Of a stretch of DNA of 55,048 bases, positions 1-55,048 are shown in pieces; within the stretch, counting starts at the first letter, position 1, and the number at the start of each line of letters is the position of its first letter. This DNA comes from a virus. Its lineage: Duplodnaviria > Heunggongvirae > Uroviricota > Caudoviricetes. The position numbers and the translations under genes were made by a program. The notes below the pieces were generated by a model, which did no database searches, had not been told where the DNA came from, and saw only the letters and a list, made by a program, of their open reading frames with translations. The stretch spans positions 1-55,048 of the IMG/VR virus record IMGVR_UViG_2541047910_000003. One strand, 5' to 3'.

Positions 1-525
1 ATGAGTTTTCTTTTGCCGTGTGGTGGAATTATGAATAATATAGATTTATTAAAAACTATAACAAACTACAAAAAAATCAAAAATCCGGCATACCCGGCTC
101 AGGAGAGTCTGTTAATACACTTATATATTAGAGTAAATGACAAAATCCAGAGTATTATAGAAAATGAATTGAGCGAGTATAGAATAAACACTTCAACATT
201 TATGGTGTTAGTTTCATTATATATGTCTGATGATTATTGTCAGTCCCCTTCTGATATTTACAAGGAGTTACAATTCTCCAAAACAAACATCACACACATC
301 ATAGACAAATTAGAAAAAAAGAATATTGCCAAAAGAATTAATAATAAAAACGATCGTCGAAGCAAAAGTATTTGCTTAACCCCTGACGGAGTTACACTTG
401 CTCAAAAACTAATAAACACTCAAAATGTAATGCTAAAGAAAATCTGGAGCGGGCTATCAGATGATGAAATGAAAACATTTGAACTCGCCAACAAAAAATT
501 ATTATCAAACCTTAATGTTAATTGA
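1..525 (+). CDS. MarR-family winged-HTH transcriptional regulator
   Basis: 174-aa ORF. The core SPSDIYKELQFSKTNITHIIDKLEKKNIAKRINNKNDRRSKSICLTPDG is typical of a MarR wHTH. Very AT-rich. The ORF touches the window edge, so the 5' end is uncertain (internal Met at nt 31). Confidence 0.6.
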   Translation: MSFLLPCGGIMNNIDLLKTITNYKKIKNPAYPAQESLLIHLYIRVNDKIQSIIENELSEYRINTSTFMVLVSLYMSDDYCQSPSDIYKELQFSKTNITHIIDKLEKKNIAKRINNKNDRRSKSICLTPDGVTLAQKLINTQNVMLKKIWSGLSDDEMKTFELANKKLLSNLNVN

Positions 526-959
526 TGTTAAAACATACTAACAGTCATCTTCTTACAATGTATTCTTCTGGAGAGAATAACTACCTGAATATATAAAGAC
601 ATTAATCACACTCTCATTTAATTACAATGAGCATAAGAGCCACCAATGTTTATGCTGGTTAGGCTTTATACAGGAAACAATAAAAAAACGTCATTAAACA
701 AAGCGTTTTTAATGGCGTTGTTATTTAAAAGAAAGATATCAAATATAGATTAACCCCCATCGAATAAAGATGTTGTCTAATCATACCTGAAGGTATTTAT
801 CACTAGAATTTTATTTGTATAAATGGACATATACCATTGGAAGATTTAGAAAAGCATGTCTAGGAGTTTAAGGACAAATCTCATACTGATTATCGGAAGC
901 TTTTATCATTATATGATTACCAAGCATACAATGTATAATTATATACACTATTATTGTGA

Positions 960-1298
960 TTATAATTTGTTACTGTGCCACTCAAGGGCAATATCTTTGA
1001 AGGTGTTGTTTAACTGCGTTTCCCGGGCAATCTTTTCCTCTCGCTTCACTTCCATCAGATCGATTCCCCCAGAGATACCTCTTTTAGCTTCTTCAAGTTT
1101 TGCAGGAGCATCAGCTAAGGTGACCTCAGGATACACACCTAGTGCTAACAGCTTCTCTTTACCAGCTACACGATACTTGAGACGCCAATATTCTCCTCCA
1201 CCAGGTTTTACCAGGAGGTACAGACCACCACCATCAGCCAACTTGTAAGCCTTCTCTTTTGGCTTGGCAGTGTCTATTTGACGGGCATTGAGTTTCAC
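960..1298 (-). pseudogene. N-terminal fragment of a P4/CP4-57-type tyrosine integrase
   Basis: MKLNARQIDTAKPKEKAYKLADGGGLYLLVKPGGGEYWRLKYRVAGKEKLLALGVYPEVTLADA is the arm-binding N-domain (DUF4102-like) of P4-type integrases. It stops after 112 codons with no catalytic domain downstream. It lies 150 bp from a thrW 3'-end copy. Confidence 0.75.
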
Positions 1299-1450
1299 TT
1301 GGGGGTATCTCCACTAAACTGAACAGCAAATCCCCTCAATTGCTTGTAGAGTTTGGGGTACTTAAATAGACGTCAAAAGACTAAAAGGGGCATTAATATA
1401 CTGATTATAAGAGGTTTTTAAATACTTGAGTAGACTTGGGGAGACGTTAG

Positions 1451-1471
1451 AATGGTGCCGATAATAGGAGT
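1451..1471. repeat. 21-bp direct copy of the thrW 3' end (att junction)
   Basis: aatggtgccgataataggagt is identical to 13991-14011 and 53603-53623. Confidence 0.9.
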
Positions 1472-1614
1472 AAAACACTCGATTAATCTCGTGTTAATGC
1501 CATCACCTACGACCATTACTAATTGATTGAATCTTATAGAAAAAATCATCATTTTCTATGCGTTACAATCAATTTTCACATTACAAACGCTCCGACACTT
1601 TAGCCGGGGAGTTT

Positions 1615-2892
1615 ATGAGATACAAGCCCAATCAATACATAATCTGTGATTCTTACGGTAACTACTATTTGAGGATCACATTGCCTGTGTATATGCAGCC
1701 CTTTTTTGAAGGAAAAAGGACGTTTGTCAGGAGTCTACATACAAGTAATCTTCGTGTTGCACGTAGAAAGCGTGATCAGATTGCAGATGAATACCATTGC
1801 TTACGGGAGAGTGTCGCTCCTGTAAACAGCACAATAGAGAACACGCTGGAACTGTTACGAAGTAAGGCTAAATACGCCAAAACAGCTACCAGAATGCAAG
1901 ATACAGCGTCTTCGTGTCCGTCATTGCTTAAAATTCTTGAAATCTACCTGACAATTAACAGCACGAAGAAGAAGCCAGCCACTTTAGCTAAGGCAAGAAA
2001 AGCGGTAGAGATGTTTCTCTCCTACCGTAAAAAGCCTGATATTGCATTGCAAGATGTGAGCCGCACCACTGTTACAGGCTGGATTGAACACATGCAAAAA
2101 ACCCTTTCACAACAATCAATTGCAAATTATATCAGCCCAATGGCCCAGCTATGGGAGTTAGCTTCATCACGTTACCACGATGCGCCAGAAAGGGCGCTCT
2201 CCCCCTGGCGAGGGCATAGGCTTGATGTGGCACAAAGTAGAGAGAGCTACGAGGCATTTTCTAACAAAGAGCTATTGCAGGTGTTGCAAGTATTTTCCGG
2301 TAATTCAGCAGAAAACAAAGAAATGATGGCTTTGTGTCTTATCGGTTTATATACAGGTATGCGGATCAATGAGATAGCAAGTCTCACAATAGACGATGTG
2401 AAAGAGATCGAAGGTGTGCTGTGTTTTGAAATCACACAGGGAAAAACGAAAGCTGCGGCACGTGTTGTGCCTGTGCATAGCCTTATCACTCCGTTGGTGT
2501 TGTCGCTGCGTGAAAAGCCTCATAATGGCTTTTTGTTCTATCACGCCAGCATTACAGAGCGTGCTGATGGTAAACGCTCTACGTGGCACACGCAGAGATT
2601 TACAAGAGCTAAACGAAAGGCTTTAGGGGAAAAGGGAACAGAAAGGAAAGTGTTTCATTCTCTGAGACACGGAGTAGCACAGCTTCTTGATCGAAATCAA
2701 ATTCCAGAAGACAGGATCGCCCTTCTCCTGGGCCATACACGCGGCAATACAGAGACATTCCGCACATATAGCAAGAATGCAGCTTCTCCAGTAGAGCTTA
2801 AAAACTATATTGAGCTTCTACGCTACCCTGAAATAGAGAAAGGCTTATCAATCAATAAAAAATCAAATTTAAGGCGTAAAACAACGCCATAG
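1615..2892 (+). CDS. int: tyrosine recombinase/integrase
   Basis: C-terminal catalytic motifs are present: GMRINEIASL (Arg), HSLRHGVAQLL (H-x-x-R), LLGH, and a late Tyr (FRTYSK). The ORF is open from 1558, but GGGGAG precedes the Met at 1615. Confidence 0.85.
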   Translation: MRYKPNQYIICDSYGNYYLRITLPVYMQPFFEGKRTFVRSLHTSNLRVARRKRDQIADEYHCLRESVAPVNSTIENTLELLRSKAKYAKTATRMQDTASSCPSLLKILEIYLTINSTKKKPATLAKARKAVEMFLSYRKKPDIALQDVSRTTVTGWIEHMQKTLSQQSIANYISPMAQLWELASSRYHDAPERALSPWRGHRLDVAQSRESYEAFSNKELLQVLQVFSGNSAENKEMMALCLIGLYTGMRINEIASLTIDDVKEIEGVLCFEITQGKTKAAARVVPVHSLITPLVLSLREKPHNGFLFYHASITERADGKRSTWHTQRFTRAKRKALGEKGTERKVFHSLRHGVAQLLDRNQIPEDRIALLLGHTRGNTETFRTYSKNAASPVELKNYIELLRYPEIEKGLSINKKSNLRRKTTP

Positions 2893-2973
2893 ACGCAATA
2901 AAGAGGCTTCAACATAGATTGGTAGCCTCTTTTATAATTACATCGTTACAGAGCGTTTTAGAGGCGTTTACGG

Positions 2974-3687
2974 CTATTCCTGTTTAAAGGCAGGCGTAAT
3001 AGTGTCTTCACCTTCACTACTTGATCTTTCAGCGTTAACACGTTTCTTCAAATTCGCCCCGATGTTCTTAGATGGCTGTGTTTTGATAGCTACAGTGTTT
3101 ACAGTGCCATAAGACACTAATCTGATCTGTTCAAATTCCAAATCAAATACCAGGGATTCGCTTGCCTCTTCTGTGTATTCGATGCCTGTTAAAACAACGT
3201 TCTCAAAAGTTTTATTTTCTGTAACAAGAAGAAAAGGCTGTCTACTGTCCATAATCTGATTCAGATAATCTATAGCCAATGATCTTCTGTTCCCGTTCAC
3301 CCCTGCACTCTTTAACAAGCCAGGATCGCTTTTAATCGGTGTTTCAGTGATCCTTCCTTTAAGAGAAAACTTATTGTTTTTAATTTGAACGTGATCAGAC
3401 ACAGTAGCACCATTCTCTACGGGGTAGCTTGTGACATCTGCCGAACGTCTCACGTTCACATCGTCTACACTGTCAAAGGCCAGCGCCATATAATTTTCAT
3501 AAACGTCATTGCCAGAAGATGCCAAGCCACTGGTAACAATAGCAAACCCATTTTCTCCTTTTGTTTTATTGGCTTTGCTATTTTCGTTTTTTGTAGAGTT
3601 TATATCTTGTTCTGCTTTGTAAACAGCCTGAACGTGTTGTTCTGGAGTATTTGCTGCACGTATGGTTAAAATTCCCGCCGTTGCCAT
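2974..3687 (-). CDS. putative phage tail/baseplate protein (Dit-like)
   Basis: 237 aa. The motif SADVTSYPVENGATVSDHVQIKNNKFSLKGRIT plus a C-terminal beta-rich region recalls Dit-like tail proteins. It sits directly downstream of the tape-measure-like gene. Assignment is from pattern memory only. Confidence 0.4.
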   Translation of the reverse strand: MATAGILTIRAANTPEQHVQAVYKAEQDINSTKNENSKANKTKGENGFAIVTSGLASSGNDVYENYMALAFDSVDDVNVRRSADVTSYPVENGATVSDHVQIKNNKFSLKGRITETPIKSDPGLLKSAGVNGNRRSLAIDYLNQIMDSRQPFLLVTENKTFENVVLTGIEYTEEASESLVFDLEFEQIRLVSYGTVNTVAIKTQPSKNIGANLKKRVNAERSSSEGEDTITPAFKQE

Positions 3688-3717
3688 AATAATTTCCTTG
3701 TAATGTTATGGCGGGAA

Positions 3718-5553
3718 TTACCCGCCGTTGGATTGTCCTGATAAGCTGGTTAATGTTAATGATTTCAAGAAGCTATCCCGACTTGCTCTCGCTGTAAAAT
3801 CCACATAATCGCTTAATCTTGATGTGTCAGAATTAATAGTAAGAGGAACCTCTGTTACCACTTCAAATGTAGGATTCAGATTAAACACAGGAGATAAATT
3901 ATAAGCTGGAGTTGTCATTGTAAGATTATTTAAAGCACCCTGTTTGAGATTGGTTATCGGTGCTTCGCTGACTGACATTTTTACATCTGACACAGAAGAA
4001 GCATTATCATCGAAAAGCCATCCCTTAATTGTGTTAAAAAGAGAATGACTATTATCAGGTGTAGTTGTTGCAGTTCCAGCGCCTTTATATTGGTCAGGAA
4101 CGAGATTAGAAAGATGCTGTTTCATCCCTTCATTGCTTAATGGCGGTGCATCTCCCATATTTTTCTGAATAGCATCTGTCTTATCATCATTACGATTAAA
4201 CCAGTTTACAATCTTCATAATGGCCTCAAAGAGACTTCCTGTAGCTTCTCCCAGCTTCGTAAAATACGGAGTGAGATTAGAAAGGTTTTTCATAAACTCT
4301 TCCGTTACTTTTGGATCGAGAGATTTCATAAAGCCGTCTACAAATGCTACTTGTCTTGCATCAGAAAGCTGTGAAAGCTGTCTGTTTAGTTCTCTGAATT
4401 TAACAATAGATTCTTGCTGTGTTTCTGTTAGCCATTTTCCAGAGGCTTTTTGCTGATTAATACTTTCTTGTACATCTTTAACGGAACGTTGCCAATATTT
4501 TGATGTAAGCATCAAATCATCGCCCAGGTCTTCTAAACGTTGTCCAATTTGGGAGTCTGAAAACCCTTTTTTCATCATTCCATTAACAGCCTTAGAAATT
4601 AATCCGGCTGGATTATCAGCAAATTTTTTAAGGTCGCTCTTGTTAATAACACCGATGTTTAGAAGTTCATTAATAGCGTTATCACCGCCTTTCCACTCGC
4701 CGCCTTTACCAGTTTTTTTATCGACTACATATTCAGCTTCACTATAGGATTTTGCGGCACGTTCCCTAACATCTTTCATCTGATCCAGGTATTTCCTAGC
4801 CCCTTGATCACCCATCATAGAGTCAACGCCGTTTCTATACGCCCATTCTGTAATATTATACATCTGGTTAACGTCTACACCGCCAAGCCTTGCACGTTGG
4901 ATTAATTCTCCTTGTGTTTCAGCATTAGCGAAGCTATTAGCCATAAACTCGGCGGTTTTACTAACAGCCATCACGCCAGCAGCAGCCGTAGCGCCTCCAA
5001 ATAACAGAGCGCCCATAGTGGCGGAATTCCCTGATCCTCCCTTAACGGGGGCAAATTGAGCTTTTCTGTTGCCATTAATCTTACGTTGTTGTTGTTGTAA
5101 GCGTTTCATTTGGCTATTCATACGTGCAAGCGAGATAGCGCCTTGTTCGTATTGTTTCGCTATCTCTCTAGCCTGTGCAATAGCTTTATATTGTTCCGCT
5201 ACAGAGAGGCGGTGCATTGCACTTATAGAGCTTGACACATCAAGGAGTTTTAATTCTGCTTTCTCTTTACGTGCTGCTATTTGTGCCTGTTGCCTTGCCT
5301 GTGCTCTTGCTGCGGCAGCTTGTGCTCTTTGATTCTGTTTTTCGTTTTTCGCTTTCTGTTGAGCAATCTTATCTACTTCACTTTGTGCTTTCTTATAGCC
5401 TTTAGTGACATTATCAAATCTTAATTTAGCTGGCTTGATGTTCTCTGCGAATTCCTTTAAGCCTGTAATAGAGTCTTTCGCTTTTTTCAAGCTGTCTTTA
5501 TCTACACTAAATGTTACTGTGTTCTTAATTTTAGAAGTGTTAATTTCTAACAT
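3718..5553 (-). CDS. tape-measure-like or internal virion protein
   Basis: 611 aa. It has an N-terminal Q/A/K-rich coiled coil (QRAQAAAARAQARQQAQIAARKEKAE) and a hydrophobic Gly/Ala segment (GALLFGGATAAAGVMAV). The remainder is long and helical. No enzymatic motif seen. Confidence 0.5.
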   Translation of the reverse strand: MLEINTSKIKNTVTFSVDKDSLKKAKDSITGLKEFAENIKPAKLRFDNVTKGYKKAQSEVDKIAQQKAKNEKQNQRAQAAAARAQARQQAQIAARKEKAELKLLDVSSSISAMHRLSVAEQYKAIAQAREIAKQYEQGAISLARMNSQMKRLQQQQRKINGNRKAQFAPVKGGSGNSATMGALLFGGATAAAGVMAVSKTAEFMANSFANAETQGELIQRARLGGVDVNQMYNITEWAYRNGVDSMMGDQGARKYLDQMKDVRERAAKSYSEAEYVVDKKTGKGGEWKGGDNAINELLNIGVINKSDLKKFADNPAGLISKAVNGMMKKGFSDSQIGQRLEDLGDDLMLTSKYWQRSVKDVQESINQQKASGKWLTETQQESIVKFRELNRQLSQLSDARQVAFVDGFMKSLDPKVTEEFMKNLSNLTPYFTKLGEATGSLFEAIMKIVNWFNRNDDKTDAIQKNMGDAPPLSNEGMKQHLSNLVPDQYKGAGTATTTPDNSHSLFNTIKGWLFDDNASSVSDVKMSVSEAPITNLKQGALNNLTMTTPAYNLSPVFNLNPTFEVVTEVPLTINSDTSRLSDYVDFTARASRDSFLKSLTLTSLSGQSNGG

Positions 5554-5772
5554 TTAAAACCCCCCCTTATTAATCATTTTACCACCTTCTTTACTTAAGA
5601 AATGGTGTAGAGCCTGATCAATACTCTCGTTTAGTCTGAACATACGGGCTTTTACGCCTTCATATGGAACATCTAAGAGAGAACAGAGATATTTCAGATT
5701 TAACAAGCCTCTAGAATCATTAGCATCTAAATGTACGTGTACACCATTTTTTGATTTCAAAATCACTTCCAT
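5554..5772 (-). CDS. hypothetical protein
   Basis: 72-aa ORF that abuts the start of the 611-aa gene. It is the first gene after the capsid-gene terminator. Confidence 0.4.
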   Translation of the reverse strand: MEVILKSKNGVHVHLDANDSRGLLNLKYLCSLLDVPYEGVKARMFRLNESIDQALHHFLSKEGGKMINKGGF

Positions 5773-5794
5773 ATTTTAATCACCTCTCAAAATT

Positions 5795-5838
5795 TAAAAA
5801 TAAATAAAAAAAGGCGAAGCGTGAATACACGCCACGCC
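5795..5838 (-). terminator. intrinsic terminator after the capsid gene
   Basis: Stem ggcgaagcgtg/cacgccacgcc (internal mismatch), followed on the minus strand by TTTTTTATTTATTTTT. Confidence 0.65.
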
Positions 5839-5857
5839 TCTATTACACGTTAAAATA

Positions 5858-6886
5858 TTATTTAACAGTGATTTGAACGGAGAAGCCTACACCGTGGTTT
5901 ACAACCATCTGGCTATTCTCTGTAACAACGTTAACAGCATCACCACGAGAAGATTCATAGCTGTAACTATACACCTCAGCAGGAGCGGCATTAATCAGTT
6001 CAAAGGTGCTGGAAGCCGCCCCATAGATGGCCTGGTAGACGTTAGAGAATTTAGCGAATTTAGGCACAGCTACAGCGTCTGCGGTCATATGTGCAAGGTG
6101 TAGCGGATCTACCAGTTTAACAACATCAATGTTAGTTCCTGGAATAGTGAACGCTGTCACTCCTGGTAGCAGGTCACGACGCTGATACACAACGTTCCCT
6201 TCTTCCAGTGGGCTTACATACTGGAATGCGTTTGCCATACCAGCAGAGAATCGAATTGCAGAGAAGGCTTCCGGCTTACAGAAAACAACAATACGCTCTA
6301 CAGCAGCCGCCTGGCTTTGTGCTTTTTCGATAATGTCAGTAGCAATCTGATCAAATTCTTTAAAAATCTTCGTGGTGTCAGTGCTGGAAGCGTTCACAGT
6401 GGCTTTCATAGCTGATACGTTAAACAGCTTGCCCCACTCAATTAACACATCATCAGTTTTAGGCGTGTAAGTTTTGCCAGAGAACAAAGAAGCAGCCAAT
6501 ACGCTCTCTTTTGTACGCTGGAATGCAACATTGTGTTTAGCAACATATTCCGCGTAGATATCAGTGAGTGTTTCCTGGAAATCAGTGCCAGGTTTACGTT
6601 TGCCTTGAACATCAGAAGGACGGATCACATCTTCACGCAGGAAGTAAGGGATCTCGATCAGCCATTCTTTACCTTGTTCTCGCTTAGTAACATTGTGTTC
6701 AGAAGAGAAACGAGAGGTTTCTTTGTTGAACAGAGATTCGTTGCTTTCGACAAGCTGGGAAACAGCTACTTTATGAGATGTAACCCCTACAGAATCCGTA
6801 AAATCAAGGGTAGAAAGCAGATAATTTCTAGTGCTATGCGCAGAGAACAGAGGAGCTAAATCAACGTAATCATTACCTAGAATCAT
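5858..6886 (-). CDS. major capsid protein, lambda gpE-like (HK97 fold)
   Basis: 342 aa, the same length class as lambda gpE (341 aa). Colinear resemblances include the C-terminal GFSVQITVK versus lambda EFVSVQLA. It is preceded by a small decoration-like gene, as in the lambda D-E order. Confidence 0.6.
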   Translation of the reverse strand: MILGNDYVDLAPLFSAHSTRNYLLSTLDFTDSVGVTSHKVAVSQLVESNESLFNKETSRFSSEHNVTKREQGKEWLIEIPYFLREDVIRPSDVQGKRKPGTDFQETLTDIYAEYVAKHNVAFQRTKESVLAASLFSGKTYTPKTDDVLIEWGKLFNVSAMKATVNASSTDTTKIFKEFDQIATDIIEKAQSQAAAVERIVVFCKPEAFSAIRFSAGMANAFQYVSPLEEGNVVYQRRDLLPGVTAFTIPGTNIDVVKLVDPLHLAHMTADAVAVPKFAKFSNVYQAIYGAASSTFELINAAPAEVYSYSYESSRGDAVNVVTENSQMVVNHGVGFSVQITVK

Positions 6887-6904
6887 TTATTATTATTCCT
6901 TTTA

Positions 6905-7267
6905 TTAAGAAGTGAAAACAGAATGGAACCCTTCAAGCTGGAAGCCTTTTTTAATTAATGCTGTTTTTGCTGCTTCACTTACAGCATTCAGGGCATCAGC
7001 TTTAATGCATACAAGCCCAGCATTGCTACGTAAAACATCTACAGGCTTGTTGTCTCCAGCCGTTACAAATTCACTCATAACAACATAGATATCATCTCCT
7101 GATACATATTTAGCGCCCGTGCTGGTGATCAAGTCGCCGCACTCAACATCAGCAGGAAGAGAAGCAAAAACCTTGCTTTCTACAGAGGCAAACGGATCAG
7201 TACAATAACTTACAATATCTGTGAAAGTCTTTCTAACTGGAAACAGAGTGTCTAAATCAATAATCAT
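6905..7267 (-). CDS. putative head decoration/cement protein (DUF2190-like)
   Basis: 120 aa, immediately upstream of the capsid gene. The pattern GDLITSTGAKYVSGDDIYVVMSEFVTAGDNKPVDVL is reminiscent of DUF2190-type proteins. Confidence 0.4.
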   Translation of the reverse strand: MIIDLDTLFPVRKTFTDIVSYCTDPFASVESKVFASLPADVECGDLITSTGAKYVSGDDIYVVMSEFVTAGDNKPVDVLRSNAGLVCIKADALNAVSEAAKTALIKKGFQLEGFHSVFTS

Positions 7268-7476
7268 TTAGTAATCTCCTTAGCTTTTAATTTGATTAAT
7301 TCATTAATGGAAGGTGTAGACGGAGAAGAAGGAGAAAAATATTTTTCAACACATCGTTCTACGTCCTCTACAGAACACCCAGCGTATTTAGCTACCATTT
7401 CGGTAATTTGTGGATTAATTTTCAGCATTTCATCTTTATACTTGATGATTTGCTCTTTATCATTTAAGAACAACAT
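7264..7476 (-). CDS. hypothetical protein
   Basis: 70-aa ORF that overlaps the next gene by 4 nt. It is the first gene of the capsid operon. Confidence 0.4.
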   Translation of the reverse strand: MLFLNDKEQIIKYKDEMLKINPQITEMVAKYAGCSVEDVERCVEKYFSPSSPSTPSINELIKLKAKEITK

Positions 7477-7535
7477 TTATATAAACCTTGTTACCTTGTT
7501 TAAAGTAAGAAATACAACTTTTAAGTTGCATAACG

Positions 7536-7569
7536 GGCAAAATAAAAGGCAGCATTTAAAGCCGCCTTT
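7536..7569 (-). terminator. intrinsic terminator between the early-like and capsid operons
   Basis: Stem aaaggcagc/gccgccttt, followed on the minus strand by TTTTATTTTG. Confidence 0.55.
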
Positions 7570-7806
7570 GTAATTACCCTATGTTATGCACACTCCAAGA
7601 TGTATGCATAACAAAGGAAAAAAGAGGTATAATGACACAGTATTACTTAAGGAGGAGAAGCGGGGAGCGGAGATTTTACTCCCCTTTAACGACAAGAAGA
7701 ATTTTTAATATCGAACCAATAAAGGAAAAATAATAACCCTATATAATTATATTAACATACAATATATGAAATGTCAAGATATTTTACAACTTTTTTGTTG
7801 CTTTTT

Positions 7807-8172
7807 TTATTCTTCTGTGATAGTAGCGCCTAAGCGTTGAGCTAGTTCAACAAGTCCATCTCCTACATAGCGAACATCAGAGTCGATATCTTCTATCCAG
7901 TTTGATAGCTCCCATAGCTGAGAGGCTGTCAGGTATGCGTTCTCACGCTTACAGAGCATCTCTACACGCTTAGAGAGGTGCTCAAAGGCATTCACAGCTA
8001 AATCCCAGTGTTTAAACGCCTCATTTAGTGCCGCTGGCGTGTTTTCTTTGTATGCTTCAAGTTCAGCGCGGTTTAAAGGCAGGAGGTAATCATCCTCATA
8101 ATAATTAATTAGTGAGTAAATTGTGTCATACGTGTTTTTGTTCATATTAAAAGTCTCCATAGTGATCAGCAT
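7807..8172 (-). CDS. hypothetical protein
   Basis: 121-aa acidic helical ORF in an operon with the upstream genes. Confidence 0.4.
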   Translation of the reverse strand: MLITMETFNMNKNTYDTIYSLINYYEDDYLLPLNRAELEAYKENTPAALNEAFKHWDLAVNAFEHLSKRVEMLCKRENAYLTASQLWELSNWIEDIDSDVRYVGDGLVELAQRLGATITEE

Positions 8173-8557
8173 TATCTAAAATTTGAAAGTCTGGAACTAA
8201 ATTATTTAGGCCATTGGTGGCGAGATAACCAACGTAGTGGTTATAGTCTTCAAATCCTAAAATCTGGTATTTGCGTAAATCAGAGCTATCAACAATATAC
8301 TCTTTTCTTTTTCTAGGTTTCCAGAATACGCCAGGTGTTGAAGATAAGATTTCTTGTAAGGCGTTAAATTCATCTCCACAAGGCACAGAGGGAGAATGTT
8401 CTATGATCTCTGTTTTCCATTCGCCAGGGGCGCTATTATGCTTGGTGAGCGTAACTAGCTCTTTAAAGTCTTTGCGTCTTAGAATAGATTTAGGTTTACT
8501 TAGAAGAGAAGCTGAATCACCGATTTTCTTAACAACGTTGTTTTTTCTTTTTGCCAT
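8147..8557 (-). CDS. hypothetical protein
   Basis: 136-aa ORF with a basic N-terminus (MAKRKNNVVKK). Confidence 0.4.
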   Translation of the reverse strand: MAKRKNNVVKKIGDSASLLSKPKSILRRKDFKELVTLTKHNSAPGEWKTEIIEHSPSVPCGDEFNALQEILSSTPGVFWKPRKRKEYIVDSSDLRKYQILGFEDYNHYVGYLATNGLNNLVPDFQILDNADHYGDF

Positions 8558-8686
8558 TTATTTTTCCTTTTCTTTTAAAGGAAAACACCCCGAAATATGC
8601 TTCTAACGTGAGAAAGAACAATAACCAATACATAGCTACTATCATAATAATGTTTTCCTTTTATATTTTAATTACATAGAGAGATT

Positions 8687-8965
8687 TTAGAGAGTGGAAT
8701 AGATGAATTCTATTTCTTTATCTAGTCTTTTGAGATTGAATGTAGAGAAAGATAATTCTTTAATCTCTATAACACCGAAATTTGATAGCTGTTTCAGCCA
8801 GAATTTTAAACCAGCTTCAGAGCACCCTGCTCGATGTAACACATCGCTATATTTTAGCGGTGTTGGCTTTCCTTTATAGAGGTAAGCAAGTGTCTCGTAG
8901 ATGCGTTTTCCTGTGTCATTACACTGAATTCTGTCTACTTGATTTTTTACTAAATATTGAATCAT
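8687..8965 (-). CDS. small winged-HTH-like protein
   Basis: 92 aa. SDVLHRAGCSEAGLKFWLKQLSNFGVIEIK resembles a wHTH. Confidence 0.4.
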   Translation of the reverse strand: MIQYLVKNQVDRIQCNDTGKRIYETLAYLYKGKPTPLKYSDVLHRAGCSEAGLKFWLKQLSNFGVIEIKELSFSTFNLKRLDKEIEFIYSTL

Positions 8966-8976
8966 AACCCTCCTTA

Positions 8977-9708
8977 TTAAAATGGAATATCAAAGTCGTC
9001 ATATACATTTGGGTAATGCTTAGAAAAATATGCCTCAATACCATTTGGTCGTTTTAGCCCGTATCTACAAGCTAGTGAATTTGCAAACTCAATAAATGAT
9101 GCTCCTCCTGTTCGTGTGTGTTTCTCCTGGATGATAAGAGAGGCAAAATTCTCTAACACATCCTCCTCATTATCATTAGCTACCTTTTCACTTGATGAAA
9201 CAGGTGTTTCTTCCGTCTCCCACGGCAAAGGCGCATCCCAATCATCAAGAACATCAAAAGAAGGCTGTTTATGGCCTTTAGGTTGTTCCTGTGCTTCTTC
9301 TGCCTCAGAAAGATCAGAGAGTGATGATTCTCCTGGGGGAGTAATATGTGCATCTGTAAATGGTAATGCTTTATAGAGTGATGTTTGACCGTCCCGTGCC
9401 TCTACAGAAAGAACTCCCATATCAACAAACATATTTATAATATTGCGAACCTGGCGATCACTAACCATTCCAATATTAGCTAATGTTTTTTGAGTAGCGT
9501 AACATTCTTGCCCTTGTTCATTGAATCCAGCTATATAGCTATAGATTTCAACGGCTGGCAGTGTAGCGGTGTATTCATTACCAGATGGTGAATACCATTT
9601 TTTAAACATCTTCAACCATTGCTCAACAACTACATATTTTTGTTTACCATCTTTCTGATTTAGACATTTGGCTTTCGCTTCGGCAATTGTTTTGATATTT
9701 TTGATCAT
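8977..9708 (-). CDS. putative replication-initiation/origin-binding protein with an SSB-like C-terminal tip
   Basis: 243 aa. N-terminal wHTH (QKTLANIGMVSDRQVRNIINMFVDMGVLSV), an acidic linker, and a C-terminus ending ...VYDDFDIPF. Confidence 0.45.
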   Translation of the reverse strand: MIKNIKTIAEAKAKCLNQKDGKQKYVVVEQWLKMFKKWYSPSGNEYTATLPAVEIYSYIAGFNEQGQECYATQKTLANIGMVSDRQVRNIINMFVDMGVLSVEARDGQTSLYKALPFTDAHITPPGESSLSDLSEAEEAQEQPKGHKQPSFDVLDDWDAPLPWETEETPVSSSEKVANDNEEDVLENFASLIIQEKHTRTGGASFIEFANSLACRYGLKRPNGIEAYFSKHYPNVYDDFDIPF

Positions 9709-9832
9709 TTAGTTCCTCCTTTGTAAGGACTGTAATTAGTAGTTCATTAACAAGTTTTGGAATTGATTTCCCTTCTGCCTTTGCGCGATTTAACAACGCG
9801 TTATAAGTTGCAGAATCAAAATTAATATTCAT
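9644..9832 (-). CDS. ribbon-helix-helix (CopG/Arc-like) protein
   Basis: MNINFDSATYNALLNRAKAEGKSIPKLVNELL fits a beta-strand plus two-helix RHH pattern. The 3' end overlaps the next ORF. Confidence 0.5.
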   Translation of the reverse strand: MNINFDSATYNALLNRAKAEGKSIPKLVNELLITVLTKEELNDQKYQNNCRSESQMSKSERW

Positions 9833-9855
9833 TTGGTTTTCTCCTTCTCCTGTTA

Positions 9856-10038
9856 TTATTCTTTCTCTGCTTCTTTCTTACGCAGTTCATCAATAATCTT
9901 GAGTGCTTCATTGAAGCAAGCTGCTCGCTCTGGATAACCTCGACTCCTTGCCATATTACGATTCATTACTACTTGGTGGCGTGTAAGCTCACCTTCTTTA
10001 AATGCCTGTACGACGTGTTCCGGTGTAAACCATTTCAT
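9856..10038 (-). CDS. hypothetical protein (first gene of the leftward operon)
   Basis: 60-aa ORF with an AAGGAG RBS upstream. Confidence 0.45.
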   Translation of the reverse strand: MKWFTPEHVVQAFKEGELTRHQVVMNRNMARSRGYPERAACFNEALKIIDELRKKEAEKE

Positions 10039-10149
10039 AAAAACTCCTTATTCAGTTAAAAGAAAAAACACCTTGCAAGCCTGACGGCTTCAAAGTGCAT
10101 TGATTTTGATTATTTAGAGAAGAATGTTTTTCTGTCCCTCTAATACCTA

Positions 10150-10177
10150 TTATTACATATAAAGAAACATTTGTCAA
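10150..10177 (-). promoter_or_regulatory. sigma70-like promoter for the 10038-to-7807 operon
   Basis: On the minus strand: TTGACA, 16 nt, TAATAA. The -35 is at 10172-10177 and the -10 at 10150-10155. Confidence 0.55.
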
Positions 10178-10811
10178 TACCCTTTTCGAAAAAAATCGAT
10201 CTTTTTCAGCATGTTATAATTTGTCTTAGCAATTCGTGCTCTTCTGTGTAGTGCTATTCTTCATTATTGTCTAAAACGCTCTAAAACGCGTTCTAACGAA
10301 GTTTTGATAAAAGCAATACATTCTCTTATGTAGAGGCTATTTATCTCGTCAGAGGCTTATTTAAGGGGCTTATTTTGTATTTGTTAGGTATATGAAAAGG
10401 TGATGGTAGATATAAAACAGAGAGTCACTTTATAAAACGTTCTGTAAAGCCCTGTAGTGAGCTTATATATGTAGGCAATGCGTTTCCATTCCCTACCCTG
10501 CTTAATGCTGTTAGAGAAGCATTTAGACCCCTTATTTTTAATTACCTAAAGTATCCTCTATACATCTCTGTTATGAAACACCTCTGAATCCTTCATAAAA
10601 CACATTATGACGCAAAGAACACCTTTTCTAAGGTGATTCCCTTCCTGAATGCTGTTTCTTGCGTCAGAGAGCTACATAGAGCTTATAAAGCTATTATTAA
10701 TAATAAAGTAGATAAAGTAAGTAAGATAAGTAAGAAGATTAACTAAGATAGATAAGATTAATAAGATCAGAATTCTCTTTCGGTGTCGCCTCTGGCTTTT
10801 CCACCGAAAAC

Positions 10812-10969
10812 AATTACACGACTACAGAATGTAGGAAGTGGAATTGTATTGAGGCTTAGTGAAATTACACGAGGAAAGCAGAGTGTAATTGAGCTTTAGC
10901 CGCTCTCTCTTCGAGTAATTACACAACTACAGAGAATAACGAGAGTTATTAAATGTAGGAAGTGGAATT
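10812..10969. repeat. repeat cluster (AATTACAC boxes plus two exact 18-mers)
   Basis: AATTACAC at 10812, 10863 and 10917, and inverted at 10883. aatgtaggaagtggaatt is exact at 10828-10845 and 10952-10969. Confidence 0.8.
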
Positions 10970-11239
10970 AAGAGGTAGAGAGATAGAGTTAACACATAAG
11001 CAATCAGTATGATTGGTTAGGTGATTACTCTTCTGCGCACAGCGCAATAGTATTTCTTCGTGGGCGTTACCGCCAACGATAGTTACACGAAGAAAGTAAC
11101 GCTTTGCTTTCGGTGTGAGCGGAACGGGCCAGCCAACGTAGCCCAAAGGTAGCGGAGTAAGGCTGCTTGCCAGAGAGTGAAGCTAACGCCGGAAGGCAAA
11201 AAGATCATATATATATAGTATAAAGAATATTATTTATAT

Positions 11240-11295
11240 TATTTAATTATAGTATTTAATTATAGTATTTAATTATAGTATTTAATTATAGTATT
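11240..11295. repeat. four perfect tandem AT-rich 13-mers (DNA-unwinding-element-like)
   Basis: tatttaattatag occurs four times head-to-tail (11240-11291) plus a partial fifth copy. Confidence 0.9.
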
Positions 11296-11298
11296 GGT

Positions 11299-11398
11299 GG
11301 AACTCATTTCCTAGGTAGGTAGGAACTCATTTCCTAAGTAGGTAGGAAACCACTTCCTAGGTTACTTCCTAAATAGATCGGAAATCATTTCCTAGGTG
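11299..11398. repeat. iteron array A (about 23-bp units)
   Basis: ggaactcatttcctaggtaggta, ggaactcatttcctaagtaggta, ggaaaccacttcctaggtta and ggaaatcatttcctaggtg are directly repeated. Confidence 0.85.
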
Positions 11399-11413
11399 TT
11401 ATTTATACTTATC

Positions 11414-11471
11414 GGGTATCAGTTTTGATAGGGGTATCAGACTTGATAGGGGTAACAGAATTCTGTGGGGG
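11414..11471. repeat. iteron array B (18-bp units)
   Basis: gggtatcagttttgatag, gggtatcagacttgatag, then gggtaacagaattctgtggggg. Confidence 0.8.
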
Positions 11472-12142
11472 TAGCTCACAGTGACCTACCGTTACTACCA
11501 ACTTTCTTACAGAGAGCATTTCAGATAGCTGAATGTAACCTCTCGTTACATCCATTTGTCACATAGCACTCTGTGTAATGCCTTTCTATGTGTGTGCCAT
11601 AATCCCCCTATATTCCCTGTGTAAATCATAGAATAATGCTCTCTATTCCCTGTGTAATTCCATACTAAAAATTCAATGAAAAAGTAGCTTAAAAGTGCAA
11701 TTCTCACTTTCTTCACTTTTACATCACTTTCGCAAAGCCTTGTGTAATGCGGCTTACAGCGCACTATCAGAAATTGTTGGCTAAAAATTGTTCTGCTTGT
11801 TTCTTAATGAGTTTTCTTGTTTGTGCAAATTTTAAAATTTATTTTGTTTTTACAGCCTTATTTCGTGTAATGCGTGGCATAGCAAGCCCTTTTCTTGTGT
11901 TGTCAAGACATTTGGCAACGTTCAAACATCTGTTTAGAAATGCCAAATTGTTGATCTAACAAATAAACCTGTATAAACAGAACACCATTTAATCTATTCC
12001 CCTGTGTATCCATTAGGCATACCAAATGAATACATCTAAATCGTGTAATATTCCGTACCTATAAGGCTTGAAACAGACAAAATGAATACGATATACTCAT
12101 TTGCATTGAAGTAGTGCCAAATCGATACATTAAGAGGATTTT

Positions 12143-12682
12143 ATGAGCAATATCGGTTATAAGCGTGTGAGCACTGTAGATCAGAACACTGATCGCCAGC
12201 TTGCAGGAGTAACGCTTGATAAAGTCTTTGAAGATAAGCTGTCAGGTAAAGACACTAACCGTCCAGGATTGCAGGCGTGTTTATCCTATCTGAGAGAAGG
12301 CGACACCTTACACGTCCACTCTCTTGATCGTTTAGGGCGTAACACCTTAGACATTCTGGAGTTAATCAAACAATTGAATGATCGAGGTGTAATTGTTCGC
12401 TTTCACAAAGAAGGAATCATTGCTGACATTACAAGCGCGATGGGAAAGATGATGCTTACGATGTTGTCGGCAGTTGCAACGTGTGAACGTGAACTGATGT
12501 TAGAGCGTAAACGAGAAGCGCAAGCCGTCAATCCTACAAAGCGTGGTAAAGGGAAGGCAGTAGATAGGGAAGGTATAAAGAAAGCCCTTTCCGCTGGCGT
12601 GTCAGTGCGTAAAACCGCCGAGAGCTTTAATGTTGCTCCTTCAACGGTGCAACGTATCAAGAAGGAAGAAGAGGAGGCGTAA
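12143..12682 (+). CDS. serine recombinase (resolvase/invertase family)
   Basis: GYKRVSTVDQNTDRQ contains the catalytic Ser motif. LDRLGRN is present and a C-terminal HTH (VRKTAESFNVAPSTVQRI) follows. 179 aa, the same domain order as Tn3/gamma-delta resolvase. Confidence 0.85.
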   Translation: MSNIGYKRVSTVDQNTDRQLAGVTLDKVFEDKLSGKDTNRPGLQACLSYLREGDTLHVHSLDRLGRNTLDILELIKQLNDRGVIVRFHKEGIIADITSAMGKMMLTMLSAVATCERELMLERKREAQAVNPTKRGKGKAVDREGIKKALSAGVSVRKTAESFNVAPSTVQRIKKEEEEA

Positions 12683-12699
12683 TGCCTCCTTGATATTTG
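12673..12699 (+). terminator. terminator after the resolvase gene
   Basis: ggaggc-gtaat-gcctcc followed by ttgatattt. Confidence 0.5.
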
Positions 12700-13009
12700 G
12701 GGATTCTGGATTTTCCAGATCGGGGGGCGCTGATCTTCGCGTTAAACATTGATCACGTTTGCGCCGATTTCAGATAAAAAGGCAGCTATTAAGCAATACG
12801 TAACTTTTACAATTAGTGAAATTATCTAAAACACAAGTTATATAGATGAGAAAATGAAATATTATCTTGAACAAATCAAACAAAACAACACATCATCTTG
12901 TTGACACCATGCAAAGTGAATAGTAAGCTATTATATGTGAAAATTTGCACATTGCATGCAATAAAAAATAAATGATACCTTGTTGTTGTTAAATCAATAG
13001 GGGGTATCT

Positions 13010-13168
13010 ATGCGCTTTATCTTATCCATTTTAAAAACCTGCAGAACCACAATTACTTTAGCTGTAATTGTTACCATCATATACCTCATCTATTTTACCC
13101 CTCGAGATAAAATCGATTCACTAGCGATCATCGTTCATGCAATGGCTACATTAACTAAAAAACTTTAA
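13010..13168 (+). CDS. small hydrophobic membrane peptide (52 aa)
   Basis: Hand translation gives MRFILSILKTCRTTITLAVIVTIIYLIYFTPRDKIDSLAIIVHAMATLTKKL. A GGGGG RBS lies upstream. A promoter (TTGACA, 17 nt, TAAGCT) is at 12901-12929. Too short for the ORF track. Confidence 0.4.
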   Translation: MRFILSILKTCRTTITLAVIVTIIYLIYFTPRDKIDSLAIIVHAMATLTKKL

Positions 13169-13234
13169 TAATTTCACTATCAGGCGCACAAACACATCTT
13201 TGATTGCTGGATGTGTTATGCGCCTACTGGTGAT

Positions 13235-13387
13235 TCAATCCTTAAGCCATTTCAACTCACTAAGGAGTTTTCTTTCTTCGTTCTCTCGCTGTTTACGCTC
13301 TAGCCAGGCTTTTCCCTCTGGCGTAGACAGGAACTTACGAGCGTGAATCTTGCGGTTATTACGTTTTATAGCTGCAATGTTTTTCAT
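13235..13387 (-). CDS. small basic protein (50 aa)
   Basis: Hand translation gives MKNIAAIKRNNRKIHARKFLSTPEGKAWLERKQRENEERKLLSELKWLKD. It converges on the 52-aa ORF across a long hairpin (13183-13224). Confidence 0.35.
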   Translation of the reverse strand: MKNIAAIKRNNRKIHARKFLSTPEGKAWLERKQRENEERKLLSELKWLKD

Positions 13388-13990
13388 CGTGTTGCCTCTG
13401 TATTCATATGAAAATTAACAAGTTACATACTACACAGGGAGACTACGCATAAAACACAATACAAGTAAAGATACATTTTCAAGACAATAGGAGCCATAAA
13501 GCGCCTTTGATGGTTATACCAAAAAATAAGCGCCGTAGGCGTATCCACTAAAAGGGCTTTTTCACAAAAGCTATGAAGTCTTAGCAGTTCTTCTCTTATC
13601 AGGCACCCGTTGTACTCCGGTGGACGAAACCGTGCTAGAGCTTGATTCTTTCCCGATCAAGTTAGGTTTTGAAGAGGTGGGCTTTAATCCACTATTGCAC
13701 TTAAAACTCTTCCCATCATTTAGCCTGTTTATCCTCTGCAACGTCTCACGACGTGTGGCATCATTGGACACCGCGCCAGGTGTGGAACATCTTGCTAAGA
13801 GTTTTGGTAGAAGGTTTAGAGACGGTGGCACGTCTTCCAGCTTCAAAGGAACTTGTTACGAGGTTGAGCCTGGGAACTACTCGCCCATACGTGTTACACT
13901 ACCAAAGCCCATAACAACGTATAGGCGTTTGTAAGTGATAACAGAAGATACAATTTCTTAGAGAAGTTAAGCTAAGTTATTGATTTTCTT

Positions 13991-14038
13991 AATGGTGCCG
14001 ATAATAGGAGTCGAACCTACGACCTTCGCATTACGAAT
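13991..14038. repeat. 48-bp direct copy of the thrW 3' end (distal att junction of the P22-like prophage)
   Basis: Identical to 53603-53650. Its first 21 bp also equal 1451-1471. Confidence 0.95.
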
Positions 14039-14322
14039 CTGTAGCACCAATCATAACTATCTGTTTTAGCAAGCATTAACCGCATTCACTAAGCTATAGT
14101 TGATGGCACAAACAGAAAGCTGATGCATGATGTTGTCATGTGTATGTCACAAATACGGCACAACGATCTTCAAACATGTAGCCACTCAGCATAGAAGAGC
14201 ACAAAGCCTTGCAATCCAGTGCAAAGCTTTGTGTGTCTCAGTTTTTATAAATTCTTAAGCAAGAATTATAGTTATAACTATTATGTAAGTTTTATGATAT
14301 ATATTGTATTTAAATGCTGGTT

Positions 14323-16401
14323 TTACTTATTAACCCAACCTGTAGCATTTGTGTTGCTTTCCTTTATATAAAGTACTGTATTTCCACCTCCATCAGAACG
14401 AGTGTAAATAGAACCAACTGGTGCTCCAACTCCGCTAGATGTTGGGTTGCCTTCTTGCCCAAATATCACAAGTGAGCTTTTATCTGTAGCTTGATTATTC
14501 TGTGTGGCTGATGTTCCAAATGAAACATTCCCTATAAATGACACGCTCTTACAGCTTGATGTAGCAAATATACCAACTGATGGTTTATTATTTGCAACGC
14601 CATCACGAATTTGATTTGAACTAACAATTACATTTTCTGCACCAGAGTCAATTCGTATGCCATTATGGTTATTATCTGCGGTAGAAACCCCAACTATAAT
14701 GTTTGATTGAATAGTAACATTTGAATATTTACCATTAATATGAATCCCATGCAGGGAAATATTTCTAAAGATGTTGCTAGAAATTACAACATCATGCGAA
14801 AAACCAGACCCTATAAATTCTTCTGCATTAGTTTCAGAAATCCATAAAGAACTTGATGTTCCTGAATCGTATTCATTATTAGAGATGATTGATTTGTTAA
14901 TAAAATCACCTTTGAAAAAACCGATTCCGCCTCTTGCTGTGTTTCCAGTGACAGTTAGTCCTGAAACCCATCTTGCGTCTACTGCATATGATTGAGACTC
15001 TGTAATAAAAATGGAATTGTTGGATATTACGATATCTTCATGAAATGCATCTGATGTATCTGTATATGGATATGTAGGTGCAGCCAGAAGAATCGGGGAT
15101 CTAACGCCTTCAAAATAATTGCCAACAATGCGCCCCCTCCTTGCCCCCTGTGGTTTTGATGATGATGGGAATGGGGTTACATGAACTCCTCGCGCGGTAC
15201 TGTTATAGAAAGAGCATCCGCTAACCACCCAATCATACCAGTTGAAAACCCTTACCCCGGCAAAGAGCATTCCATCGAACCTGCAGTTTATGACCCTTAT
15301 ATTTTTGTCCTGATTCCCATATGAATTAGCATGGTTCCCAACCCCCCCCCCCCACGCCCCAAACCCAGTGGTGGTATTTTGTGGATTTGAACCAAAATAA
15401 CAGTTATCAACAAGAACATTGATGTTTGGGTAATAATCGCCAAGAGATTCAATCCCCGGATCTAACTGGATCGCTTCTGAATAATTTCGGTTGGAAAGTG
15501 GTTTGAAGCCAAGAAACTTACAGTCTCTTATAATCACCCCTTGCCCGTCAGCAATATCTACAGCATGAAAATCGACTACATCAAGAAATGTTACTCCAAC
15601 AATAGAAAGATTTCTTGGTGAGGAGGCTGCAATGATGTCAAAAGGATCTGTAGGGTGGTCTTGTCCTCCTCCATCTAGTATTCCGCCTGTTATTTTAATG
15701 TTAGTGCCAGTATTAGGGCTTATTCTCAGCATGACGTCATTAGAAAAATTACGTTTAATGGTTACGCCATCAGTCATCTTTAGGTGAGTATTTGATTTTA
15801 TTTGCAACTCAGAAAGCAAAGTATATATGCCTGGTAGTGAAAACTGTAGTGTACCTCCTCCAATGCTATATATTGCATCTAGCGCAAATTGCAGAGCTAC
15901 TTTATTGTCAGCATTCGATGGATGAGCACCGAAGTCAAGAACATCAATGATTTGTTGGTTCTTTTGGTGTTGAGTTTGATTTGCTGCTCCGGGGAATGGT
16001 TGTTTCACCGACACTAATTCATCCCCATCACCATCATCAAAGGATGCCAACCTCTTCTGAAACTGATCAGGGTCATACTTCAGCACATTAGGAAAATAAA
16101 ACTGCTGCGCACCATACGCATCATAAACCGCCATAGAATGGCCTTGCACAGTTACGAACTTGGCAATCTGTCCGTTATATACAGGGTAACCAGCAGCGTT
16201 AATGATGATTGGTTGAGAAACAGGAACGTGAGAACCATCTTCGTTCTCAACATAGACCTGAATCTGGTTTTCAGGATTTACCGGGTCAGTGTCAATTTTA
16301 CCGATATAAATTTTGCCATTGGCTACGGCTTTAAAAGAACGAGCCATAGTGAAGAGTTGCGAAGGCATACTCACTACAACATTGGCTGTAATGTCTGTCA
16401 T
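14323..16401 (-). CDS. tailspike (P22 gp9-type head-binding domain plus beta-helix receptor-binding domain)
   Basis: The N-terminus [64 protein letters not shown] matches the conserved P22-family tailspike N-domain as I recall it. The remainder is Asn/Gly/Ser/Thr/Ile-rich, as in parallel beta-helices. Confidence 0.9.
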
Positions 16402-16458
16402 TTAATTTGCTCCAGATACAATGAATCGCCGCAGCGTGGCCACGGTGAATTTTGGGCA

Positions 16459-16482
16459 TAAAAAAACCCAGCCGAAGCTGGG
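16459..16482 (-). terminator. intrinsic terminator between ant and the tailspike gene
   Basis: On the minus strand: cccagc-ttcg-gctggg followed by TTTTTTT. Confidence 0.8.
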
Positions 16483-16501
16483 TCGTTGCGTTGGTTATCT
16501 G

Positions 16502-17425
16502 TCAGTAGTTATGTACTGAAGGAGGTAATTCTTTGTTCTTAAGTCTTATCCATGCTGAAAGGTTTGTTGGTCCGTCTGGCTCATTAATATCAACATCTCG
16601 TGTATGGTTGATTAAAACATCTCTCGCCATATCGATAATACGGGAGAACTCATAACCGCAGTCATGACATCTGCCGGAATAGTTCGATTGAATTTGTTTT
16701 AGCGCCGGATACAATTCGCGGAATAATGCCTGTGAGCGGTTGGCATAATCCCATAGCCATACAAGGCTGTTTGCTTCTTTTGCAGAAAGCTCGTTGGTTT
16801 TCTTCTCTTGTTTGCCAATGAACTCACCTTCAAGCGGAACTCGAGCTGCAAGTGACAGTGCTTCGGTAAACTGCTCCTCACTGATTTCTTTGTATGAACA
16901 TCCAAAATGGGATTTCAGTGACGACCACATGGTGATCATCGCCTTAGCCTGTTTTTCCTTTGGCAGAGACTGACCGCGACTCATGACGAGTTGTTTAATG
17001 GCTTCCTGCTGTTCAGTGGTGATTTTACCCGGCAACGCCTTTTTAGCTTTGCGTGGGTTAACTACATGACCTTTAGTCCAGTACTCGTATAGCACATCGT
17101 CACACTCTTCCTGATACTGGATTACCTTGTCGCGGATTTCAGGACGGACTTTGTTTGGCTGAATGCTTGAAAGCCAAGCCGCAAACTTACGAAAGGCAAG
17201 GCATATCATTAACTGTTTACCGCCAGCAGAAGGTATTTCGATTTCCGAAATACCTTTGACAAATCTCTGTTTTAATTTAACAAATTGAGCAGCCCAAACC
17301 ATACCCATGCCTTCTACAACGGGTTTCATAGGAACGTAAGGTTCATTGTTAATGCTGACCAAAAAGAGATTTGTTCCGTGGAATGGAACGTTGATTGTAT
17401 GTTCTGCAATTGCTACACTCGTCAT
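16502..17425 (-). CDS. ant: antirepressor Ant
   Basis: 307 aa. PMKPVVEGMGMVWAAQ...NKVRPEIRDKVIQYQEECDDVLYEYWTKG parallels the P22 Ant N-terminal domain. It sits downstream of arc. Confidence 0.85.
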   Translation of the reverse strand: MTSVAIAEHTINVPFHGTNLFLVSINNEPYVPMKPVVEGMGMVWAAQFVKLKQRFVKGISEIEIPSAGGKQLMICLAFRKFAAWLSSIQPNKVRPEIRDKVIQYQEECDDVLYEYWTKGHVVNPRKAKKALPGKITTEQQEAIKQLVMSRGQSLPKEKQAKAMITMWSSLKSHFGCSYKEISEEQFTEALSLAARVPLEGEFIGKQEKKTNELSAKEANSLVWLWDYANRSQALFRELYPALKQIQSNYSGRCHDCGYEFSRIIDMARDVLINHTRDVDINEPDGPTNLSAWIRLKNKELPPSVHNY

Positions 17426-17499
17426 GTCGTTAATTCCTATGCGTGGTTTTACGATACCGAAGCCCTGACTGTTACCGCAGTTGGGGCTTCACTGTTTTT
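17426..17499 (+). ncRNA. sar-like antisense RNA covering the ant translation-initiation region
   Basis: Plus-strand promoter TTGATT (17391-17396), 17 nt, TACACT (17414-17419) inside the 5' end of ant. Terminator gaagccc...gggcttc plus TTTTT at 17459-17499. Same layout as P22 sar. Confidence 0.45.
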
Positions 17500-17710
17500 G
17501 TAAGTCACTGTAGTTATAAAACCACTGACCACTCATTCTTGCTTTGATTGACTCTACTGAATCACGGCAAGGAATGATTCCACCTGACATCATTCTGATC
17601 TCCGTAAATTCACCGCTCCTTACCGACTCAATGCCATTAACGTTAACTAAAGATTTACCTCTACCAAGTGCATTCTCATAGCCAATCTCATCAACCTCAA
17701 TAAACCTCAT
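17489..17710 (-). CDS. hypothetical protein inserted between arc and ant
   Basis: 73-aa ORF whose ATG overlaps the arc stop codon (ATGA). Confidence 0.5.
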   Translation of the reverse strand: MRFIEVDEIGYENALGRGKSLVNVNGIESVRSGEFTEIRMMSGGIIPCRDSVESIKARMSGQWFYNYSDLQKQ

Positions 17711-17865
17711 ACCGTTATCCCCTCTCTCTTCAGGCTGTCCATCACTCGCTTATAAATCTCAGAGTTAACAGATCGCCCGTTCTCTTCAGCTACCTTGCGC
17801 ACCAAATCCAATACTTCTTTAGGCCACCGCAAATTGAACTGCGGCATTTTGCTCATTCCTTTCAT
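17707..17865 (-). CDS. arc: Arc repressor
   Basis: MKGMSKMPQFNLRWPKEVLDLVRKVAEENGRSVNSEIYKRVMDSLKREG is nearly the P22 Arc sequence as I recall it. The track ORF extends upstream to 17928 across the operators. Confidence 0.9.
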   Translation of the reverse strand: MKGMSKMPQFNLRWPKEVLDLVRKVAEENGRSVNSEIYKRVMDSLKREGITV

Positions 17866-17881
17866 ATTCACCTCACAATAT

Positions 17882-17928
17882 GGGTCCACCGTGGACCCAT
17901 TGAGAATATAGTAGAGTGCTTCTATCAT
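17882..17928. promoter_or_regulatory. immI operators: O-mnt palindrome and O-arc, with divergent Pant/Pmnt
   Basis: gggtccaccgtggaccc is a 17-bp palindrome (17882-17898). atagtagagtgcttctatcat (17908-17928) is the reverse complement of the P22 arc operator ATGATAGAAGCACTCTACTAT. Confidence 0.8.
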
Positions 17929-17955
17929 GTCAATACACTAACTTGGGGTGATGGC

Positions 17956-18210
17956 ATGGCTAGAGACGATCCGCACTTTAACTTCCGTATGCCTTTGGAA
18001 GTAAGAGAAAAATTGAAATTAAGAGCAGAGGCTAACGGAAGGTCAATGAACTCTGAGTTATTACAAATCGTTCAGGATGCTCTCTCAAAGCCATCATCAA
18101 TTGTAGGCTATCGAGACGAAGCTGAGCGAGTCGCGGATGAGCAATCTGACGTTGTTAAGAAGATGGTCTTTGAAACGCTGAAAAATATTTATAGCAAAAG
18201 TAAGTTATAG
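17956..18210 (+). CDS. mnt: Mnt repressor
   Basis: MARDDPHFNFRMPLEVREKLKLRAEANGRSMNSELLQIVQDALSKP is nearly the P22 Mnt sequence as I recall it. Confidence 0.9.
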   Translation: MARDDPHFNFRMPLEVREKLKLRAEANGRSMNSELLQIVQDALSKPSSIVGYRDEAERVADEQSDVVKKMVFETLKNIYSKSKL

Positions 18211-18259
18211 GCTTATGACGTACAGTTAACCATATCGATATTGGCTCGCGTGATGACAA

Positions 18260-18979
18260 ATGAAAAAAAGCAATGGACTCACATTAAAACTTGACGGAAC
18301 CACCCCTGGCCAGCTGTCAATGGCTAAGTTGGTCAAGTATATGTCTGCTCTCGTAGATCTATACGGTTCTGCAGATTCTGTTCACTTCGACTGTGTAAGT
18401 GAAGGATCGGCTGACTTAAATGCATGGGTCGATAATGATATTTGTTATAACGCTGTCATAGCAAGGGCCTCTCTCTCAGCCAAAGAGAAATCACCCGCGT
18501 ATCAAAAAATTGTTAATTTACTGGAACATGATGGTTTTTCAGCGAAACTACTCGGACGAAACCACTCAACCATTATCGCATTCCCGCGAGTAAAAAAGGA
18601 GCCAATCCCTTTACTCATAACAAAAACATCAGAAGTTCAAGGAAGGCTATACAGTGTTGGCGGAAAAGACAATTCAATACCTGTGCGTATTGAGGGAGCC
18701 AACGGCGAAACATTCAAGTGCGAGGCAACCCCTGATTTGGCGGCAGCTCTTGGGTCCCATCTATTCAAATATATTAGGGTTAAAGGAGATGGGTGCTGGG
18801 AAAAAAAGAACAACAAATGGGAGCTAAAGAAACTAAAAATAACTTCATTTGTATTGCTCAAAAAATCATCACTCAAGGATGCTATTAATGCTATCAAGCA
18901 AGTTCCTGGAGATCAGTGGTCCGAGGAACGCGATGTTGATTCAATCCTTAGGACTCTGAGGAAGATAAATTGCGAGTAA
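18260..18979 (+). CDS. unknown 239-aa protein, upstream partner of the PIN nuclease
   Basis: ORF begins 50 nt after mnt on the same strand. No motif recognised. AT-rich. Its last 10 nt overlap the PIN gene. Confidence 0.6.
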   Translation: MKKSNGLTLKLDGTTPGQLSMAKLVKYMSALVDLYGSADSVHFDCVSEGSADLNAWVDNDICYNAVIARASLSAKEKSPAYQKIVNLLEHDGFSAKLLGRNHSTIIAFPRVKKEPIPLLITKTSEVQGRLYSVGGKDNSIPVRIEGANGETFKCEATPDLAAALGSHLFKYIRVKGDGCWEKKNNKWELKKLKITSFVLLKKSSLKDAINAIKQVPGDQWSEERDVDSILRTLRKINCE

Positions 18980-19518
18980 TTTTAGATACCAATATTCTGG
19001 TATACCTACTATCAGATATAGAACACGATTATAGATTATCTGACCCTATACTTGGTTCTGAGATTCCAGATGCCAAAAGAAGAGCAGAAGCTCTTGTTGA
19101 TCGAATAGATAACAAGAACGGGACAATCATCGTTCCAACTCCTGTATTGGCGGAGTTTTTAGTTGGAATCCATAAAGATTACCAACAAGAAAAACTGAAT
19201 GTTATCAAATCGTTATCGTGCTTCGAAACTGTATCGTTTGATGAGTTGGCTGCTATTGAATGCGCATCGATACCAACATTAAAAGAATTAAGGAAAATTA
19301 GCACAGAAGGTACAGCAAACAAAATTAAGTTTGACAGACAAATAATAGCAATTGCAAGAGCAATTAATGCTGACGAGGTATGGACTCATGATAAGGGAGT
19401 GTTTGAGCGTTGCAAAAGTCTCAATATTCCTGTGTTCACATTATCATCAATAGAACCAATTCCGGTTCAAAGTCTCATGGAGTTCTTACACGATTCAGAC
19501 GATCAGAGATTACACTAA
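18970..19518 (+). CDS. PIN-domain nuclease (VapC-like, extended to 182 aa)
   Basis: MRVILDTNILVYLL is a classic PIN N-terminus. The acidic quartet is D6, E62 (PVLAEF), D122 (KFDRQIIAIA) and D141 (THDKG). TTG start preceded by GAGGAAG. Confidence 0.75.
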   Translation: MRVILDTNILVYLLSDIEHDYRLSDPILGSEIPDAKRRAEALVDRIDNKNGTIIVPTPVLAEFLVGIHKDYQQEKLNVIKSLSCFETVSFDELAAIECASIPTLKELRKISTEGTANKIKFDRQIIAIARAINADEVWTHDKGVFERCKSLNIPVFTLSSIEPIPVQSLMEFLHDSDDQRLH

Positions 19519-19645
19519 AATATAATTTTTATGCATCCGTGATAATTACATCCGTCACGGATACATAAAGCTATAGCCAAAAGTGGACAAACCTTTATCT
19601 CACTCCAAACCATCTGGTATCCTGCGCAAAACTAAGGAGGTTGGT

Positions 19646-20068
19646 GTGTTTGGTATATTAACGAGAAGCAAGATAAAAAAATTAAGGGCAGAACTCGCCG
19701 AAACACAAAAACTGGCTTCACATTTTTACAAAATGAAATACGACGCTGAAGAGCGTGCATTTGTTGAGTTATGCGATTTATCTATTCGTATGGGAGTAGA
19801 GCCAGATGTAGCGGCAAAAACCCAACAAGGCATTGATATACTTGCAGATGTTGTTTTAAACAGGCAATATGCGTTTTATCTAAACGAGAAGGCCATTCAG
19901 ATTTACTCTCAAATCTTCCTCCTAGAAAAAAGAAGAGGAACTCACGATCGAGAAGAGTGGTTAAATGAAGTTGTTAAAAAATCTGGCTGGGAAGTTGTTT
20001 CATCAGAGCTACCTCTTATTTGTGCTGATTTAATCGAAGAGGCAAAAGAGCGCCTATCCGATGGCTAA
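19646..20068 (+). CDS. hypothetical 140-aa protein (third gene of the moron cluster)
   Basis: GTG start 5 nt after a strong AAGGAGG. The track ORF is open from 19583. Helical and soluble-looking. It converges on gp16 with a hairpin at 20072-20087. Confidence 0.5.
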   Translation: MFGILTRSKIKKLRAELAETQKLASHFYKMKYDAEERAFVELCDLSIRMGVEPDVAAKTQQGIDILADVVLNRQYAFYLNEKAIQIYSQIFLLEKRRGTHDREEWLNEVVKKSGWEVVSSELPLICADLIEEAKERLSDG

Positions 20069-20092
20069 ACGAATCCATCCGTGGATTACTAA

Positions 20093-22216
20093 TTACTCCC
20101 GCTCCATTCCGCTTAGCGATGCCACAATCCCAGCCCTCGCTAAGCGCTGAAACTCTTCGTTTCCGACGGTATCACGTATCGCTTTTACAGCAGCTTTATT
20201 TGCCATAAATCTGCGTTCAGCCGCCGCTAATGCACCATCACTTGCCCCAACCTTAACTGCCTTTGTTGCCTCTTGAACAGCCTTTTCAATAGCGTAACGA
20301 CCACTGCGGGATGCAGCTAACTTTTCTATCGTCCCTTTAGCTATAGATCCAGAAACAGCCCCCACAACACCGCCAACAATCCCTCCACCAGTGGTGCCAA
20401 CAATAGCCCCTGATGTTGAATTGCCTATTGCATTGAGAACTGTCATGACAGCTTTTGGCAGTCCTTGCTCAAGAGAGTTAATTGCCGGTATAGAGCGCCC
20501 CGTATGCTCTACATATCGCAGTGGTCTGGTTGCTGCTCTGGCAAGGTCGCTGTATGCCCTAGCAATCTTACCCATTTCTGGCGAGTGCTTGCTAATGGCA
20601 GTAATATTCTGCGGCGTAAGGATCGACGCTATATGGAATACGCCAGCAGACTCTGATTTACCGCCACGCCCCCCTTGCGATACCGCATCTTGTAATATTG
20701 ATGCAATTGCTGGAGATCGCTCAGACTCTGGCAGTGCGCCAATAATCTGATGAAACTTTCCTGTCCCACTTTTTGATGAATTTTGCAAGGCTTTAATACC
20801 ATCAGTGACTAACTGATCAGTTGCAAGGTTTCTAAACGCTGCTTCAGCCTGTTCTTGTGCTGTAAATCTTGCTTTTGACAGATCATTAGCTTTTTGCCAG
20901 TCATCAAGAAAACCGCCATTTTGAGCCATTATGCGCATATCTTCCGTTGCTGCATCACGAAGCTCCGCCATGCGCCTTGCCGTATTTGCCTCACCAGACC
21001 TTATATACTTCTGCTCAGCGTCAGCAAGTTTACTTCGCCATGCCTTCATGGCATCAAACGTGATTCCTTTTTTACCAGTTTTAGCATAAGCAGATGCAAA
21101 TTGTTTCATCTCAGGAGTTAGCGGCATACCAGCCAAAATATCACCCTGAATTGTAGCGTTCAGGTTTGACATTCTGGCCTTTGCGTCAGGCATCGTGGAG
21201 CGGACGCTATCCCATGCTGCCTTTTCTGAGTTCTTCATTTTATCAATACTTGCTAAAACCCTTTGTTTTATGGCTGCACTTTTTTCTGATGCAGATCCAG
21301 CCTCAGCACCAAGTTCATCAAGTGCTGAGTGGAATTTCGACTGTATTTCACTAAAAGCCCTAGTATGTGCATCCTGAACAATTCCTGGTTCGGATGCCAA
21401 TATCCCTTCGGCTTGTGCAATTCCACGACTTCCAGATCGCATTCCTGGTGTTAATGCGTTTATATCAATTCCAGCAGACTCAGCCGCTTTTGCTACATCT
21501 TCGGACACATTAGCGGCCTGACTGGCAATTGACTGACGCCCAGCACCTGACTTTGCCATCCTGGAAACATCATTAGCAGAATTCAGTGCTGCACCACCAA
21601 GAGCCTGTGAAACCCTTGGCGCAATAACGCGCCCGACACCAGAAAGAACGCCTTGAGCACCAATATTGACACCACCGTTAATGGCAGCATTTTGTGCAAA
21701 GTTGCCATCCTGATTTGCAGCATCAGCAAGAGAACCTGCAATCATGTTTCCTGCGGAACCGATATCTCCAGCGAGCTTTGCTGGCGCTCCAGCAGCTTTT
21801 GCCGCTGTGCCAATTGGCAGGAGATACCCACCAATTGTTTCACCGGCTTGCGCGTAAGGGTCTGTCGGTCGATCGACTGGACGATAGACATCATCCAATA
21901 CTTTTGGCCCACCAAGCCCATGACTGATTGCATTAATCAGACTTGCGCCACCCTGCAATACGTCAAATGGTATGTTTACCAGACCACGACCAGCCTGTTC
22001 TGCAATTTGCCCTGCACTTTGACCACCTGTGAGCCAATCGCCAGCTTGTTGCATCAATGATGGTTCTTCACGTGCTGGTTCATTATTGGCCTGATTAACT
22101 GTTTGTTGCTGAACAGCCTGACCAGCAAAATACTCATCAATGGCGGTGCCAATATCTTCGGTGCTCGTACCATCAGGGAAGGTAAATGTCTTACCGTTTG
22201 CAGTTACTTTCATCAT
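20093..22216 (-). CDS. ejection (internal virion) protein, P22 gp16 equivalent
   Basis: 707 aa, Gly/Ala-rich. It is the last of three consecutive ejection-protein genes upstream of the immI region. Confidence 0.8.
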
Positions 22217-23625
22217 TCCACCGTAAATTGAATGCCTGATTTTGAGGTATATGATCCAACCTGATTCGGTGTTTCTCCTGAAGGTATCGAATCTTGCGCT
22301 GGTGCTGCGTCAGTATTCATTGACATATACCGCTTAACGGCACTCCCCAATGATTCACCTTTTTTAACATCCACCCCCAATATCTGACCGCCATTACGCG
22401 ATTGCCCAGGGTTGCCATTCGCGCTCATCCACTCGGCTTTAAACTCATTAAACTGCGCGTTTCGTCGCTCAAGGTTTGCCATTGCATCAAGCCATCTTGC
22501 GACCGTCTCAGGGTTATCCATGTCAGTTGGCGCACCCTGTCGAACGATCTCAACGTCTTTATCCGTTGCTGGGCCGGGAGGTAGGAATTTAAGAACCTGA
22601 CTGTTAACAAGGGCATTTTGGCGGATGCGCAAATCACGCAATGTCGTATCGCTTCCGGTAAGTTTTGCGAACATGTTCTGTGCGTTACCGAACAAACCTG
22701 TCGTTGGTTTTTCTGCTCTGAACTGTTGAGCAAGCGCACTCATAGAATTGGCTGAGTTTGATGATGCTGTGGCATTGTTTACAGCCGTCTCGATGCCTTT
22801 TTCCATGTTTACTGACAGCTTAGGTGCTTCACTAATCAACTGCTGAGCCTTTTCCTGCGCTTGCTGCATCTTAAACCCGAACTCTTGCTGATCCAGAGCC
22901 AAGCGTTGTGCTGCGATATTGTGCCCAGTCATTGCTGACTGATAGGAAAGGTTTTGCCCTCTCGCCTGAAGTGCTTCACCAGCCTGATTGCTGCGGATTG
23001 TCTCTGCAAGTTTTCCGCGATCAATCTCACGACCAGCCATTTTGTCCTGAACATTGAAGTAATCAATCGGGCCAAGTGCAGCCATTCCAAGGTGATCAAC
23101 AAACTCTGTGAAACCTTGTGGATTTTGCTGATACATTTTCGCCACATCCAGAGGGTCTACTCCGGCACGAGTAAGCTCAGATGAGTTGTTCTGCAACCAT
23201 GACATCATGGCTTCTGGAGATGAAGCTGCGAGTCTGGCACTTGCTGCCAGTGTACCGACAGTGGAACGCTGGTCTTCATCGACAAATTTCATGCCGTTTC
23301 TTACAGCGTCAAACTGCTCAGGATACTGTGATGCCAGTTTTCGCATTGCATCGCGGTCACCAGATGTATACGCATCAGCATAAGCCTGCTGAAACTCTTG
23401 CTGCCGCTTCTGCTGATCCATCTGCTTATACATATCCATGACAGATGAAATGCCCTGCAAAGCCTGCAAGCCAACGTTATTACGTCCTGAACGCTCCATC
23501 TCGTTATTCTGTCGAATGTATGCAAGCGTGGCGTCTGCATCACTTGCTCTTGGAGCGTTGGAGTTCATGCCGCCTAACCCGGCAAGAAGCGCGCCTGAAT
23601 TACCAGCCTGTTGCCATGTAGCCAA
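22213..23625 (-). CDS. ejection protein, P22 gp20 equivalent
   Basis: 470 aa, Q/A-rich. Synteny. Confidence 0.8.
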
Positions 23626-23637
23626 GAGACACCTCCA

Positions 23638-24297
23638 TTAAAAAAGTGAACCAAGAAGACCGACGCCAGCACCAATTGCTGTACCCCAACCAGGCATGAT
23701 TGCAGTCCCCATCGCAGCACCTGCCGCAGCTCCACCGAGAGCACTCTGAAAGCCAGACGGTTTATTGGCATTTGCTGCCGCTGCCGCCGCCTGCTGTTGA
23801 TACAATTGGCTGACGTTGTTAGCGTAGTTCTGCCCGGCGTTTGCCTGACCTGTAAGAGCACCAAGGCCGATATTTGCCAGATTGTTGTAGTTGTTCATCT
23901 GACCTGACAGCCAGTTTTGACCGAGTGTAGGTGCGATTGCTGCTAACTGGTTTCCTGTTGCTGTAGAGCCTAATCCACCCGTTGCCTCTGCTGCTGCCAG
24001 ACTCTGATAGCGCGCCTGCCCTGCAAGGTCTTTGTACTGCTGGGAGTTGTAATACTGGTTAAGCGCCTGACCTTGCCCCTGAAGAGAGGAAAGATTTTGC
24101 AACTGTGATACATACTGCTGAGCGAGTGGCGTGAACGGTGCAAGGTTTTGCATGTTCGTCTGCCACATTTCACGCTGCAATTCGATGCCCTTTTCAGTTG
24201 CGCGTGCCTGGGCTTTAGATCCGGAGTCGCTGCCGCCTTTCATATACCCATTCATGGGAAGCAATTTATTCTTGAAGCTTTCGCTAAGTACTAACAT
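23638..24297 (-). CDS. ejection protein, P22 gp7 equivalent
   Basis: 219 aa, Q/N/G/A-rich, with a hydrophobic C-terminus (GAAMGTAIMPGWGTAIGAGVGLLGSLF). Synteny. Confidence 0.8.
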   Translation of the reverse strand: MLVLSESFKNKLLPMNGYMKGGSDSGSKAQARATEKGIELQREMWQTNMQNLAPFTPLAQQYVSQLQNLSSLQGQGQALNQYYNSQQYKDLAGQARYQSLAAAEATGGLGSTATGNQLAAIAPTLGQNWLSGQMNNYNNLANIGLGALTGQANAGQNYANNVSQLYQQQAAAAAANANKPSGFQSALGGAAAGAAMGTAIMPGWGTAIGAGVGLLGSLF

Positions 24298-34650: not shown

Positions 34651-34893
34651 TTATGCTCCGGTAGTAAACAGGTCTAACGCTTCCTTCGATTTACGCACCG
34701 CTTCGATAGTGCGGGTCGTGATATCTGAATTAGCGCCGCCTGACTGGAAGTGAATTTTGAATAGCTCAAGCTTCAGCTCGTCAGTGCCAATGAACTGAAA
34801 TGCTTCCTCTGCGGCTGCGTTCTGGTTCATGACCAGCTTGTAAATCTCTAACTGGAATTTCTGTTCTTCAGTCATGGGAATAATCTCTGCCAT
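34651..34893 (-). CDS. hypothetical protein upstream of terS
   Basis: 80-aa ORF, tightly packed. Confidence 0.5.
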   Translation of the reverse strand: MAEIIPMTEEQKFQLEIYKLVMNQNAAAEEAFQFIGTDELKLELFKIHFQSGGANSDITTRTIEAVRKSKEALDLFTTGA

Positions 34894-35121
34894 TGTTGGC
34901 TCCGTTTATCCGTTAAAAGGGATATCAGTTAAGTTATCCCGTGTAGGGTATAAGCCATTGTCGAGACCATTCATTGAATGGCCTCTGCAATAACCGATGT
35001 CTTTCCATCAGTCCGCCACCACAAAGAATCTTTTTTGCCATAAGGCTGGAGATTCATCTTTCAGTGGCTGCCAGTGTTATTTCCCCCACTTACTGGCTTG
35101 GGTTGTTTCGCGGTGCTGCCG

Positions 35122-35664
35122 TTAATTGGTGAGTCCGGGGATTACGGTTTGCCCGTGCTGTTCAAGGCGTTCAATTCTAGCCAGCAGCTGTGGCTTCTTA
35201 ATTTTTCCCCAGCGATTTAGCAGGCGACCTGACATGCTGGCAACATCCTTCTCTTTCATGTACTCCAGCATTACGGCATTTCGCTCTTCTTCAAATTGAC
35301 GATTACCAACCTGAAGCATGGCGTACATCCAGTTGAATGCGTTGATGTAAGCAATTTTGATACGCATTGCTTCTTTTTTGGTGTAGGACATAACCAAAAG
35401 CATCAACCCATCCTTACGTAGCCGATAGAATTTTTGTGGCTTACCATTCTGTAACTCATTGTTTTTATAGCAAACCTCAAAATTGAGTTTTGTATCAAAC
35501 TCTTCAGGACAAGCAGCGATTGTTCTTTCTACATCACGCACAACGTTGTCATGTCGCTTACGAAATGCTTTCGCCACCATAAATGAATCGGTGACAGGGT
35601 CATTGTTGGTAATAAAAACCAGTTCTTTGAAATCAATGCCGTCAACGATAGTTGGATAATTCAT
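35122..35664 (-). CDS. rha: Rha-family phage regulatory protein
   Basis: The pattern VTDSFMVAKAFRKRHDNVVRDVERTI...FYRLRKDGLMLLVMSYTKKEAMRIKIAYINAFN is typical of Rha. Confidence 0.75.
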   Translation of the reverse strand: MNYPTIVDGIDFKELVFITNNDPVTDSFMVAKAFRKRHDNVVRDVERTIAACPEEFDTKLNFEVCYKNNELQNGKPQKFYRLRKDGLMLLVMSYTKKEAMRIKIAYINAFNWMYAMLQVGNRQFEEERNAVMLEYMKEKDVASMSGRLLNRWGKIKKPQLLARIERLEQHGQTVIPGLTN

Positions 35665-35877
35665 CGGTAATTACCTTTTAGTGATGAACCTTGTCACACA
35701 GGATTCCGGCCCACAGAAAGGCACCGATAACCAAACCGGCATCCTCAAGGGTCATCCTGAAAGGCTCTGTGTTCATAAGTCGCGCGTGTGAAGCGCATTT
35801 ACTGAGGACATAAAAAAGCCCCGCTTCTGCGAGGCATTTTCCTGAAAGTCACTTGTTAAATTTCAGTGAAGTTAAAA

Positions 35878-36336
35878 TTATTTTAAGCACTGAGTCCTGG
35901 TGTACTCCTGCAGGTAGTTAACCTGCGCGGTTATCCTGTCGATTCCACTTCGGAGACGGTAATAATTGAGTTCAGCATCTGCTGTAAGTCCTGGGCTTTC
36001 TCCATCGCCCATGCCGCTGGCTCCGGTCGTTGACTTTGCACAGGTGGCGGCGACTTGCAGGCGCTTACGACCAGCAGAAACATCAGCACGGAGACTTTCG
36101 ATAGTCGCGTTAGCATCAGCAAGCTCCTTTGTGTATCTTGCGTCGAGTTCTGCTACATCACGTTGACGCTTCCGCATGTCAGCGATGGTGGCGTTCGCCT
36201 TCTCCAGTTCACTGGCCTTGTTATCGCGCTGCTCTTTGTAGGCGATTGCGTTATCACGGTAATGATTAACAGCCCATGACAGGCAGACAATGATGCAGAT
36301 AACCAGAGCGGAGATAATCGCGGTTAACCGACTCAT
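35878..36336 (-). CDS. Rz: i-spanin Rz
   Basis: [34 protein letters not shown] closely parallels lambda Rz. Confidence 0.9.
35931..36122 (-). CDS. Rz1: o-spanin Rz1 (lipoprotein, embedded in Rz)
   Basis: Lipobox LLVVSAC and a Pro-rich mature region. It lies in the +1 frame inside Rz. Confidence 0.8.
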
Positions 36337-36424
36337 GACATCAACACCCCAACGGCCAGAAACCACGGCCACGCATCGTTGCCATTCAATGCGAGCAACG
36401 CTGCCATGAAAAAGCAAATCATGC

Positions 36425-36928
36425 TCATTGCTGCCCCCACAAACAGACTTCACGCTCAATCTCACGGCGAGTCATCAGCCCTTTCCATTGCTTACCGCCA
36501 GCGTATGTCCAGCGACGTAGCTGGTCACATGCGCCATTGATATCGCCCTGGTTGATTTTGCGAAGAAGCGTCGATGTTCTGAAATTGCCTGCGCCCACGT
36601 TATAGACGAACGAATAAAGAGCGCCGCGCGTTGTTTCCGGTATATCGACTTTGATGTACGGGTTAATTTGTCTGGCGACCGTGGCAAGGTCTTTATTCAG
36701 GAGGGCTTTGCATTCTGCTTCGGTATACGTTTTACCGAGCATGATGTCTTTTCCGGTATGTCCGTGACATACAGTCCATACACCAACAATATCTTTGTAT
36801 GGTATGTAGCTGACACCTTCCAGACCATCGTTACCACTTGGCCCAGTGATTAACACAGATGCTATAGCAATAGCCCCACCACTTATCGCCGCTATTACGC
36901 TATTTCGTAGTGCCGGTGACATTGCCAT
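36425..36928 (-). CDS. SAR endolysin (T4-lysozyme family)
   Basis: The N-terminal weakly hydrophobic Gly/Ala segment [17 protein letters not shown] is followed by E-x8-D-x5-T ([16 protein letters not shown]). Confidence 0.85.
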
Positions 36929-37103
36929 TCAATCTGTCCTCGCGCTCTTTGCGCTTGTAGTACCAGTTGATGCCAAATGTGCCGACAGTACAAAGAATAC
37001 CAATGATGACAGCCCAGTCATTCAGGGAGAGAATGCCACCCATCGCAGTCAGTCCTCCGAAGCTGTAACTGAACCATTCTCTGATTTTGTCCATACGGTA
37101 CAT
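36900..37103 (-). CDS. holin with a dual-start motif (phage-21 pinholin-like arrangement)
   Basis: 67 aa. MYRMDK provides two Met starts. Two TM segments and a charged C-terminus. Overlaps the endolysin start. Confidence 0.75.
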
Positions 37104-37223
37104 GCTCTACCCCTTCATTGAGGGGATTTGCTCTATTTAATTAGGAATAAGGTCGATTACTGATAGAACAAATCCAGGCTACTGTGTTTAGTAAACAGAT
37201 TTGTTCGTGACCGATATGCACGG

Positions 37224-37260
37224 GCAAAACGGCAGGAGGTTGTTAGCGCGACCTCCTGCC
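37224..37260 (-). terminator. 10-bp-stem hairpin upstream of the lysis genes
   Basis: ggcaggaggt-N10-acctcctgcc followed on the minus strand by GTTTTGCCCG. I recall the same hairpin upstream of lambda S. Confidence 0.45.
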
Positions 37261-37347
37261 ACCCGCTTTCACGAAGGTCATGTGTAGAAGGCCGCAGCGT
37301 AACTATCAATGATGAATTCAGGATAGCCAGTGGCTACGGCTCAGTTA

Positions 37348-37423
37348 TGGTGCTGGTTAACGGACTTGAACCGCTACCCATTCGCTTACAAGGCGACTGC
37401 TCTACCATTGGAGCTAAACCAGC
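37348..37423 (-). tRNA. tRNA-Thr (anticodon UGU)
   Basis: Hand fold: GCTGGTT-TA-GCTC-CAATGGTA-GAGC-A-GTCGC-CTTGTAA-GCGAA-TGGGT-AGCGG-TTCAAGT-CCGTT-AACCAGC-A-CCA. Confidence 0.8.
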
Positions 37424-37428
37424 ATATT

Positions 37429-37503
37429 TGGCGGGACAGCGTGGACTCGAACCACGATAAGAAGGTTAACAGCCTTCCGTAATGACCTTTATACGACTGA
37501 CCC
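37429..37503 (-). tRNA. tRNA-Asn (anticodon GUU), one acceptor-stem mismatch
   Basis: Hand fold: GGGTCAG...GAAGG-CTGTTAA-CCTTC-TTAT-CGTGG-TTCGAGT-CCACG-CTGTCCC-G-CCA. There is a T:T mismatch at 4:69 and a weak D-stem. Confidence 0.6.
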
Positions 37504-37565
37504 AAATAAAAAATCCCGAAACCGTTGTGCAGGCTCTAACTATTACCTGCGAACTGTTTCGGGAT
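37504..37565 (-). terminator. tR'-like terminator of the short pR' leader RNA
   Basis: On the minus strand: atcccgaaac...gtttcgggat followed by TTTTTTATTT. As I recall, this is the same as lambda tR'. Confidence 0.85.
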
Positions 37566-37706
37566 TGCATTTTGCAGACCTCTCAGCCTGCGATGGTTGG
37601 AGTTCCAGACGATACGTCGAAGTGACCAACTAGGCGGAATCGGTAGTAAGCGCCGCCTCTTTTCATCTCACTACCACAACGAGCGAATTAACCCATCGTT
37701 GAGTCA

Positions 37707-37735
37707 AATTTACCCAACTTTATTCAATAAGTCAA
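37707..37735 (-). promoter_or_regulatory. late promoter pR' (with the qut region downstream)
   Basis: On the minus strand: TTGACT (37730-37735), 17 nt, TAAATT (37707-37712). This matches lambda pR' as I recall it. Confidence 0.8.
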
Positions 37736-37777
37736 TATCATGCCGTTAATATGTTGCCATCCGTGGCAATCATGCTG

Positions 37778-38401
37778 CTAACGTGTGACCGCATTCAATA
37801 TGTTGTCTGCGATTGACTCTTCTTTGTGGCATTGCACCACCAGAGCGTCATACAGCGGCTTAACAGTGCGTGACCAGGTGGGTTGAGTAAGGTTTGGGAT
37901 TAGCATCGTTACAGCGCGATATGCGGCGCTTGCTGGCATTCTTGAATAGCCGACACCTTTGCATCTTCCGCACTCTTTCTCAACAACTCTCCCCCACTGC
38001 TCTGTTTTGGCTATATCAACCGCACGGCCTGTACCGTGGCAATCTCTGCATCTTGCGCCCGGCGTCGCGGCACTACGGCAATAATCCGCATAAGCGAATG
38101 TTGCGAGCACTTGCAGTACCTTTGCCTTAGTATTTCCTTCAAGCTTTGCCACACCACGGTATTTCCCCGATACCTTGTGTGCAAATTGCATCAGATAGTT
38201 GATAGCCTTTTGTTTGTCGTTCTGGCTGAGTTCGTGCTTACCACAGAATGCAGCCATTCCGAATCCGGCTTGTGATTGCGCCATCCCCATAGCAGCCATC
38301 ACATCAGTACCGGAAAGAGAGTCAGAAGCCGTAGCCCGTGGTGAGTCGCTCATCATCGGGCTTTTTGGCGAGTGAAATTTAGCTACGCTTTCGAGTCTCA
38401 T
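37778..38401 (-). CDS. Q: late antiterminator Q (lambda-type)
   Basis: 207 aa. MRLESVAKFHSPKSPMMSDSPRATASDS... with zinc motif CRDCHGTGRAVD...CGRCKGVGYS. Essentially lambda Q as I recall it. Confidence 0.9.
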   Translation of the reverse strand: MRLESVAKFHSPKSPMMSDSPRATASDSLSGTDVMAAMGMAQSQAGFGMAAFCGKHELSQNDKQKAINYLMQFAHKVSGKYRGVAKLEGNTKAKVLQVLATFAYADYCRSAATPGARCRDCHGTGRAVDIAKTEQWGRVVEKECGRCKGVGYSRMPASAAYRAVTMLIPNLTQPTWSRTVKPLYDALVVQCHKEESIADNILNAVTR

Positions 38402-38586
38402 CGTCTTCCCTTTTTGCCTGGCGTGACCATCAGGACGCCGTTAACTATTACGTGACGCTCGCCTTTGCTGTCTCGGTTGTACTTGAGCACTGTTCCTCTT
38501 GCGCAGGAAAGCATCCTCGCCACTTCGGTCTGATTGCCTCGTGTCTGGATAAGAAGCTCTGGTATCGTTTGAATTGTGGCGTTCAT
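38398..38586 (-). CDS. ninH: NinH
   Basis: TIPELLIQTRGNQTEVARMLSCARGTVLKY parallels lambda NinH. Confidence 0.8.
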   Translation of the reverse strand: MNATIQTIPELLIQTRGNQTEVARMLSCARGTVLKYNRDSKGERHVIVNGVLMVTPGKKGRR

Positions 38587-38945
38587 ACGTTCTCCAGTTC
38601 GGTGATTTTTATTCCAAGCCTTCCGCCTGGTACTTTCACGCCACGAATTACGCGAATGTCATCGAATTGCTCGTCGTCTTCCGCAAATCCGGCGTGGATA
38701 AGGGAGTCGAGTAAACCCTTCAGGATGTTATCGAGGTCGCGGCGGCGGGAGTCTGGAACGTCTGCGATGACTTTGATGCGGAGTCGTGATTTGGTGAAAA
38801 TATCTAACTTGAGTTGGCGGATGATTTGCTGAACGTCTTTTCGGTATTTCTGGCCTTTATCGCTGATGTAGTATTGGCTTCCCCGTCTTCGCCAGTAGGT
38901 ATTCACCGACGGCGGGTATGGAAGCACAAACTGATATTCGTTCAT
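38583..38945 (-). CDS. rusA: RusA Holliday-junction resolvase
   Basis: 120 aa. LPYPPSVNTYWRRRG...RRRDLDNILKGLLDSL is typical of the RusA family. Confidence 0.85.
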   Translation of the reverse strand: MNEYQFVLPYPPSVNTYWRRRGSQYYISDKGQKYRKDVQQIIRQLKLDIFTKSRLRIKVIADVPDSRRRDLDNILKGLLDSLIHAGFAEDDEQFDDIRVIRGVKVPGGRLGIKITELENV

Positions 38946-39232
38946 GACTTAATCTTCCCCTCCTTCAGCAGTATCGCCTGCGTCCTGATCACGCCTTCGA
39001 GGTGGTAAAGTCTGGCGTCTTTGTTGTCGAGGTTATGGGTGCGTCGGTCGACTTCATCGTGACACGCGCTACAAGCCCATGCGCCGATCAGGTCGTCAGG
39101 TTTCATTCCCGTTCCGCAAATTCCAGCCATCCGGTAATGTGCCAGAACTGTAGTTTCAGGGTTGCCATTGCATACGCCGTAAATACGTACCTGGCATTCT
39201 CTGCCGCGCGCTTCTTTGCGTAGGTTAGCCAT
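38942..39232 (-). CDS. DUF1364 (YbcO-like) Cys-rich protein
   Basis: 96 aa. RECQVRIYGVCNGNPETTVLAHYR...CSACHDEVD. Same position and length as DLP12 ybcO. Confidence 0.7.
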   Translation of the reverse strand: MANLRKEARGRECQVRIYGVCNGNPETTVLAHYRMAGICGTGMKPDDLIGAWACSACHDEVDRRTHNLDNKDARLYHLEGVIRTQAILLKEGKIKS

Positions 39233-39437
39233 TTACCTTCCCTCGCAACTGAAGAATTGACTGAAGGTCTTTTTTAATAAATATGCGAGTGCGAATTGAG
39301 CAGTAGTTTTCCTTCATTCTGGCGTAGTAATAGTCCTTTCGTTGTTTAAGCTTGTTGGCATCCGCTGTCATCCAGTCTTTTACAGCAAACTTAATTAACC
39401 AGCGGTGGCAGAGATACCATTTCAGGTAATCACTCAT
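39225..39437 (-). CDS. hypothetical nin-region protein
   Basis: 70-aa ORF. Confidence 0.4.
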   Translation of the reverse strand: MSDYLKWYLCHRWLIKFAVKDWMTADANKLKQRKDYYYARMKENYCSIRTRIFIKKDLQSILQLRGKVNG

Positions 39438-39606
39438 CGTTTTCTTCCTCGTACATTGAGCTATTCGGATCGCTCATCAGTTCTGCGCAGCAGTGCTCAC
39501 ACACGTGAACTTCCAGCACATGCAGCTTCTGACCGCAGTTAGCGCACGTTAAAGCCCGCTCGACGCTTTCTTTCTGGTATTGAAGTGATTGGGATGGACT
39601 AAGCAT
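39430..39606 (-). CDS. ninF: NinF
   Basis: Hand translation gives 58 aa containing ESVERALTCANCGQKLHVLEVHVCEHCCAELMSDPNSSM, as in lambda NinF. Confidence 0.8.
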   Translation of the reverse strand: MLSPSQSLQYQKESVERALTCANCGQKLHVLEVHVCEHCCAELMSDPNSSMYEEENDE

Positions 39607-39967
39607 TATTGGCGTCCTGCATCATGAGAAATACAATCATGGCGGCGCGGAGTGTGTTGTTGTCTATGGTAATAAATTCACAAAATCTATCCGCCTCCCA
39701 CCAATATTCATTCTTCATTCCAGGATTATTTCTTTCGTATGCACATATGCTGATATGATGTTTTGCGATTACAGGCCATGAGGCGCTCGGATCATTGCAG
39801 TAGTCAGGTAAAGGGTTTAATGGCTCAAAAGTTGTATCAGCATTTCCGTAATACCATTTGTTGGTGTTATTCCCTGACGTTTCCGGTTTACATGCCCAAA
39901 GGCCTTTAAAAATTATGTCTCCTACCATTCTGTTAATTTCAAAATCACTTAACTGTGAATAATCCAT
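39599..39967 (-). CDS. NinX/DUF2591-like protein
   Basis: Start MDYSQLSDFEINR with GAGGAA 6 nt upstream. Sits in the nin region. Confidence 0.6.
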   Translation of the reverse strand: MDYSQLSDFEINRMVGDIIFKGLWACKPETSGNNTNKWYYGNADTTFEPLNPLPDYCNDPSASWPVIAKHHISICAYERNNPGMKNEYWWEADRFCEFITIDNNTLRAAMIVFLMMQDANNA

Positions 39968-39969
39968 TG

Positions 39970-40146
39970 TCATTTCCTCGCACGATGTCTTAGCCACCGG
40001 ATATCCCACAGGTGAGCCGTGTAGTTGAAGGTTTTTACGTCAGATTCTTTTGGGATTTGCTTGCGTTTATTTCTGGAGCGTTTCGTTGGAAGGTATTTGC
40101 AGTTTTCGCAGATGATGTCGGTGATACTTCGTCGCTGTCGTCTCAT
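39970..40146 (-). CDS. ninE: NinE
   Basis: [52 protein letters not shown] parallels lambda NinE. Confidence 0.85.
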
Positions 40147-40583
40147 GCCGCCCTGTCTCCCCATCGCGCTTTCCATTCCAGAGCCAGTCTCGCTTCGTCT
40201 GACCACTTAACTCCACGCTCTGTACCGAATGCCTGTATAAGCTCTAATAGCTCCGCAAATTCGCTTACACGCATCCTGCTGGTTGACTGGCCTATTACCA
40301 CAAAGCCATTCCCGGCAAGGTTAGGAACAACATCCTGCTGCTTTAATGCTGCGGTAAACACACACTTCCAGCTTTCTGCATCCAGCCAGCGACCATGCCA
40401 TTCAACCTGACGAGAGACGTCACCTAAGCAGGCCCATAGCTTCCTGTTTTGGTCTAAGCTGCGGTTGCGTTCCTGAATGGTTACTACGATTGGTTTGGTT
40501 GGGTCTGGAAGGATTTGCTGTACTGCGTGAATAGCGTTTTGCTGATGTGCTGGAGACCGAATTTCAAAGGTTAGTTTTTTCAT
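40143..40583 (-). CDS. ninB: NinB (Orf) recombination mediator
   Basis: [50 protein letters not shown] parallels lambda NinB. Confidence 0.9.
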
Positions 40584-40631
40584 GACTTCCCTCTCCCCCA
40601 AATAAAAAGGCCTGCGATTACCAGCAGGCCT

Positions 40632-41243
40632 TTATCTGTTTTTAACACGCTTTCGAGTCCTTTTAGATTTTTCCTTAAGATATTCCGCAAGTTTATCCTC
40701 ATCATTATTAAATTGAGATAAAAGCTCATGCTCGCAATTAAGTGCTTTACTCGCATAAGTTCCATATAGTTTCTTTCTTGCTAGTGCTGCTATGAATGCT
40801 GCATCTTCTTTGCTATCGAAATACCCTAACGATATTGTCTTATTTTTATAACCAACATAAGACTTCCACCTGCCAGTTGGCTTATACCAAGACACTCCAA
40901 TTGCACCGGATGTGTTTAATCTATTCCCTACAATGTTTCTTGCATTCTGCTCTTCTGTTGCCAGTCTTAGGTTTGAAATCCTATTGTCAAGTCTGTTCCC
41001 ATTTACATGATCAATAAACTTAGGAGGCCATTTTTTGTATACATAGAACCAAGCAAGTCTATGCGCCTTATACAAAACATTGTTTATACTAATGCATATA
41101 TAACCACCACTAACACCTCCAGCAATACTACCTTTTACTCTTACTACTGAATTTGTTTTTAGCCATTTAAATATTCCTGTTTCTGAGTCATATGATAATG
41201 TTGACAGAAGCTCATCGTGATCAATTAGTTTTTTTATTCGCAT
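40632..41243 (-). CDS. HNH endonuclease with a C-terminal AP2 DNA-binding domain
   Basis: AHRLAWFYVYKKWPPKFIDHVNGNRLDNRISNLRLATEEQNARN is the HNH motif. GVSWYKPTGRWKSYVGYKNKTISLGYFDSKEDAAFIAALARKKLYG is the AP2 domain. AT-rich. Confidence 0.8.
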   Translation of the reverse strand: MRIKKLIDHDELLSTLSYDSETGIFKWLKTNSVVRVKGSIAGGVSGGYICISINNVLYKAHRLAWFYVYKKWPPKFIDHVNGNRLDNRISNLRLATEEQNARNIVGNRLNTSGAIGVSWYKPTGRWKSYVGYKNKTISLGYFDSKEDAAFIAALARKKLYGTYASKALNCEHELLSQFNNDEDKLAEYLKEKSKRTRKRVKNR

Positions 41244-41324
41244 AAAGAATATACTTAATAATATATACAGTAAGAACCATTAGTAACGATAACCCTGCTA
41301 TTAACTCAGTGATGTAGATGGTCA

Positions 41325-42761
41325 TCAGAATCCTCCTTTCTTCTTGGACTGCGGTTCCTCGCGTTCACGGCGGCGCATTTCAGCAGACTGTTGGTCTGTG
41401 TCATAAATAGCGCCATTTGCCTGAATGCAATACACAGTGCCGGTATTGCCATGACGATTGAGACGAAGGATTAGTTCAGTTTCACCAGGTGGAACACTGT
41501 CATCAAAAGCGCCTTCACGATGGATCCCGACCCAATAATCGCAATCCTGTTCAATCTGCCCTGTATCTCGTGAGTCACTTGGTAATGGGCGTTTATTGGT
41601 TCTGCTTTCCAGTGCGCGGTTAAGCTGCGTCAGAAGCACAACAACGCAATCAAGCTCTTTGGCAAGGTTCTTCAGTCCTTTGGTGATCATGCCGTAAGCA
41701 AGATCGTTGCGATCGGCCTTCTCAGCAGTCATTAGTGTCAGGTAATCGACCAGAATCATGCCAACACATCCTTTTTCTCGCTTGATTCGACGGCTTTCGC
41801 TGACGATTTGAGCCAGAGATAATCCCGGCGTGTCGTCGATGTAAAGCAGGTCGATTTCACTCAAGCGATTGGCTGTTTCGATCGCCCTGTTGAAGTCACC
41901 ATCGTAATCACCCTGATAGCCGTCATCAGCGTCATTTGTCGCCGGAAGGTAAAAAATATTCGGGTTAACACCTGACTTCTGTCCCACCAGTTTTTCCAGT
42001 ATCTGGTCACCTGGCATTTCAAGGCTGAACATCAGAGCGGGCTTTTTCTCATGCACTGCGCAGTTGATTGCCATCTGGCTGTATAGCGTCGTTTTCCCCA
42101 TCTTAGGGCGAGCGCCAATGACAAACAGAGAGCCTTTCACCAGACCTTTCGGTGACAGCATCCTGTCCAGCGATGGGATCCCTGTGCTCATTCCTCGTTG
42201 TTCACCTGACGGGTCAAATCGCTTCTCAAGGTCGCTAACCCAGTCTTCCATGACCTCACCAAATGAGCGAAGGCCGCGACGCGATCCGGTTTTTGCATGG
42301 TCTGTCAGTTGCGTGAAAATAGCCTGAATAGCTTCGTACTTCTGCGTTGCAGTCATTCCGTTGCGGGAATAGAGCAATTCCATCGCTTCAGTCATGCGGT
42401 TGATGGCGTAGCGTTCCATTGCGGTTTCACGAACCTGCATTGCATAGGCAACGATGTTTGCTGCGCTTGGCGTGTTCTTTGCGATCTCAGCGATATAAGC
42501 AAAACCGCCAACAGACACCGTTAACGATTTGCGCTCCAGTTCATCGAAAAGCGTCAGGCCATCTACTGGCTTTTGCTCCCGGTGCATTCTGGTTATTTCT
42601 TCGAAAAGGATTTTGTGTGGTCGGCTGTAAAATGAATCGGGCTTCAGCATCGCCAGAACTTTCTGGACGCGCTCACTGCTGTCATCATCCAGAAGCAATC
42701 CACCAATCACCGCCTGCTCTGCCTCGATGCTATGGGGCGGCGCATAAAAATTATCGGTCAT
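41325..42761 (-). CDS. DnaB-type replicative helicase (P22 gp12 equivalent)
   Basis: PHSIEAEQAVIGGLLL is a DnaB N-terminal motif. Walker A is GARPKMGKTT. The likely start is ATG 42761, following GAGGGTG. Confidence 0.9.
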   Translation of the reverse strand: MTDNFYAPPHSIEAEQAVIGGLLLDDDSSERVQKVLAMLKPDSFYSRPHKILFEEITRMHREQKPVDGLTLFDELERKSLTVSVGGFAYIAEIAKNTPSAANIVAYAMQVRETAMERYAINRMTEAMELLYSRNGMTATQKYEAIQAIFTQLTDHAKTGSRRGLRSFGEVMEDWVSDLEKRFDPSGEQRGMSTGIPSLDRMLSPKGLVKGSLFVIGARPKMGKTTLYSQMAINCAVHEKKPALMFSLEMPGDQILEKLVGQKSGVNPNIFYLPATNDADDGYQGDYDGDFNRAIETANRLSEIDLLYIDDTPGLSLAQIVSESRRIKREKGCVGMILVDYLTLMTAEKADRNDLAYGMITKGLKNLAKELDCVVVLLTQLNRALESRTNKRPLPSDSRDTGQIEQDCDYWVGIHREGAFDDSVPPGETELILRLNRHGNTGTVYCIQANGAIYDTDQQSAEMRRREREEPQSKKKGGF

Positions 42762-43650
42762 CGTGTTCACCCTCACGAACTTTCAGGTAGGTATTATCGT
42801 TAAGCAGAAAATCAAATCCCTTTTTGTGCCAGACAGTTCCGCGTTGATGGTTTGGACGCTCTTCGAACATCCATCGACAATTTTCGCCTACGTAGCTCAA
42901 ATAATTTCTCCAGTCCTGCATCGTGAACCCATGCCCGTCAAGCTGGCGGGTTATCACTCCGGCTTTGCGCCAGAACGTTCGGATCTGGTTTTTACGCTTG
43001 TCATTCAGTGCGCGGATTCTTGGCGCTTCAGGAAGGATTTCGTGGTAAGCATCGACAACATCCTGACAGCTGACGGAAGGTTTTTTCTTGTCAGACTTTT
43101 TGTCTGCTGTGGCACTCTCTAATACGTCAGTATTAGAGATAATATTATTATATTCTTTATCTGTGGTAATTTGCTGGTAATCTGCTGGTACAGCATTGCT
43201 TACAGGCATTGGTATTGCTGGCTTTGAGGTGGTAATTTGCTGGTAATCTGCTGGTACAAAATTTGACTGATAATCGTCATATTTCTCTACCGAGAAAACT
43301 GAGAATTTACCGTGTGAAACCCAGTCAATCATGCCGAGTTTTTTGAACTTTCTAAGCAGGTACTGAACGCGATCTGGTTTGAGTCCTGTTTCAAACGCCA
43401 GAGAGTTTCTACCGCCAAGTAGCTTCCCTCTGCCTACCAGAATTTCTCCTGCGTCAGTCATTACATACTCAGGCGTATGCTTTGCTTTGAGGATTAAGTG
43501 AACCCACAGATGCGCAGCTTCTGCGTCCTTGTAAAACGGCACATCCATAATTTTACGGTGCAGCAAGGCATACCCCTTACCGCTGCTTTGATGCGGTTGT
43601 TGTAGCCTTCTGGCCTCTCTGGCTTCGGCTAGATTAGATATGTTACTCAT
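42751..43650 (-). CDS. replication initiator (lambda O/P22 gp18 analogue) containing the origin
   Basis: 299 aa with an N-terminal wHTH-like region. The duplicated peptide [10 protein letters not shown] is encoded by DNA iterons. Confidence 0.8.
43163..43258. repeat. prophage ori iterons inside the initiator gene
   Basis: gtggtaatttgctggtaatctgctggtaca is exact at 43163-43192 and 43229-43258. Each copy holds tandem TGCTGGTA sub-repeats. An AT-rich tract lies at 43141-43160. Confidence 0.8.
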
Positions 43651-43789
43651 GACCTTTCTCCTTCTGCATCAGCTTCACCTTTTCCAACTCAGCCCGGAAT
43701 CGACCAGGCTGCTTGAAGCTGGACAGGAAGCGATCACGTAGTATGTGTTTGTGAATTTTGTCCTGGTAAGGACTGAGTTGTTTTGTCAT
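43643..43789 (-). CDS. small protein between cII and the initiator gene
   Basis: Hand translation gives 48 aa ([48 protein letters not shown]). Its stop overlaps the initiator ATG. Confidence 0.4.
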
Positions 43790-43821
43790 AATGACTCCTG
43801 TGGATTGATCCAGTAATTCCC

Positions 43822-44118
43822 TCAGAATTGCATATCAATTTGCTTAAAATCCTCGGTGGCGCCCGGGGATTTTTTCTTTGTGATTTCATCAAGCGCATAC
43901 TTAAAAGCCCTGCTAATCGCACTGATGTCTGATGCCATTCCGAAAGCACACAAGACCGAAGCAATAAATCTCCAGTCCGTTCTGCTTATCTTCGATTCAT
44001 GACAGCCAATCATCTTTGCCAGACCGCGCTGGGTAAGCGTTGACAGGTTGATGAGTAAATCAGTTTCAGCGCGATCAATTTCTCGCTGTGTTGGCTTGCT
44101 GTAGCTTGCTTGTGCCAT
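43822..44118 (-). CDS. cII: CII-type lysogeny activator (P22 c1 equivalent)
   Basis: 98 aa with [21 protein letters not shown]. The C-terminal end [18 protein letters not shown] parallels lambda CII NKKRPAATERSEQIQMEF. Confidence 0.8.
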
Positions 44119-44185
44119 TTGTTAATTTTCCTATATTGATATTGAGTTATAGCGGCACACCCAATGGATTTGCCGCTGATGTTTG

Positions 44186-44227
44186 CTCACCCGGTTAGAG
44201 GTGAAAGGCCAGAACTGTTAAAGAGCA
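44186..44227 (-). promoter_or_regulatory. nutR (boxA plus phage-21-type boxB)
   Basis: On the minus strand: boxA TGCTCTTTAACA, then boxB hairpin TTCACCTCTAACCGGGTGAG. Confidence 0.7.
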
Positions 44228-44233
44228 ATTTGC

Positions 44234-44419
44234 TTATGCCGCTTGGCGGTAAGCACTTTCTTGATACTTCAGGGCGCCAGCTGTAACGATTTCCAATCGA
44301 TAGGCGTCTTTCTCTGGGATAACTTCTTTCCACTGAGAGACTGCTGCATCGCTAATGCCTAGTGCTTTAGCAACAGCACGCTGGGTTCCGAAGTGGTCAA
44401 TAACATCTTTTTTGTACAT
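44234..44419 (-). CDS. cro: Cro (P22 type)
   Basis: MYKKDVIDHFGTQRAVAKALGISDAAVSQWKEVIPEKDAYRLEIVTAGALKYQ matches P22 Cro as I recall it. Confidence 0.9.
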   Translation of the reverse strand: MYKKDVIDHFGTQRAVAKALGISDAAVSQWKEVIPEKDAYRLEIVTAGALKYQESAYRQAA

Positions 44420-44499
44420 AGACTCGCTCCGAAATTAAAGAACACTTAAATTATCCACCAAAGGAATCTTAAGTCAAGTTTATTTAAGATGTCTTAACT
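44420..44499. promoter_or_regulatory. OR operators with divergent PR/PRM
   Basis: Two 18-bp P22-type operators are present: attaaagaacacttaaat (44434-44451) and atttaagatgtcttaact (44482-44499), plus a CTTAAG-containing site between them. Confidence 0.8.
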
Positions 44500-45150
44500 A
44501 TGAATACACAACTGATGGGTGAGCGTATTCGCGCTCGCAGAAAAGAACTCAAGATTAGGCAGGCTGCCCTTGGCAAGATGGTTGGCGTGTCTAATGTTGC
44601 TATTTCCCAATGGGAGCGATCTGAAACTGAGCCCAATGGCGAAAACCTATTGGCCTTAGCCAAGGCTTTGCAGTGCTCCCCTGATTACCTGTTGAAAGGA
44701 GAGGATAGTCTTTCAAACATTGCCTATCACAGCAGGCATGATCCAAGAGGTTCGTATCCTCTAATTAGTTGGGTAAGCGCAGGATGTTGGATGGAAGCTG
44801 TAGAGCCATATCATAGGCGTGCAATAGATAACTGGTACGACACAACGGTAGATTGTTCTGAAGACTCTTTTTGGCTCGACGTTAAAGGCGATTCAATGAC
44901 TGCCCCGGCAGGACTGAGTATTCCTGAGGGGATGATTATTCTCGTCGACCCAGAAGTCGAACCACGTAATGGAAAGCTGGTAGTCGCCAAACTTGAAGGA
45001 GAAAACGAGGCGACATTCAAAAAGTTAGTTATTGATGCCGGTAGAAAATTCCTGAAACCACTCAATCCACAATACCCAATGATTGAAATCAATGGGAACT
45101 GTAAAATCATTGGCGTTGTCGTTGATGCCAAGCTAGCAAACCTTCCTTAA
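44500..45150 (+). CDS. c2: C2 prophage repressor (P22 type, LexA-like autocleavage domain)
   Basis: 216 aa. MNTQLMGERIRARRKELKIRQAALGKMVGVSNVAISQWERSETEPNGENLLAL matches P22 C2 as I recall it. The C-terminal S24 peptidase-like domain contains GDSM. Confidence 0.95.
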   Translation: MNTQLMGERIRARRKELKIRQAALGKMVGVSNVAISQWERSETEPNGENLLALAKALQCSPDYLLKGEDSLSNIAYHSRHDPRGSYPLISWVSAGCWMEAVEPYHRRAIDNWYDTTVDCSEDSFWLDVKGDSMTAPAGLSIPEGMIILVDPEVEPRNGKLVVAKLEGENEATFKKLVIDAGRKFLKPLNPQYPMIEINGNCKIIGVVVDAKLANLP

Positions 45151-45172
45151 GGGGCTTTCGCCCCTTTTTTAT
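45151..45172 (+). terminator. terminator after c2
   Basis: ggggc-tttc-gcccc followed by TTTTTTATTT. Confidence 0.85.
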
Positions 45173-45214
45173 TTCCCGTTAAAAATCAAAGACAAACTAA
45201 ATTCACGCCCATAG

Positions 45215-45268
45215 AATTAAGTTTTCTTCAAAAATGCACTTGACCAATAAATTAAGAAGTCTTAAATT
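45215..45268 (+). promoter_or_regulatory. PL with OL operators
   Basis: TTGACC (45240-45245), 17 nt, TAAATT (45263-45268). The operator-like site aattaagaagtcttaaat overlaps it, and aattaagttttcttcaaa lies upstream. Confidence 0.7.
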
Positions 45269-45314
45269 TAAGCCATCAGCAGGACGCTGGAAGCCAAACG
45301 GAACAGATTGGCAG

Positions 45315-45354
45315 GCTCTTTAACATCGACGGACTCTCAACCTAACCGTTGAGA
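45315..45354 (+). promoter_or_regulatory. nutL (boxA plus phage-21-type boxB)
   Basis: boxA GCTCTTTAACA. boxB is tctcaac-ctaacc-gttgaga (7-bp stem, hexaloop). Confidence 0.75.
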
Positions 45355-45464
45355 CCAGAACTTGAGTGGTTTTGGGGATGGCGCGAATTGCAGCTGCAAG
45401 ACAGCGATCGAGAAGATAAGCACCTCGACGCGTCATGCGCCAAAGCCACTTAAAGGAGATCATC

Positions 45465-45770
45465 ATGGTAACCATTGTCTGGAAAGAATCCAAAGGTACG
45501 GCAAAAAGCCGCTACAAAGCTCGCAGAGCAGAACTTATTGCCGAGCGACGCAGTAATGAAGCACTGGCGCGAAAAATTGCGCTAAAGCTCTCTGGTTGCG
45601 TCAAAGCAGACAAAGCAGCATCACTAGGAATCCTTTGCTGCAAGAAGAAAGAAGAAGTCGTTCGAAAAAATAGAAGTATTTATTACAAAGATTCAAACCC
45701 ATTAGGAAACAAAATACATGCAGTCCAAAAAATAAAATTGTACAGTAAACTACCGTACGGTGCTTATTGA
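45465..45770 (+). CDS. N: N-type antiterminator (phage-21-like arginine-rich motif)
   Basis: MVTIVWKESKGTAKSRYKARRAELIAERRSNE carries the phage 21 N ARM as I recall it. GGAG lies upstream of the ATG at 45465. Confidence 0.8.
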   Translation: MVTIVWKESKGTAKSRYKARRAELIAERRSNEALARKIALKLSGCVKADKAASLGILCCKKKEEVVRKNRSIYYKDSNPLGNKIHAVQKIKLYSKLPYGAY

Positions 45771-46111
45771 GTATGCTTATGGTGAAAAAGACTATTTATG
45801 TTAATCCTGACCGCGGACAAAACAGAAAAGTATCTGATAGAGGTCTTACATCTCGAGACAGGAGGAGAATAGCGAGATGGGAAAAGAGGATAGCATATGC
45901 ATTAAAAAACGGTGTAACACCTGGATTTAATGCTATAGATGACGGTCCTGAATATAAGATTAATGAAGACCCAATGGATAAAGTTGACAAAGCATTAGCA
46001 ACACCATTTCCTCGCGATGTCGAAAAAATTGAAGATGAAAAATATGAGGATGTAATGCACAGAGTTGTTAATCACGCTCACCAACGAAATCCAAATAAAA
46101 AATGGTCATAG
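45767..46111 (+). CDS. hypothetical moron protein downstream of N
   Basis: 114-aa AT-rich ORF followed by its own terminator. The start is uncertain (TTG 45767, ATG 45773 or ATG 45779). Confidence 0.5.
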   Translation: MSMLMVKKTIYVNPDRGQNRKVSDRGLTSRDRRRIARWEKRIAYALKNGVTPGFNAIDDGPEYKINEDPMDKVDKALATPFPRDVEKIEDEKYEDVMHRVVNHAHQRNPNKKWS

Positions 46112-46132
46112 CCCACTTCGGTGGGTTTTTTA
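46111..46132 (+). terminator. terminator after the 114-aa ORF
   Basis: cccac-ttcg-gtggg followed by TTTTTTATT. Confidence 0.85.
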
Positions 46133-46143
46133 TTGTCTGAACA

Positions 46144-46236
46144 AATCTAATTTACTACCGCAAGCCACGCAGTGAAATGGGTGTGACTTGTGTTGGTCGC
46201 CAGAAAATGAAATTAGGCAGCAAACCACTTATTTGA
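46144..46236 (+). pseudogene. orphan 3' end of a second N allele
   Basis: The frame reads NLIYYRKPRSEMGVTCVGRQKMKLGSKPLI*. It aligns with the C-terminus of the intact N (SIYYKDSNPLGNKIHAVQKIKLYSKLPYGAY*). Confidence 0.6.
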
Positions 46237-46244
46237 GGTGAGAT

Positions 46245-46667
46245 ATGGAAGAACAAGCAAACAAGATTCTCGTATAACTACTGCAAAAAGCCAGTAATGG
46301 AATAGACGCGGCTGTTTCATTCAGCCAGGCACAGATTCCTGATGTTGTTCATCAGTTGCTAATATGGAGTTTTGTCCATAGCGCACTTTTCCAAGTGGCT
46401 GGGTTGTTGCTTTTAATTGCAGCAATGAAACTTCCTGGTTTTGCAAGAACGGCAAGAAATAATGGCGAGAGATGGACGTCTTTAGATGGATGTCCAAATG
46501 ATAGATATTTTATATCTTCGTTTTATTACGATATATGCACCGTATTTGCTCCTATATATTGCTCAATTATTGGCGTTTTAATTATCGCCTTCAATTTCGA
46601 ATGGTTGAAGATTTGGCTTGCACCTAAGTTATTCCTAATTGAATATGCAGCATCATTGGTTAAGTAA
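46245..46667 (+). pseudogene. membrane protein gene interrupted by an in-frame TAA at codon 11
   Basis: An ATG at 46245 with a GAGGTGAG RBS is followed by TAA at 46275-46277. The same frame stays open to 46667. The downstream part has only a TTG start (46356) and encodes 2-3 TM segments. Confidence 0.55.
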
Positions 46668-46671
46668 TTTC

Positions 46672-46697
46672 AGGCCGCATAGTCGGCCTTTATTTTT
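46672..46697 (+). terminator. terminator after the membrane-protein gene
   Basis: aggccg-catagt-cggcct followed by TTATTTTTGG. Confidence 0.8.
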
Positions 46698-46906
46698 GGC
46701 ATAAACAACAGAATAAACACTGCACTGTGTATTCATTCCAACGAGTGAATACACGGAGCAATGTCGCTCGTAACTAAACAGGAGCCGACTTGTTCTGATT
46801 ATTGGAAATCTTCTTTGCCCTCCAGTGTGAGGGCCTTTTTATATGCATACCAATAACGCTTCACTCGAGGCGTTTTCGTTATGCAATCAAACAGAAGGAG
46901 CATCCT

Positions 46907-47077
46907 ATGCAACAGTTCGCTATTGCAGGGGCGGCATCGGTTCGCCCTTTCAACCCGATTTTATCGGTGCAGCATTCACGAAAGAATATTTTAACCGGAG
47001 CAGACTTTAAACAACCAAGAATGAAAAGTTTGCTCGAAAAGCTTTGGGATATTTTGAAACAACAAGGCCGCCCATGA
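46907..47077 (+). CDS. cIII: CIII-like protein (FtsH inhibitor)
   Basis: 56 aa. MQQFAIAG...SLLEKLWDILKQQGRP parallels lambda CIII MQYAIAG...RLIDILNQPGVP. AAGGAG RBS. The track ORF is extended upstream from 46802. Confidence 0.65.
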   Translation: MQQFAIAGAASVRPFNPILSVQHSRKNILTGADFKQPRMKSLLEKLWDILKQQGRP

Positions 47078-47158
47078 GTTTTACAGATAACTGGTCAGAC
47101 GAAGAGTTCATTCGTCAGATGAACAAAATGCTCAATCAGCACAAAGAACAGGAGAAAG

Positions 47159-47470
47159 ATGATGATTCTGACTCTGAATGATAAGCGTGAAATATCGCAA
47201 ATAATCTCAAGTTTTACTGATGAAGATTACGAACGAATCAACAGTGAAGTTGATCGCCTCTGCAAACGTTGCGACCCAATAAGCGAAATGCTTCGCTCAT
47301 ATAAACCAGATGAACACACTAAGGACGCTATCGACTGGCTGGAAGATGATGACTGTAACTATCAGGAAAAAGCCGCTGAATGGTTCTGGGATGCAATAAC
47401 CGAAAGAGTTAAGGCTGAATATGCCTTCGCAATATTCAAACGCAGACACATTTTTGGAGAAGCAGCATGA
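47159..47470 (+). CDS. hypothetical early-left protein
   Basis: 103-aa ORF with an AGGAG RBS. Overlaps the recT start. Confidence 0.5.
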   Translation: MMILTLNDKREISQIISSFTDEDYERINSEVDRLCKRCDPISEMLRSYKPDEHTKDAIDWLEDDDCNYQEKAAEWFWDAITERVKAEYAFAIFKRRHIFGEAA

Positions 47471-48378
47471 GCAATATCGTTGAATTCGTTAAACAGCAAG
47501 AGCAGTTATTCTGCGGAGCATTGACTGAACAGACGGTGACATGGGCTAAGGAAAGCCAGTTTGCAATTCAGTATTTCCAGAAAAATGATTACCTGGCTAA
47601 AACGGCACTGGCAAATCCAACCAGCGCACAGAACGCCATCATCAATGTTGCGGCGATCGGCATCACCTTAAACCCGGCCAGCAAACTTGCTTATCTAGTT
47701 CCGCGCGACGGCATGGTTTGCCTTGATATCAGTTATATGGGATTGCTCCATATTGCAATGGAGTCTGGTGTTATCTCATGGGGTCAGGCAAAACTTGTTC
47801 ATGCTAACGATACCTATGAGTCAAACGGGCTTGATAAAGCACCAACCCATAAATACAACGCCTTCGGTGATCGTGGTGATATCGTTGGCGTTTACTGCAC
47901 AGTTAAGACGCCAGCAGGTGATTATCTAACGGAAGAGATGAGTCTGGCTGAAATTGAGGCTGTAAGGAAAACAAGCAAGGCAGCATTCAGCGATAAAGGA
48001 CCATGGGTAAATCACTGGAATGAGATGGCGCGAAAGACGGTCGTAAAGCGTGCAAGCAAGTATTGGCCTAAGGCATCACGTCTTGATAGTGCTATTCACG
48101 TACTAAACGAAGAAGAAGGTGTGTGGACTGAACCAGTTATGCCGCACAAATCAGAGGAAGATATCCGCGAAGATGAACGGAAATGCCAGCAGGAAATAAT
48201 GGATAAAGCACAACTTCTTTGCGATGAAATGGCTCAGGCAGAAAACATGGATGATTTGAAGCGATATTTTGCAGAAGCATATCGCCTGACATCTGGAATG
48301 AAATTGCAGCAGAACGTACAAGCCATTTACATAGAATGCAAAGCGAAACTGGAGGTTGCCAGTGAGCAAACTGTATGA
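47467..48378 (+). CDS. recT: RecT-family single-strand annealing recombinase
   Basis: 303 aa. QNAIINVAAIGITLNPASKLAYLVPRDG...GVYCTVKTPAGD...EMARKTVVKRASKYWP is typical of RecT. Confidence 0.85.
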   Translation: MSNIVEFVKQQEQLFCGALTEQTVTWAKESQFAIQYFQKNDYLAKTALANPTSAQNAIINVAAIGITLNPASKLAYLVPRDGMVCLDISYMGLLHIAMESGVISWGQAKLVHANDTYESNGLDKAPTHKYNAFGDRGDIVGVYCTVKTPAGDYLTEEMSLAEIEAVRKTSKAAFSDKGPWVNHWNEMARKTVVKRASKYWPKASRLDSAIHVLNEEEGVWTEPVMPHKSEEDIREDERKCQQEIMDKAQLLCDEMAQAENMDDLKRYFAEAYRLTSGMKLQQNVQAIYIECKAKLEVASEQTV

Positions 48379-48844
48379 AATAGCCAATGAATACGCAAAG
48401 CTGATGGATTCAGATTTAGAGCCAGAGATGATTGCTGACACAATAGAAGGCATGGAAGGAGAATTTACCGATAAAATAGAGCAACTTCTTGCCATTATTA
48501 AAAATGAATCTGGTTATGCTGAACGCCTCAAGGACGAGGCAAAGTCACTGAATGAACGAGCAGCAGTAATTCAAAATAAGATTGACAGCATTATGGCGTA
48601 TATAGCGTCATCGCTTGAAATGGTTGGTAAGAAAAAGATTCGAGCAGGTATTCACCAGGTAACAATCCGCAAACCGTCAGAAACTGTAGAAATCATCGAC
48701 TCAAGCGCCCTTCCTCCTGAATACGTTGAGTTTGAAACGACAATTAAAGCCGACAAGTTGGCAATCAAGCACCAACTAAAAGCAGGAATAAATATCCCAG
48801 GCGCTCAACTCAAGGTTGGGAAACCTTCACTTCTTATCAAATAA
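48362..48844 (+). CDS. Gp157-family protein (recombination-module accessory)
   Basis: VSKLYEIANEYAKLMDSD... is a coiled-coil N-terminus typical of Siphovirus Gp157-like proteins. GTG 48362 follows GGAGG. Confidence 0.55.
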   Translation: MSKLYEIANEYAKLMDSDLEPEMIADTIEGMEGEFTDKIEQLLAIIKNESGYAERLKDEAKSLNERAAVIQNKIDSIMAYIASSLEMVGKKKIRAGIHQVTIRKPSETVEIIDSSALPPEYVEFETTIKADKLAIKHQLKAGINIPGAQLKVGKPSLLIK

Positions 48845-48855
48845 CGGTATCGACT

Positions 48856-49170
48856 ATGAAAAAGACTCCATGGGAGAAATGGGAAGTCGATTTCTTGCGC
48901 GAAGTGGCGGCGACAATGCCAGTTGAAGTTATCGCTGAAAAACTGGAAAGGACTGAAAAAGCAGTAATGGCGAAAGCAACAAGGATTGGCGCTGACATTG
49001 TTAGCCGACTTCGTGGAAGACGATGGACAAGAGCCGAAGTATCACTTTTCGGTAAGTTCTCCGCAGAAGAAATAGCAATTGCAACCTGCCGCTCAATTTA
49101 TTCAGTAAGAGCTATGCGATACAAGCTAAAAAAACTCGATGAAGAAAGAGCGGGCATACGAATAAATTAA
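48856..49170 (+). CDS. hypothetical protein
   Basis: 104-aa ORF with two W/R-rich SANT/Myb-like half repeats. Confidence 0.45.
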
Positions 49171-49186
49171 CAAAGAGGAATTTACC

Positions 49187-49351
49187 ATGAGAGGGCTTGC
49201 ATACAATCCCGGCATTCTTCCGGCAGAAATGATTATTCGCCAACGCGTAAAGCCAATGCCATCGAGAGAGGAATTGCTTAAGAGAAATTCTTTTCCATCA
49301 GTGAATCAAAACAAATATCTGAATGCAATGTGGCGGAGTGGGAAGAAATGA
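49187..49351 (+). CDS. hypothetical small protein
   Basis: Hand translation gives 54 aa ([54 protein letters not shown]). AGAGGA RBS. Confidence 0.4.
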
Positions 49352-49809
49352 AACAAATGTCACTAATTGAGATGGATGGTTTTCTGAAAGGTAAATGCAT
49401 CCCACGAGATTTAAAGGTTAACGAAACAAACGCTGAATATCTTGTCCGTAAGTTCGGTGAACTTGAATCAAAACTGGAAACTGCGTTGCGGGAGTGTCGT
49501 TCTGCTGGAATCACGATTGATAACCTTGAGGCCAAGTGCGCGGCGCTGGCAGCGGAGAGTTCGGGGATGAAGAAGTTCTGCAAAGACGCTGCATTCGATG
49601 CCGATTACGAAGCAGAGCTAGGTATGGAGCGTGGTGGATTCAGTGATGCGCTTAACGAAATCAAAACCCCAGCCACCGATGCTTTTCTGGCTGAAGTACG
49701 GGCGCAGGGCGTGGAGATGATGCGCGAACATCCATCAATCAAACTTTGCTCTTTGACGCACATATGTGACGAGTTAGCCGCCCAGATTCGCAAAGGAGTT
49801 CAGTCATGA
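49348..49809 (+). CDS. ea-region protein (Ead/Ea22-like coiled coil)
   Basis: ATGA overlap with the previous ORF. 153 aa. Confidence 0.5.
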
Positions 49810-50039
49810 GCATCCGAACTGAACATGGATTTGGTCCTTCAACAGTCGAAGTCGAATGGCTTGATGATTGCCCTAAGTGCCAGCACGGCAAAGCCAAGGT
49901 AACAGGATGGTCGGTAACCAAAGATTCTTTGTGGGCGGGTGATGAGGCCGTCTGTTCCAAATGCGGTCACAAAGGTGAAATCGATGCTGATGGAGAGAAT
50001 GCCTGGGTGGAATGGGACGAAATCGAGGAGGCACAATGA
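49806..50039 (+). CDS. zinc-ribbon protein
   Basis: 77 aa. CPKCQHG...CSKCGHKG. Confidence 0.55.
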   Translation: MSIRTEHGFGPSTVEVEWLDDCPKCQHGKAKVTGWSVTKDSLWAGDEAVCSKCGHKGEIDADGENAWVEWDEIEEAQ

Positions 50040-50572
50040 GCAAAATTGACTATCAGGCACTGCGTGAGGCGGCAGTGAAAGCAACGTGGGGAGACTGGGA
50101 CTCATATAAACCACACCGTGGCGCACGTGGTTATGAGGTCCGACTAAGTAGTCAGGCCATTGCGCAACACGTTCTGAAAAACAACGCTGAGTTTATTGCT
50201 GCCTTTAATCCAAAGGTTGCTTTGGCACTACTGGATGAGATCAACGCATTAGAGGAAACGCGTATCAACGATGTTTGCCGTATTGCGGAACTAACAAAAC
50301 AACTGGAGTCGGCAAAATCAAAACTCAACGAACAGCGTGAATATTACAAAGGTGTTATCTCGGATGGGAGTAAGCGCATAGCAGAGTTAGAAAGTGATTC
50401 TCAGGCACAAAAGTTAGTTGAAGCAATCATTGTTGCGATAGAAAACGAACAGGAACGTCTTTTTGATGAAGATTACCTAATGGATTCGAAAGAATGCATT
50501 GACGTAATTCGTGAAGAAGTAAAGCGATGGAATGATTCCCGCGCCGCTGGCATTCGCATCAAAGGAGAGTGA
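50036..50572 (+). CDS. Ead/Ea22-like protein
   Basis: MSKIDYQALREAAVKATWGDW..., with a GAGGAGG RBS. 178 aa. Confidence 0.55.
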   Translation: MSKIDYQALREAAVKATWGDWDSYKPHRGARGYEVRLSSQAIAQHVLKNNAEFIAAFNPKVALALLDEINALEETRINDVCRIAELTKQLESAKSKLNEQREYYKGVISDGSKRIAELESDSQAQKLVEAIIVAIENEQERLFDEDYLMDSKECIDVIREEVKRWNDSRAAGIRIKGE

Positions 50573-50573
50573 T

Positions 50574-50861
50574 ATGGCAACTTTGCAGGAATTAATCGAC
50601 CTGACGCCAGAACAGGAAAAAGCGTGGAATCGCCTTGTGAAGGCTGTAAAGGATTTCAGGGCAGCCGGAGGAAAGTTTTATAGCGTCCTGGACACGCTGA
50701 GCGCATACAACGGCGAGCACGTTGCCAGCATTGATAACGATAAGGGCTACCACACTGCAAGCGTCTATATGCCTAGCATTGATGCGCCAGGGCTAACCAG
50801 TTGGGCTGATGATTGGCACGGCATCACGCTGAAAGATGGCGTTGAAGTGGATGAGGACTAA
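50574..50861 (+). CDS. hypothetical protein
   Basis: 95 aa with an AAGGAGAG RBS. Confidence 0.5.
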   Translation: MATLQELIDLTPEQEKAWNRLVKAVKDFRAAGGKFYSVLDTLSAYNGEHVASIDNDKGYHTASVYMPSIDAPGLTSWADDWHGITLKDGVEVDED

Positions 50862-50864
50862 CAC

Positions 50865-51389
50865 ATGACTACTTTTACCGACAAAGAACTGATTAAAGAA
50901 ATCAGAGAGCGAATCGGCAGCCTGGACGTGCGAGACAATATTGAGCGCCTGGCTTATGAAATCGCGCTGGCATCACTGGAAGCAGTATCGGATGAACGGG
51001 CAGCCTATGAATTATTTATGGAGAAGCGTTTCGGGGAATCTGTAGATCGCCGCAGGGCAAAAAATGGCGATGGCGAATACATGGCATGGGATATGGCGAT
51101 TGGCTGGATTATCTGGTGTCACCGCGCCGCCATGCCTCAGGCCGGAAACTTTCGGGAAATCTCGGAAACGTCAACCAGCTCTCCGGTAACTCCGGATGGT
51201 TGGATAAGCTGTAGTGAGCGAATGCCCCCTCAAGATGATTGGATTTTAATTTATTCAAAGCACGGCGAGTATATGGCAGGACAGGTACAAGGGGAATACG
51301 TGGAGTTGAGCGACGGCACTTTATCGTGGTTAGGGAACGCCTTGTTCTGGATGCCGCTACCAGAACCGCCGCAGCATGATGGTGAATGA
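50865..51389 (+). CDS. DUF551-domain protein
   Basis: The C-terminal WISCSERMPPQDDWILIY...FWMPLPEPP is typical of DUF551. Confidence 0.6.
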   Translation: MTTFTDKELIKEIRERIGSLDVRDNIERLAYEIALASLEAVSDERAAYELFMEKRFGESVDRRRAKNGDGEYMAWDMAIGWIIWCHRAAMPQAGNFREISETSTSSPVTPDGWISCSERMPPQDDWILIYSKHGEYMAGQVQGEYVELSDGTLSWLGNALFWMPLPEPPQHDGE

Positions 51390-51576
51390 TGCCGCCAGTT
51401 AAAGTTGTGATTATCACTTTGGTGATGATAGTGATTGCGAGAATCATGTCTGGTGAAATTGGGTGGATATGGTAATGGCTAAGGCAGCAGCAGAGCGCAA
51501 CTAACAATCCTCGCATTCGCGGGGATTTCTTTTATCTGAACTCGCTACGGCGGGTTTTGTTTTATGGAGATGATAA

Positions 51577-51744
51577 ATGCACTTCCGAGTAACAGGTGAA
51601 TGGAATGGAGAGCCATTCAACAGGGTTATCGAAGCGGAGAACATCAACGACTGCTATGACCACTGGATGCTGTGGGCGCAGATAGCGCATGCAGACGTAA
51701 CCAATATTCGAATTGAAGAACTGAAAGAACACCAAGCCGCCTGA
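51577..51744 (+). CDS. hypothetical small protein
   Basis: Hand translation gives 55 aa (MHFRVTGEWNGEPFNRVIEAENINDCYDHWMLWAQIAHADVTNIRIEELKEHQAA). A terminator follows at 51736-51758. Confidence 0.45.
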   Translation: MHFRVTGEWNGEPFNRVIEAENINDCYDHWMLWAQIAHADVTNIRIEELKEHQAA

Positions 51745-51771
51745 TGGCGGTTTTTTTATTGGAGACAAGAA

Positions 51772-52116
51772 ATGTCAGATTTGGCTATGAAGGTTTTGAA
51801 ATGGCAATCGACTGGCGATGTCGGCATCAGTAGCGCAACTCTTGCCTCAATCGCATGTGGACTGAAAAAGAATATCTATGGTCATCACTTCGGCGCTCCC
51901 CATGACGCAGCCGATTTCCGGCGATGCGTTGCGCTTGTCGAGCAGATTCCAGAAATCAGAGATTCATTCGACAAGGTTGCAAAGCGCGTTCCGGCATTCA
52001 AAGGAATCCTCAACGAATGGGATTCCCTCGTTGCTCTGTTGAAGTCTGAAATGAAGATACACGGAAACAAAGCACCAGAGACTTACAGAAGAATTAGCGA
52101 GTTACGCAAGGACTAA
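51772..52116 (+). CDS. hypothetical protein
   Basis: 114-aa ORF between a terminator and xis. Confidence 0.45.
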   Translation: MSDLAMKVLKWQSTGDVGISSATLASIACGLKKNIYGHHFGAPHDAADFRRCVALVEQIPEIRDSFDKVAKRVPAFKGILNEWDSLVALLKSEMKIHGNKAPETYRRISELRKD

Positions 52117-52205
52117 CCACAGCCTCACACTCGATGAGGCCTGTTCATTTCTCAAGATATCCAGACCTACCGCAATAATACCAACTCAATAAATGGAGAT
52201 TCCAA

Positions 52206-52553
52206 GTGGAAGAAGAAATCTTCACTCGTGAAGAGGCAGCATCGTATCTGAAGGTAGACAAAGGCACTATCACGCAGTGGATACGAAGTGGACGACTTCA
52301 GGCCGCAAAGATAAATCCAGATAAACCTAAAAGCCCATATCGCATTTGCAAGTCAGACTGCATTGCGGCGCTTAAGTCTGTAAGACACAATAGCGCGGTG
52401 AATGCGGTTGATGTGCAGGAGGTTAAAGCATGTCAATCAAACTACGCGGTGGCACGTGGCACTGTGATTTCGTCGCGCCAGATGGATCAAGAGTTAGACG
52501 CTCTCTTGAAACATCGGACAAAAGGCAAGCGCAAGAACTTCACGATCGTCTGA
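52206..52553 (+). CDS. xis: excisionase (HTH_17/MerR-like)
   Basis: FTREEAASYLKVDKGTITQWIRSGRLQAAKI is an excisionase-type HTH. Directly upstream of and overlapping int. Confidence 0.75.
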   Translation: MEEEIFTREEAASYLKVDKGTITQWIRSGRLQAAKINPDKPKSPYRICKSDCIAALKSVRHNSAVNAVDVQEVKACQSNYAVARGTVISSRQMDQELDALLKHRTKGKRKNFTIV

Positions 52554-53590
52554 AAGCAGAAGCGTGGAGAGTAAAAAATCTCGGGGAATCACCGAAAAAG
52601 CTATTCAAGGAAGCCTGCATACGGTGGCTTCGTGAGAAATCGGATAAGAAGTCCATTGATGATGACAAGAGCATTATATCGTTCTGGATGTTGCACTTCA
52701 GAGAAACCATTCTCTCAGACATAACAACAGAAAAAATAATGGAGGCGGTAGACGGGATGGAAAACCGCCGCCATCGCCTGAACTGGGAAATGAGCCGGGA
52801 CAGGTGTTTGCGGCTTGGCAAGCCAGTGCCGGAGTATAAACCAAAGCTGGCAAGCAAAGGAACGAAGACGCGGCATCTGGCAATACTTCGCGCTATTCTC
52901 AATATGGCTGTTGAATGGGGATGGCTTGACAGGGCGCCCAAAATATCAACACCACGCGTTAAGAATGGACGCATTAGATGGCTTACAGAAGAGGAATCGA
53001 AGCGCCTGTTTGCAGAAATAGCTCCTCATTTCTTCCCTGTGGTCATGTTCGCAATAACTACAGGCCTTCGCCGTTCCAACGTTACAGACCTTGAGTGGTC
53101 ACAGGTCGATCTGGATAAGAAAATGGCATGGATGCACCCTGATGAAACAAAAGCTGGCAATGCGATCGGAGTTCCTCTTAACGAAACCGCATGCCAGATA
53201 TTAAGAAAACAGCAGGGGCTCCATAAGAGATGGGTATTTGTCCACACCAAACCTGCCTACCGAAGCGACGGAACAAAAACAGCTGCGGTAAGGAAGATGA
53301 GAACCGATAGCAACAAAGCATGGAAGGGAGCGTTAAAGCGGGCAGGCATTAGCAACTTCCGATTCCATGACCTGAGACACACCTGGGCAAGCTGGCTGGT
53401 TCAGTCCGGAGTCTCTCTTCTTGCACTTAAAGAGATGGGGGGATGGGAAACTCTCGAAATGGTTCAAAGATACGCTCACCTTTCAGCCGGGCATCTCACC
53501 GAGCACGCGAGCAAAATCGATGCGATTATAAGTCGCAATGGCACAAATACGGCACAAGAGGAGAACGTGGTTTACTTAAATGTTAGGTAA
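52430..53590 (+). CDS. int: P22-type tyrosine integrase
   Basis: 386 aa. ...FRFHDLRHTWASWLVQSGVSLLALKEMGGWETLEMVQRYAHL contains the R-H-R-Y catalytic residues. Ends 15 bp from thrW. Confidence 0.95.
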   Translation: MSIKLRGGTWHCDFVAPDGSRVRRSLETSDKRQAQELHDRLKAEAWRVKNLGESPKKLFKEACIRWLREKSDKKSIDDDKSIISFWMLHFRETILSDITTEKIMEAVDGMENRRHRLNWEMSRDRCLRLGKPVPEYKPKLASKGTKTRHLAILRAILNMAVEWGWLDRAPKISTPRVKNGRIRWLTEEESKRLFAEIAPHFFPVVMFAITTGLRRSNVTDLEWSQVDLDKKMAWMHPDETKAGNAIGVPLNETACQILRKQQGLHKRWVFVHTKPAYRSDGTKTAAVRKMRTDSNKAWKGALKRAGISNFRFHDLRHTWASWLVQSGVSLLALKEMGGWETLEMVQRYAHLSAGHLTEHASKIDAIISRNGTNTAQEENVVYLNVR

Positions 53591-53602
53591 CTTATTGATT
53601 TA

Positions 53603-53650
53603 AATGGTGCCGATAATAGGAGTCGAACCTACGACCTTCGCATTACGAAT
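53603..53650. repeat. 48-bp att core within and next to thrW
   Basis: Identical to 13991-14038. Confidence 0.95.
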
Positions 53651-53680
53651 GCGCTGCTCTACCAACTGAGCTATATCGGC
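53605..53680 (-). tRNA. thrW: tRNA-Thr (CGU), thrW
   Basis: The reverse complement reads GCCGATATAGCTCAGTTGGTAGAGCAGCGCATTCGTAATGCGAAGGTCGTAGGTTCGACTCCTATTATCGGCACCA. Adjacent to proA, as in E. coli. Confidence 0.95.
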
Positions 53681-53794
53681 CCTGAAAGGACATGTTCACG
53701 AACGTGAATCACGGTGGACAAGGTTAAAACTAACCGGGCGATGCGTCAATGGCCTTGTGAATCAAATGGCTACTTTTGCATCACCCGGTTTTAT

Positions 53795-55048
53795 TTACGC
53801 ACGAATGGTGTAATCACCAATGCCGATCCACTTATAAGTGGTCAGAGCTTCCAGCCCCATTGGGCCGCGCGCGTGGAGTTTTTGTGTGCTTACCGCAACT
53901 TCCGCCCCCAGTCCAAACTGGCCGCCGTCGGTAAAACGCGTAGAGGCGTTAACGTAAACAGCGGAGGAATCCACTTCGTTAACAAAACGCTGGGCGTTGC
54001 GCATATCGCGGGTCAGGATCGCATCGGAGTGTTGCGTGCCGTGTTCACGAATATGGGCAATGGCGTCATCCAGATCGCTAACGATTTTGACGTTCAAATC
54101 TAATGACAGAAACTCATCGTCATACTCTTCGGCTTTAACAGCCACCACCTTCGCGGGGCCTGCCTGCAACTGCGCCAGCGCGGCTGCATCAGCGTGTAAC
54201 GTCACGCCGCTTTCCGCCATTTGTTTGCTTAATGCGGGCAGGAAGCTATCAGCGATGTTTTTATTCACCAGCAACGTTTCTACCGTATTACATGTGCTCG
54301 GACGCTGAGTTTTCGCGTTGACAATTACTTTCAGGGCTTCAGCGATCTCTGCACTTTCATCAACGTAAATATGGCATACGCCTATACCGCCTGTGATCAC
54401 CGGGATTGTCGACTGCTCGCGGCACAGTTTATGCAAACCAGCCCCACCGCGCGGGATCAGCATGTCGATGTATTTATCCATACGCAGCATTTCACTGACC
54501 AGCGCACGGTCAGGATTATCAATTGCCTGCACGGCACCCGCCGGTAAGCCGCAGGATTTCAGGGCGTCCTGAATCACCGCTACCGTTGCAGCGTTAGTGC
54601 GACAGGTTTCTTTGCCGCCGCGCAGGATCACCGCGTTACCGGTTTTCAGGCACAGGGAAGCAACATCAACCGTCACGTTCGGGCGCGCTTCATAAATCAC
54701 GCCAATCACCCCCAGCGGTACGCGACGACGCTCAAGACGCAGGCCGCTGTCCAGTACGCCGCCATCGATTACCTGCCCCACCGGATCGGCGAGATTGCAC
54801 ACCTGGCGCACATCGTCGGCAATGCCTTTCAGCCGTGCGGGCGTCAGTGCCAGACGGTCAAGCATCGCTTCGCTAAGGCCATTGGCACACGCGTCTGCAA
54901 CATCCTGCGCGTTAGCGTTGAGGATACTTTCGCTTTGTGCTTCCAGTTCATCGGCGATTTTTTCCAGCACACGATTTTTTTCGCGGCTGGAGAGTTGCGC
55001 TAATTTATACGAGGCTTGCTTCGCGGCAATGCCCATTTGTTCCAGCAT
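53795..55048 (-). CDS. proA: gamma-glutamyl phosphate reductase
   Basis: 417 aa. [38 protein letters not shown]... matches E. coli ProA as I recall it. Full length, starting at the window edge. Confidence 0.95.

Follow-up and report, generated by a model that had tools for sequence, protein, structure and literature searches.

Positions 1472 to 13990 of the window, by which we mean the whole 55,048-nucleotide stretch of DNA that was analyzed, form a discrete 12.5-kb integrative unit at the 3′ end of thrW with its own tyrosine integrase. Judging from sequence comparisons, this element is probably a satellite of large virulent coliphages of the Stephanstirmvirinae (phi92/phAPEC8-like phages of Justusliebigvirus and Phapecoctavirus). 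It belongs to a putative satellite family that has already been described, although not named, by Barth, Dunham, and Seed (NAR Genom Bioinform 2023, PMC10448857), whose Table S6 lists 224 putative E. coli phage satellite elements.

To define the limits of the element, we considered the 21-nt sequence AATGGTGCCGATAATAGGAGT, which the initial annotation had identified as an exact thrW repeat at both boundaries. This holds: there are three exact copies in the window (1451-1471, 13991-14011, and 53603-53623), compared with an expectation of zero from shuffled sequences. The repeats are derived from thrW, since the third copy lies within a real and intact tRNA-Thr(CGT) gene (53605-53680, minus strand). 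The integrase was also found where it had been noted, just inside the left junction.

1451..1471, no strand: tRNA-distal att repeat, an exact 21-nt copy of the thrW 3′ end; the same junction heads the Table S6 entries (PMC10448857)
13991..14011, no strand: tRNA-proximal att repeat, continuing to about 14038 as a partial thrW of roughly 48 nt
1558..2892, plus strand: tyrosine integrase (DUF6538 + SAM-like + Phage_integrase; Pfam 1.4e-17, phrog_1 1.8e-33)

The true start of the integrase may be an internal ATG, because RefSeq homologs are annotated at 425 aa. Intact thrW lies 39.6 kb from the 13991 repeat, and a P22-like prophage (14012-53602) separates it from the partial copy. In other strains, the same element occurs alone between thrW and the pao side. 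A truncated P4-type integrase is also present near the element (960-1298).

The best genome matches of the element (CP027552, CP027766, CP062871, and CP062865) are all rows of Table S6, which also includes the carrier strain E. coli Mt1B1 (CP028714). Coverage was 100% with 95.7% identity for CP027552 and CP027766, and 96% for CP062871. Inclusion in that study required homology of 10 kb or more with representative elements, which this copy has, and the Table S6 sequences begin with the sequence found at 1451-1610 of the window. Because the study described exactly this family and its table lists our best-matching genomes, the present copy is a rediscovery. The novelty implied by the initial annotation is thus lost to close full-length matches with a described satellite family, the kind of finding that the annotation itself had named as counting against it. 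The published family has the same att junction with a tyrosine integrase adjoining the tRNA gene; the same Dec, MCP, TMP, and baseplate genes without terminase, protease, adaptors, and most tail genes; and modular RepA N-terminal domains of the same kind, which have counterparts in phage RepA_N-T5orf172 proteins. What differs here is the P22-like prophage that parts the element from intact thrW. The same satellite conclusion was reached independently in that study (PMC10448857). Our literature search found no experimental follow-up of the family and no demonstration of its excision or packaging.

One line of support for a satellite comes from structural genes that are homologous to gp124, gp134, and gp135 of phi92 and that are ordered locally as in phiWec188, a phage of the same subfamily.

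2974..3687, minus strand: Dit-like tail-tube initiator, 237 aa, homolog of phi92 gp135 (PF21821, Dit_like, 3.8e-29; PDB 21vq_N, Phi92_gp135, 3.6e-79)
3718..5553, minus strand: tape-measure protein, 611 aa, homolog of phi92 gp134, 659 aa (phrog_16051, 1.2e-53; 21vq_V, Phi92_gp134, 2.6e-39)
5554..5772, minus strand: 72-aa ORF immediately preceding the tape-measure gene, at the place of an 82-aa gene in phiWec188
5816..5840, minus strand: intrinsic terminator 3′ of the capsid gene, predicted from sequence
5858..6886, minus strand: major capsid protein (Phage_cap_E), 342 aa, distant homolog of phi92 gp124 (PF03864, 5.1e-15)
6905..7267, minus strand: 120-aa protein, placed by synteny where the helper has its decoration gene (phi92 gp123)
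7264..7476, minus strand: 70-aa ORF, first of the capsid operon, with a stop/start overlap with the 120-aa ORF; 46-48% identity across genera
7545..7777, minus strand: region upstream of the capsid operon with a near-consensus sigma-70 promoter (7777->7749) and, beyond it, an intrinsic terminator (7569->7545); a leader or small RNA is a possible product

The tube initiator shares 54% identity with that of phiWec188, and its identities reach 61% in Justusliebigvirus and 57% in Phapecoctavirus, compared with no more than 30% elsewhere. The tape-measure protein, which was found in all family members examined, is 26.5% identical to the phiWec188 tape measure over its full length. Profile matches thereby bear out two members of the three-gene unit recognized in the initial annotation; the third, the 72-aa ORF, is 52-54% identical in other genera and had no family match in Pfam, PHROG, and further profile searches. 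The gpE-like capsid protein with its own terminator was likewise upheld. It shares 22.6% identity over the full length with the phiWec188 capsid protein, and its structure matches include phi92 gp124 (21uy_N, 3.3e-7) and 9zbi_A (3e-11). For the adjoining protein called decoration-like, gene position and one weak fold match (an AF2 model with a pLDDT of 66.6, for which the best Foldseek match was the PhiTE capsid decoration chain 9cul_l; E = 0.09, TM = 0.43) point to a possible decoration protein, but sequence and profile comparisons revealed no similarity. This 120-aa protein was found only in Enterobacterales. Upstream of the operon, a hairpin with a T-run occurs at the same site in five other family members, with differing stem sequences. 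Pfam and PHROG searches of all ORFs of at least 50 aa in the element detected neither a terminase nor a portal, protease, sheath, or tube, in agreement with the absences noted earlier, and nothing qualified as a pac/cos site or small-terminase candidate.

The element also carries a leftward operon with a candidate replication initiator and a near-consensus predicted promoter, together with an origin-like region.

7807..8557, minus strand: two small ORFs by ORF call, 121 aa (7807-8172) and 136 aa (8147-8557)
8687..8965, minus strand: 92-aa ORF, conserved in some other genera
8977..9708, minus strand: candidate replication initiator, 243 aa, with a variable N-terminal wHTH and a conserved C-terminal half (PF13730, HTH_36, 1.5e-5; PHROG replication-initiator families)
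9644..9832, minus strand: 62-aa RHH-like ORF within an exchangeable module (9358-9835), with a weak PHROG regulator match
9856..10038, minus strand: 60-aa ORF, first of the leftward early operon, conserved in the family
10149..10177, minus strand: near-consensus sigma-70 promoter of the leftward operon (TTGACA-17-AATAAT with TG; 11/12 matches)
11230..11459, no strand: origin-like region with five AT-rich 13-mers (11230-11295), four iterons GGAANNCANTTCCTA (11299-11394), and 18-mers GGGTATCAGNNTTGATAG (11414-11459)

The initial description of this operon stands for its small proteins and for an initiator-like protein of the HTH_36 type, but the RHH assignment of the 62-aa ORF has no Pfam support. 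In Pfam, the N-terminal domain of the initiator is HTH_36 and not RepA_N, which is the name used in PMC10448857. The 121-aa and 136-aa ORFs had no family matches in Pfam, PHROG, and further profile searches; the latter is part of the core shared across genera. The previously noted 2.1-kb repeat field was recovered as an ORF-poor interval (10040-12140) with arrays of 13-mer, 23-mer, and 18-mer repeats, in which the four iterons compare with an expectation of 0.05. The N-terminal type of Rep (four types) agreed with the iteron type (also four) in all 13 related loci. Genes for a helicase, a primase, and a polymerase are all absent from the element.

A second line of support is that phages of the helper group carry proteins built from Rep DNA-binding domains. 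Each of muut_154, inny_184, and Mt1B1_P17 QNJ49226 consists of two satellite-type wHTH domains and a MUG113/T5orf172 domain, and the wHTH domains have 82-95% amino-acid identity to Rep types A, C, and D. The second wHTH in muut_154 and inny_184 has 91% amino-acid and 97% nucleotide identity to the Rep wHTH of our element; for Mt1B1_P17, the identity is 85%. In ICP1, the nuclease Odn is a fusion of the DNA-binding domain of the PLE initiator to a T5orf172 nuclease domain and cuts the PLE origin (PMC8263062). By analogy, the Muut, Inny, and Mt1B1_P17 chimeras are nuclease-like and parallel Odn, the counter-weapon in both systems being a satellite initiator DNA-binding domain joined to T5orf172; the E. 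coli phage proteins bear two such binding domains, whereas Odn bears one. Both the satellite and the nucleases of the phages were predicted in PMC10448857. Phages also carry close copies of the small regulator. The 62-aa RHH-like ORF has 99% nucleotide identity to bas60_0101 of phage PaulScherrer and to VEcB (98% amino-acid identity over 53 residues for bas60_0101), and muut_153 and inny_185 are 100% identical to a 55-aa RHH-like satellite protein over 55 and 53 aligned residues, respectively. PaulScherrer has no chimera gene in its early-gene locus and is not among the matches listed for muut_154.

The remaining part of the element is more variable.

12016..13236, no strand: variable cargo region with a 179-aa serine recombinase and a 52-aa hydrophobic ORF
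12143..12682, plus strand: serine recombinase, 179 aa (Resolvase PF00239, 9.6e-34; phrog_125, 6e-55)
13010..13168, plus strand: hydrophobic ORF, 52 aa, within the variable cargo region
13235..13387, minus strand: conserved basic 50-aa ORF near the tRNA-proximal end, annotated in RefSeq homologs; 78-96% identity in related loci L026 and L028

The serine resolvase reported in the initial annotation is present and is of the accessory resolvase type, with a dyad directly upstream of its gene. It is missing in about half of the related loci, and the cargo region as a whole is swapped or missing in six of them (L007, L009, L011, L012, L015, and L016). No inversion was observed.

The third line of support is that the same size and gene order recur under purifying selection in hundreds of genomes. 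At least 80% of the element, at approximately 95% identity, was found in 213 of 5426 complete E. coli genomes, and its ends were found in 496. The core gene set is kept in Buttiauxella, Kluyvera, Scandinavium, and Citrobacter. All core genes had dN/dS values of 0.04 to 0.29, including 0.04 to 0.06 for the integrase and 0.09 to 0.15 for the capsid protein. IS-free copies measured 12.3 to 12.75 kb, a narrow range that suggests a packaging constraint. Against the satellite reading, the element and the helper genomes had no DNA similarity beyond the exchanged patches, and matches in IMG/VR were prophage calls in isolate genomes and not virome particles. Together, the phi92-type homologs in phiWec188 order, the constant size and order, the purifying selection, and the Odn-like chimeras lend comparative support to the proposal, made in the initial annotation, that this is a satellite dependent on a helper, with a capsid shell and some tail parts of its own and the remainder borrowed.

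We considered whether the structural genes might serve interference instead of packaging. The element could be a mobile anti-phage defense island that is not packaged, amplifying on infection from its iteron origin and using divergent capsid, tape-measure, and tube-initiator proteins as dominant-negative decoys that poison phi92-like assembly. The structural homologs are too few to assemble anything alone, the tape measure and tube initiator work at the outset of tail assembly, Odn-like phage proteins would be equally selected against a pure defense element, and neither a packaging signal nor a packaged form was found in the sequences searched. We nevertheless regard this explanation as unlikely. 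The narrow size range speaks for packaging, and a complete conserved capsid gene with its operon partners (dN/dS of about 0.1 across genera) exceeds what interference would need. Near-identical elements across E. coli lineages and genera also require a transfer route, yet there are no conjugation genes, and PADLOC detected no defense family in the element.

Alternatively, the element could be an integrated phage-plasmid or plasmid-like replicon, as the initial annotation had also suggested, kept as an episome by Rep and the iterons, with the serine recombinase as a multimer resolvase and the structural genes as leftovers. The iteron origin with its AT-rich 13-mers fits this proposal, as do the small resolvase-type recombinase and its upstream dyad. 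However, it is very improbable: the virion gene set is incomplete, genes for partition or maintenance were not detected, the recombinase is missing from about half of the loci, and the structural genes are under purifying selection. Moreover, 932 of the 934 end matches were chromosomal, and no plasmid, episomal, or attP form occurred in the 5426 complete E. coli genomes; metagenome and viral contigs that were searched also contained no attP junction. Decay of a larger prophage to a few head and tail genes would be consistent with a tRNA site beside a P22-like prophage and the truncated P4-type integrase, but is hardly credible. Hundreds of genomes, and several genera, share its gene set, order, and size, no larger intact relative was found in the phage collection searched, and the element has no similarity to the neighboring prophage. 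In addition, its structural relatives are virulent phages of 145-151 kb and not temperate ones. The recurrence, the dN/dS values, and the lack of a larger relative in that collection largely refute this reading, in line with the earlier argument against random decay.

Gene content also agrees with the earlier view that the element is not P4-like, PICI, cf-PICI, PLE, or PICMI. Like P4-like satellites, it is tRNA-integrated in Enterobacteria and of similar size (P4 is approximately 11.6 kb), and both presumably need a small capsid. P4 takes its capsid protein from the helper P2, a temperate phage, and none of the P4-like genes (sid, psu, delta, alpha primase-helicase, ash/alpA) was detected by Pfam and PHROG in ORFs of at least 50 aa. 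With PICIs, the integrase is the sole feature in common; alpA, pri-rep, a master repressor, and small-terminase or redirection genes were not found. The cf-PICIs are likewise satellites with their own capsid protein, going beyond redirection of the helper's. They have a full HK97 head module (capsid, protease, portal, adaptors, and small terminase), alpA, and pri-rep, but no tail genes. In contrast, our element lacks portal, protease, terminase, adaptors, alpA, and pri-rep, has tail-core genes, and has a Phage_cap_E capsid as its sole identified head gene, the adjoining 120-aa ORF being at most a candidate decoration protein. PICMIs have minimal gene content without capsid or tail genes, unlike the capsid, tape-measure, and tube-initiator genes found here. 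The element resembles PLE in its apparent working, not in membership. Both are integrated islands paired with a large virulent myovirus, both use a modular initiator that has cognate iterons, and neither has its own replisome. PLE, whose helper is ICP1, integrates by a large serine recombinase, remodels the ICP1 coat protein with the scaffold TcaP, and is not known to encode a capsid protein; its gene set includes TcaP, NixI, and CapR, among others. The integrase of our element is a tyrosine recombinase, its serine recombinase being the 179-aa accessory type, and it has a tape measure and tube initiator, neither of which PLE is known to encode. No gene-level homology was detected between the two.

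If the element is a satellite, infection by a phi92/phAPEC8-like phage would trigger excision, and Rep would fire the iteron origin using a borrowed replisome, since the element encodes none. A shell for approximately 12.5 kb would be formed on the helper portal, protease, and scaffold by the element's capsid protein, possibly together with its 120-aa and 70-aa proteins. Helper terminase would fill this shell, and helper tails bearing the element's tape measure and tube initiator would complete the particle. Diversion of helper resources would lower phage yield, and phages would respond by directing nucleases at the origin and by capturing copies of the small regulator. This scheme assumes that a capsid protein only approximately 22% identical to the helper's is compatible with the helper portal and scaffold. 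Counting against it, there is no clear need for the element to have its own tape measure (611 aa versus 651-659 aa), and the searches of contigs and complete E. coli genomes for an attP junction, like those for a pac/cos or small-terminase candidate, came up empty.

The available text of PMC10448857 was not found to contain statements on iteron covariation with Rep type, on capture of the RHH-like regulator at 98-100% identity (including PaulScherrer), on the identity of the "baseplate" protein as the phi92 gp135 tube initiator and of the tape measure as gp134, or on conservation of the core in other Enterobacteriaceae genera, and it was not found to address the purpose of the tail-core genes. 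Our contributions are the iteron/Rep covariation, the gp134 and gp135 matches in the solved phi92 structure, the regulator identity, and the cross-genus core. The conflict may involve two phage counter-measures, namely Odn-like nucleases and a nuclease-independent capture of the RHH-like regulator that silences the satellite early operon. Tentatively, the family could be the first satellite to give both a head shell and a tail core (tape measure and tube initiator) to chimeric particles made up otherwise from a virulent 150-kb helper, with Odn-like nucleases and regulator capture as the counter-measures of the phage.

The element belongs to a family that is already known, the putative satellites of Stephanstirmvirinae coliphages. 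Barth, Dunham, and Seed (2023; PMC10448857) describe bacterial elements of ~13 kb that have att sites, a tyrosine integrase adjoining a tRNA gene, and genes for Dec, MCP, TMP, and a baseplate component, and that lack cf-PICI signature genes. [quoted passage not shown] Table S6 of that paper lists 224 elements; its entries start with the window's own junction sequence, and the best genome matches (CP027552, CP027766, CP062871, and CP062865) are rows of the table. Reading the element as a helper-dependent satellite, as the initial annotation did, was a good functional guess about a family that had already been described. A literature search found no later paper naming these phages together with satellites. 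Several features are added here that do not appear in the accessible text of PMC10448857: the co-variation of Rep and iterons, the finding that the "baseplate" protein corresponds to the gp135 tube initiator, capture by phages (PaulScherrer included) of an RHH-like regulator, a cross-genus core, and a conserved terminator-bearing leader before the capsid operon.

At thrW, the window contains a tandem array. Exactly three copies of the 21-mer AATGGTGCCGATAATAGGAGT are present across the window (1451-1471, 13991-14011, and 53603-53623; zero expected by chance). The repeats had been proposed to derive from thrW, and this was borne out: the third copy is the 3' end of a real tRNA-Thr(CGT) gene, placed by ARAGORN on the minus strand at 53605-53680. 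From the tRNA outward, the array consists of a prophage, a partial tRNA copy, the element, and the distal repeat.

Features of the thrW array and its flank
14012-53602 (39.6 kb): P22-like prophage adjoining the tRNA, with P22 portal, P22 coat, tailspike head-binding domain, Terminase_3, and its own integrase
52430-53590: integrase of the P22-like prophage
13991 to ~14038: partial tRNA copy (3' half of thrW), 48 nt, at the distal end of the prophage
1472-13990: the element, between the partial tRNA copy and the distal repeat
960-1298, minus strand: truncated N-terminus of a P4-type integrase (Arm-DNA-bind_3, 9e-24), just beyond the distal att repeat

The truncated integrase is probably a remnant of an older thrW island, and a MarR-family gene lies at 1-525. 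The att_lysR site, the alternative in PMC10448857, was absent from the window. The P22-like prophage looks complete, is inserted between thrW and the satellite, and also has tRNA-Thr(TGT) and tRNA-Asn genes at 37348-37503. We rejected this neighbor as a helper or gene donor because its proteins are P22-like and have no similarity to those of the element.

Using ORF calling and family searches, we found the gene list given for the element in the initial annotation to be correct.

Gene content of the element, from the distal-repeat end
Tyrosine integrase
Dit_like protein, 237 aa
Tape-measure protein, 611 aa
ORF of 72 aa
Phage_cap_E capsid protein, 342 aa, with a terminator after the gene
ORFs of 120 aa and 70 aa, upstream of the capsid gene
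Leftward operon of small proteins, one of which is an HTH_36 initiator-like protein
ORF-poor repeat field, 2.1 kb
Serine recombinase, 179 aa

Among these genes, the searches revealed neither a terminase nor a portal, protease, sheath, or tube. Neither an Rfam search nor PADLOC and NCBIfam searches of the small ORFs gave a credible match.

The structural proteins resemble those of the solved phi92 virion, with matches of the tube initiator (the Dit_like protein) to Phi92_gp135 (E = 3.6e-79), the tape measure to Phi92_gp134 (E = 2.6e-39), and the capsid protein to Phi92_gp124 (E = 3.3e-7). Gene order is also alike. In phiWec188 (Phapecoctavirus), a decoration gene (130 aa) precedes the capsid gene, and further on an 82-aa gene is followed by the tape measure (651 aa) and the tube initiator (235 aa). 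Both blocks are present in the element, one with the 120-aa ORF and capsid protein and the other with the 72-aa ORF, tape measure (611 aa), and tube initiator (237 aa). Relative to phiWec188, the tube initiator is 54% identical, the tape measure 26.5%, and the capsid protein 22.6%. When compared with phages by tblastn, the tube initiator reached 61% identity in Justusliebigvirus and 57% in Phapecoctavirus, and at most 30% in Klebsiella, Raoultella, Salmonella, and rV5-like phages. Several records labeled as Campylobacter phages (A150, A145, C3, A110a, B15, and C15; 135-151 kb) scored like E. coli Stephanstirmvirinae or rV5-like phages, and these host labels look doubtful. The tape measure falls short of the helper's by only 40-48 residues, so tail length can hardly be its purpose; the tail-core genes may serve compatibility, DNA delivery, or the sabotage of helper tails. 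The 120-aa protein had been called decoration-like. As a sequence homolog of helper decoration protein gp123 it was rejected, with nothing found by BLAST, hhalign, or PDB profile search, while its moderate AF2 model (pLDDT 66.6) had as top PDB match a PhiTE capsid decoration chain, a weak hit (E = 0.09, TM = 0.43). The decoration-like label is plausible but unproven.

Comparison with 13 related loci (denoted by L numbers) revealed a mosaic.

Mosaic structure of the element
1472-9357: conserved backbone
9358-9835: exchangeable module, comprising the N-terminal wHTH of the 243-aa initiator-like protein (Rep) and a small RHH-like gene
Between the module and the repeat block: conserved noncoding stretch
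11293-11480: variable repeat block
12016-13236: variable cargo region; roughly half of the loci, no more, have the serine recombinase here

The module exists in four types, each paired with its own repeat family.

Rep types and their repeats
Type A: iteron GGAANNCANTTCCTA, 4 copies; window and L004
Type B: iteron TAGYTCACWRTGACCTACCCCC, 2-5 copies; eight loci
Type C: CGTTAC-type repeats; L007
Type D: iteron TAACAGAATTCTGTGGGGGTG; L012 and L016

Five AT-rich 13-mers precede the iterons. This pairing is the hallmark of an iteron origin and a cognate initiator. As the element has no helicase, primase, or polymerase, we infer that its replisome must be borrowed. One locus (L010) has full A and B iteron arrays with a type-B Rep, and the type-A origin of the window also keeps single relic type-D and type-B iterons (11455-11492). 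Such composite origins suggest shuffling by recombination between coresident elements.

The cargo and regulatory regions hold additional sequence features. Directly upstream of the serine recombinase gene, a dyad, AAATGAAT-N7-ACTCATTT, at 12078-12110 is accompanied by repeats of AAATGAATAC and of AAATCG. It resembles a res-type crossover site, which would suit multimer resolution more than integration. An invertible segment around this gene was considered on account of a 20-nt inverted repeat (11822-11841/12932-12951), and is not supported: all six related loci that retain the recombinase have it in one and the same orientation. Very hydrophobic 52-aa ORFs lie next to the recombinase in the window (13010-13168, plus strand) and in L007 (3062-3220); they have a C-terminal motif (..AIIxxAMAxLTKxL) in common, matched no family, and could be toxin-like or membrane peptides. 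A 42-nt inverted repeat (arms 2929-2970 and 10272-10313, 76% complementary, core CTCTAAAACGC) flanks the entire leftward gene block; the first arm is downstream of the final structural gene, the second upstream of the early promoter. Its core is also found in tandem at 10270-10289, and the repeat could be a regulator binding site. The ORF-free stretch at 10300-11230 (~900 nt) is 92-94% conserved among E. coli copies and includes an exact 18-nt repeat, AATGTAGGAAGTGGAATT, at 10828 and 10952, along with several AATTACAC motifs. This stretch, a candidate region for packaging or regulation, showed no similarity to helper genomes.

Just before the capsid operon, an intrinsic terminator (7569->7545) lies ~180 nt past a near-consensus sigma-70 promoter (7777->7749, minus strand). 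We compared the region upstream of the orf70 homolog in L017, L021, L024, L026, L027, and L029. A hairpin and T-run lay at the equivalent place in all five more distant family members examined, with different stem sequences and with a short palindrome after it. The leader (7545-7777) had no Rfam match and may serve in regulation through antitermination or yield a ~200-nt small RNA.

Phages of the proposed helper group carry pieces of the element's replication module. A megablast search against 50,697 phage records returned only three short patches, all in Stephanstirmvirinae: the Rep wHTH (9353-9613; 96-97% identity to Muut, Inny, Mt1B1_P17, and BI-EHEC), the RHH-like gene (9680-9846; 99% to PaulScherrer and VEcB), and the tube initiator (3579-3657; 91% to EC_OE_11). 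When 7200-14000 was searched against the same 50,697 records with blastn "distant" for DNA common to helpers (pac/cos, iteron arrays), only two exchanged patches were found. In Muut, the protein muut_154 (332 aa) consists of two HTH_36 domains and a C-terminal MUG113/T5orf172 domain, the latter homologous to T5-like "homing endonucleases" and Vibrio phage GIY-YIG nucleases.

Rep domains in phage chimeras
inny_184: first wHTH, Rep type C (95%); second wHTH, Rep type A (91%)
Mt1B1_P17 QNJ49226: first wHTH, Rep type D (82%); second wHTH, Rep type A (85%)
muut_154: first wHTH, a further type (45% to D); second wHTH, Rep type A (91%)

This architecture is like that of Odn from ICP1, in which a PLE RepA_N-like domain is fused to T5orf172 and which cuts the PLE origin at its iterons (PMC8263062). 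The RHH-like gene has been captured as well, with copies in the virulent Stephanstirmvirinae phages PaulScherrer (bas60_0101; L003, 2968-3153), Muut (muut_153; L002, 3684-3851), and Inny (inny_185; L030, 2504-2686). The Muut and Inny proteins are 100% identical to a 55-aa satellite RHH-like protein over 55 and 53 aligned residues, respectively, and bas60_0101 is 98% identical to the 62-aa protein of the window over 53. There was no Rep-nuclease chimera in the PaulScherrer early-gene locus, and this phage was absent among the muut_154 matches listed. Through mimicry of a satellite regulator, capture of the RHH-like gene may act against satellites as a second measure, independent of the nuclease.

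The element is widespread. Of 5426 complete E. coli genomes, 776 had matches, 213 had at least 80% of the element at ~95% identity, and 496 (~9%) had its ends, as detected with a 201-nt probe across them. In other E. coli genomes, it stands alone directly beside thrW with gene order unchanged. Homologs of the capsid and 120-aa proteins were confined to Enterobacterales (E. coli, E. albertii, Citrobacter, Klebsiella, Enterobacter, Cronobacter, Kluyvera, Leclercia, Buttiauxella, Scandinavium, Serratia, and Sodalis). The cross-genus core comprises the ORFs orf136, orf70, orf120, and orf72 together with the capsid protein and tape measure; members may or may not have the tube initiator, and their integrases vary. 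A second E. coli subfamily (L020-L022, Logan contigs) has a capsid protein 74% identical, a tape measure of 633 aa, a tube initiator of 218 aa, and an integrase of 406 aa that is only 33% identical, and is integrated at another site adjoining type III secretion (SpaO/FliP-like) genes. An E. coli-type copy with a capsid protein 73% identical lies on a 9.4-kb contig of a "Bacillota bacterium" MAG (L028, JAEWTL010000083.1), a host label that most likely reflects binning contamination.

These data bear on what the element is. It is not a decaying prophage, as the initial annotation had argued from gene packing: IS-free copies recur at a narrow 12.3-12.75 kb, the core is kept across genera, and pairwise dN/dS is 0.04-0.29 for all core genes, which essentially excludes that origin. 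The idea of an integrated phage-plasmid is not supported. We searched for the attP junction (...TTGATTTTCTT-AATGGTGCCGATAATAGGAGT-AAAACACTCG...) of an excised or circular form and did not find it in metagenome contigs, viral contigs, or the 5426 genomes; partition genes are lacking and the recombinase is accessory, making a plasmid-like lifestyle unlikely. A 12,139-nt Logan contig (L017) was rejected as a circle because both att sites are present in an integrated copy, and IMG/VR matches were rejected as packaging evidence, being prophage calls on isolate genomes. A defense island that acts by decoy and does not transfer is an alternative to which we assign a low probability.

We favor a satellite of phi92/phAPEC8-like phages. 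The element integrates at thrW, bears an iteron replicon of matched specificity, and encodes its own capsid, tape-measure, and tube-initiator proteins with phi92-like homologs; all other virion and packaging genes are absent, and phage chimeras bear its Rep domains. Under the proposed mechanism, infection would induce the element, which would excise and replicate with a borrowed replisome. Its capsid protein would build a small shell on the helper's portal, protease, and scaffold, the helper terminase would package element DNA by headful or pac, and helper tails with the element's tape measure and tube initiator would complete the particle, imposing a cost on the helper. P4 has a genome of 11.6 kb and a T=4 head. 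The element, at 12.5 kb, is close to P4 in size. This would account for the need, in a satellite whose helper has 150 kb, for a different capsid protein and not a size-redirecting scaffold.

The element matches a prediction already in print and is chiefly useful for drawing attention to an understudied system that is attractive for experiments. If confirmed, this would be the first satellite family known to supply a tape measure of its own. The proposed helpers, phi92/phAPEC8-like myoviruses, are under consideration for phage therapy; if the reading is confirmed, carrier strains could be partly protected from them, and phage isolates with and without a matching Odn-like nuclease would differ in host range. 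With experimental confirmation, E. coli would gain a PLE/ICP1-like model of satellite-phage conflict.

What the first reader, a model, noticed from the sequence alone, without database searches (positions are those of the whole stretch)
2974..7476. Structural module limited to capsid shell plus tape-measure/Dit-like proteins
Seen in sequence:
- The gene order on the minus strand is 70 aa, 120 aa (decoration-like), 342 aa (gpE-like capsid), a strong terminator, then 72 aa, 611 aa (coiled coil plus hydrophobic Gly/Ala segment) and 237 aa.
- In siphophages the D-E pair and the TMP-Dit pair are normally separated by about ten head-completion and tail genes. Here they are 85 bp apart and separated by a clean terminator.

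Inference: the element may re-size or re-build a helper capsid and may also alter tail length or tip. Alternatively the 611-aa and 237-aa proteins may be ejection or internal proteins. A satellite that supplies a tape measure would be unusual.
Basis: partly seen in the sequence, partly recalled or inferred. Interest (0 to 1): 0.6.

Follow-up and report, generated by a model that had tools for sequence, protein, structure and literature searches.

The report
Phage satellite with capsid and tape-measure genes
This is a 12.5-kb island at the E. coli thrW tRNA gene that looks like an undescribed family of phage satellites; it carries only a capsid shell kit and two tail-core proteins copied from large virulent phi92-like phages, which suggests it builds its own small heads and alters the helper's tails.

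Summary
On the minus strand lie a 70-aa ORF, a 120-aa ORF, a 342-aa ORF, an 85-bp spacer with a terminator, a 72-aa ORF, a 611-aa ORF and a 237-aa ORF.

- **Protein identities.** The 342-aa protein is a lambda-gpE-type HK97 capsid protein. The 120-aa protein models as a gpD-like cement protein. The 611-aa and 237-aa proteins are collinear homologues of phi92 gp134 (tape measure) and gp135 (tube initiator, Pfam Dit_like).
- **Context.** The reference frame is a myovirus, not a siphovirus. The module sits in a 12.5-kb island (window 1472-13992) bounded by thrW repeats. The island has an integrase, a replication initiator and iterons, but no portal, terminase, protease, neck, sheath or tube genes.
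- **Family.** The core (small ORF, cement, capsid, small ORF, tape measure) recurs across Enterobacterales under purifying selection. It matches about 10% of complete E. coli genomes.
- **Helper link.** Justusliebigvirus phages share 97-99% identical DNA patches with the island's early genes.
- **Best reading (inferred).** It is a satellite of virulent phi92-like (Stephanstirmvirinae) phages that makes its own small capsid and chimeric tails, as shown experimentally for Vibrio PLEs (Nature 2026).

I rate it a new variant of a known kind. I found no description of the family, and SatelliteFinder's cf-PICI and PICI models would reject it. Interest 0.7.

The parts
1453..1471 (.). Left att repeat: the 19-nt copy of the thrW 3' end (TGGTGCCGATAATAGGAGT)
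   Evidence: There are three exact copies in the window, at 1453, 13993 and 53605; none is expected by chance.
1558..2892 (+). Tyrosine integrase, 444 aa
   Evidence: Pfam Phage_integrase 1.4e-17, plus DUF6538 and Phage_int_SAM_5. dN/dS is 0.07 among E. coli copies.
2974..3687 (-). Tail tube initiator (Dit-like), 237 aa; homologue of phi92 gp135
   Evidence: Pfam Dit_like 3.8e-29. Matches PDB 21vq_N (Phi92_gp135) at 3.6e-79. It is 61% identical to the phage Eryne protein. dN/dS is 0.05, from a single ungapped pair.
3718..5553 (-). Tape measure protein, 611 aa; homologue of phi92 gp134 (659 aa)
   Evidence: phrog_16051 at 1.2e-53. Matches PDB 21vq_V (Phi92_gp134) at 2.6e-39. It is collinear with the Eryne tape measure and the first ~37 residues are ~85% identical. 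dN/dS is 0.08-0.20.
5554..5772 (-). Conserved 72-aa protein, probably a small helix-turn-helix DNA-binding protein
   Evidence: It is present in nearly all family lineages. Only sub-threshold HTH hits were found: Sigma70_r4_2 in 4 of 11 members. It shows no similarity to the helper's 75-aa ORF; the helper chaperone was not compared directly, and s72 has no chaperone (Phage_TAC) Pfam hit.
5816..5840 (-). Intrinsic terminator between the capsid gene and the tail-core genes
   Evidence: A 9-bp stem followed by T7. A hairpin plus U-run lies at the same position in most island lineages and after the helper capsid gene.
5858..6886 (-). Major capsid protein, 342 aa, lambda gpE-type HK97 fold
6905..7267 (-). 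Capsid cement/decoration protein, 120 aa, gpD-like
7264..7476 (-). 70-aa protein; candidate mini-scaffold with a C-terminal tail resembling that of the helper's putative scaffold
   Evidence: The motif [DE][LR]I..K[AV] sits at the C-terminus, as in Eryne and phiWec188. Only those two of 322 background ORFs carry it. This is a weak lead found after the fact.
7545..7777 (-). Leader of the structural operon: a sigma-70-like promoter (7777-7749) followed by a terminator (7569-7545)
   Evidence: A terminator-like hairpin lies 60-110 nt upstream of the first structural gene in most lineages.
7807..10038 (-). Early/replication operon: ORFs of 121, 136, 92, 243 (HTH_36 replication initiator), 62 and 60 aa
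   Evidence: Pfam and PHROGs. Two patches are 97-99% identical in DNA to Justusliebigvirus early genes.
11230..11449 (.). Arrays of short direct repeats (13 nt x4, 23 nt x3, 18 nt x2) in a 2-kb non-coding stretch; candidate origin and/or packaging site
12143..12682 (+). Serine recombinase (resolvase/invertase type), accessory
   Evidence: Pfam Resolvase 9.6e-34. It is absent from the APEC O1 copy.
13993..14011 (.). Right att repeat; boundary with the neighbouring P22-like prophage

Best explanation
The finding is the structural half of a 12.5-kb integrative phage satellite. Its family is spread through Enterobacterales, and its helpers are large virulent myoviruses of the phi92/phAPEC8 group (Stephanstirmvirinae).

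**Shown here**
- The island encodes a capsid protein, a gpD-like cement protein, a tape measure and a tube initiator, and no other recognisable virion part.
- The two tail proteins are collinear homologues of phi92 gp134 and gp135.
- The genes are conserved under purifying selection.
- The island and these phages have exchanged DNA recently.

**Inferred**
- On infection by a helper, the island excises, replicates from its own initiator and repeat arrays, and expresses one structural operon.
- The capsid and cement proteins, perhaps with the 70-aa protein acting as a small scaffold, build a shell sized for about 12.5 kb instead of the helper's T=13 head. This shell would form on the helper's portal and be filled by the helper's terminase.
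- The terminator after the capsid gene keeps tape-measure and initiator synthesis low, matching their copy numbers (3 and 6 per tail, against hundreds of capsid subunits).
- The island's tape measure and tube initiator take the place of gp134 and gp135 inside tails otherwise built from helper parts. This would give chimeric tails about 5-7 nm (one or two rings) shorter, as demonstrated for Vibrio PLE satellites.
- The benefit is probably tails reserved for, or better suited to, satellite particles, and/or immunity to a satellite-encoded block on the helper's tape measure.
For: - **Protein identities:**
- **Island anatomy:** att repeats, integrase and resolvase, replication initiator, repeat arrays. 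No ORF matches portal, terminase, protease, neck, sheath, tube or chaperone families.
- **Family:** the same core occurs in E. coli, Klebsiella, Serratia, Sodalis, Buttiauxella, Kluyvera, Scandinavium and Citrobacter, with different integrases and replication modules.
- **Purifying selection:** dN/dS is 0.05-0.24, and every gene except the 72-aa ORF (whose 3' end varies in length) is intact in 9-13 of the 12-13 E. coli copies found.
- **Prevalence:** 530 of 5426 complete E. coli genomes match, 287 of them over at least 80% of the module. All matches are chromosomal.
- **Helper link:**
  - The tail proteins' only phage relatives at useful identity are Stephanstirmvirinae.
  - DNA patches 97-99% identical to muut_154 and bas60_0101 lie in the early genes.
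- **Tape-measure length:** the island proteins are 611-650 aa against 651-662 aa in the phages.
- **Precedent:** PLE-encoded TMP and BhuB replace those of ICP1 in PLE virions, shorten the tail by 10 nm, and are needed for transduction (PMC12987554). ICP1 BhuB (gp78) is itself a Pfam Dit_like protein.
- **Scaffold lead:**
Against: - No particle, induction or transfer data exist for this island.
- No packaging signal shared with the phages was found, and there is no small terminase or Rpp-like protein. How the DNA would be packaged is therefore unexplained.
- The island capsid protein is only about 21% identical to the helper's. It would still have to assemble on the helper's portal.
- The island has no recognisable tail assembly chaperone, unlike PLEs.
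- The Dit-like gene is missing from the Klebsiella, Kluyvera, Citrobacter, Scandinavium and Serratia lineages.
- The length difference from the helper tape measure is small (about 48 aa) and may have no effect.
- The IMG/VR hits are mostly prophage-adjacent regions of isolate genomes, with three from metagenomes; none is shown to be packaged DNA.
Confidence: 0.55

Rival explanations
1. It is a non-transmissible anti-phage island. Its capsid, tape-measure and tube-initiator variants act as dominant-negative decoys that co-assemble with, and spoil, the heads and tails of infecting phi92-like phages. This would protect the population without the island itself being packaged.
For: - No packaging genes or shared packaging site were found.
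- Assembly interference by mobile elements is established: Tai (PMC11364771) and PLE11 Rta (PMC12987554).
- The termini of the tape measure and initiator that contact helper parts are the best-conserved regions.
Against: - A full shell kit (capsid, cement, possible scaffold), an integrase, a replication initiator and repeat arrays are more than decoys would need.
- The island is a constant 12-13 kb, yet it pairs with different integrases and replication modules in different genera. That is the pattern of a mobile, packaged element.
- No PADLOC defence family matches significantly; the only hit is marginal (121-aa ORF to PbeC, E 0.006, 13 bits).
Confidence: 0.2
2. It is a satellite, but of unknown (perhaps temperate) myoviruses related to Stephanstirmvirinae, not of the sequenced virulent phages. 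On this view the similarity to phi92-like phages reflects shared ancestry and occasional recombination only.
For: - Identities to known phages are moderate: 61% for the initiator, 28-36% for the tape measure and 21% for the capsid protein.
- The capsid protein has no close phage relative in 50,697 phage records.
Against: - Patches 97-99% identical in DNA to Justusliebigvirus early genes show recent co-residence with exactly these phages.
- The Klebsiella island's tape measure is closest to Phapecoctavirus tape measures, a genus that includes Klebsiella phage ZCKP1.
Confidence: 0.15
3. It is a decaying remnant of a prophage that happens to retain four structural genes.
For: - The gene order (cement, capsid... 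tape measure, initiator) is that of a myovirus module with an internal deletion.
- The island lies in a prophage-rich tRNA hotspot.
Against: - The same reduced gene set occurs in eight or more genera at several integration sites, with intact ORFs and dN/dS of 0.05-0.24.
- Random decay would not give the same deletion repeatedly.
Confidence: 0.04
4. The 611-aa and 237-aa proteins are capsid-internal or ejection proteins and not tail parts.
For: A hydrophobic segment and coiled coil, as in some ejection proteins.
Against: - Both are collinear, end to end, with phi92 gp134 and gp135. Cryo-EM placed those proteins in the tail lumen/baseplate and the tube-initiator ring.
- The gene order tape measure then initiator is as in the phages.
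Confidence: 0.03

Closest known systems
[quoted passage not shown]
   Same: - Both are small integrated islands facing a large virulent myovirus whose virion module is rV5-like: gpE-type capsid protein, decoration protein, and chaperone, tape measure and Dit_like genes in that order.
- Both carry their own tape measure plus the adjacent Dit_like baseplate protein (BhuB).
- The identities to the helper proteins are similarly low for the tape measure and moderate for the Dit_like protein: 20% and 41% in PLE, about 30% and 61% here.
- In both, the satellite's tape measure is shorter than the helper's.
   Different: - PLEs build small capsids from ICP1's own capsid protein using the external scaffold TcaP. 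This island encodes its own capsid and cement proteins.
- PLEs also encode a tail assembly chaperone; none is recognisable here.
- PLE hallmark genes (large serine integrase type, RepA, NixI, TcaP, SviR) were not found, or could not be compared because no PLE sequence was available.
- The host is Enterobacterales, not Vibrio.
Capsid-forming PICIs (cf-PICIs) of Enterobacterales
   Same: - Both are integrated islands of about 12-15 kb that encode their own HK97-fold capsid protein and take other virion parts from a helper.
- Some cf-PICIs are reported to carry putative tmp genes (PMC12987554, Extended Data Fig. 10 legend).
   Different: - cf-PICIs encode a complete head and packaging set: portal, protease, TerS, TerL, HNH, head-tail adaptor and connector. 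They steal only tails from temperate phages.
- This island has only the capsid and cement proteins, and no AlpA or primase module.
- The SatelliteFinder cf-PICI model needs at least 9 of 11 core components and forbids tail genes (PMC10085698).
EPIPs of Mycolicibacterium aichiense (PMC12822802)
   Same: Both are satellites that encode a capsid protein and a tape measure. EPIP particles have smaller heads and altered tail length.
   Different: EPIPs also encode TerS, a scaffold, an adaptor and a stopper, and use a serine integrase. They parasitise a temperate siphovirus prophage in an actinobacterium. No sequence relationship was tested.
SaPI1 CpmB / P4 Sid (satellite size-determining scaffolds)
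   Same: The 70-aa protein is the size of CpmB (72 aa, from my own knowledge). Like CpmB, it ends in a short helix-like motif that resembles the C-terminus of the helper's putative scaffold.
   Different: CpmB and Sid redirect the helper's capsid protein, whereas here the island has its own. The resemblance is a short motif found after the fact, not homology.

Membership tests
Pfam Phage_cap_E (lambda gpE-type HK97 major capsid proteins): 342-aa protein | Score above Pfam's gathering cut-off over the full domain, and an HK97 fold | tested here: met
gpD-like beta-tulip cement/decoration proteins: 120-aa protein | Beta-tulip fold, and a position immediately upstream of the capsid gene | tested here: met
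Pfam Dit_like / myovirus tube initiator (phi92 gp135, ICP1 BhuB): 237-aa protein | Score above the gathering cut-off, homology to a structurally placed tube initiator, and a gene directly after the tape-measure gene | tested here: met
   101.8 bits against a cut-off of 24.2. Matches 21vq_N at 3.6e-79 and the 9cuy_K tube initiator at 3.3e-13. Gene order is as in the phages.
Tape measure proteins of Stephanstirmvirinae (phi92 gp134): 611-aa protein | Collinear homology over the whole length, including both termini and the hydrophobic segment, and a position between the chaperone and the initiator | tested here: met
   phrog_16051 at 1.2e-53. Matches 21vq_V at 2.6e-39. BLASTP covers residues 1-66 and 173-611. 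No chaperone gene lies upstream in the island.
cf-PICI | Own portal, protease, TerS/TerL, HNH, and head-tail adaptor and connector (at least 9 of 11 core components), and no tail genes | tested here: not met
   Only the integrase and the capsid protein are present. No ORF of the island matches the other components. Two tail genes are present, and these are forbidden in the model (PMC10085698).
PLE | A Vibrio island with PLE core genes (RepA, TcaP, NixI, SviR and others) in addition to tac-tmp-bhuB | tested here: inconclusive
   Analogues of tmp and the Dit_like gene are present, but there is no chaperone. The host and the presence of an own capsid gene differ.
P4-like satellites / classical PICI | P4-like: psu-delta-sid and alpha primase. 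PICI: alpA, pri-rep and terS or rpp | tested here: not met
   No such Pfam, PHROG or NCBIfam hits in any island ORF.
Phage satellite (general) | Helper-dependent excision, replication, packaging and transfer | not testable with these tools
   Only the genomic signature is available: small size, att repeats, integrase, replication module, a partial virion gene set, cross-genus distribution and DNA exchange with phages.

The most novel reading that the evidence does not exclude
Enterobacterales carry a previously unrecognised, PLE-like family of satellites of virulent phi92/phAPEC8-type phages. These satellites encode only the dimension-setting parts of a virion: the shell, a scaffold mimic, the tape measure and the tube initiator. 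Everything else is taken from the helper. The result would be small-headed, slightly shorter-tailed chimeric particles and reduced helper yield in roughly 5-10% of E. coli strains, including ExPEC/APEC lineages.
Probability: 0.45. Interest if true: 0.8.

Novelty: new variant of a known kind. Interest (0 to 1): 0.7.

Why it matters
- **A tractable model.** If the reading is right, E. coli, Klebsiella and their relatives have an equivalent of the Vibrio PLE system aimed at large virulent myoviruses. That would give a model, in the best-studied host, for how a satellite takes over both head and tail assembly.
- **Phage therapy.** phi92-like and phAPEC8-like phages are used and proposed for therapy of encapsulated and avian-pathogenic E. 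coli and of Klebsiella. An island found in 5-10% of strains that parasitises them would affect host range, yield and gene transfer during therapy.
- **Detection gap.** Current satellite detectors forbid tail genes and require full head modules, so they would miss whole families of this kind.
- **A shared strategy.** A second, independent case of satellite-encoded tape measure plus Dit_like protein would make tail-core substitution a general satellite strategy and not a PLE peculiarity.

Tried and rejected
1. **Siphophage D-E / TMP-Dit frame.** Rejected. All tail homologues are from contractile-tailed Stephanstirmvirinae.
2. **The 72-aa ORF as the chaperone's frameshift extension, or as the helper's 75-aa ORF.** It has no similarity to the 75-aa ORF and no chaperone-family hit. 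Weak HTH signals appear instead.
3. **The 120-aa protein as a sequence homologue of the helper's cement protein.** No similarity. Only the fold supports the assignment.
4. **A shared cos/pac or other non-coding similarity with phages.** Nothing beyond one 46-nt chance-level hit.
5. **Known defence genes in the island.** No significant match in PADLOC or NCBIfam.
6. **IMG/VR as evidence of encapsidation.** The 20 hits are mostly prophage-adjacent regions of isolate genomes, with three from metagenomes; none is shown to come from particles.
7. **Repeated tape-measure exchange with helpers, judged from identity matrices.** Unresolved. Island-island and island-phage identities overlap (18-87% against 19-37%).
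9. **The capsid model.** It is of low confidence (pLDDT 52) and is used only as corroboration.
10. **Literature.** The cf-PICI paper by Alqurainy et al. is not held, so I could not check whether any of its elements, or those in Extended Data Fig. 10 of PMC12987554, belong to this family.

Full report
**1. The observation**

ORF listing reproduces the gene order exactly, all on the minus strand:
- 237 aa, 2974-3687
- 611 aa, 3718-5553
- 72 aa, 5554-5772
- 342 aa, 5858-6886
- 120 aa, 6905-7267
- 70 aa, 7264-7476

The 342-aa and 72-aa genes are 85 bp apart. The spacer holds a 9-bp G+C-rich hairpin followed by seven T's, at 5840-5816.

**2. What the proteins are**

*The 342-aa protein.*
- It passes the Pfam threshold for Phage_cap_E (55.8 bits against 22.9).
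- A profile of its family finds phi92 gp124 as the best solved relative (2.5e-18).

*The 120-aa protein.*
- It has no sequence match to any family.

*The 237-aa protein.*
- It is a Pfam Dit_like protein (101.8 bits).
- It matches phi92 gp135, the hexameric tube initiator, at 3.6e-79.
- It is 61% identical to the Eryne homologue.

*The 611-aa protein.*
- It matches the PHROG tape-measure family 16051 at 1e-53 and phi92 gp134 at 2.6e-39.
- It is collinear with the 659-aa Eryne protein. The first ~37 residues are ~85% identical. The Gly/Ala hydrophobic segment aligns, and the C-terminal segment that sits in the baseplate is conserved.

*Where the phi92 counterparts sit.* The phi92 cryo-EM paper (PMC13450770) reports:
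- gp124 and gp123 form a T=13 head;
- gp135 is the ring that starts the tube;
- trimeric gp134 lies in the tail lumen with its C-terminus in the baseplate, and is ejected with the DNA.

The frame, however, is a contractile-tailed phage, not a siphophage. In Eryne the order is: XkdF-type protease, a 371-aa protein, cement, capsid, nine genes (neck, terminator, sheath, tube, chaperone and others), tape measure, initiator. The island looks like that module with the middle removed.

**3. The surroundings**

- **Boundaries.** The 19-nt 3' end of thrW occurs three times: at 1453-1471, at 13993-14011, and in the intact tRNA at 53605-53623. These copies delimit the neighbouring elements:
  - Window 1472-13992 is a 12.5-kb element.
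  - Window 14012-53604 is a separate P22-like prophage, which carries a sar RNA.
  - To the left is the remnant of the vat island, as in APEC O1.
- **What the island carries:**
  - a tyrosine integrase;
  - an early operon that includes an HTH_36 replication initiator;
  - a 2-kb non-coding stretch with three arrays of short repeats;
  - in this copy, a serine recombinase.
- **What it lacks.** No ORF matches a portal, terminase, protease, neck, sheath, tube or chaperone family. No PADLOC defence model matches significantly.

**4. The family**

- **Distribution.** Homologues of the capsid protein occur only in chromosomes of Enterobacterales: E. coli, E. albertii, Citrobacter, Enterobacter, Klebsiella, Cronobacter, Kluyvera, Buttiauxella, Scandinavium, Leclercia, Dryocola, Serratia and Sodalis.
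- **Core.** In every locus examined the same core recurs: a small ORF, cement, capsid, a small ORF, tape measure. It sits next to an integrase, while the replication genes and integrases differ.
- **The Dit_like gene.**
  - Present in both E. coli lineages, in Buttiauxella-type islands and in Sodalis.
  - Absent from the Klebsiella, Kluyvera, Citrobacter, Scandinavium and Serratia types.
- **Selection.** Among E. coli copies every gene except the length-variable 72-aa ORF is intact in 9-13 of the 12-13 copies found. dN/dS is 0.10 for the capsid protein, 0.085 for cement, 0.05 for the initiator, 0.08-0.20 for the tape measure and 0.07 for the integrase.
- **Prevalence.** The structural module matches 530 of 5426 complete E. 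coli genomes. In 287 the match covers at least 80% of the module. All matches are chromosomal.

This pattern rules out a decaying prophage.

**5. The helper**

- **Tail proteins.** In 50,697 phage records, the tape measure matches 134 records, nearly all Justusliebigvirus or Phapecoctavirus. The initiator's best matches, at 59-61%, are the same phages.
- **Klebsiella island.** Its tape measure is closest (40-42%) to Phapecoctavirus tape measures, a genus that includes Klebsiella phage ZCKP1.
- **Capsid protein.** By contrast, it is only 20-23% identical to these phages' capsid proteins and has no close phage relative.
- **Recent DNA exchange.** Two stretches of the island's early operon are 97-99% identical in DNA to early genes of Justusliebigvirus phages:
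  - 260 bp match muut_154.
  - 167 bp match PaulScherrer bas60_0101.
  - This shows recent recombination between island and phage, and therefore co-residence in one cell.
- **Tape-measure length.** Island tape measures are 611-650 aa against 651-662 aa in the phages. Most of the shortfall in this copy is in the N-terminal coiled coil.

**6. How it most likely works**

*Shown.* The parts list, the homologies, the conservation and the phage link.

*Inferred.*
- The island is a satellite of these virulent myoviruses.
- Its capsid and cement proteins build a shell sized for about 12.5 kb instead of the helper's T=13 head for about 146 kb.
- It uses the helper's portal, terminase and neck.
- Its tape measure and initiator replace gp134 and gp135 in tails otherwise made of helper parts.

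*The terminator after the capsid gene.* A hairpin with a U-run lies at this position in most island lineages and also after the helper's capsid gene. No promoter-like site lies between it and the tape-measure gene. It therefore most likely sets stoichiometry: hundreds of capsid subunits against three tape-measure and six initiator subunits per particle.

*The precedent.* This is the main external support (PMC12987554).
- Vibrio PLE satellites of the virulent myovirus ICP1 encode a chaperone, a tape measure and BhuB. These are 20%, 20% and 41% identical to the ICP1 proteins.
- PLE11 virions contain the PLE tape measure and BhuB and exclude ICP1's.
- A tape measure 95 aa shorter gives tails 10 nm shorter.
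- Deleting tmp cuts transduction by 96-99.9%.
- PLE11 also makes Rta, which blocks the helper's tape measure.

I checked that ICP1 BhuB (gp78) is a Pfam Dit_like protein (1.2e-17). ICP1's capsid protein is gpE-type, and its virion genes are annotated as rV5-like. The two systems therefore target related virion modules and substitute the same two positions. By the same arithmetic, 48 fewer residues here would shorten the tail by roughly 5-7 nm, or one to two of phi92's 24 rings.

**7. Two extra leads inside the finding's coordinates**

*The 70-aa protein.*
- It ends in ...SINELIKLKAKEITK.
- Its homologues in other lineages end in QDLIARKVKK, QERIANKVKK and QDLINAKAQQ.
- The 371-aa protein between the protease and the cement protein in Eryne and phiWec188 is probably the scaffold, but that is not proven. 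It ends in SASELIRQKAAELKK.
- Of 322 background ORFs, only these two phage proteins carry [DE][LR]I..K[AV]. BLASTP gives E = 0.085.
- This recalls SaPI CpmB, which copies the helper scaffold's capsid-binding tail (my own knowledge). The lead is weak and was found after the fact.

*The 72-aa protein.*
- It is conserved across the family.
- It gives only sub-threshold helix-turn-helix hits.
- It is not the chaperone or the helper's 75-aa ORF.
- It could be a regulator or a packaging-specificity factor. This is untested.

**8. Comparison with known systems, and novelty**

- **Not a cf-PICI.** It has 2 of the 11 core components, plus tail genes that the SatelliteFinder model forbids (PMC10085698).
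- **Not P4-like and not a classical PICI.** No hallmark genes are present.
- **Most like a PLE in its tail module and a cf-PICI in its capsid gene.** It shows what looks like a distinct minimal combination.
- **EPIPs.** These Mycolicibacterium satellites also combine a capsid protein and a tape measure, but together with a fuller head module (PMC12822802).
- **Literature.** Ten full-text searches found no description of this family. The PLE paper mentions putative tmp genes in some cf-PICIs, and I could not check the accessions. I therefore rate it a new variant of a known kind, not categorically new.

**9. Weak points**

- There are no particle or transfer data.
- There is no identified packaging signal or terminase-redirecting protein.
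- There is no chaperone gene.
- It is uncertain whether a capsid protein at 21% identity can use the helper's portal.
- The Dit_like gene is dispensable in several lineages.
- The cement and capsid models are of medium and low confidence.

Noticed in passing
window 14012-53604: A complete-looking P22-like prophage lies next to the island, also integrated at thrW. It has a sar antisense RNA (17427-17493), a 307-aa ORF next to it that may be ant (16502-17425; not checked), a 692-aa ORF that may be a tailspike (not checked), an integrase (52430-53590) and two internal tRNA genes, Thr and Asn (37348-37503). Three elements therefore sit in tandem at one tRNA gene.
   Followed up: partly
window 1-1298: This is a remnant of the vat pathogenicity island: a MarR-type regulator (1-525, as next to vat in APEC O1) and the first 112 codons of a P4-type integrase (960-1298, minus strand), truncated.
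   Followed up: partly
window 9353-9613 and 9680-9846: Two patches of the island's early genes are 97-99% identical in DNA to early genes of virulent Justusliebigvirus phages. One is the HTH domain of the 243-aa initiator, matching muut_154. The other is the 62-aa ORF, matching PaulScherrer bas60_0101. Only some phages of the genus carry them.
   Followed up: partly
window 10040-12140: About 2 kb has no credible ORF and no Rfam match. It holds three arrays of short direct repeats: 13 nt x4 at 11230-11295, 23 nt x3 at 11299-11402 and 18 nt x2 at 11414-11449. PGAP also annotates no gene there in other E. coli copies. It may be an origin, a packaging site or an RNA gene.
   Followed up: partly
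window 7477-7806 (minus strand): A near-consensus sigma-70 promoter (7777-7749) is followed about 180 nt later by an intrinsic terminator (7569-7545). A palindrome, CAACTTAAAAGTTG, lies just before the first structural gene. A terminator at this position recurs in most lineages. This suggests read-through (antitermination) control of the structural operon.
   Followed up: partly
L024 and L028 (E. coli island copies from IMG/VR): In these copies the tape-measure gene is split by an insertion of about 2 kb, leaving a 326-aa ORF. An IS element is likely but was not checked. Other copies carry IS5 or IS1 elsewhere in the island.
   Followed up: no
L001:589-1068 and L001:1071-2186 (phage Eryne): The deposited annotation looks shifted. 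The ORF called 'DNA methyltransferase' matches the XkdF-type prohead protease (Peptidase_S78_2, 2.5e-11). The ORF called 'head maturation protease' has no protease signature and sits where a scaffold would.
   Followed up: partly
L006, L011, L013 (Serratia, Buttiauxella and Kluyvera islands), about 6.1-7.6 kb in each locus: These lineages replace the 243-aa initiator with a 485-497-aa P-loop protein (GSGKS/GAGKT motif). This shows that replication modules are swapped around a constant structural core.
   Followed up: no

What the first reader, a model, noticed from the sequence alone, without database searches (positions are those of the whole stretch)
8977..9708. Putative origin-binding protein ends in an SSB-like C-terminal tip (DDFDIPF)
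Seen in sequence:
- The 243-aa protein has an N-terminal wHTH.
- A long acidic linker follows (EAEEAQEQ...DDWDAPLPWETEE...DNEEDVLENF).
- The final residues are ...NVYDDFDIPF.

Established knowledge: E. coli SSB ends in ...DFDDDIPF, and that tip docks many genome-maintenance proteins (chi subunit, PriA, RecQ, ExoI, Ung and others).

Inference: the element may mimic the SSB tail to recruit host primosome or replisome factors to its own origin. That would explain why no helicase or primase gene is present on the element.
Basis: partly seen in the sequence, partly recalled or inferred. Interest (0 to 1): 0.5.

Follow-up and report, generated by a model that had tools for sequence, protein, structure and literature searches.

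The report
Satellite replication initiator with SSB-like tail
A small DNA-binding protein of a 12.5-kb E. coli phage satellite, very probably its origin-binding replication initiator, ends in the same D-I-P-F peptide that the bacterial SSB protein uses to dock replication and repair enzymes, which suggests how an element with no helicase or primase borrows a replisome.

Summary
ORF 8977-9708 (minus strand) encodes a 243-aa protein ending ...NVYDDFDIPF.

- **Conservation:** all 26 diverse relatives that keep a C-terminal half end in F, and 21 end in [ILV]PF. This holds down to about 25% identity, across seven enterobacterial genera and on two unrelated C-terminal domains. Tip codons vary synonymously.
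- **Context:** the gene lies in a thrW-integrated 12.5-kb satellite (1451-14011). Its capsid, tape-measure and Dit proteins resemble those of lytic Justusliebigvirus phages. No ORF shows a helicase or primase domain.
- **Phage tip:** the phage's own probable SSB family ends in host-type PPMDFDDDIPF.

The best reading is an iteron-bound initiator that presents an SSB-type docking peptide to host or phage replisome proteins. Binding is untested.

The parts
8977..9708 (-). Gene for the 243-aa putative satellite replication initiator (stop codon 8977-8979)
   Evidence: ORF list and translation. Sources name the homologues only 'transcriptional regulator', 'HTH domain protein' or 'hypothetical protein'.
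9349..9621 (-). Winged-helix DNA-binding domain (aa ~30-120), the variable specificity module
9334..9369 (-). ALPFTDAHITPP motif (aa 114-125), the most conserved internal stretch, at the junction between the variable winged helix and the constant C-terminal half
   Evidence: L115, T118, D119, H121 and P125 are nearly invariant in A1 (23 sequences). A114, L115, T118, D119, A120, H121, P124 and P125 are invariant in A3 (11 sequences).
9172..9318 (-). Disordered acidic linker (aa 131-179). It contains the acidic-aromatic motif SFDVLDDWDAPLPWETEE (aa 150-167, nt 9208-9261).
   Evidence: AF2 pLDDT <50. 18 D/E against 3 K/R over aa 126-185. In distant homologues the equivalent position reads PDLDDIPFAWDEP or PDFDDLPFVWDAPEY, an internal SSB-tip-like motif.
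8992..9171 (-). Small four-helix C-terminal domain (aa 180-239), 'type A'
   Evidence: AF2 helices 180-194, 205-215, 224-231 and 233-239, pLDDT ~85. Some homologues replace it with an unrelated 'type B' domain (ELPWGG...KPNG...WALTETMGDE) that still ends in the tip.
8980..9000 (-). C-terminal tip DDFDIPF-COOH (aa 237-243), SSB-Ct-like
   Evidence: Translation. The last four residues, DIPF, are identical to the last four of the E. coli SSB-Ct hexapeptide DDDIPF (as given in PMC5872125). Conserved in 21/26 ([ILV]PF) and 26/26 (terminal F) diverse relatives.
11230..11295 (.). Five tandem AT-rich 13-mers (TTAATTATAGTAT), a candidate DNA-unwinding element
   Evidence: TRF: 5.1 copies, 96% matches; the repeat finder family D1. 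The related island L001 has 3.1 copies.
11299..11402 (.). Iterons (GGAACTCATTTCCTAGGTAGGTA and TTCCTAGGTAGGTAGGAA type, 3-4 copies), candidate binding sites for the winged helix
   Evidence: TRF and the repeat finder. They lie inside the ~190-bp cassette (about 11296-11489) that is replaced entirely in elements with a different winged-helix type, while the flanks stay ~99% identical (A2; L011 iterons).
11414..11459 (.). 2.6 copies of an 18-bp repeat (GGGTATCAGACTTGATAG) next to the iterons
   Evidence: TRF. A similar 24-bp repeat (TACCCCTATTAAGCCTGATAGGGG) lies beside an AT-rich 12-mer array upstream of the distant homologue P0137 in L007.
8687..8965 (-). 92-aa gene 12 nt downstream of the initiator gene, with the same position and size in related elements
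   Evidence: ORF list. A 92-aa gene follows the homologue in L001, L008, L009, L011 and L013. No family hit.
9644..9832 (-). 62-aa ORF just upstream, overlapping the initiator start by 65 nt, shared with the phage
   Evidence: 99% DNA identity to phage PaulScherrer bas60_0101. tblastn 98% over 53 aa.
1451..14038 (.). The satellite itself, about 12.5 kb. att repeats lie at 1451-1471 and 13991-14038, the latter a 48-bp copy of the thrW 3' end. Genes: integrase 1558-2892(+), Dit-like 2974-3687(-), tape-measure-like 3718-5553(-), major capsid 5858-6886(-), serine recombinase 12143-12682(+).
   Evidence: Direct repeats D1. The same island sits alone at thrW in CP062871. Pfam and PHROGs. tblastn to phage PaulScherrer: Dit 60%, tape measure 30%, capsid 21% identity.

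Best explanation
The 243-aa protein is the replication initiator of a thrW-integrated phage satellite. Its N-terminal winged helix (PLE-RepA/RepA_N-like) binds the cognate iterons beside an AT-rich 13-mer array about 1.6 kb upstream (11230-11460). Its constant C-terminal half carries the recruitment function: an acidic disordered linker, a small helical domain and the tip F-D-I-P-F-COOH. The tip is an SSB-Ct-type short linear motif, with a terminal Phe bearing a free carboxylate, preceded by Pro, Ile/Leu and acidic residues. Initiator molecules arrayed on the iterons would present several copies of this peptide at the origin, much as an SSB-coated stretch of single-stranded DNA does. They would thereby dock proteins that carry an SSB-Ct pocket. 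These could be host factors (PriA, PriC, DnaG, the chi subunit) or replisome proteins of the helper phage, whose own probable SSB carries the host-type DFDDDIPF. That would start replication of an element that encodes no helicase or primase.

Shown here: the sequence and its conservation, the domain layout, the co-variation of winged helix and iterons, the fold similarity, and the satellite and phage context. Inferred: DNA binding, origin function, and every protein-protein contact of the tip.
For: 1. **Tip conservation.** Of the 120 closest homologues (62-95% identity), 116 end in [DEN]FD[IL]PF. Of 26 diverse members (25-50% identity; Escherichia, Erwinia, Enterobacter, Citrobacter, Serratia, Buttiauxella), 26 end in F, 22 in PF and 21 in [ILV]PF.
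2. **The tip outlasts the domain that carries it.** Two unrelated C-terminal domains both end in it.
3. **Selection acts on the protein.** Tip codons differ synonymously, and the downstream ribosome-binding site lies after the stop codon.
5. **Origin-like anatomy.** Five AT-rich 13-mers lie next to iterons. There is no DnaA box in 10040-12142.
6. **Modular replicon.** Three E. coli elements are ~99% identical in flanking non-coding DNA. They differ completely in a ~190-bp iteron cassette and, in step with it, in the winged-helix type, while linker, C-domain and tip stay identical. PLE RepA and its ori show the same pattern (PMC8263062).
7. **Phage counter-nuclease.** Phage muut_154 fuses two such winged helices to a MUG113/GIY-YIG-like domain. 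One is 91% identical to this protein's and one is 45% identical to the P0137-type. Variant P0124 carries a winged helix 62% identical to the P0152-type. This parallels ICP1 Odn, which cuts the PLE origin.
8. **Plasmid-like relative.** A circular 13.2-kb integrase-less relative (CP148565.1) has an HTH_36 protein as its only initiator candidate, with 23-bp iterons upstream.
9. **No helicase or primase domain** on the element.
10. **The motif is in use in this system.** The helper-type phage protein bas60_0040 family, a probable OB-fold SSB, carries D[ILV]PF within its last 25 residues in 99 of 100 members, and 47 end exactly in DFDDDIPF.
Against: - No interaction was tested, and the tools offer no complex prediction.
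- In the AF2 model the tip follows a helix directly (233-239) and only ~4 residues are free. SSB presents its tip on a long disordered tail.
- Position -5 is Phe rather than Asp, and several relatives insert a residue (FDPIPF, FDSIPF) or have few acidic residues (QSTIPF, KWGIPF, SAVPF).
- Four relatives end in IKF, IGF, IAF or ISF, which lack the Pro.
- Some winged-helix relatives, including the plasmid-like CP148565.1 protein, have no tip at all, so the tip is not essential to every member.
- Sequence membership in RepA_N is not detected.
- Origin function and DNA binding are inferred, not shown.
Confidence: 0.5

Rival explanations
1. Decoy or interference. The tip, and perhaps the acidic-aromatic linker motif, acts as a competitive SSB-Ct mimic. 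It would titrate SSB-Ct-binding proteins away from the phage's or host's SSB, damping helper-phage replication, rather than or in addition to recruiting them to the satellite origin.
For: The helper-type phage relies on an SSB-like protein with the same motif, so a competing peptide would have a target. Satellites commonly interfere with helper replication; PLE replication lowers ICP1 replication (PMC7145576). The tip is kept even where the C-terminal domain is exchanged.
Against: A decoy has no need to be fused to an iteron-specific DNA-binding domain that co-varies with an origin cassette. A stoichiometric decoy would require very high expression. The two roles are not mutually exclusive.
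Confidence: 0.15
2. Intramolecular or intra-satellite contact. The acidic linker and tip fold back on the protein's own basic DNA-binding surface, giving autoinhibition as described for the SSB, T4 gp32 and T7 gp2.5 tails (my own knowledge). Alternatively they bind another satellite protein, such as the 92-aa protein encoded 12 nt downstream. The resemblance to SSB-Ct would then be convergent and not used for docking SSB partners.
For: The tip sits on a folded domain rather than a free tail. The 92-aa gene is always adjacent. Position -5 is a conserved Phe that SSB lacks.
Against: The winged-helix modules are swapped freely while the tip stays constant, which argues against a co-adapted intramolecular partner in the DNA-binding domain. 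The identity of the last four residues with SSB, together with the strict C-terminal position, is hard to explain by an unrelated contact.
Confidence: 0.15
3. Transcription factor. The protein is the satellite's regulator, as database names suggest ('transcriptional regulator'). The repeats are operators between divergent promoters, and the tip contacts RNA polymerase or a phage inducer.
For: The winged-helix fold matches many regulators. The repeats lie in a 2-kb non-coding region between divergent genes, and GTGTAAT motifs flank them with opposite orientation.
Against: PHROG profile hits are all to replication initiators. The best structural match is a satellite initiator. The iterons abut a five-copy AT-rich 13-mer array. 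The phage nuclease that borrows the domain parallels an origin-directed nuclease. The plasmid-like relative has no other initiator.
Confidence: 0.1
4. The ending is a beta-clamp-binding motif, a degradation tag, or a chance resemblance.
For: Short C-terminal hydrophobic peptides ending in F also serve as clamp-binding motifs (QL[SD]LF type; my own knowledge).
Against: There is no Gln. Pro at -2 and Asp at -4 replace the two Leu positions of the clamp motif. Chance is excluded by conservation across ~25% identity and two domain types.
Confidence: 0.03

Closest known systems
PLE RepA of Vibrio cholerae (RepA_N-type initiator of a satellite of lytic phage ICP1)
   Same: - A small initiator without helicase or primase, on an integrated satellite of a lytic myovirus.
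- The DNA-binding domain co-varies with the iteron origin while the C-terminal half is constant (against PMC8263062).
- The helper phage carries a nuclease built from the initiator's DNA-binding domain plus a GIY-YIG-type domain (against Odn/Gp88).
- How PLE RepA recruits a replisome is stated to be unknown (PMC7145576).
   Different: - No detectable sequence similarity, and Pfam RepA_N is not hit.
- Different host and helper, and a different C-terminal half.
- The SSB-Ct-like tip is not mentioned in either PLE paper read here: the term 'SSB' had 0 occurrences in both. I did not inspect the PLE RepA C-terminus.
- This satellite carries its own capsid, tape-measure and Dit genes.
C-terminal tip of bacterial SSB (SSB-Ct, ...DFDDDIPF), hub for SSB-interacting proteins
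   Same: The peptide sits at the extreme C-terminus. The last four residues, D-I-P-F, are identical, acidic residues lie upstream, and an acidic or disordered region is present in the same protein. The SSB-Ct hexapeptide DDDIPF and its role are as described in PMC5872125, PMC7913777 and PMC10164576.
   Different: The carrier is a winged-helix double-stranded-DNA-binding protein, not an OB-fold tetramer. The tip follows a folded helical domain rather than a long disordered linker. Phe replaces Asp at -5. Binding to any SSB partner is untested.
Short recruitment motifs on other initiators or replisome proteins: the RK2 TrfA clamp-binding motif, and the acidic Phe-terminated C-tail of T7 gp4 that resembles the gp2.5 (SSB) tail (my own knowledge, not checked here)
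   Same: The principle is the same. A replicon-encoded protein carries a short peptide that copies a hub-binding motif, so that polymerase or replisome parts are brought to its own DNA.
   Different: The motifs and targets differ. None of these is an origin-binding protein with an SSB-Ct copy.
Phage lambda O-like and DnaD-like replication initiators (PHROGs 391, 186, 270)
   Same: Weak profile similarity over the winged helix and part of the downstream region (E 4e-8 to 8e-5). All are iteron-binding initiators that hand over to a helicase loader.
   Different: No partner P-like or DnaC-like loader gene on the element, a much smaller protein, and the similarity is marginal.

Membership tests
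SSB-Ct-type docking motif | Terminal Phe with a free alpha-carboxylate, so the motif lies at the very C-terminus | tested here: met
   F243 is followed by the stop codon. The terminal F is invariant in 26/26 diverse relatives.
SSB-Ct-type docking motif | [IL]-P immediately before the terminal Phe, with acidic residues upstream (E. coli DDDIPF) | tested here: met
   D240-I241-P242-F243, plus D237 and D238. Family: -2 is P in 22/26, -3 is I/L/V in 25/26, -4 is D/E in 13/26 with one-residue insertions in others.
SSB-Ct-type docking motif | Presented on a flexible, intrinsically disordered tail | tested here: inconclusive
   The disordered acidic linker covers aa 131-179, but a helical domain (180-239) intervenes. 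Only ~4 residues are unstructured, and pLDDT is ~50 for the last block.
SSB-Ct-type docking motif | Binds the hydrophobic pocket and basic ridge of SSB-interacting proteins (ExoI, chi, PriA, RecQ, DnaG and others) | not testable with these tools
   No complex prediction or binding assay is available.
SSB protein family | OB-fold domain that binds single-stranded DNA | tested here: not met
   The AF2 model is a winged helix plus a helical domain, and there is no Pfam SSB hit. The protein is not an SSB; only its tip resembles one.
RepA_N / PLE RepA-type initiators | N-terminal DnaD-like winged-helix DNA-binding domain | tested here: met
RepA_N / PLE RepA-type initiators | Sequence match to Pfam RepA_N (PF06970) | tested here: not met
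   Only HTH_36 was reported, at the threshold. The protein is therefore not filed as a sequence member.
RepA_N / PLE RepA-type initiators | Binds iterons at a cognate origin, with the DNA-binding domain co-varying with the origin | tested here: inconclusive
   Co-variation of winged-helix type and iteron cassette is clear in three E. coli elements. Binding itself is not testable here.
Rep_3-type iteron plasmid initiators (RepE, pi, RepA of pPS10) | Two tandem winged-helix domains | tested here: not met
   The model has one winged helix, a disordered linker and a four-helix domain. No Rep_3 hit.
Beta-clamp-binding motif (QL[SD]LF) | Gln at position 1 and Leu at positions 2 and 4 of the pentapeptide | tested here: not met
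   The last five residues are F-D-I-P-F. The family has no Q and has P at -2.
Phage satellite (helper-dependent integrated element) | Small integrated element with att sites and an integrase, a few structural genes related to a specific phage, and no complete virion or replication gene set | tested here: met
   att repeats at 1451-1471 and 13991-14038. Integrase, capsid and Dit domains in Pfam. Dit 60%, tape measure 30% and capsid 21% identical to Justusliebigvirus PaulScherrer. No terminase, portal, helicase or primase hit. Helper dependence itself is not testable.

The most novel reading that the evidence does not exclude
A double-stranded-DNA origin-binding initiator uses a copy of the SSB C-terminal tip, so that its iteron array imitates SSB-coated single-stranded DNA and captures the SSB interactome of host or helper phage. 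This would be a previously undescribed way for a helicase-less and primase-less replicon to start replication. It sits in an apparently undescribed, widespread E. coli satellite family of lytic Justusliebigvirus phages. That family shows a PLE/ICP1-like arms race: replicon module swapping on the satellite side, and Odn-like dual-specificity nucleases on the phage side.
Probability: 0.4. Interest if true: 0.8.

Novelty: new variant of a known kind. Interest (0 to 1): 0.68.

Why it matters
How small satellite and plasmid initiators that lack helicase and primase recruit a replisome is an explicitly open question for PLE RepA and the RepA_N family (PMC7145576). Here the constant half of such an initiator ends in a peptide with a well-characterised set of binding pockets. 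That turns the question into simple experiments in E. coli: peptide competition, tip deletion and pull-downs.

If the reading is right, SSB-Ct mimicry would join clamp-binding motifs as a recruitment device for mobile elements. The SSB-Ct hub would also be a point of three-way competition between host, lytic phage and satellite.

The context adds a second example, in the best-studied bacterium, of the PLE/ICP1 pattern: a modular satellite replicon set against a phage nuclease that has borrowed the initiator's DNA-binding domain. DNA related to this region occurs in 659 of 5426 complete E. coli genomes.

Tried and rejected
- **Helper phage SSB with an IPF end.** I looked for one in phage PaulScherrer. 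Inspecting the C-termini of replication-module genes then showed bas60_0040 with an internal DFDDDIPF. Its family mostly ends in that motif.
- **OB fold of bas60_0040.** Support is weak: the Foldseek hits are OB-fold proteins, but all have E >= 0.012.
- **bas60_0223.** This protein ends DDDSEF and has no family annotation. I dropped it.
- **Plasmid search.** No plasmid carries a full-length homologue. The only finds were the 13.2-kb satellite-like circle, with a tip-less relative, and two other partial matches.
- **Rfam scan of 1-15000.** Only sub-threshold chance hits.
- **DnaA boxes.** None in the non-coding region.
- **Profile search against PDB sequences.** Only generic winged-helix regulators.
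- **The search for related loci with the 23-sequence alignment.** It failed because no conserved stretch was found. A narrower alignment worked.
- **L008.** TRF found no tandem repeats upstream of the gene, so iterons were not confirmed there.
- **Literature.** I found no paper describing an SSB-Ct-like tip on a non-SSB initiator, nor a satellite of Justusliebigvirus or phi92-like phages. The library is incomplete, so absence is not proof.
- **Rejected readings.** Clamp-binding motif and chance (see rivals).
Full report
**1. The observation**

ORF 8977..9708 lies on the minus strand and encodes 243 aa ending ...KHYPNVYDDFDIPF. Pfam reports only HTH_36 over aa 55-98, right at threshold.

An AlphaFold2 model built on 23 family members (mean pLDDT 74.5) shows four parts:
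- a confident winged helix over aa ~30-120;
- a disordered stretch over aa 131-179;
- a confident four-helix domain over aa 180-239;
- about four unstructured terminal residues.

Residues 126-185 hold 18 acidic and 3 basic residues. The description is therefore right, with one correction: the tip hangs on a small folded domain, not directly on the acidic linker.

The protein is the only one of 622 stop-to-stop ORFs (>=40 aa) in the window that ends in PF.

**2. Is the tip conserved?**

- Of the 120 closest database clusters (62-95% identity), 116 end in [DEN]FD[IL]PF. The other four are truncated or run on past the motif.
- An exhaustive HMMER scan of 1.84 billion cluster representatives found only 35 clusters, so the family is small.
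- A genome scan added homologues from Erwinia, Enterobacter, Citrobacter, Serratia, Buttiauxella and Escherichia.
- Of 26 diverse members that keep a C-terminal half, 26 end in F, 22 in PF and 21 in [ILV]PF. Typical endings are DDFDIPF, EEFELPF, EFEDLPF, DFDSIPF and FDPIPF.
- The tip sits on two unrelated C-terminal domains: type A (...FIEFA...LP.GIE.YF...HP..Y) and type B (ELPWGG..KPNG...WALTETMGDE...).
- Tip codons differ synonymously between loci, and the ribosome-binding site of the next gene lies after the stop codon.

The terminal F, together with the ALPxTDAHxxPP motif at aa 114-125, is the best-conserved feature of the whole family.

**3. Where the gene sits**

The window is E. coli chromosome. 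Direct repeats of the thrW 3' end lie at 1451-1471, 13991-14038 and 53603-53650. They delimit a 12.5-kb element, followed in tandem by a ~39.6-kb prophage. In CP062871 the same island sits alone at thrW.

The island encodes:
- a tyrosine integrase;
- a Dit-like tail protein;
- a 611-aa tape-measure-like protein;
- an HK97-type (Phage_cap_E) capsid protein;
- about ten small ORFs;
- the protein in question;
- a 2-kb non-coding region;
- a small serine recombinase.

The Dit, tape-measure and capsid proteins are 60%, 30% and 21% identical to those of the lytic Justusliebigvirus phage PaulScherrer. The 62-aa ORF just upstream of our gene is 99% identical in DNA to a gene of that phage.

No ORF has a helicase, primase, terminase or portal hit. 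This is the profile of a phage satellite. DNA related to 8600-10100 occurs in 659 of 5426 complete E. coli genomes. I found no paper describing such a satellite, but the library is incomplete.

**4. Is it an origin-binding initiator?**

Six lines of indirect evidence agree.

(a) PHROG profiles matched by the protein and by eight relatives are all 'replication initiation', 'O-like' or 'DnaD-like'.

(c) The non-coding region holds an origin-like array: five AT-rich 13-mers (11230-11295), 3-4 iterons of 23 bp (11299-11402) and 18-bp repeats (11414-11459). It holds no DnaA box.

(d) Three E. coli elements were compared: the window, L011 and L013. Their non-coding flanks are ~99% identical, but a ~190-bp cassette (about 11296-11489) is completely different in each. 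L011, for example, has four copies of GGTAGGTCACTGTGAACTAGGG. Each cassette goes with a different, unrelated winged-helix module on a protein whose linker, C-domain and tip are otherwise identical. PLE shows the same modular pattern of DNA-binding domain plus origin with a constant C-terminal half. There the constant half is 'hypothesized to facilitate replisome recruitment' (PMC8263062).

(e) Phages muut, inny, Mt1B1_P17 and BI-EHEC carry a 332-aa protein, muut_154.
- It has two HTH_36 domains and a MUG113 (GIY-YIG-clan) domain.
- Its second winged helix is 91% identical in protein and 97% in DNA to ours.
- Its first is 45% identical to the winged helix of the distant satellite homologue P0137.
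- Variant P0124 has a first winged helix 62% identical to that of homologue P0152.
- ICP1's origin-directed nuclease Odn has the same build: a RepA-like DNA-binding domain plus T5orf172. It cuts the PLE origin (PMC8263062).

(f) A circular 13.2-kb E. coli record without an integrase (CP148565.1) carries capsid, tape-measure and baseplate genes. Its only initiator candidate is an HTH_36 protein, with 23-bp iterons upstream.

I put the initiator assignment at about 0.8.

**5. What the tip most likely does**

The last four residues, D-I-P-F, are identical to the end of the E. coli SSB-Ct (DDDIPF; PMC5872125). Many genome-maintenance proteins dock onto that peptide (PMC10164576, PMC7913777). The strict C-terminal position fits a pocket that reads the terminal Phe and its carboxylate (my own knowledge of the ExoI, chi, PriA and RecQ complexes).

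The motif is clearly in use in this three-party system. PaulScherrer gene bas60_0040 lies next to the polymerase and primase-helicase genes and has no annotation (PHROG 4477). It reads ...QDFDDDIPFAPIGLQYGRNFLHCF. Among 100 homologues, 99 have D[ILV]PF within the last 25 residues, 78 end in [ILV]PF and 47 end exactly in DFDDDIPF, often PPMDFDDDIPF. Its model has an N-terminal all-beta domain, a helical domain and a disordered tail. All of the weak Foldseek hits (E >= 0.012) are OB-fold single-stranded-DNA binders: STN1, RPA32, lactococcal phage p2 SSB and Rim1. It is probably the phage's SSB.

The most economical mechanism follows. Initiator molecules arrayed on the iterons display several SSB-type tips beside the AT-rich element. 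They capture whatever normally docks on SSB, either host primosome or primase proteins or the phage's replisome. Which partner is involved cannot be decided here. The absence of DnaA boxes and of any loader gene fits a need for such a route.

Some distant homologues also carry an internal copy in the linker (PDLDDIPFAWDEP, PDFDDLPFVWDAPEY). The window protein has SFDVLDDWDAPLPWETEE at that position. The Justusliebigvirus SSB-like protein likewise has the motif internally. The reader of the motif in this system may therefore tolerate a non-terminal copy.

**6. Caveats and rivals**

- No binding was tested.
- The tip has a short tether.
- Phe replaces Asp at -5.
- A few relatives lack the Pro (IKF, IGF, IAF, ISF) or have few acidic residues.
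- Tip-less winged-helix relatives exist, namely P0138, P0148, P0153, P0155 and the CP148565.1 protein.

The rivals are as follows: a decoy that competes with phage or host SSB for partners (0.15, and compatible with recruitment); an intramolecular or intra-satellite contact (0.15); a transcription factor with operators (0.1); a clamp motif or chance (0.03). The clamp motif fails on sequence, and chance fails on conservation.

**7. Comparison with the known, and novelty**

- **Mechanism.** The protein most resembles PLE RepA. By sequence it is not a RepA_N member, because PF06970 is not hit.
- **Identity.** It is not an SSB, because it has no OB fold. Only the tip is SSB-like.
- **Precedents.** Hub-motif mimicry by replicon proteins is known in principle, for example the TrfA clamp motif and the T7 gp4 tail that resembles the gp2.5 tail (my own knowledge).
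- **What is new.** I found no report of an origin-binding initiator that carries an SSB-Ct copy.

I rate the finding a new variant of a known kind. Its interest is raised because it makes an explicitly open question, replisome recruitment by helicase-less satellite initiators, directly testable in E. coli. The surrounding satellite-phage system also appears to be undescribed.

Noticed in passing
window 1451-14038: A 12.5-kb thrW-integrated element with its own Phage_cap_E capsid gene, a 611-aa tape-measure-like gene and a Dit-like gene. These are homologous to Justusliebigvirus (phi92-like, lytic) structural genes at 21-60% identity. There is no terminase or portal. It looks like a satellite type not covered by the P4, PICI, cfPICI or PLE descriptions I could find. 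Related DNA occurs in 659 of 5426 complete E. coli genomes.
   Followed up: partly
L002:3634-4632 (phage muut gene muut_154); protein P0124: A phage protein with two satellite-initiator-type winged helices plus a MUG113/GIY-YIG-like domain. One winged helix is 91% identical to the window protein's. The other is 45% identical to P0137-type, or in P0124 62% identical to P0152-type. This is an apparent analogue of ICP1's origin-directed nuclease Odn, possibly with dual specificity. It is present in muut, inny, Mt1B1_P17 and BI-EHEC, but tblastn did not find it in PaulScherrer.
   Followed up: partly
L004:39090-40037 (phage PaulScherrer bas60_0040); proteins P0156-P0255: An unannotated phage protein family (PHROG 4477) with a beta-rich N-terminal domain, a helical domain and a disordered tail. 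The tail ends in the host SSB tip PPMDFDDDIPF in most members. In Justusliebigvirus and some others the motif is followed by a ~15-aa extension (APIGLQYGRNFLHCF). Probably the phage SSB; the role of the extension is unknown.
   Followed up: partly
window 10023-12049: Eleven of the 19 GTGTAAW motifs in the 55-kb window cluster in the 2-kb non-coding region. Left of the origin array (10813-10924) three of the four are on the minus strand. Right of it (11573-12049) all six are on the plus strand. They may be divergent promoter or regulator sites flanking the origin. This non-coding region is ~99% conserved between elements, apart from the iteron cassette.
   Followed up: no
window 9644-9832 (-): A 62-aa ORF 99% identical in DNA to phage PaulScherrer bas60_0101. 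Its 3' end diverges from the phage copy where it overlaps the initiator's start by 65 nt, which looks like a recombination junction between phage and satellite DNA.
   Followed up: no
L015 (CP148565.1, 13,238 bp circular E. coli record): A satellite-like circle with capsid, tape-measure and baseplate genes, no integrase, a 298-aa HTH_36 protein without the IPF tip, and 23-bp iterons (6686-6757). It is either a plasmid-borne relative of the satellite or an excised form assembled as a plasmid.
   Followed up: partly
window 9334-9369 (-) and 9208-9261 (-): Two further conserved short motifs in the protein. ALPFTDAHITPP lies at the winged-helix/linker junction, is nearly invariant across the family, and marks the recombination breakpoint between modules. 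A W-D-x-P acidic-aromatic motif lies in the linker and in distant relatives reads like an internal SSB tip (DLDDIPF, DFDDLPF).
   Followed up: partly
window 11230-11295 against L001 22658-22697: The copy number of the AT-rich 13-mer differs between closely related islands (5.1 against 3.1 copies).
   Followed up: no
window 13991-53650: A second, ~39.6-kb prophage is integrated in tandem at the same thrW att site, directly after the satellite. It carries tRNA-Thr(tgt) and tRNA-Asn genes at 37348-37503.
   Followed up: no

Follow-up and report, generated by a model that had tools for sequence, protein, structure and literature searches.

What does a 2.1 kb stretch of phage-related DNA do if it encodes no protein? 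We addressed this for the gap at 10039–12142 of a 55,048-nucleotide viral DNA, the whole of which we refer to as the window. A sequence-only reading had taken the gap to be an unusually large vegetative or plasmid origin with partition or resolution sites, and had proposed that the element passes through an autonomous plasmid-like phase. We think it probable that the gap is the cis-acting hub of a phage-satellite-like element integrated at thrW, with an iteron origin matched to the element's own initiator.

The gap and the element that carries it

The gap sits within an element of about 12.5 kb, the extent of which agrees with that of homologous elements in E. coli genomes:

1451–14038, unstranded: integrated element at thrW, bounded by 21-bp and 46-bp copies of the thrW 3′ end

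Pfam and PHROGs searches identified an integrase, a Dit-like tube initiator, a TMP-like protein and an MCP in the element, which also contains small ORFs, an initiator-like protein, the 2.1 kb gap and a serine recombinase. Its structural genes resemble those of phi92-like phages and not those of T5-like ones. The tube initiator is 56–61% identical to its counterparts in phi92-like phages, and this identity is the sole basis on which a phi92-like or Phapecoctavirus helper may be suggested. Pfam, PHROGs and NCBIfam detected no helicase, primase or polymerase domain among the scanned element proteins, nor did these proteins show a terminase or portal domain; the scans covered ORFs of 60–72 aa only in part. 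Judging from its sequence, the element is phage-satellite-like. We found no paper in the literature that describes the island.

A homologue of the gap is present in 743 of 5,426 complete E. coli genomes (about 1 in 7), nearly always without annotation in the RefSeq records of the carriers. Some carriers are pathogens, among them APEC O1, an isolate from Shiga-toxin surveillance and a strain of type O111:H11. Matches to the gap are chromosomal at 892 of 894 places. We found no evidence of an autonomous plasmid-like phase: besides this distribution, no helicase, primase or polymerase domain was detected in the scanned proteins, and PLE of Vibrio, the satellite that is the best-studied analogue, needs helper infection to replicate (PMC7145576). 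Nor was there evidence of the proposed partition sites. In scans that covered the ORFs of 60–72 aa in part, neither Pfam and PHROGs, run on ten element proteins, nor NCBIfam, run on nine, detected a ParA/ParB-type domain or a ParA/ParM/TubZ-type NTPase.

The gap had been described as lacking credible ORFs, and we agree. It contains only three mechanical ORFs of at least 60 aa, each broken in most homologues:

10949–11146, minus strand: ORF intact in 0 of 20 full-length homologues
11546–11764, minus strand: ORF intact in 5 of 20 full-length homologues
11747–11959, plus strand: ORF intact in 8 of 19 full-length homologues

Many indels of 1–2 nt separate the gap sequences of close relatives. All relatives have kept the gap, at 1.5–2.4 kb, and its blocks are 85–95% identical, compared with about 60% for the flanking proteins, a pattern that points to selection. 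It holds at least six repeat families and no conserved ORF; the repeat families reported earlier were all found at the places noted, far above chance. More than half of the gap is taken up by two conserved blocks (1 and 4), GTGTAAT boxes and a strongly folded block. The gap is probably a string of separate cis-acting modules and not one large origin: the origin core occupies only about 200–300 bp, and the remaining 1.8 kb or so consists of separate modules.

An iteron array and its initiator-like protein

The modules of the origin core and the gene of the initiator-like protein, which lies 1.6 kb from the iterons, are as follows:

8977–9708, minus strand: initiator-like protein of 243 aa (Pfam HTH_36, 1.5e-5)
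11200–11295, unstranded: AT-rich tract of 95 bp (85–95% AT), (AT)n plus a 13-mer ×5, candidate DNA-unwinding element
11299–11392, plus strand: cognate type A iterons, four palindromic GGAAnyCAyTTCC sites spaced 23, 23 and 35 bp
11414–11449, plus strand: type D iteron GGGTATCAGnnTTGATAG ×2, non-cognate here, belonging to loci with a type D initiator
11453–11471, plus strand: type B iteron TAACAGAATTCTGTGGGGG, single copy, forming arrays in loci with a B initiator
11472–11484, plus strand: type E iteron TAGCTCACAGTGA, single copy, forming arrays in loci with an E initiator
11533–11551, plus strand: type C iteron ATGTAACCTCTCGTTACAT, single copy, forming arrays in type C loci

Four copies of GGAANYCAYTTCC start at 11299, 11322, 11345 and 11380 and occur nowhere else in the 55 kb, and the sequence turned up in 0 of 100 shuffles; relatives have 2–5 iteron copies at a spacing of 22–23 bp. 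TRF reported a 23-mer ×2.8 at 11299–11362, an 18-mer ×2.6 at 11414–11459 and a 13-mer ×5.1 at 11230–11295 (96% matches). Every intact locus has an AT tract that borders the array directly on its left side. Tandem 13-mers beside iterons are present, as had been observed, but the 13-mer itself is not conserved: the repeat unit differs in relatives, which have an 11-mer ×2.5, and only the AT-richness (85–95%) is kept. The locus thus appears to combine what defines an iteron origin, namely regularly spaced direct sites, an adjoining AT-rich region and an iteron-matched initiator of the same element. The gap contains only five GATC sites, and searches of 10039–12142 with DnaA-box and IHF consensus patterns returned no TTWTNCACA, no TTATCCACA within one mismatch and no WATCAANNNNTTR. 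Many plasmid origins have DnaA or IHF sites, although that of lambda does not, and their absence speaks against the origin reading.

The match between protein and iterons emerged from a comparison of 39 related loci. Their N-domains fall into five types, and next to the AT tract each type has a palindromic array peculiar to it. Automated calls of N-domain and iteron agreed in 37 of the 39. One exception, L020, is a cut-off locus in which four cognate type E copies are nevertheless present, which leaves L006, a decayed remnant, as the only real one. All 12 intact loci whose N-domain is of type A have type A iterons, which were absent from B, C and D loci. Three type E loci have a second, distal and complete array of them, a point against the origin reading, and the other E loci lack them. 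Types A, B, C and E each occur on both backbones, which are distinguished by W and X versions of the intervening DNA and by C-domains ending in DFDIPF or YDSIPF. Because the types keep the same iterons on both backbones, the match has survived independent recombination. As the loci are related, their counts overstate independence, and only about four backbone-by-type combinations amount to truly extra tests. At the level of sequence, the comparison shows that the N-domain and the iteron array were exchanged together as modules, and such co-variation would prove a cognate protein–DNA pair, not the start of replication by that pair. The earlier proposal of an iteron origin beside an AT-rich tract gains from this co-variation, with the origin reading confined to the core.

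The iterons of other types bear on the same history. Only in type D loci does GGGTATCAGnnTTGATAG make up the array that adjoins the AT tract: L005 has three regex matches within a longer run of related GGGGTATCA units, and L030 has two. Arrays at 22–23 bp spacing comprise 4–5 copies in B loci and 2–5 copies in E loci, and the type C array has 3–4 pattern matches in the C-initiator loci L007, L023 and L028. The segment 11453–11490 is conserved in 11–15 of 23 loci. The copies of four non-cognate types on the right-hand side of the array probably remain from module exchanges, as fossil iterons. Of three 18-bp iterons previously assigned to 11414–11471, two copies are there, but the third is another iteron type.

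The 243-aa protein matches replication-initiator, DnaD-like and O-like families in PHROGs (4e-8 to 8e-5). An AF2 model has a winged-helix N-domain, a disordered acidic linker and a helical C-domain, and the C-terminal tip reads ..DDFDIPF. The top PDB matches in Foldseek were the RepA_N initiators 4pql and 4ro3, the latter being the N-domain of PLE RepA (E = 0.011, TM 0.41–0.56); none was at or below 0.001, and generic winged-helix folds (MarR, Fur and TubR) scored close. The SSB tip recruits many replication and repair proteins, including PriA (PMC7145534, PMC5531588). A variable DNA-binding N-domain joined by a disordered linker to a conserved C-domain with an SSB-tip-like tail fits the layout of a recruiter rather than a repressor.

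Source annotations call the protein 'transcriptional regulator' or 'HTH domain-containing', and it could accordingly be a repressor or centromere-binding protein, with the arrays serving as operators or as a partition or silencing site and the origin lying elsewhere or being supplied by the helper. The nearness of the MarR, Fur and TubR folds to RepA_N is consistent with this, as are the palindromic sites, which are typical of dimeric repressors, and the absence of DnaA and IHF sites from the gap. However, lambda and RepA_N iterons are palindromic too (PMC7145576), and the arrays always adjoin the 85–95% AT tract and never a promoter or gene start. The PHROG matches are exclusively to initiator, O-like and DnaD-like families, the recruiter-like layout does not suit a repressor, and no ParA-type partner was found among the proteins scanned. 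We consider a repressor or centromere-binding role improbable and suggest that the 'transcriptional regulator' would be better named a putative replication initiator. As an initiator, winged-helix dimers of the protein would bind the four palindromic sites (GGAAnTCAtTTCC) and open the adjoining 95-bp AT tract, and the conserved C-domain with its SSB-tip-like tail (..DFDIPF) would bring in SSB-partner proteins of the host, for example PriA or Pol III chi, or the replisome of the helper phage.

This arrangement has parallels in known replicons. The non-coding region of PLE, 2.7 kb long, contains four repeat families, and RepA binds one of them as its ori (PMC7145576); the N-domain of RepA co-varies with the ori whereas its C-domain is conserved (PMC8263062, PMC7145576). 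Both would be satellites linked to a large virulent myovirus, and in each of them several repeat families, one a semi-palindromic iteron array, occupy a multi-kb gene-free region. They also share an N-domain that co-varies with the ori, a conserved C-domain and an initiator gene set apart from the ori, and the PLE RepA N-domain 4ro3 is one of our top two fold matches (E = 0.011). By contrast, there is no detectable sequence similarity between them, and Pfam assigns HTH_36 here, not RepA_N. Five specificity types occur here, whereas descriptions of PLE give two replicon modules. The initiator here ends in a tail like the SSB tip, its AT tract is tandemly repeated and long, and the host, helper family and integrase (here a tyrosine integrase, at thrW) are different.

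The origin of phage lambda lies within the O gene and consists of four palindromic, dimer-suited sites in a direct array beside an AT-rich region, without DnaA boxes; O itself binds DNA through its N-terminal domain and recruits through its C-terminal one. The locus studied here shares with it four palindromic sites of about 13–19 bp in a direct array, the AT-rich neighbour, the two-part initiator and the absence of DnaA boxes, and the O-like families of PHROGs match weakly. Unlike those of lambda, the iterons here lie 1.6 kb from the initiator gene in non-coding DNA, no P-like helicase loader was identified and the tail resembles an SSB tip. The 1.6 kb between initiator gene and sites, which also sets the locus apart from SaPI rep, counts against the origin reading.

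Modules flanking the probable origin core

To the left of the core, the gap contains a promoter region, a repeat shared with T5-like phages and the folded block; to the right lies a second conserved block:

10064–10364, unstranded: universal conserved block 1, promoter and operator region (23 of 23 related loci, mean identity about 85%)
10149–10177, minus strand: P_L, predicted sigma-70-like promoter, TTGACA-17-AATAAT with upstream TG (11 of 12 matches)
10212–10220, plus strand: P_R candidate, extended −10 TGTTATAAT pointing into the gap, read from the sequence
10270–10317, plus strand: TCTAAAACGC ×2 and an imperfect inverted third copy GTTTTGATA (TRF)
10608–10666, minus strand: long imperfect inverted repeat with an inner hairpin (inverted-repeat search)
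10700–10767, plus strand: purine-rich low-complexity spacer (TRF periods 4, 9, 13 and 26)
10776–11200, plus strand: strongly folded block of about 430 nt, with hairpin modules AATTACAC...GTGGAATT, GC-rich hairpins and a long-range closing helix
11034–11046, plus strand: conserved hairpin TGCGCACAGCGCA, with TATTT and another strong hairpin after it (17–20 of 23 loci)
11639–11790, unstranded: universal conserved block 4, two GTGTAAT boxes and a hairpin AAGCC-loop-GGCTT (21 of 23 loci, about 88% identity)

Block 1 yielded no convincing structure in RNAalifold (−5.3 kcal/mol), and the 60-aa protein next to it is only about 62% identical between clades. The block would carry two promoters back to back, with P_L serving the initiator operon and P_R directed into the gap. 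At the level of patterns, P_L is predicted to serve a leftward operon of the 60-aa, 62-aa, initiator and downstream genes; its −35 at 10177 is kept in 23 of 23 aligned homologues, and the −10-like hexamer, which ends at 10149, is kept in both backbones. Homologues read TATAAT, TATGAT or TACATT at the P_R position, and a two-hexamer promoter scan did not detect P_R. Candidates for the divergent promoters noted earlier are thus present, but the evidence for them is at the consensus level. Further along, a terminator-like site on the minus strand (10635–10620) lies within the inverted repeat at 10608–10666, which looks like a terminator for leftward transcription, and indels change the length of the purine-rich spacer between relatives of at least 94% identity.

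The TCTAAAACGC element, present in 1–3 copies among elements, would act in an operator-like manner within block 1. It matches 394 phage records at 80–89%. Among the 40 phage matches listed, all were T5-like phages of 107–123 kb except for one partial record of 8 kb, and the T5-like matches lie in unannotated or terminal-repeat DNA. The T5-like terminal repeat (injection-stop region) resembles the gap in being a dense mosaic of direct repeats, inverted repeats and palindromes that is better conserved than nearby genes, and in carrying the 46–50 nt element, which the gap has as TCTAAAACGC ×2 plus an inverted copy, at 80–89% identity (bioRxiv 10.1101/866236). However, this element is the only one in common, and T5 is rich in DnaA boxes whereas the gap has none. 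Two of the repeats noted earlier needed correction. CTAAAACGC occurs twice (10271 and 10281, plus strand) with a reverse copy near the integrase, as reported, but the latter is at 2953–2961 on the minus strand, starting at 2953 and not 2956, and three matches were reached in 3 of 100 shuffles. GGCTTATTT, listed as occurring three times, has two exact copies, and the third reads GGCTATTTA.

The folded block contains exact 18-mers at 10828 and 10952 and AATTACAC boxes at 10812, 10863 and 10917. When 10765–11215 was folded as RNA, the plus strand reached −162.7 kcal/mol (z = −8.66; 0 of 100 shuffles were as good), with a centroid close to the MFE structure, compared with −130.5 kcal/mol (z = −5.65) for the minus strand. 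A sliding fold scan gave z values of −3 to −5 at this block and nowhere else nearby. Two roles suggest themselves for the block: it would assist the origin, much as hairpin priming sites do in IncQ oriV, or it would be a structured transcript. The oriV of IncQ plasmids (RSF1010) combines iterons, an AT-rich segment and hairpin single-strand initiation sites. As there, the iteron array and AT-rich segment here adjoin a strongly palindromic block, but no RepB′-type primase or RepA helicase domain was detected in the scanned element proteins, and at about 430 nt the folded block is far more complex.

If it is a transcript, the plus strand of about 10776–11200 would be a large structured non-coding RNA made from P_R that acts as a primer, a regulator or a helper-interfering RNA, a reading that need not exclude an adjoining origin. 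The stronger fold of the plus strand points in this direction, as do its 11 G-U pairs (3 on the minus strand) and the rightward extended −10 upstream of the block. Variable columns are also half as frequent at paired positions (12 of 296) as at unpaired ones (12 of 154), and five one-sided changes retain G-U pairs. Yet no compensatory double change occurred in 16 W-type or 13 X-type sequences, about eight changes break pairs, and the equivalent block of the other backbone folds better on the minus strand (z = −5.5 versus −3.5). Rfam 15 gave no gathering-score match in the gap and none at E values up to 5 in 9700–12500. The fold stems mostly from DNA-level inverted repeats gained or lost by recombination, and what is conserved is sequence rather than structure; the TGCGCACAGCGCA hairpin, flagged as terminator-like, is the only part of the block common to both backbone versions. 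Covariation neither supports nor refutes a functional RNA here, and on the whole we view a large non-coding RNA as unlikely.

GTGTAAT occurs 14 times in the window, and nine of these boxes are in the gap (3.8% of the window), against about 0.26 expected. They form two opposed clusters that flank the origin, inverted on the left and direct on the right. Single-nucleotide indels rule out coding in block 4, and RNAalifold found weak structure on both of its strands (−8.9 and −15.7 kcal/mol). Alternatively, pac or cos packaging signals, or decoy sites for helper-phage proteins, might account for the conserved blocks and GTGTAAT boxes. As no terminase or portal was identified in the element, packaging would require the machinery of a helper, and the capsid protein, the TMP-like protein and the phi92-like tube initiator of the element are compatible with this. 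So are the abundance and opposed orientation of the boxes around the origin, and the presence of the 46–50 nt element in both the gap and untranslated T5-like terminal repeats. By contrast, a phage collection showed no similarity to the gap beyond that one T5-like element, and exact scans of IMG/VR for two conserved motifs returned only copies of the same island, never on a contig of at least 100 kb. We give packaging or decoy sites little credence and retain the reading of the gap as a hub around an iteron origin.

A broader form of that reading, which we put forward as a tentative possibility, is that E. coli has an undescribed family of satellites exploiting large virulent phi92-like (Stephanstirmvirinae) myoviruses, for which the gap serves as a hub of replication and sensing. 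It has four components. A mimic of the SSB C-terminal tip on the initiator would hijack SSB-partner proteins at the origin. The five interchangeable N-domain and iteron modules, with the fossil iterons, would record an arms race with origin-directed nucleases of the helper; Odn is such a helper nuclease, acting against PLE. The block of about 430 nt would be a new structured RNA or a single-strand priming element, and the element shared with T5 would be a sensor for phage infection. If the main reading, a satellite hub with an iteron origin, is right, the PLE replicon of Vibrio has a tractable equivalent in E. coli, with a small initiator, a defined ori and five natural, swappable specificity variants. 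Three matters would then become testable in a model organism: the start of replication in satellites of virulent phages without a detected helicase or primase of their own, an SSB-tip mimic as a recruiting device, and helper phages as drivers of replicon turnover. For annotation, the lesson would be that long 'empty' stretches of islands can be dense cis-acting DNA.

The serine recombinase and its res-like site

The right end of the gap abuts a recombinase gene:

12005–12131, unstranded: res-like site and putative recombinase operator, half-sites CCAAAT(G/C)(A/G)ATAC (CCAAATGAATAC-type)
12005–12019 (inverted), 12022–12035, 12078–12091, 12090–12103 (inverted) and 12117–12130: res-like half-sites
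12143–12682, plus strand: small serine recombinase of 179 aa, Resolvase and HTH_7 (Pfam, 1e-33)

The closest solved relatives of the recombinase are the gamma-delta and Tn3 resolvases (about 1e-29), followed by Gin (3e-26). Its best PHROG match is 'DNA invertase' (6e-55), which would suit a gap that is an invertible or shufflable switch run by the recombinase as an invertase; the opposed GTGTAAT clusters and the 11-nt loop of the block 4 hairpin, which is inverted in L011, could be taken the same way. However, Blastn against 23 related gaps found no segment in both orientations, as a switch of the Hin or Gin type would show, and returned only palindromic matches of 19–59 nt in three loci. The recombinase is slightly nearer the gamma-delta and Tn3 resolvases, and the candidate half-sites are confined to 130 bp immediately before its gene, as in a res site. 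An invertible switch is therefore extremely improbable.

The five half-sites, spread over 127 bp directly upstream of the resolvase gene, make up two inverted pairs and one single site, and a promoter-like site (12068–12097) lies within them. All 13 loci with a type 1 recombinase have 3–4 half-site matches, compared with 0.04 in shuffles, whereas type 2 recombinase loci have ATCACTACAC ×3–4 in their place. The resolution sites suggested earlier thus find a counterpart in a res-like cluster that is specific to the recombinase type, although it is built of CCAAATGAATAC-type half-sites and not of GTGTAAT boxes. As in Tn3 and gamma-delta res, a serine recombinase of about 180 aa is accompanied by inverted and direct half-sites over about 127 bp that overlap a promoter-like site. 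The half-sites here are unrelated to TGTCYNNTA, there is no transposase, and two clear inverted pairs plus one half-site stand in place of three defined subsites. From this anatomy, the resolvase would act at the last 130 bp or so of the gap to resolve multimers of the replicon and to repress its own promoter.

A conserved non-coding gap in a chromosomal element

We compared a gene-free stretch (the gap) with its relatives in other genomes. It lies within an element bounded by partial copies of thrW and is placed as follows.

1451-14038: the element (12.5 kb; its ends are 21-bp and 46-bp copies of the thrW 3' end)
8977-9708 (-): gene for the 243-aa HTH_36 protein, here called initiator-like
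9856-10038 (-): 60-aa gene
10039-12142: the gap
12143-12682 (+): serine recombinase gene

Gap sequence was present in 743 of 5,426 complete E. coli genomes, almost never annotated and chromosomal at 892 of the 894 places matched. In the phage collection, megablast with the gap gave no match and distant blastn gave nothing beyond a 46-nt T5-like element. The plasmid collection held only two partial matches, one of them in a 4.9 Mb record, and therefore no sign of a plasmid form. The autonomous plasmid-like phase proposed in the sequence-only reading thus found no pointer in its favour, the gap being effectively absent from plasmids, and nothing pointed to the partition sites that it had also suggested.

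The 48 related loci that we assembled owe their diversity to E. coli genomes and IMG/VR; a contig search with a single MCP sequence added 1 close relative. In all intact relatives, 1.5-2.4 kb without genes separate the 60-aa gene from the recombinase. Many indels of 1-2 nt separate the gaps of relatives that are at least 94% identical, and the three mechanical ORFs of at least 60 aa inside the gap are intact in only 0/20, 5/20 and 8/19 full-length homologues. Small conserved ORFs are ruled out by these indels and broken frames, and on this comparative evidence the gap is non-coding, which bears out the earlier view of it as 2.1 kb without credible ORFs. A conservation profile over the related loci split it into universal blocks and replaceable modules. 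Exact IMG/VR scans for two conserved gap motifs, which sought a link to a helper, matched island copies only.

Universal blocks and replaceable modules of the gap, with the number of loci covering each universal block
10064-10364: universal (block 1), 23/23 loci, ~85% identity
10414-11014 and 11064-11239: replaceable, in two backbone versions, W (window-like) and X
11014-11060: universal, 17-20/23 loci
11239-11439: replaceable iteron module
11439-11490: universal, 11-15/23 loci
11539-11590: universal, 17-18/23 loci
11639-11790: universal (block 4), 21/23 loci
11790-12142: replaceable, varying with recombinase type

Every repeat family named in the sequence-only reading is present, and some details needed correction: GGCTTATTT occurs exactly just twice, the reversed copy of CTAAAACGC lies at 2953 rather than 2956, and the supposed third 18-mer is a different motif. 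GGAANYCAYTTCC has four copies, all in the gap and none elsewhere in the 55 kb (0 in 100 shuffles), and 9 of the 14 window copies of GTGTAAT fall inside the gap, where ~0.26 would be expected.

Repeats in and near the gap
10271, 10281: CTAAAACGC, with the reversed copy at 2953
10812, 10863, 10917: AATTACAC boxes
10828 and 10952: exact 18-mers
11230-11295: 13-mer, 5.1 units
11299-11362: 23-mer, 2.8 units
11414-11459: 18-mer, 2.6 units

Iteron arrays and the initiator-like protein

The 243-aa protein is a mosaic. Its N-terminal part comes in five unrelated types (A to E); an acidic linker follows, and then a C-domain in one of two related forms, ending in DFD[IL]PF or YDS[IL]PF. In the AF2 model, residues 30-125 form a winged-helix N-domain predicted with confidence, 128-179 are a disordered linker and the C-domain is helical. 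The best two PDB fold matches were the RepA_N initiators 4pql and 4ro3, at only E = 0.011 and among many generic winged-helix proteins; 4ro3 is the RepA N-domain of PLE, a Vibrio cholerae phage satellite (PMC7145576). Each N-terminal type goes with one palindromic iteron array, which always lies immediately to the right of an AT-rich tract.

Iterons by N-domain type, with pattern matches beside the AT tract
Type A: GGAAnTCAtTTCC, 2-4
Type B: TAACAGnnTTCTGTnGGGG, 4-5
Type C: GATGTAACnnATCGTTAC, 3-4
Type D: GGGGTATCAGnnTTGATA, 2-3
Type E: TAGyTCACwrTGA, 2-5

In an automated tally, 37 of 39 loci had the cognate array adjoining the AT tract; the other two were a decayed remnant next to thiM (L006) and a cut-off locus that still has four type E copies (L020). 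On each of the two backbones, types A, B, C and E are all found with unchanged iterons, so the match between protein and site survived recombination across the 1.6 kb from gene to site. For four extra matching combinations among five types the probability by chance is ~(1/5)^4, or ~0.002, a rough figure because the loci are related. These comparisons strongly back the presence of an iteron origin in the gap, as the sequence-only reading had proposed. The origin itself would be small, not large as that reading held, with most of the 2.1 kb being other cis-acting DNA. What we say about function, for the gap and for the element alike, we infer from sequence comparison.

The AT tract (11200-11295) is 85-95% AT. 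Its 13-mer unit is not conserved, relatives having an 11-mer in 2.5 units instead, which argues that composition is what matters. DnaA boxes and IHF consensus sites are absent from the gap, and GATC occurs only five times, without clustering. The window locus pairs a type A protein with four type A sites and also carries sites of the other types.

11299-11392: four type A sites
11414-11449: two type D sites
11453-11471: single type B site
11472-11484: single type E site
11533-11551: single type C site

We read the non-cognate D, B, E and C sites as remains of past module exchanges. Three type E loci (L024, L033 and L035) have two full arrays in series: the cognate type E array adjoins the AT tract, and further right lie 3-4 copies of the type A iteron, which suggests stacked origins or recent module capture.

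E. coli SSB ends in an acidic tip (..DFDDDIPF) that recruits many proteins, PriA among them (PMC7145534, PMC5531588). The tail of the initiator-like protein resembles this tip, and we infer that it acts in the same way. Nearly all full-length variants among the related loci terminate in DFD[IL]PF or YDS[IL]PF. The chi protein is also among those recruited by the SSB tip.

In PLE, four repeat families occupy a non-coding region of 2.7 kb; RepA binds one of them, a set of semi-palindromic iterons. RepA plus this region are enough for replication, but only during infection by the helper phage ICP1 (PMC7145576). The N-domain of PLE RepA co-varies with the ori and its C-domain is conserved; the helper's Odn nuclease copies the RepA N-domain and attacks the iterons, which has been proposed to select for replacement of PLE replicon modules (PMC8263062). 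The E. coli element follows the same logic with more variants, and its system belongs with satellite and lambda-style iteron replicons. Worth following up are the five interchangeable specificity modules, the SSB-tip-like initiator tail and the strongly folded block that lies next to the putative unwinding region.

Other putative cis-acting sequences in the gap

Around a promoter-like site, the last 130 bp of the gap hold five CCAAAT(G/C)(A/G)ATAC half-sites, four of them in two inverted pairs and the fifth by itself. The motif matches 3-4 times in each of the 13 loci that share this recombinase type (0.04 in shuffles); loci with a second type, 61% identical, have ATCACTACAC in 3-4 copies instead. 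The recombinase is closest to gamma-delta and Tn3 resolvases, and when the gap was compared by blastn with 23 related gaps, short palindromes were the only inverted segments. Together, the type-specific half-sites, this kinship and the lack of inverted variants make a putative res-like site the best reading of these 130 bp and an invertible switch unlikely. The GTGTAAT boxes were rejected as resolvase half-sites, since they accompany both recombinase types and a different, type-specific motif lies at the gene; the resolution sites expected by the sequence-only reading thus have a counterpart, but not at these boxes.

Block 1 contains a strong leftward promoter candidate (11/12 matches) with a -35 that every homologue keeps. 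It also has an extended -10 pointing rightward, with TCTAAAACGC downstream in 1-3 copies plus an imperfect inverted copy. In the window, two copies and the inverted one make up the T5-like element (10269-10317, 46-50 nt). This is the sole part of the gap matching the phage collection, with 80-89% matches in 394 phage records; the 40 records listed are T5-like phages of 107-123 kb, except one 8 kb partial record, and their matches sit in unannotated or terminal-repeat DNA. This is the T5 region whose conserved untranslated repeats Davison discusses (bioRxiv 10.1101/866236), a text in which the T5 motif sequence was not found. A boxA/boxB (nut-like) reading of the TCTAAAACGC region was discarded, as the hairpin there has only 3 bp and its co-variation is weak; block 1 scored -5.3 kcal/mol in RNAalifold, with no structure seen. 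We read block 1 as promoter and operator DNA to which a factor would bind.

In Klebsiella phage KPN4 (L012), the T5-like element lies at 3002-3047, within a 2 kb gap that lacks genes and contains DnaA boxes and a LexA-like box. The TCTAAAACGC-type 10-mer has further copies or variants, followed by TCTGTAA, at ~10428-10445, inside the gap, and at 2945-2975 (-), just downstream of the Dit-like gene and before a bidirectional terminator-like hairpin; the distal copy is kept in window-type elements only.

A sliding fold scan singled out 10780-11140, within the folded block (10776-11200). On the plus strand the fold of 10765-11215 reaches -162.7 kcal/mol (z = -8.66) and has 11 G-U pairs; the minus strand has z = -5.65 and 3 such pairs. 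The X version is structured too, better on the minus strand (z = -5.5 versus -3.5). Compensatory changes numbered 0 in the 16 W-type sequences and 0 in the 13 of X type, sets too alike for this to be decisive, and Rfam gave no match in the gap at gathering scores or at E up to 5. Sequence common to both versions is limited to the hairpin TGCGCACAGCGCA together with TATTT, and to the motif GTGTGAGCGG. Relative to window 10819-10923, L005 has a 105-bp deletion exactly between the direct repeats AATTACACGACTACAGA and AATTACACAACTACAGA, and a purine-rich run differs in length among near-identical elements; hairpin modules are therefore gained and lost through recombination between repeats. It is possible that the folded block is a structured RNA, a set of IncQ oriV-like single-strand priming hairpins or an array of protein sites.

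Conservation extends to block 4, where RNAalifold gave -8.9 kcal/mol for one strand and -15.7 for the other, and to the GTGTAAT boxes. In E. coli JX21CE33 (L011), at the equivalent of 11733-11753, the 11-nt loop of the conserved hairpin AAGCC-TTGTGTAATGC-GGCTT stands the other way round, as GCATTACACAC; this small inversion, mediated by the palindrome, flipped one GTGTAAT box.

The host element and its surroundings

Besides small ORFs, the element encodes a tyrosine integrase, a Dit-like tube initiator, a tape-measure-like protein, a gpE-type major capsid protein, the serine recombinase and the 243-aa HTH_36 protein, which matches PHROG replication-initiator, DnaD-like and O-like families. The tube initiator has a match in phi92 gp135 (E = 4e-79) and is 56-61% identical to its counterparts in phi92-like and Phapecoctavirus phages and only ~28% to those of rV5-like phages; the capsid protein matches phi92 gp124 weakly. 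The element proteins scanned yielded no domain of a portal, terminase, helicase, primase or polymerase, which makes a satellite of large virulent myoviruses the likeliest reading of these sequences. Literature searches found no published description of the island or of satellites of phi92-like phages. The element probably represents an undescribed satellite family, its capsid, tape-measure-like and tube-initiator genes being related to those of phi92-like virulent myoviruses.

An HK620/Sf6-like prophage (~14039 to 53604, with a sar RNA at 17427-17493) separates the element from intact thrW. The two form a tandem array at thrW (1451-1471, 13991-14038 and 53605-53680) that uses a common attachment site, with partial thrW copies at each junction, and a truncated P4-type integrase N-terminus lies just beyond the element border, at 960-1298 (-). 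Relatives of the element were also found at a tRNA-Gly gene. In E. coli 2015C-4498 (L001), a Shiga-toxin surveillance strain, IS5 interrupts the tape-measure-like gene and the capsid gene has an internal stop; despite this damage the gap is complete and 96% identical.

What the first reader, a model, noticed from the sequence alone, without database searches (positions are those of the whole stretch)
17956..20092. Operon downstream of mnt in the sieA position: unknown 239-aa protein coupled to an atypical PIN nuclease plus a 140-aa ORF, a candidate new prophage exclusion/abortive-infection system
Seen in sequence:
- Three plus-strand genes (18260-18979, 18970-19518, 19646-20068) sit between the last ejection-protein gene (gp16 equivalent) and mnt.
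- They share the strand of mnt and oppose the whole late operon.
- The first gene starts only 50 nt after the mnt stop, and I saw no terminator in between.
- The cluster is visibly more AT-rich than both flanks.
- The PIN gene overlaps the 239-aa gene by 10 nt. It starts with TTG after a GAGGAAG Shine-Dalgarno, which suggests translational coupling and low nuclease dosage.
- The PIN protein keeps the full acidic quartet (D6, E62, D122, D141). At 182 aa it is longer than a typical VapC, with an insertion between the first two acidic residues.
- The upstream partner is about three times the size of VapB-type antitoxins. I could not see an RHH, AbrB or HTH motif in it.
- The third ORF has a strong AAGGAGG-GTG start. 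The region between PIN and the third ORF holds a hairpin (ATCCGTGA/TCACGGAT at 19533-19560), and a second hairpin lies at 20072-20087.

Established knowledge:
- Mnt is made in P22 lysogens.
- P22 carries the superinfection-exclusion gene sieA at this locus.
- PIN domains are Mg-dependent RNases used as toxins or effectors.

Inference: this is a lysogen-expressed effector (PIN) held in check or triggered by a novel sensor/antitoxin (the 239-aa protein), possibly with a third component.
Basis: partly seen in the sequence, partly recalled or inferred. Interest (0 to 1): 0.85.

Follow-up and report, generated by a model that had tools for sequence, protein, structure and literature searches.

The report
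Prophage PIN nuclease with OB-fold partner
Next to the mnt repressor gene of a P22-like E. coli prophage sits a widespread but unnamed and untested two-gene unit, a PIN RNA-cutting enzyme paired with a partner that has a nucleic-acid-binding fold, which is probably a toxin-antitoxin-like anti-phage module; the third gene is unrelated swappable cargo.

Summary
The sequence observations hold. The genes mnt, a 239-aa ORF (orfA), a TTG-started PIN gene overlapping it by 10 nt, and a 140-aa ORF (orfC) lie between immI and gp16, where P22 carries orf59a-sieA.

orfA+PIN is a real, obligately paired module. PIN follows orfA in about 73 of 76 orfA-seeded loci. An orfA-family gene precedes PIN in 76 of 76 informative PIN-seeded loci. 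The tight coupling and a non-ATG PIN start are kept across Enterobacterales, Pseudomonas, Marinobacter and metagenomes.

orfA belongs to a large unnamed family (1,557 representative clusters) with no Pfam, PADLOC or PDB sequence match. Its model shows a ferredoxin-like N-domain, an SSB/RPA-type OB fold and a conserved W/R C-terminal tail.

Outside E. coli the pair usually sits directly behind a CI-type repressor, the position rexAB holds in lambda. Some copies lie beside Wadjet, R-M, ShosTA or MADS genes.

The PIN is listed as an untested "predicted novel defense gene" by DefensePredictor (2026).

orfC is not a component. It is an E. coli ORFan in a cargo slot that other prophages fill with hkcB-like or membrane proteins.

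Most likely this is an atypical VapC-type toxin-antitoxin or abortive-infection module. Function is inferred, not shown.

The parts
17900..17928 (+). Pmnt-like sigma-70 promoter (TTGAGA-17-TATCAT, 10/12), divergent from the Pant-like site on the minus strand (17933..17905, 11/12). The operator palindrome ATGGGTCCAC/GTGGACCCAT lies at 17880-17900. This is the only promoter-like site upstream of orfA on this strand.
17956..18210 (+). mnt (84 aa; Arc-like RHH domain plus the Repressor_Mnt C-terminal domain). It is the lysogeny-maintenance repressor of immI and the first gene of the presumed transcript that carries the module.
18211..18259 (+). 49-nt mnt-orfA spacer with no promoter-like or terminator-like site and no significant fold (z = +0.13). 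It is identical in the E. coli copies.
18260..18979 (+). orfA, the 239-aa partner protein. Residues 1-110 form a ferredoxin-like alpha/beta domain, 118-199 an SSB/RPA-type OB fold, and 205-239 a low-confidence helical tail with family-wide conserved W220 and R234. It belongs to an unnamed family of about 1,557 representative clusters.
18958..18972 (+). Translational coupling signal: GAGGAAG Shine-Dalgarno inside the 3' end of orfA, followed by the TTG start of PIN. A non-ATG start and a -10 to +2 nt spacing are kept in nearly all of more than 60 loci.
18970..19518 (+). PIN-domain nuclease, 182 aa, PF01850. The catalytic residues D6, E62, D122 and D141 are conserved, together with the family motifs IPTPVLAE and KFDRQII.
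19519..19645 (+). Conserved 127-nt leader of the third-gene slot. It holds a weak promoter-like site (19494-21), the hairpin 19528-19569 and the AAGGAGG Shine-Dalgarno. It is near-identical (three single-base differences) in prophages that carry four different third genes, and homology ends just after the GTG start.
19646..20068 (+). orfC, 140 aa, soluble, with no family match. It is an E. coli-restricted ORFan occupying the swappable cargo slot next to gp16 and is NOT a conserved part of the orfA-PIN module.

Best explanation
Positions 18260-19518 encode an obligately paired two-gene module carried as cargo in a prophage lysogeny-repressor operon.

Shown:
- A VapC-class PIN nuclease with an intact acidic active site is translationally coupled, through a conserved weak TTG or GTG start, to an upstream 239-aa partner.
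- The partner has a ferredoxin-like domain, a nucleic-acid-binding-type OB fold and a conserved C-terminal tail.
- The pair never separates.
- It sits directly behind mnt here and behind CI-type repressors elsewhere.

Inferred:
- It is transcribed in the lysogen by read-through from Pmnt.
- The partner, made first and in excess, holds PIN inactive through its C-terminal W220/R234 tail, as VapB and FitA tails plug VapC and FitB active sites.
- On superinfection the partner is titrated or depleted. Either its OB domain binds a phage nucleic acid or an SSB-type trigger, or its synthesis stops after host shut-off.
- Freed PIN then cuts RNA (tRNA, rRNA or mRNA), translation halts and the infection aborts.

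The 140-aa ORF is separate cargo.
For: - Pairing: PIN follows orfA in about 73 of 76 orfA-seeded loci. An orfA-family ORF precedes PIN in 76 of 80 PIN-seeded metagenome loci, and the other 4 are contig ends. Four distant PINs (31-39% identity) all have orfA-family partners at E 1e-45 to 1e-94.
- Coupling: the PIN start is TTG or GTG and lies -10 to +2 nt from the orfA stop in nearly all loci.
- Active site: D6, E62, D122 and D141 are invariant. PF01850 scores 40.8 bits against a 23.6-bit cut-off.
- Lysogen-expressed position: the pair follows mnt with no terminator. Of 35 upstream same-strand genes elsewhere, 19 are Peptidase_S24 and 17 HTH_3 repressors. The cultured phage Ostro has the order cro, CI, orfA, 'nuclease'.
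- Defence context: JetA/B, type I R-M, ShosA and MADS neighbours occur in a minority of loci, and Mrr_cat or a DEAD/MZB helicase in others.
- Decay asymmetry: the two degraded loci lost the PIN catalytic core, while an intact PIN without orfA was never seen.
- Retention in decaying prophages: the pair stays at least 99% identical in prophages broken by IS elements.
- DefensePredictor log-odds are about 6.8 for this exact PIN.
Against: - There are no experimental data for this pair.
- There is no PADLOC hit, and the defence-gene neighbourhood signal has small counts and no formal background.
- NCBIfam VapC models score far below their cut-offs (27 bits against 140).
- The partner has no recognisable DNA-binding antitoxin domain. 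Its tail's low pLDDT may simply reflect flexibility.
- The orfA-PIN contact was not modelled because no multimer tool was available.
- The one validated E. coli two-gene PIN system with an unknown partner (DS-5) is reported NOT to behave as a TA: deleting the partner abolished defence without toxicity.
- The pair is in only 33 of 5,426 complete E. coli genomes as a single allele, so recency alone could explain its intactness.
- Co-transcription with mnt is inferred only from the absence of signals.
Confidence: 0.55

Rival explanations
1. Two-subunit nuclease rather than a TA. orfA is an obligatory activator or substrate-recruiting subunit whose OB fold delivers RNA or ssDNA to PIN. PIN alone is inactive, both proteins are needed for defence, and activation is by a phage cue.
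For: - The validated DS-5 system (PIN plus an unknown partner) behaves this way.
- The OB fold is of the SSB/RPA nucleic-acid-binding type.
- The OB core residues G128, G134, G135, G176, W180, R182 and W187 are the most conserved part of orfA.
- Pairing is strict in both directions.
Against: - The partner-first gene order with a conserved weak, coupled PIN start is the classic antitoxin-in-excess layout.
- The conserved basic/aromatic C-terminal tail resembles toxin-plugging tails.
- Decay removes the PIN core while orfA stays intact in L023.
- The DS-5 proteins are different: a 166-aa DUF5830 partner and a PIN of about 380 aa.
Confidence: 0.25
2. Plain addiction or stabilisation module. It is a VapBC-like TA that kills or arrests cells that lose the prophage or island, or that stabilises the repressor operon, and has no anti-phage role.
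For: - The architecture is TA-like.
- It occurs on mobile elements of several kinds: prophages, an IS-flanked islet and a Fic/IS island.
- It is retained in defective prophages.
Against: - Its consistent placement in the lysogen-expressed exclusion slot behind CI or Mnt, where rexAB and sieA sit (PMC10883804).
- Some copies lie beside known defence systems.
- The machine-learning defence prediction.
- Many TAs on prophages do both, so this rival is not exclusive.
Confidence: 0.13
3. Phage-autonomous regulatory RNase. The pair processes or degrades phage or host transcripts to tune the lysis-lysogeny switch or induction, as RexA biases the lambda switch, and does not act against other phages.
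For: - The module is embedded in repressor operons next to cro/cI or arc/mnt switches.
- The PIN could target immunity-region RNAs. A sar antisense RNA is present nearby.
Against: - Many copies are outside prophages: the Pectobacterium islet, the Binatia IS1595 context, and loci next to Wadjet or R-M genes.
- The pair is absent from most P22-like phages, so it is not part of the switch.
Confidence: 0.05
4. Three-component system in which the 140-aa ORF works with orfA and PIN.
For: - It is on the same strand.
- It has a strong Shine-Dalgarno.
- It lies 127 nt downstream of PIN.
Against: - It is absent from all non-E. coli loci and from many E. coli loci that keep orfA+PIN at least 99% identical.
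- It is replaced by hkcB-like or membrane/secreted ORFs behind an identical leader.
- It has only 3 clusters in 5.8 billion proteins.
Confidence: 0.02

Closest known systems
VapBC type II toxin-antitoxin systems (PIN toxin VapC with VapB antitoxin; FitAB)
   Same: - A PF01850 PIN with the four conserved acidic residues.
- The partner gene is upstream and overlaps or abuts the toxin gene.
- The partner ends in a flexible tail with a conserved Arg. From my own knowledge, the C-terminal tails of FitA and VapB reach the toxin's acidic pocket.
- NCBI names relatives 'VapC family toxin'.
   Different: - The partner is 239 aa with a ferredoxin-like domain and an OB fold, and has no RHH, AbrB, Phd or HTH DNA-binding domain.
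- The PIN is 182 aa with a conserved segment of about 30 aa between the first two acidic residues.
- It scores far below NCBIfam VapC cut-offs.
- Transcription appears to be supplied by the prophage repressor's promoter rather than by an autoregulated TA promoter.
DS-5 (working ID PN12) of DefensePredictor, Science 2026 (PMC13092281)
   Same: - A two-gene E. coli anti-phage system made of a PIN nuclease and an uncharacterised partner encoded upstream.
- PIN catalytic mutants (D7A, E44A) lose defence.
- The same paper lists this window's PIN (WP_001263856.1) as a predicted, untested defence gene.
   Different: - The DS-5 partner is 166 aa with DUF5830 and an AcrIF4-like domain, and its PIN protein is about 380 aa (transcription unit of 1,648 bp).
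- orfA has no DUF5830 hit at E<=0.1.
- DS-5 is reported not to be a TA.
- The DS-5 sequences could not be fetched for a direct comparison.
Lambda RexAB and P22 SieA (lysogen-expressed exclusion genes beside repressor genes)
   Same: - Genomic logic: cargo expressed from the prophage, placed directly downstream of cI (rexAB) or between mnt and gene 16 (sieA).
- These genes protect the lysogen from other phages (PMC10883804).
   Different: - There is no sequence or fold relationship.
- SieA and RexB are inner-membrane proteins, whereas orfA, PIN and orfC have no hydrophobic segment (maximum KD19 of 1.19 or less).
- The effector here is a cytoplasmic nuclease.
SSB, RPA and PriB oligonucleotide-binding folds
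   Different: - Sequence identity is only 5-16% and there is no sequence-level match.
- The domain is flanked by other domains.
- Nucleic-acid binding is untested.
Prophage-borne TA-like sensors in which the antitoxin part senses a phage product (e.g. CapRel-SJ46; from my own knowledge)
   Same: The concept is the same: a prophage-encoded toxin held off by a cognate domain that doubles as the phage sensor.
   Different: - The toxin chemistry differs (tRNA pyrophosphorylation there, a PIN nuclease here).
- CapRel is a fused single protein, whereas this is a two-gene module.
- No trigger is known here.

Membership tests
PIN domain superfamily, PF01850 (VapC-like) | Pfam PF01850 match above the gathering threshold | tested here: met
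   E=4.1e-10, 40.8 bits against a cut-off of 23.6, residues 36-147
PIN domain superfamily, PF01850 (VapC-like) | Four conserved acidic active-site residues | tested here: met
   D6, E62, D122 and D141 are invariant in 38 diverse relatives and 98% conserved in 52 locus-derived sequences
VapBC type II TA | NCBIfam VapC equivalog or subfamily model above its curated cut-off | tested here: not met
   NF047863 scores 27.1 bits against 140, TIGR00028 19.9 against 73.6, and NF047959 14.8 against 80
VapBC type II TA | Small (about 70-90 aa) upstream antitoxin with an RHH, AbrB, Phd/YefM or HTH DNA-binding domain | tested here: not met
   The partner is 239 aa. No Pfam or NCBIfam domain was found in it or in 60 family members. 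The folds are ferredoxin-like plus OB.
VapBC type II TA | Antitoxin-first operon with overlapping or abutting genes | tested here: met
   There is a 10-nt overlap here, and -10 to +2 nt spacing in more than 60 loci
VapBC type II TA | The toxin arrests growth and the cognate partner neutralises it by direct binding | not testable with these tools
   This needs expression and co-purification experiments. No multimer structure prediction was available.
Known anti-phage defence systems (PADLOC-DB 2.0.0) | An HMM match of any component to a catalogued system | tested here: not met
   mnt, orfA, PIN and orfC have no hits at E<=0.1. Among 60 orfA relatives only 2 stray single-member hits appeared.
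DS-5 (DefensePredictor) | Partner with DUF5830 (PF19148) and an AcrIF4-like domain, and a PIN protein of about 380 aa | tested here: not met
   orfA and its relatives have no DUF5830 hit. The lengths are 239 and 182 aa against 166 and about 380 aa. A direct sequence comparison was not possible.
SieA superinfection-exclusion proteins | Small inner-membrane protein encoded between mnt and gene 16 | tested here: not met
   The position is the same, but orfA, PIN and orfC lack any hydrophobic segment and match only PHROGs of unknown function or none
SSB/RPA-type OB-fold proteins | Five-stranded OB barrel that superposes on ssDNA-binding OB domains | tested here: met
SSB/RPA-type OB-fold proteins | Binds single-stranded nucleic acid | not testable with these tools
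   This needs EMSA or fluorescence anisotropy with purified orfA

The most novel reading that the evidence does not exclude
orfA may be a direct nucleic-acid or SSB-type sensor. Its OB fold would recognise phage ssDNA, replication intermediates or RNA, and this would license the PIN nuclease. That would define a large (more than 1,500 clusters), previously unnamed class of sensor-coupled PIN immune modules. These modules characteristically hitch-hike on prophage repressor operons (behind CI or Mnt), so they are switched on exactly when the prophage is silent.
Probability: 0.25. Interest if true: 0.75.

Novelty: new variant of a known kind. Interest (0 to 1): 0.6.

Why it matters
If it is confirmed as a defence system:
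- It would add a widespread PIN-effector system with a new kind of partner (ferredoxin-like domain, OB fold and tail) to the anti-phage repertoire.
- It would give a name and function to an orphan protein family of at least 1,500 representative clusters.
- It would extend the rule that the slot directly behind a prophage repressor gene (rexAB in lambda, sieA in P22) is a general hotspot for exclusion cargo, from E. coli P22-like phages to Pseudomonas lambdoid phages.

It is directly testable:
- The module is 1.3 kb.
- It occurs in ST131-type clinical E. coli.
- It also occurs in a cultured P. aeruginosa temperate phage (Ostro).

The conserved weak, coupled PIN start and the W220/R234 tail give precise mutational handles for separating the antitoxin model from the co-factor model.

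Tried and rejected
- Named-family searches found nothing for orfA or orfC. Pfam, NCBIfam, PADLOC and PHROGs gave no match or only 'unknown function'. Scans of 60 diverse orfA relatives found nothing consistent. PDB sequence searches with the single sequence and with a profile gave only noise. The PIN had no PDB sequence hit at E<=1.
- Megablast against 50,697 phage records found only mnt matches. tblastn found two Pseudomonas phages.
- A single PADLOC Cas5g hit in one family member was rejected as a stray.
- The BFVD search found no full-length viral structural relative (TM-score 0.29 or lower).
- The AFDB50 library was not available.
- Rfam found nothing in the cassette. The post-PIN hairpin matches no family.
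- The hairpin at 20072-20087 was rejected as a terminator.
- An own promoter in the mnt-orfA gap was not found.
- Literature: no paper mentions the WP accessions in its main text, and no paper describes a PIN plus OB-fold prophage system. Brenes & Laub 2025 (Cell Host Microbe) is not held, so I could not check whether one of its systems is this pair.
- DS-5 was considered as the same system and rejected on domain content and sizes.
- A three-component system including orfC was rejected.
Full report
**1. What is in the sequence**

| Feature | Coordinates | Strand |
|---|---|---|
| ant | 16502-17425 | - |
| 73-aa ORF | 17489-17710 | - |
| arc | 17707-17928 | - |
| mnt | 17956-18210 | + |
| orfA (239 aa) | 18260-18979 | + |
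| PIN (182 aa) | 18970-19518 | + |
| orfC (140 aa) | 19646-20068 | + |
| gp16 | 20093-22216 | - |

- Family scans confirm the identities. Mnt matches Arc plus Repressor_Mnt, ant matches P22_AR_N/C, and gp16 matches phrog_770 'DNA transfer protein'.
- Rfam finds the P22-type sar antisense RNA at 17427-17493 (77.7 bits).
- A divergent Pant/Pmnt-like promoter pair flanks a perfect operator palindrome at 17880-17900.
- This is therefore an intact P22-type immI region. The three plus-strand ORFs lie where P22 has orf59a and sieA (PMC10883804).

The detailed observations also hold:
- The mnt-orfA gap is 49 nt with no promoter-like or terminator-like signal.
- PIN starts at a TTG that overlaps orfA by 10 nt, behind GAGGAAG.
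- The post-PIN hairpin is real: 15-nt arms, 93% complementary, at 19528-19569.
- The hairpin at 20072-20087 is no better than shuffled sequence.
- GC content is 36.8% for PIN and 38.8% for orfC against 48% for gp16. orfA (42.1%) is not lower than the immI genes.

**2. The conserved unit is orfA+PIN, not three genes**

In E. coli:
- In complete E. coli genomes the pair occurs in 33 of 5,426 genomes, always at least 99% identical and always in P22-like prophages behind mnt.
- Only 19 genomes carry the full three-gene stretch.
- The others have no annotated third gene (L002) or a different one (L003: a 109-aa ORF of phrog_5962, the same family as CUS-3 hkcB; L037: phrog_2651).
- An alignment of four variants shows a leader that is near-identical in all four (three single-base differences), through the Shine-Dalgarno, and an identical GTG start, with complete divergence right after the start codon.
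- The alternative products are membrane or secreted proteins, whereas orfC is soluble.
- orfC has only three near-identical clusters among 5.8 billion proteins and no family match.
- CUS-3 and UPF_BP1 carry still other genes between mnt and gp16.
- Cassette exchange at this locus is therefore confirmed, and orfC is independent cargo in the slot next to gp16.

Beyond E. coli:
- A word-indexed search found 58 orfA clusters in Enterobacterales and Pseudomonas.
- A profile search of 1.84 billion representatives found 1,557 at E<=1e-3 and 297 at E<=1e-30, nearly all 230-260 aa.
- In 76 orfA-seeded loci from genomes and IMG/VR, PIN follows directly in about 73. Identities to the window proteins fall in parallel: 70/76, 55/55, 43/41 and 25/31 % for orfA/PIN.
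- The reverse test used a PIN-seeded scan of metagenome contigs, which found at least 485 relatives. Among the best 80, 76 have an orfA-family ORF immediately upstream, and the other four are contig ends with fewer than 150 nt upstream.
- Four distant PINs (Providencia, Marinobacterium, Binatia and one other genome) also have orfA-family partners at E 1e-45 to 1e-94.
- The PIN start is TTG or GTG and lies -10 to +2 nt from the orfA stop in nearly every locus. Keeping a weak, coupled start across pairs only about 40% identical is a selected feature.

**3. What the proteins are**

PIN:
- It matches PF01850 above threshold.
- D6, E62, D122 and D141 are invariant, with the family motifs IPTPVLAE and KFDRQII. 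The segment between D6 and E62 is conserved, with R38 invariant.
- It scores far below the NCBIfam VapC cut-offs, although NCBI names many relatives 'VapC family toxin'.

orfA:
- It has no Pfam, NCBIfam, PADLOC or PDB-sequence match, either alone or as 60 diverse relatives.
- AlphaFold2 gives a confident model (pLDDT 82; the N-domain alone scores 92).
- Residues 205-239 form a low-confidence two-helix tail.
- Across a family with 27% mean identity the most conserved positions are the OB-core residues G128, G134, G135, G176, W180, R182 and W187, and the tail residues W220 (88%) and R234 (98%).

None of the three proteins has a transmembrane segment.

**4. Where the module lives**

- Of 35 same-strand upstream genes outside E. 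coli, 19 carry Peptidase_S24 and 17 HTH_3. These are CI/LexA-type prophage repressors, usually with a divergent cro-like gene.
- The cultured P. aeruginosa temperate phage Ostro has the order cro, CI-like repressor, orfA homolog, 'nuclease'.
- This is the position of rexAB in lambda. In the window the module sits behind the second immunity repressor, Mnt. The common theme is placement directly downstream of, and co-oriented with, a lysogeny-maintenance repressor.
- Other copies lie in chromosomal islets beside Fic and IS elements, IS1595, Mrr_cat or a DEAD/Helicase_C/MZB giant protein.
- A census of 135 flanking ORFs from about 36 diverse loci found JetA/JetB, type I R-M subunits, ShosA and MADS proteins, in two to three loci each. 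This suggests defence-island association, but I computed no background.
- In E. coli the pair stays intact in prophages already broken by ISEc52 or IS66 insertions.

**5. Mechanism**

Shown:
- An obligate, translationally coupled pair.
- An intact PIN active site.
- A partner with an OB fold and a conserved tail.
- Placement in a repressor operon.

Inferred best model (about 0.55):
- This is an atypical type II TA-like abortive-infection or exclusion module.
- The partner is made first and in excess, and neutralises PIN through its W220/R234 tail. From my own knowledge of VapBC and FitAB structures, antitoxin C-terminal tails with an Arg reach the PIN acidic pocket.
- It releases PIN when a superinfecting phage supplies a ligand for the OB domain or shuts off its synthesis.
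- The TA logic is supported by the gene order, the weak coupled toxin start and the decay pattern. In L023 orfA is intact but PIN keeps only about 46 N-terminal positions. In L029 both genes are degraded. An intact PIN without orfA never appeared in about 150 informative loci.

Main rival (about 0.25):
- orfA is a required co-factor or substrate recruiter, as reported for the DS-5 partner in DefensePredictor. There, deleting the partner abolished defence without toxicity.

Minor rivals:
- Pure addiction (about 0.13).
- A phage-autonomous regulatory RNase (about 0.05).

**6. Comparison with what is known, and novelty**

- The closest kind is VapBC. The PIN criteria are met, but the defining small DNA-binding antitoxin is tested and not met, so I do not file the pair as a VapBC member.
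- It is not in PADLOC 2.0.
- DS-5 is analogous but is built from different proteins.
- DefensePredictor's Table S10 lists exactly this PIN (WP_001263856.1) as a 'Predicted novel defense gene' (log-odds about 6.8). It was not among the cloned or validated systems that my searches of the paper and its supplements turned up. The defence idea has therefore been flagged computationally but not named, described or validated.
- I could not read Brenes & Laub 2025 or run current DefenseFinder, so a recent naming cannot be excluded.

Verdict: a real, widespread, uncharacterised two-gene PIN module, best classed as a new variant of a known kind (a PIN-toxin TA or abortive-infection system with a new partner architecture). 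Interest is moderate to high at 0.6.

Noticed in passing
window 17427-17493 (+): Rfam sar RNA (RF00262, 77.7 bits, E=8e-16), the P22 immI antisense RNA. It overlaps the ant ribosome-binding region and the 3' end of the 73-aa ORF. A terminator-like hairpin at 17459-17490 coincides with its 3' end.
   Followed up: partly
window 17489-17710 (-): An extra 73-aa ORF (phrog_11805, unknown function, no Pfam match) lies between arc and ant and overlaps arc by 4 nt. It is also annotated in the related E. coli prophages. From memory, P22 itself has arc and ant adjacent.
   Followed up: no
window 19519-19648; L002, L003, L037: The third-gene slot keeps a near-identical 127-nt leader (three single-base differences among four prophages), hairpin, Shine-Dalgarno and GTG start in prophages that carry four unrelated coding sequences. 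Homology breaks right after the start codon, which suggests recombination at a fixed junction. Three of the four cargo proteins are membrane or secreted, so this slot rather than orfA-PIN may be the true sieA/hkc-type exclusion slot.
   Followed up: partly
L009 and L012 (Pantoea latae NZ_MWUE01000022.1; also IMGVR_UViG_2791355159_000004): Two divergent copies of the orfA-PIN pair (70% and 57% identity to the window orfA) lie about 12 kb apart on one contig or predicted viral region. One follows an S24-type repressor-like ORF.
   Followed up: no
L001 (E. coli Ecol_AZ146) and L003 (TW14425): The host prophages are decaying: ISEc52 is inserted in the ejection-protein genes and IS66 is inserted in ant. 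The orfA-PIN pair nevertheless remains at least 99% identical and intact.
   Followed up: partly
window 17880-17900: A perfect 10/10 palindrome, ATGGGTCCAC-G-GTGGACCCAT, lies between the divergent Pant-like and Pmnt-like promoters. It is presumably the Mnt or Arc operator.
   Followed up: no
window 20110-20146: A perfect 10-nt inverted repeat (CGCTTAGCGA / TCGCTAAGCG, 17-nt loop) lies inside the 3' end of gp16, just beyond the convergent end of orfC. It could act on read-through transcription from the plus strand.
   Followed up: no
L083 4643-8471; L079 2104-3024: Distant copies of the pair sit next to a 771-aa protein and a roughly 1,400-aa DEAD/Helicase_C/MZB protein (L083), and next to an Mrr_cat/NA-iREase1 nuclease (L079). 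These are possible defence-island neighbours.
   Followed up: no
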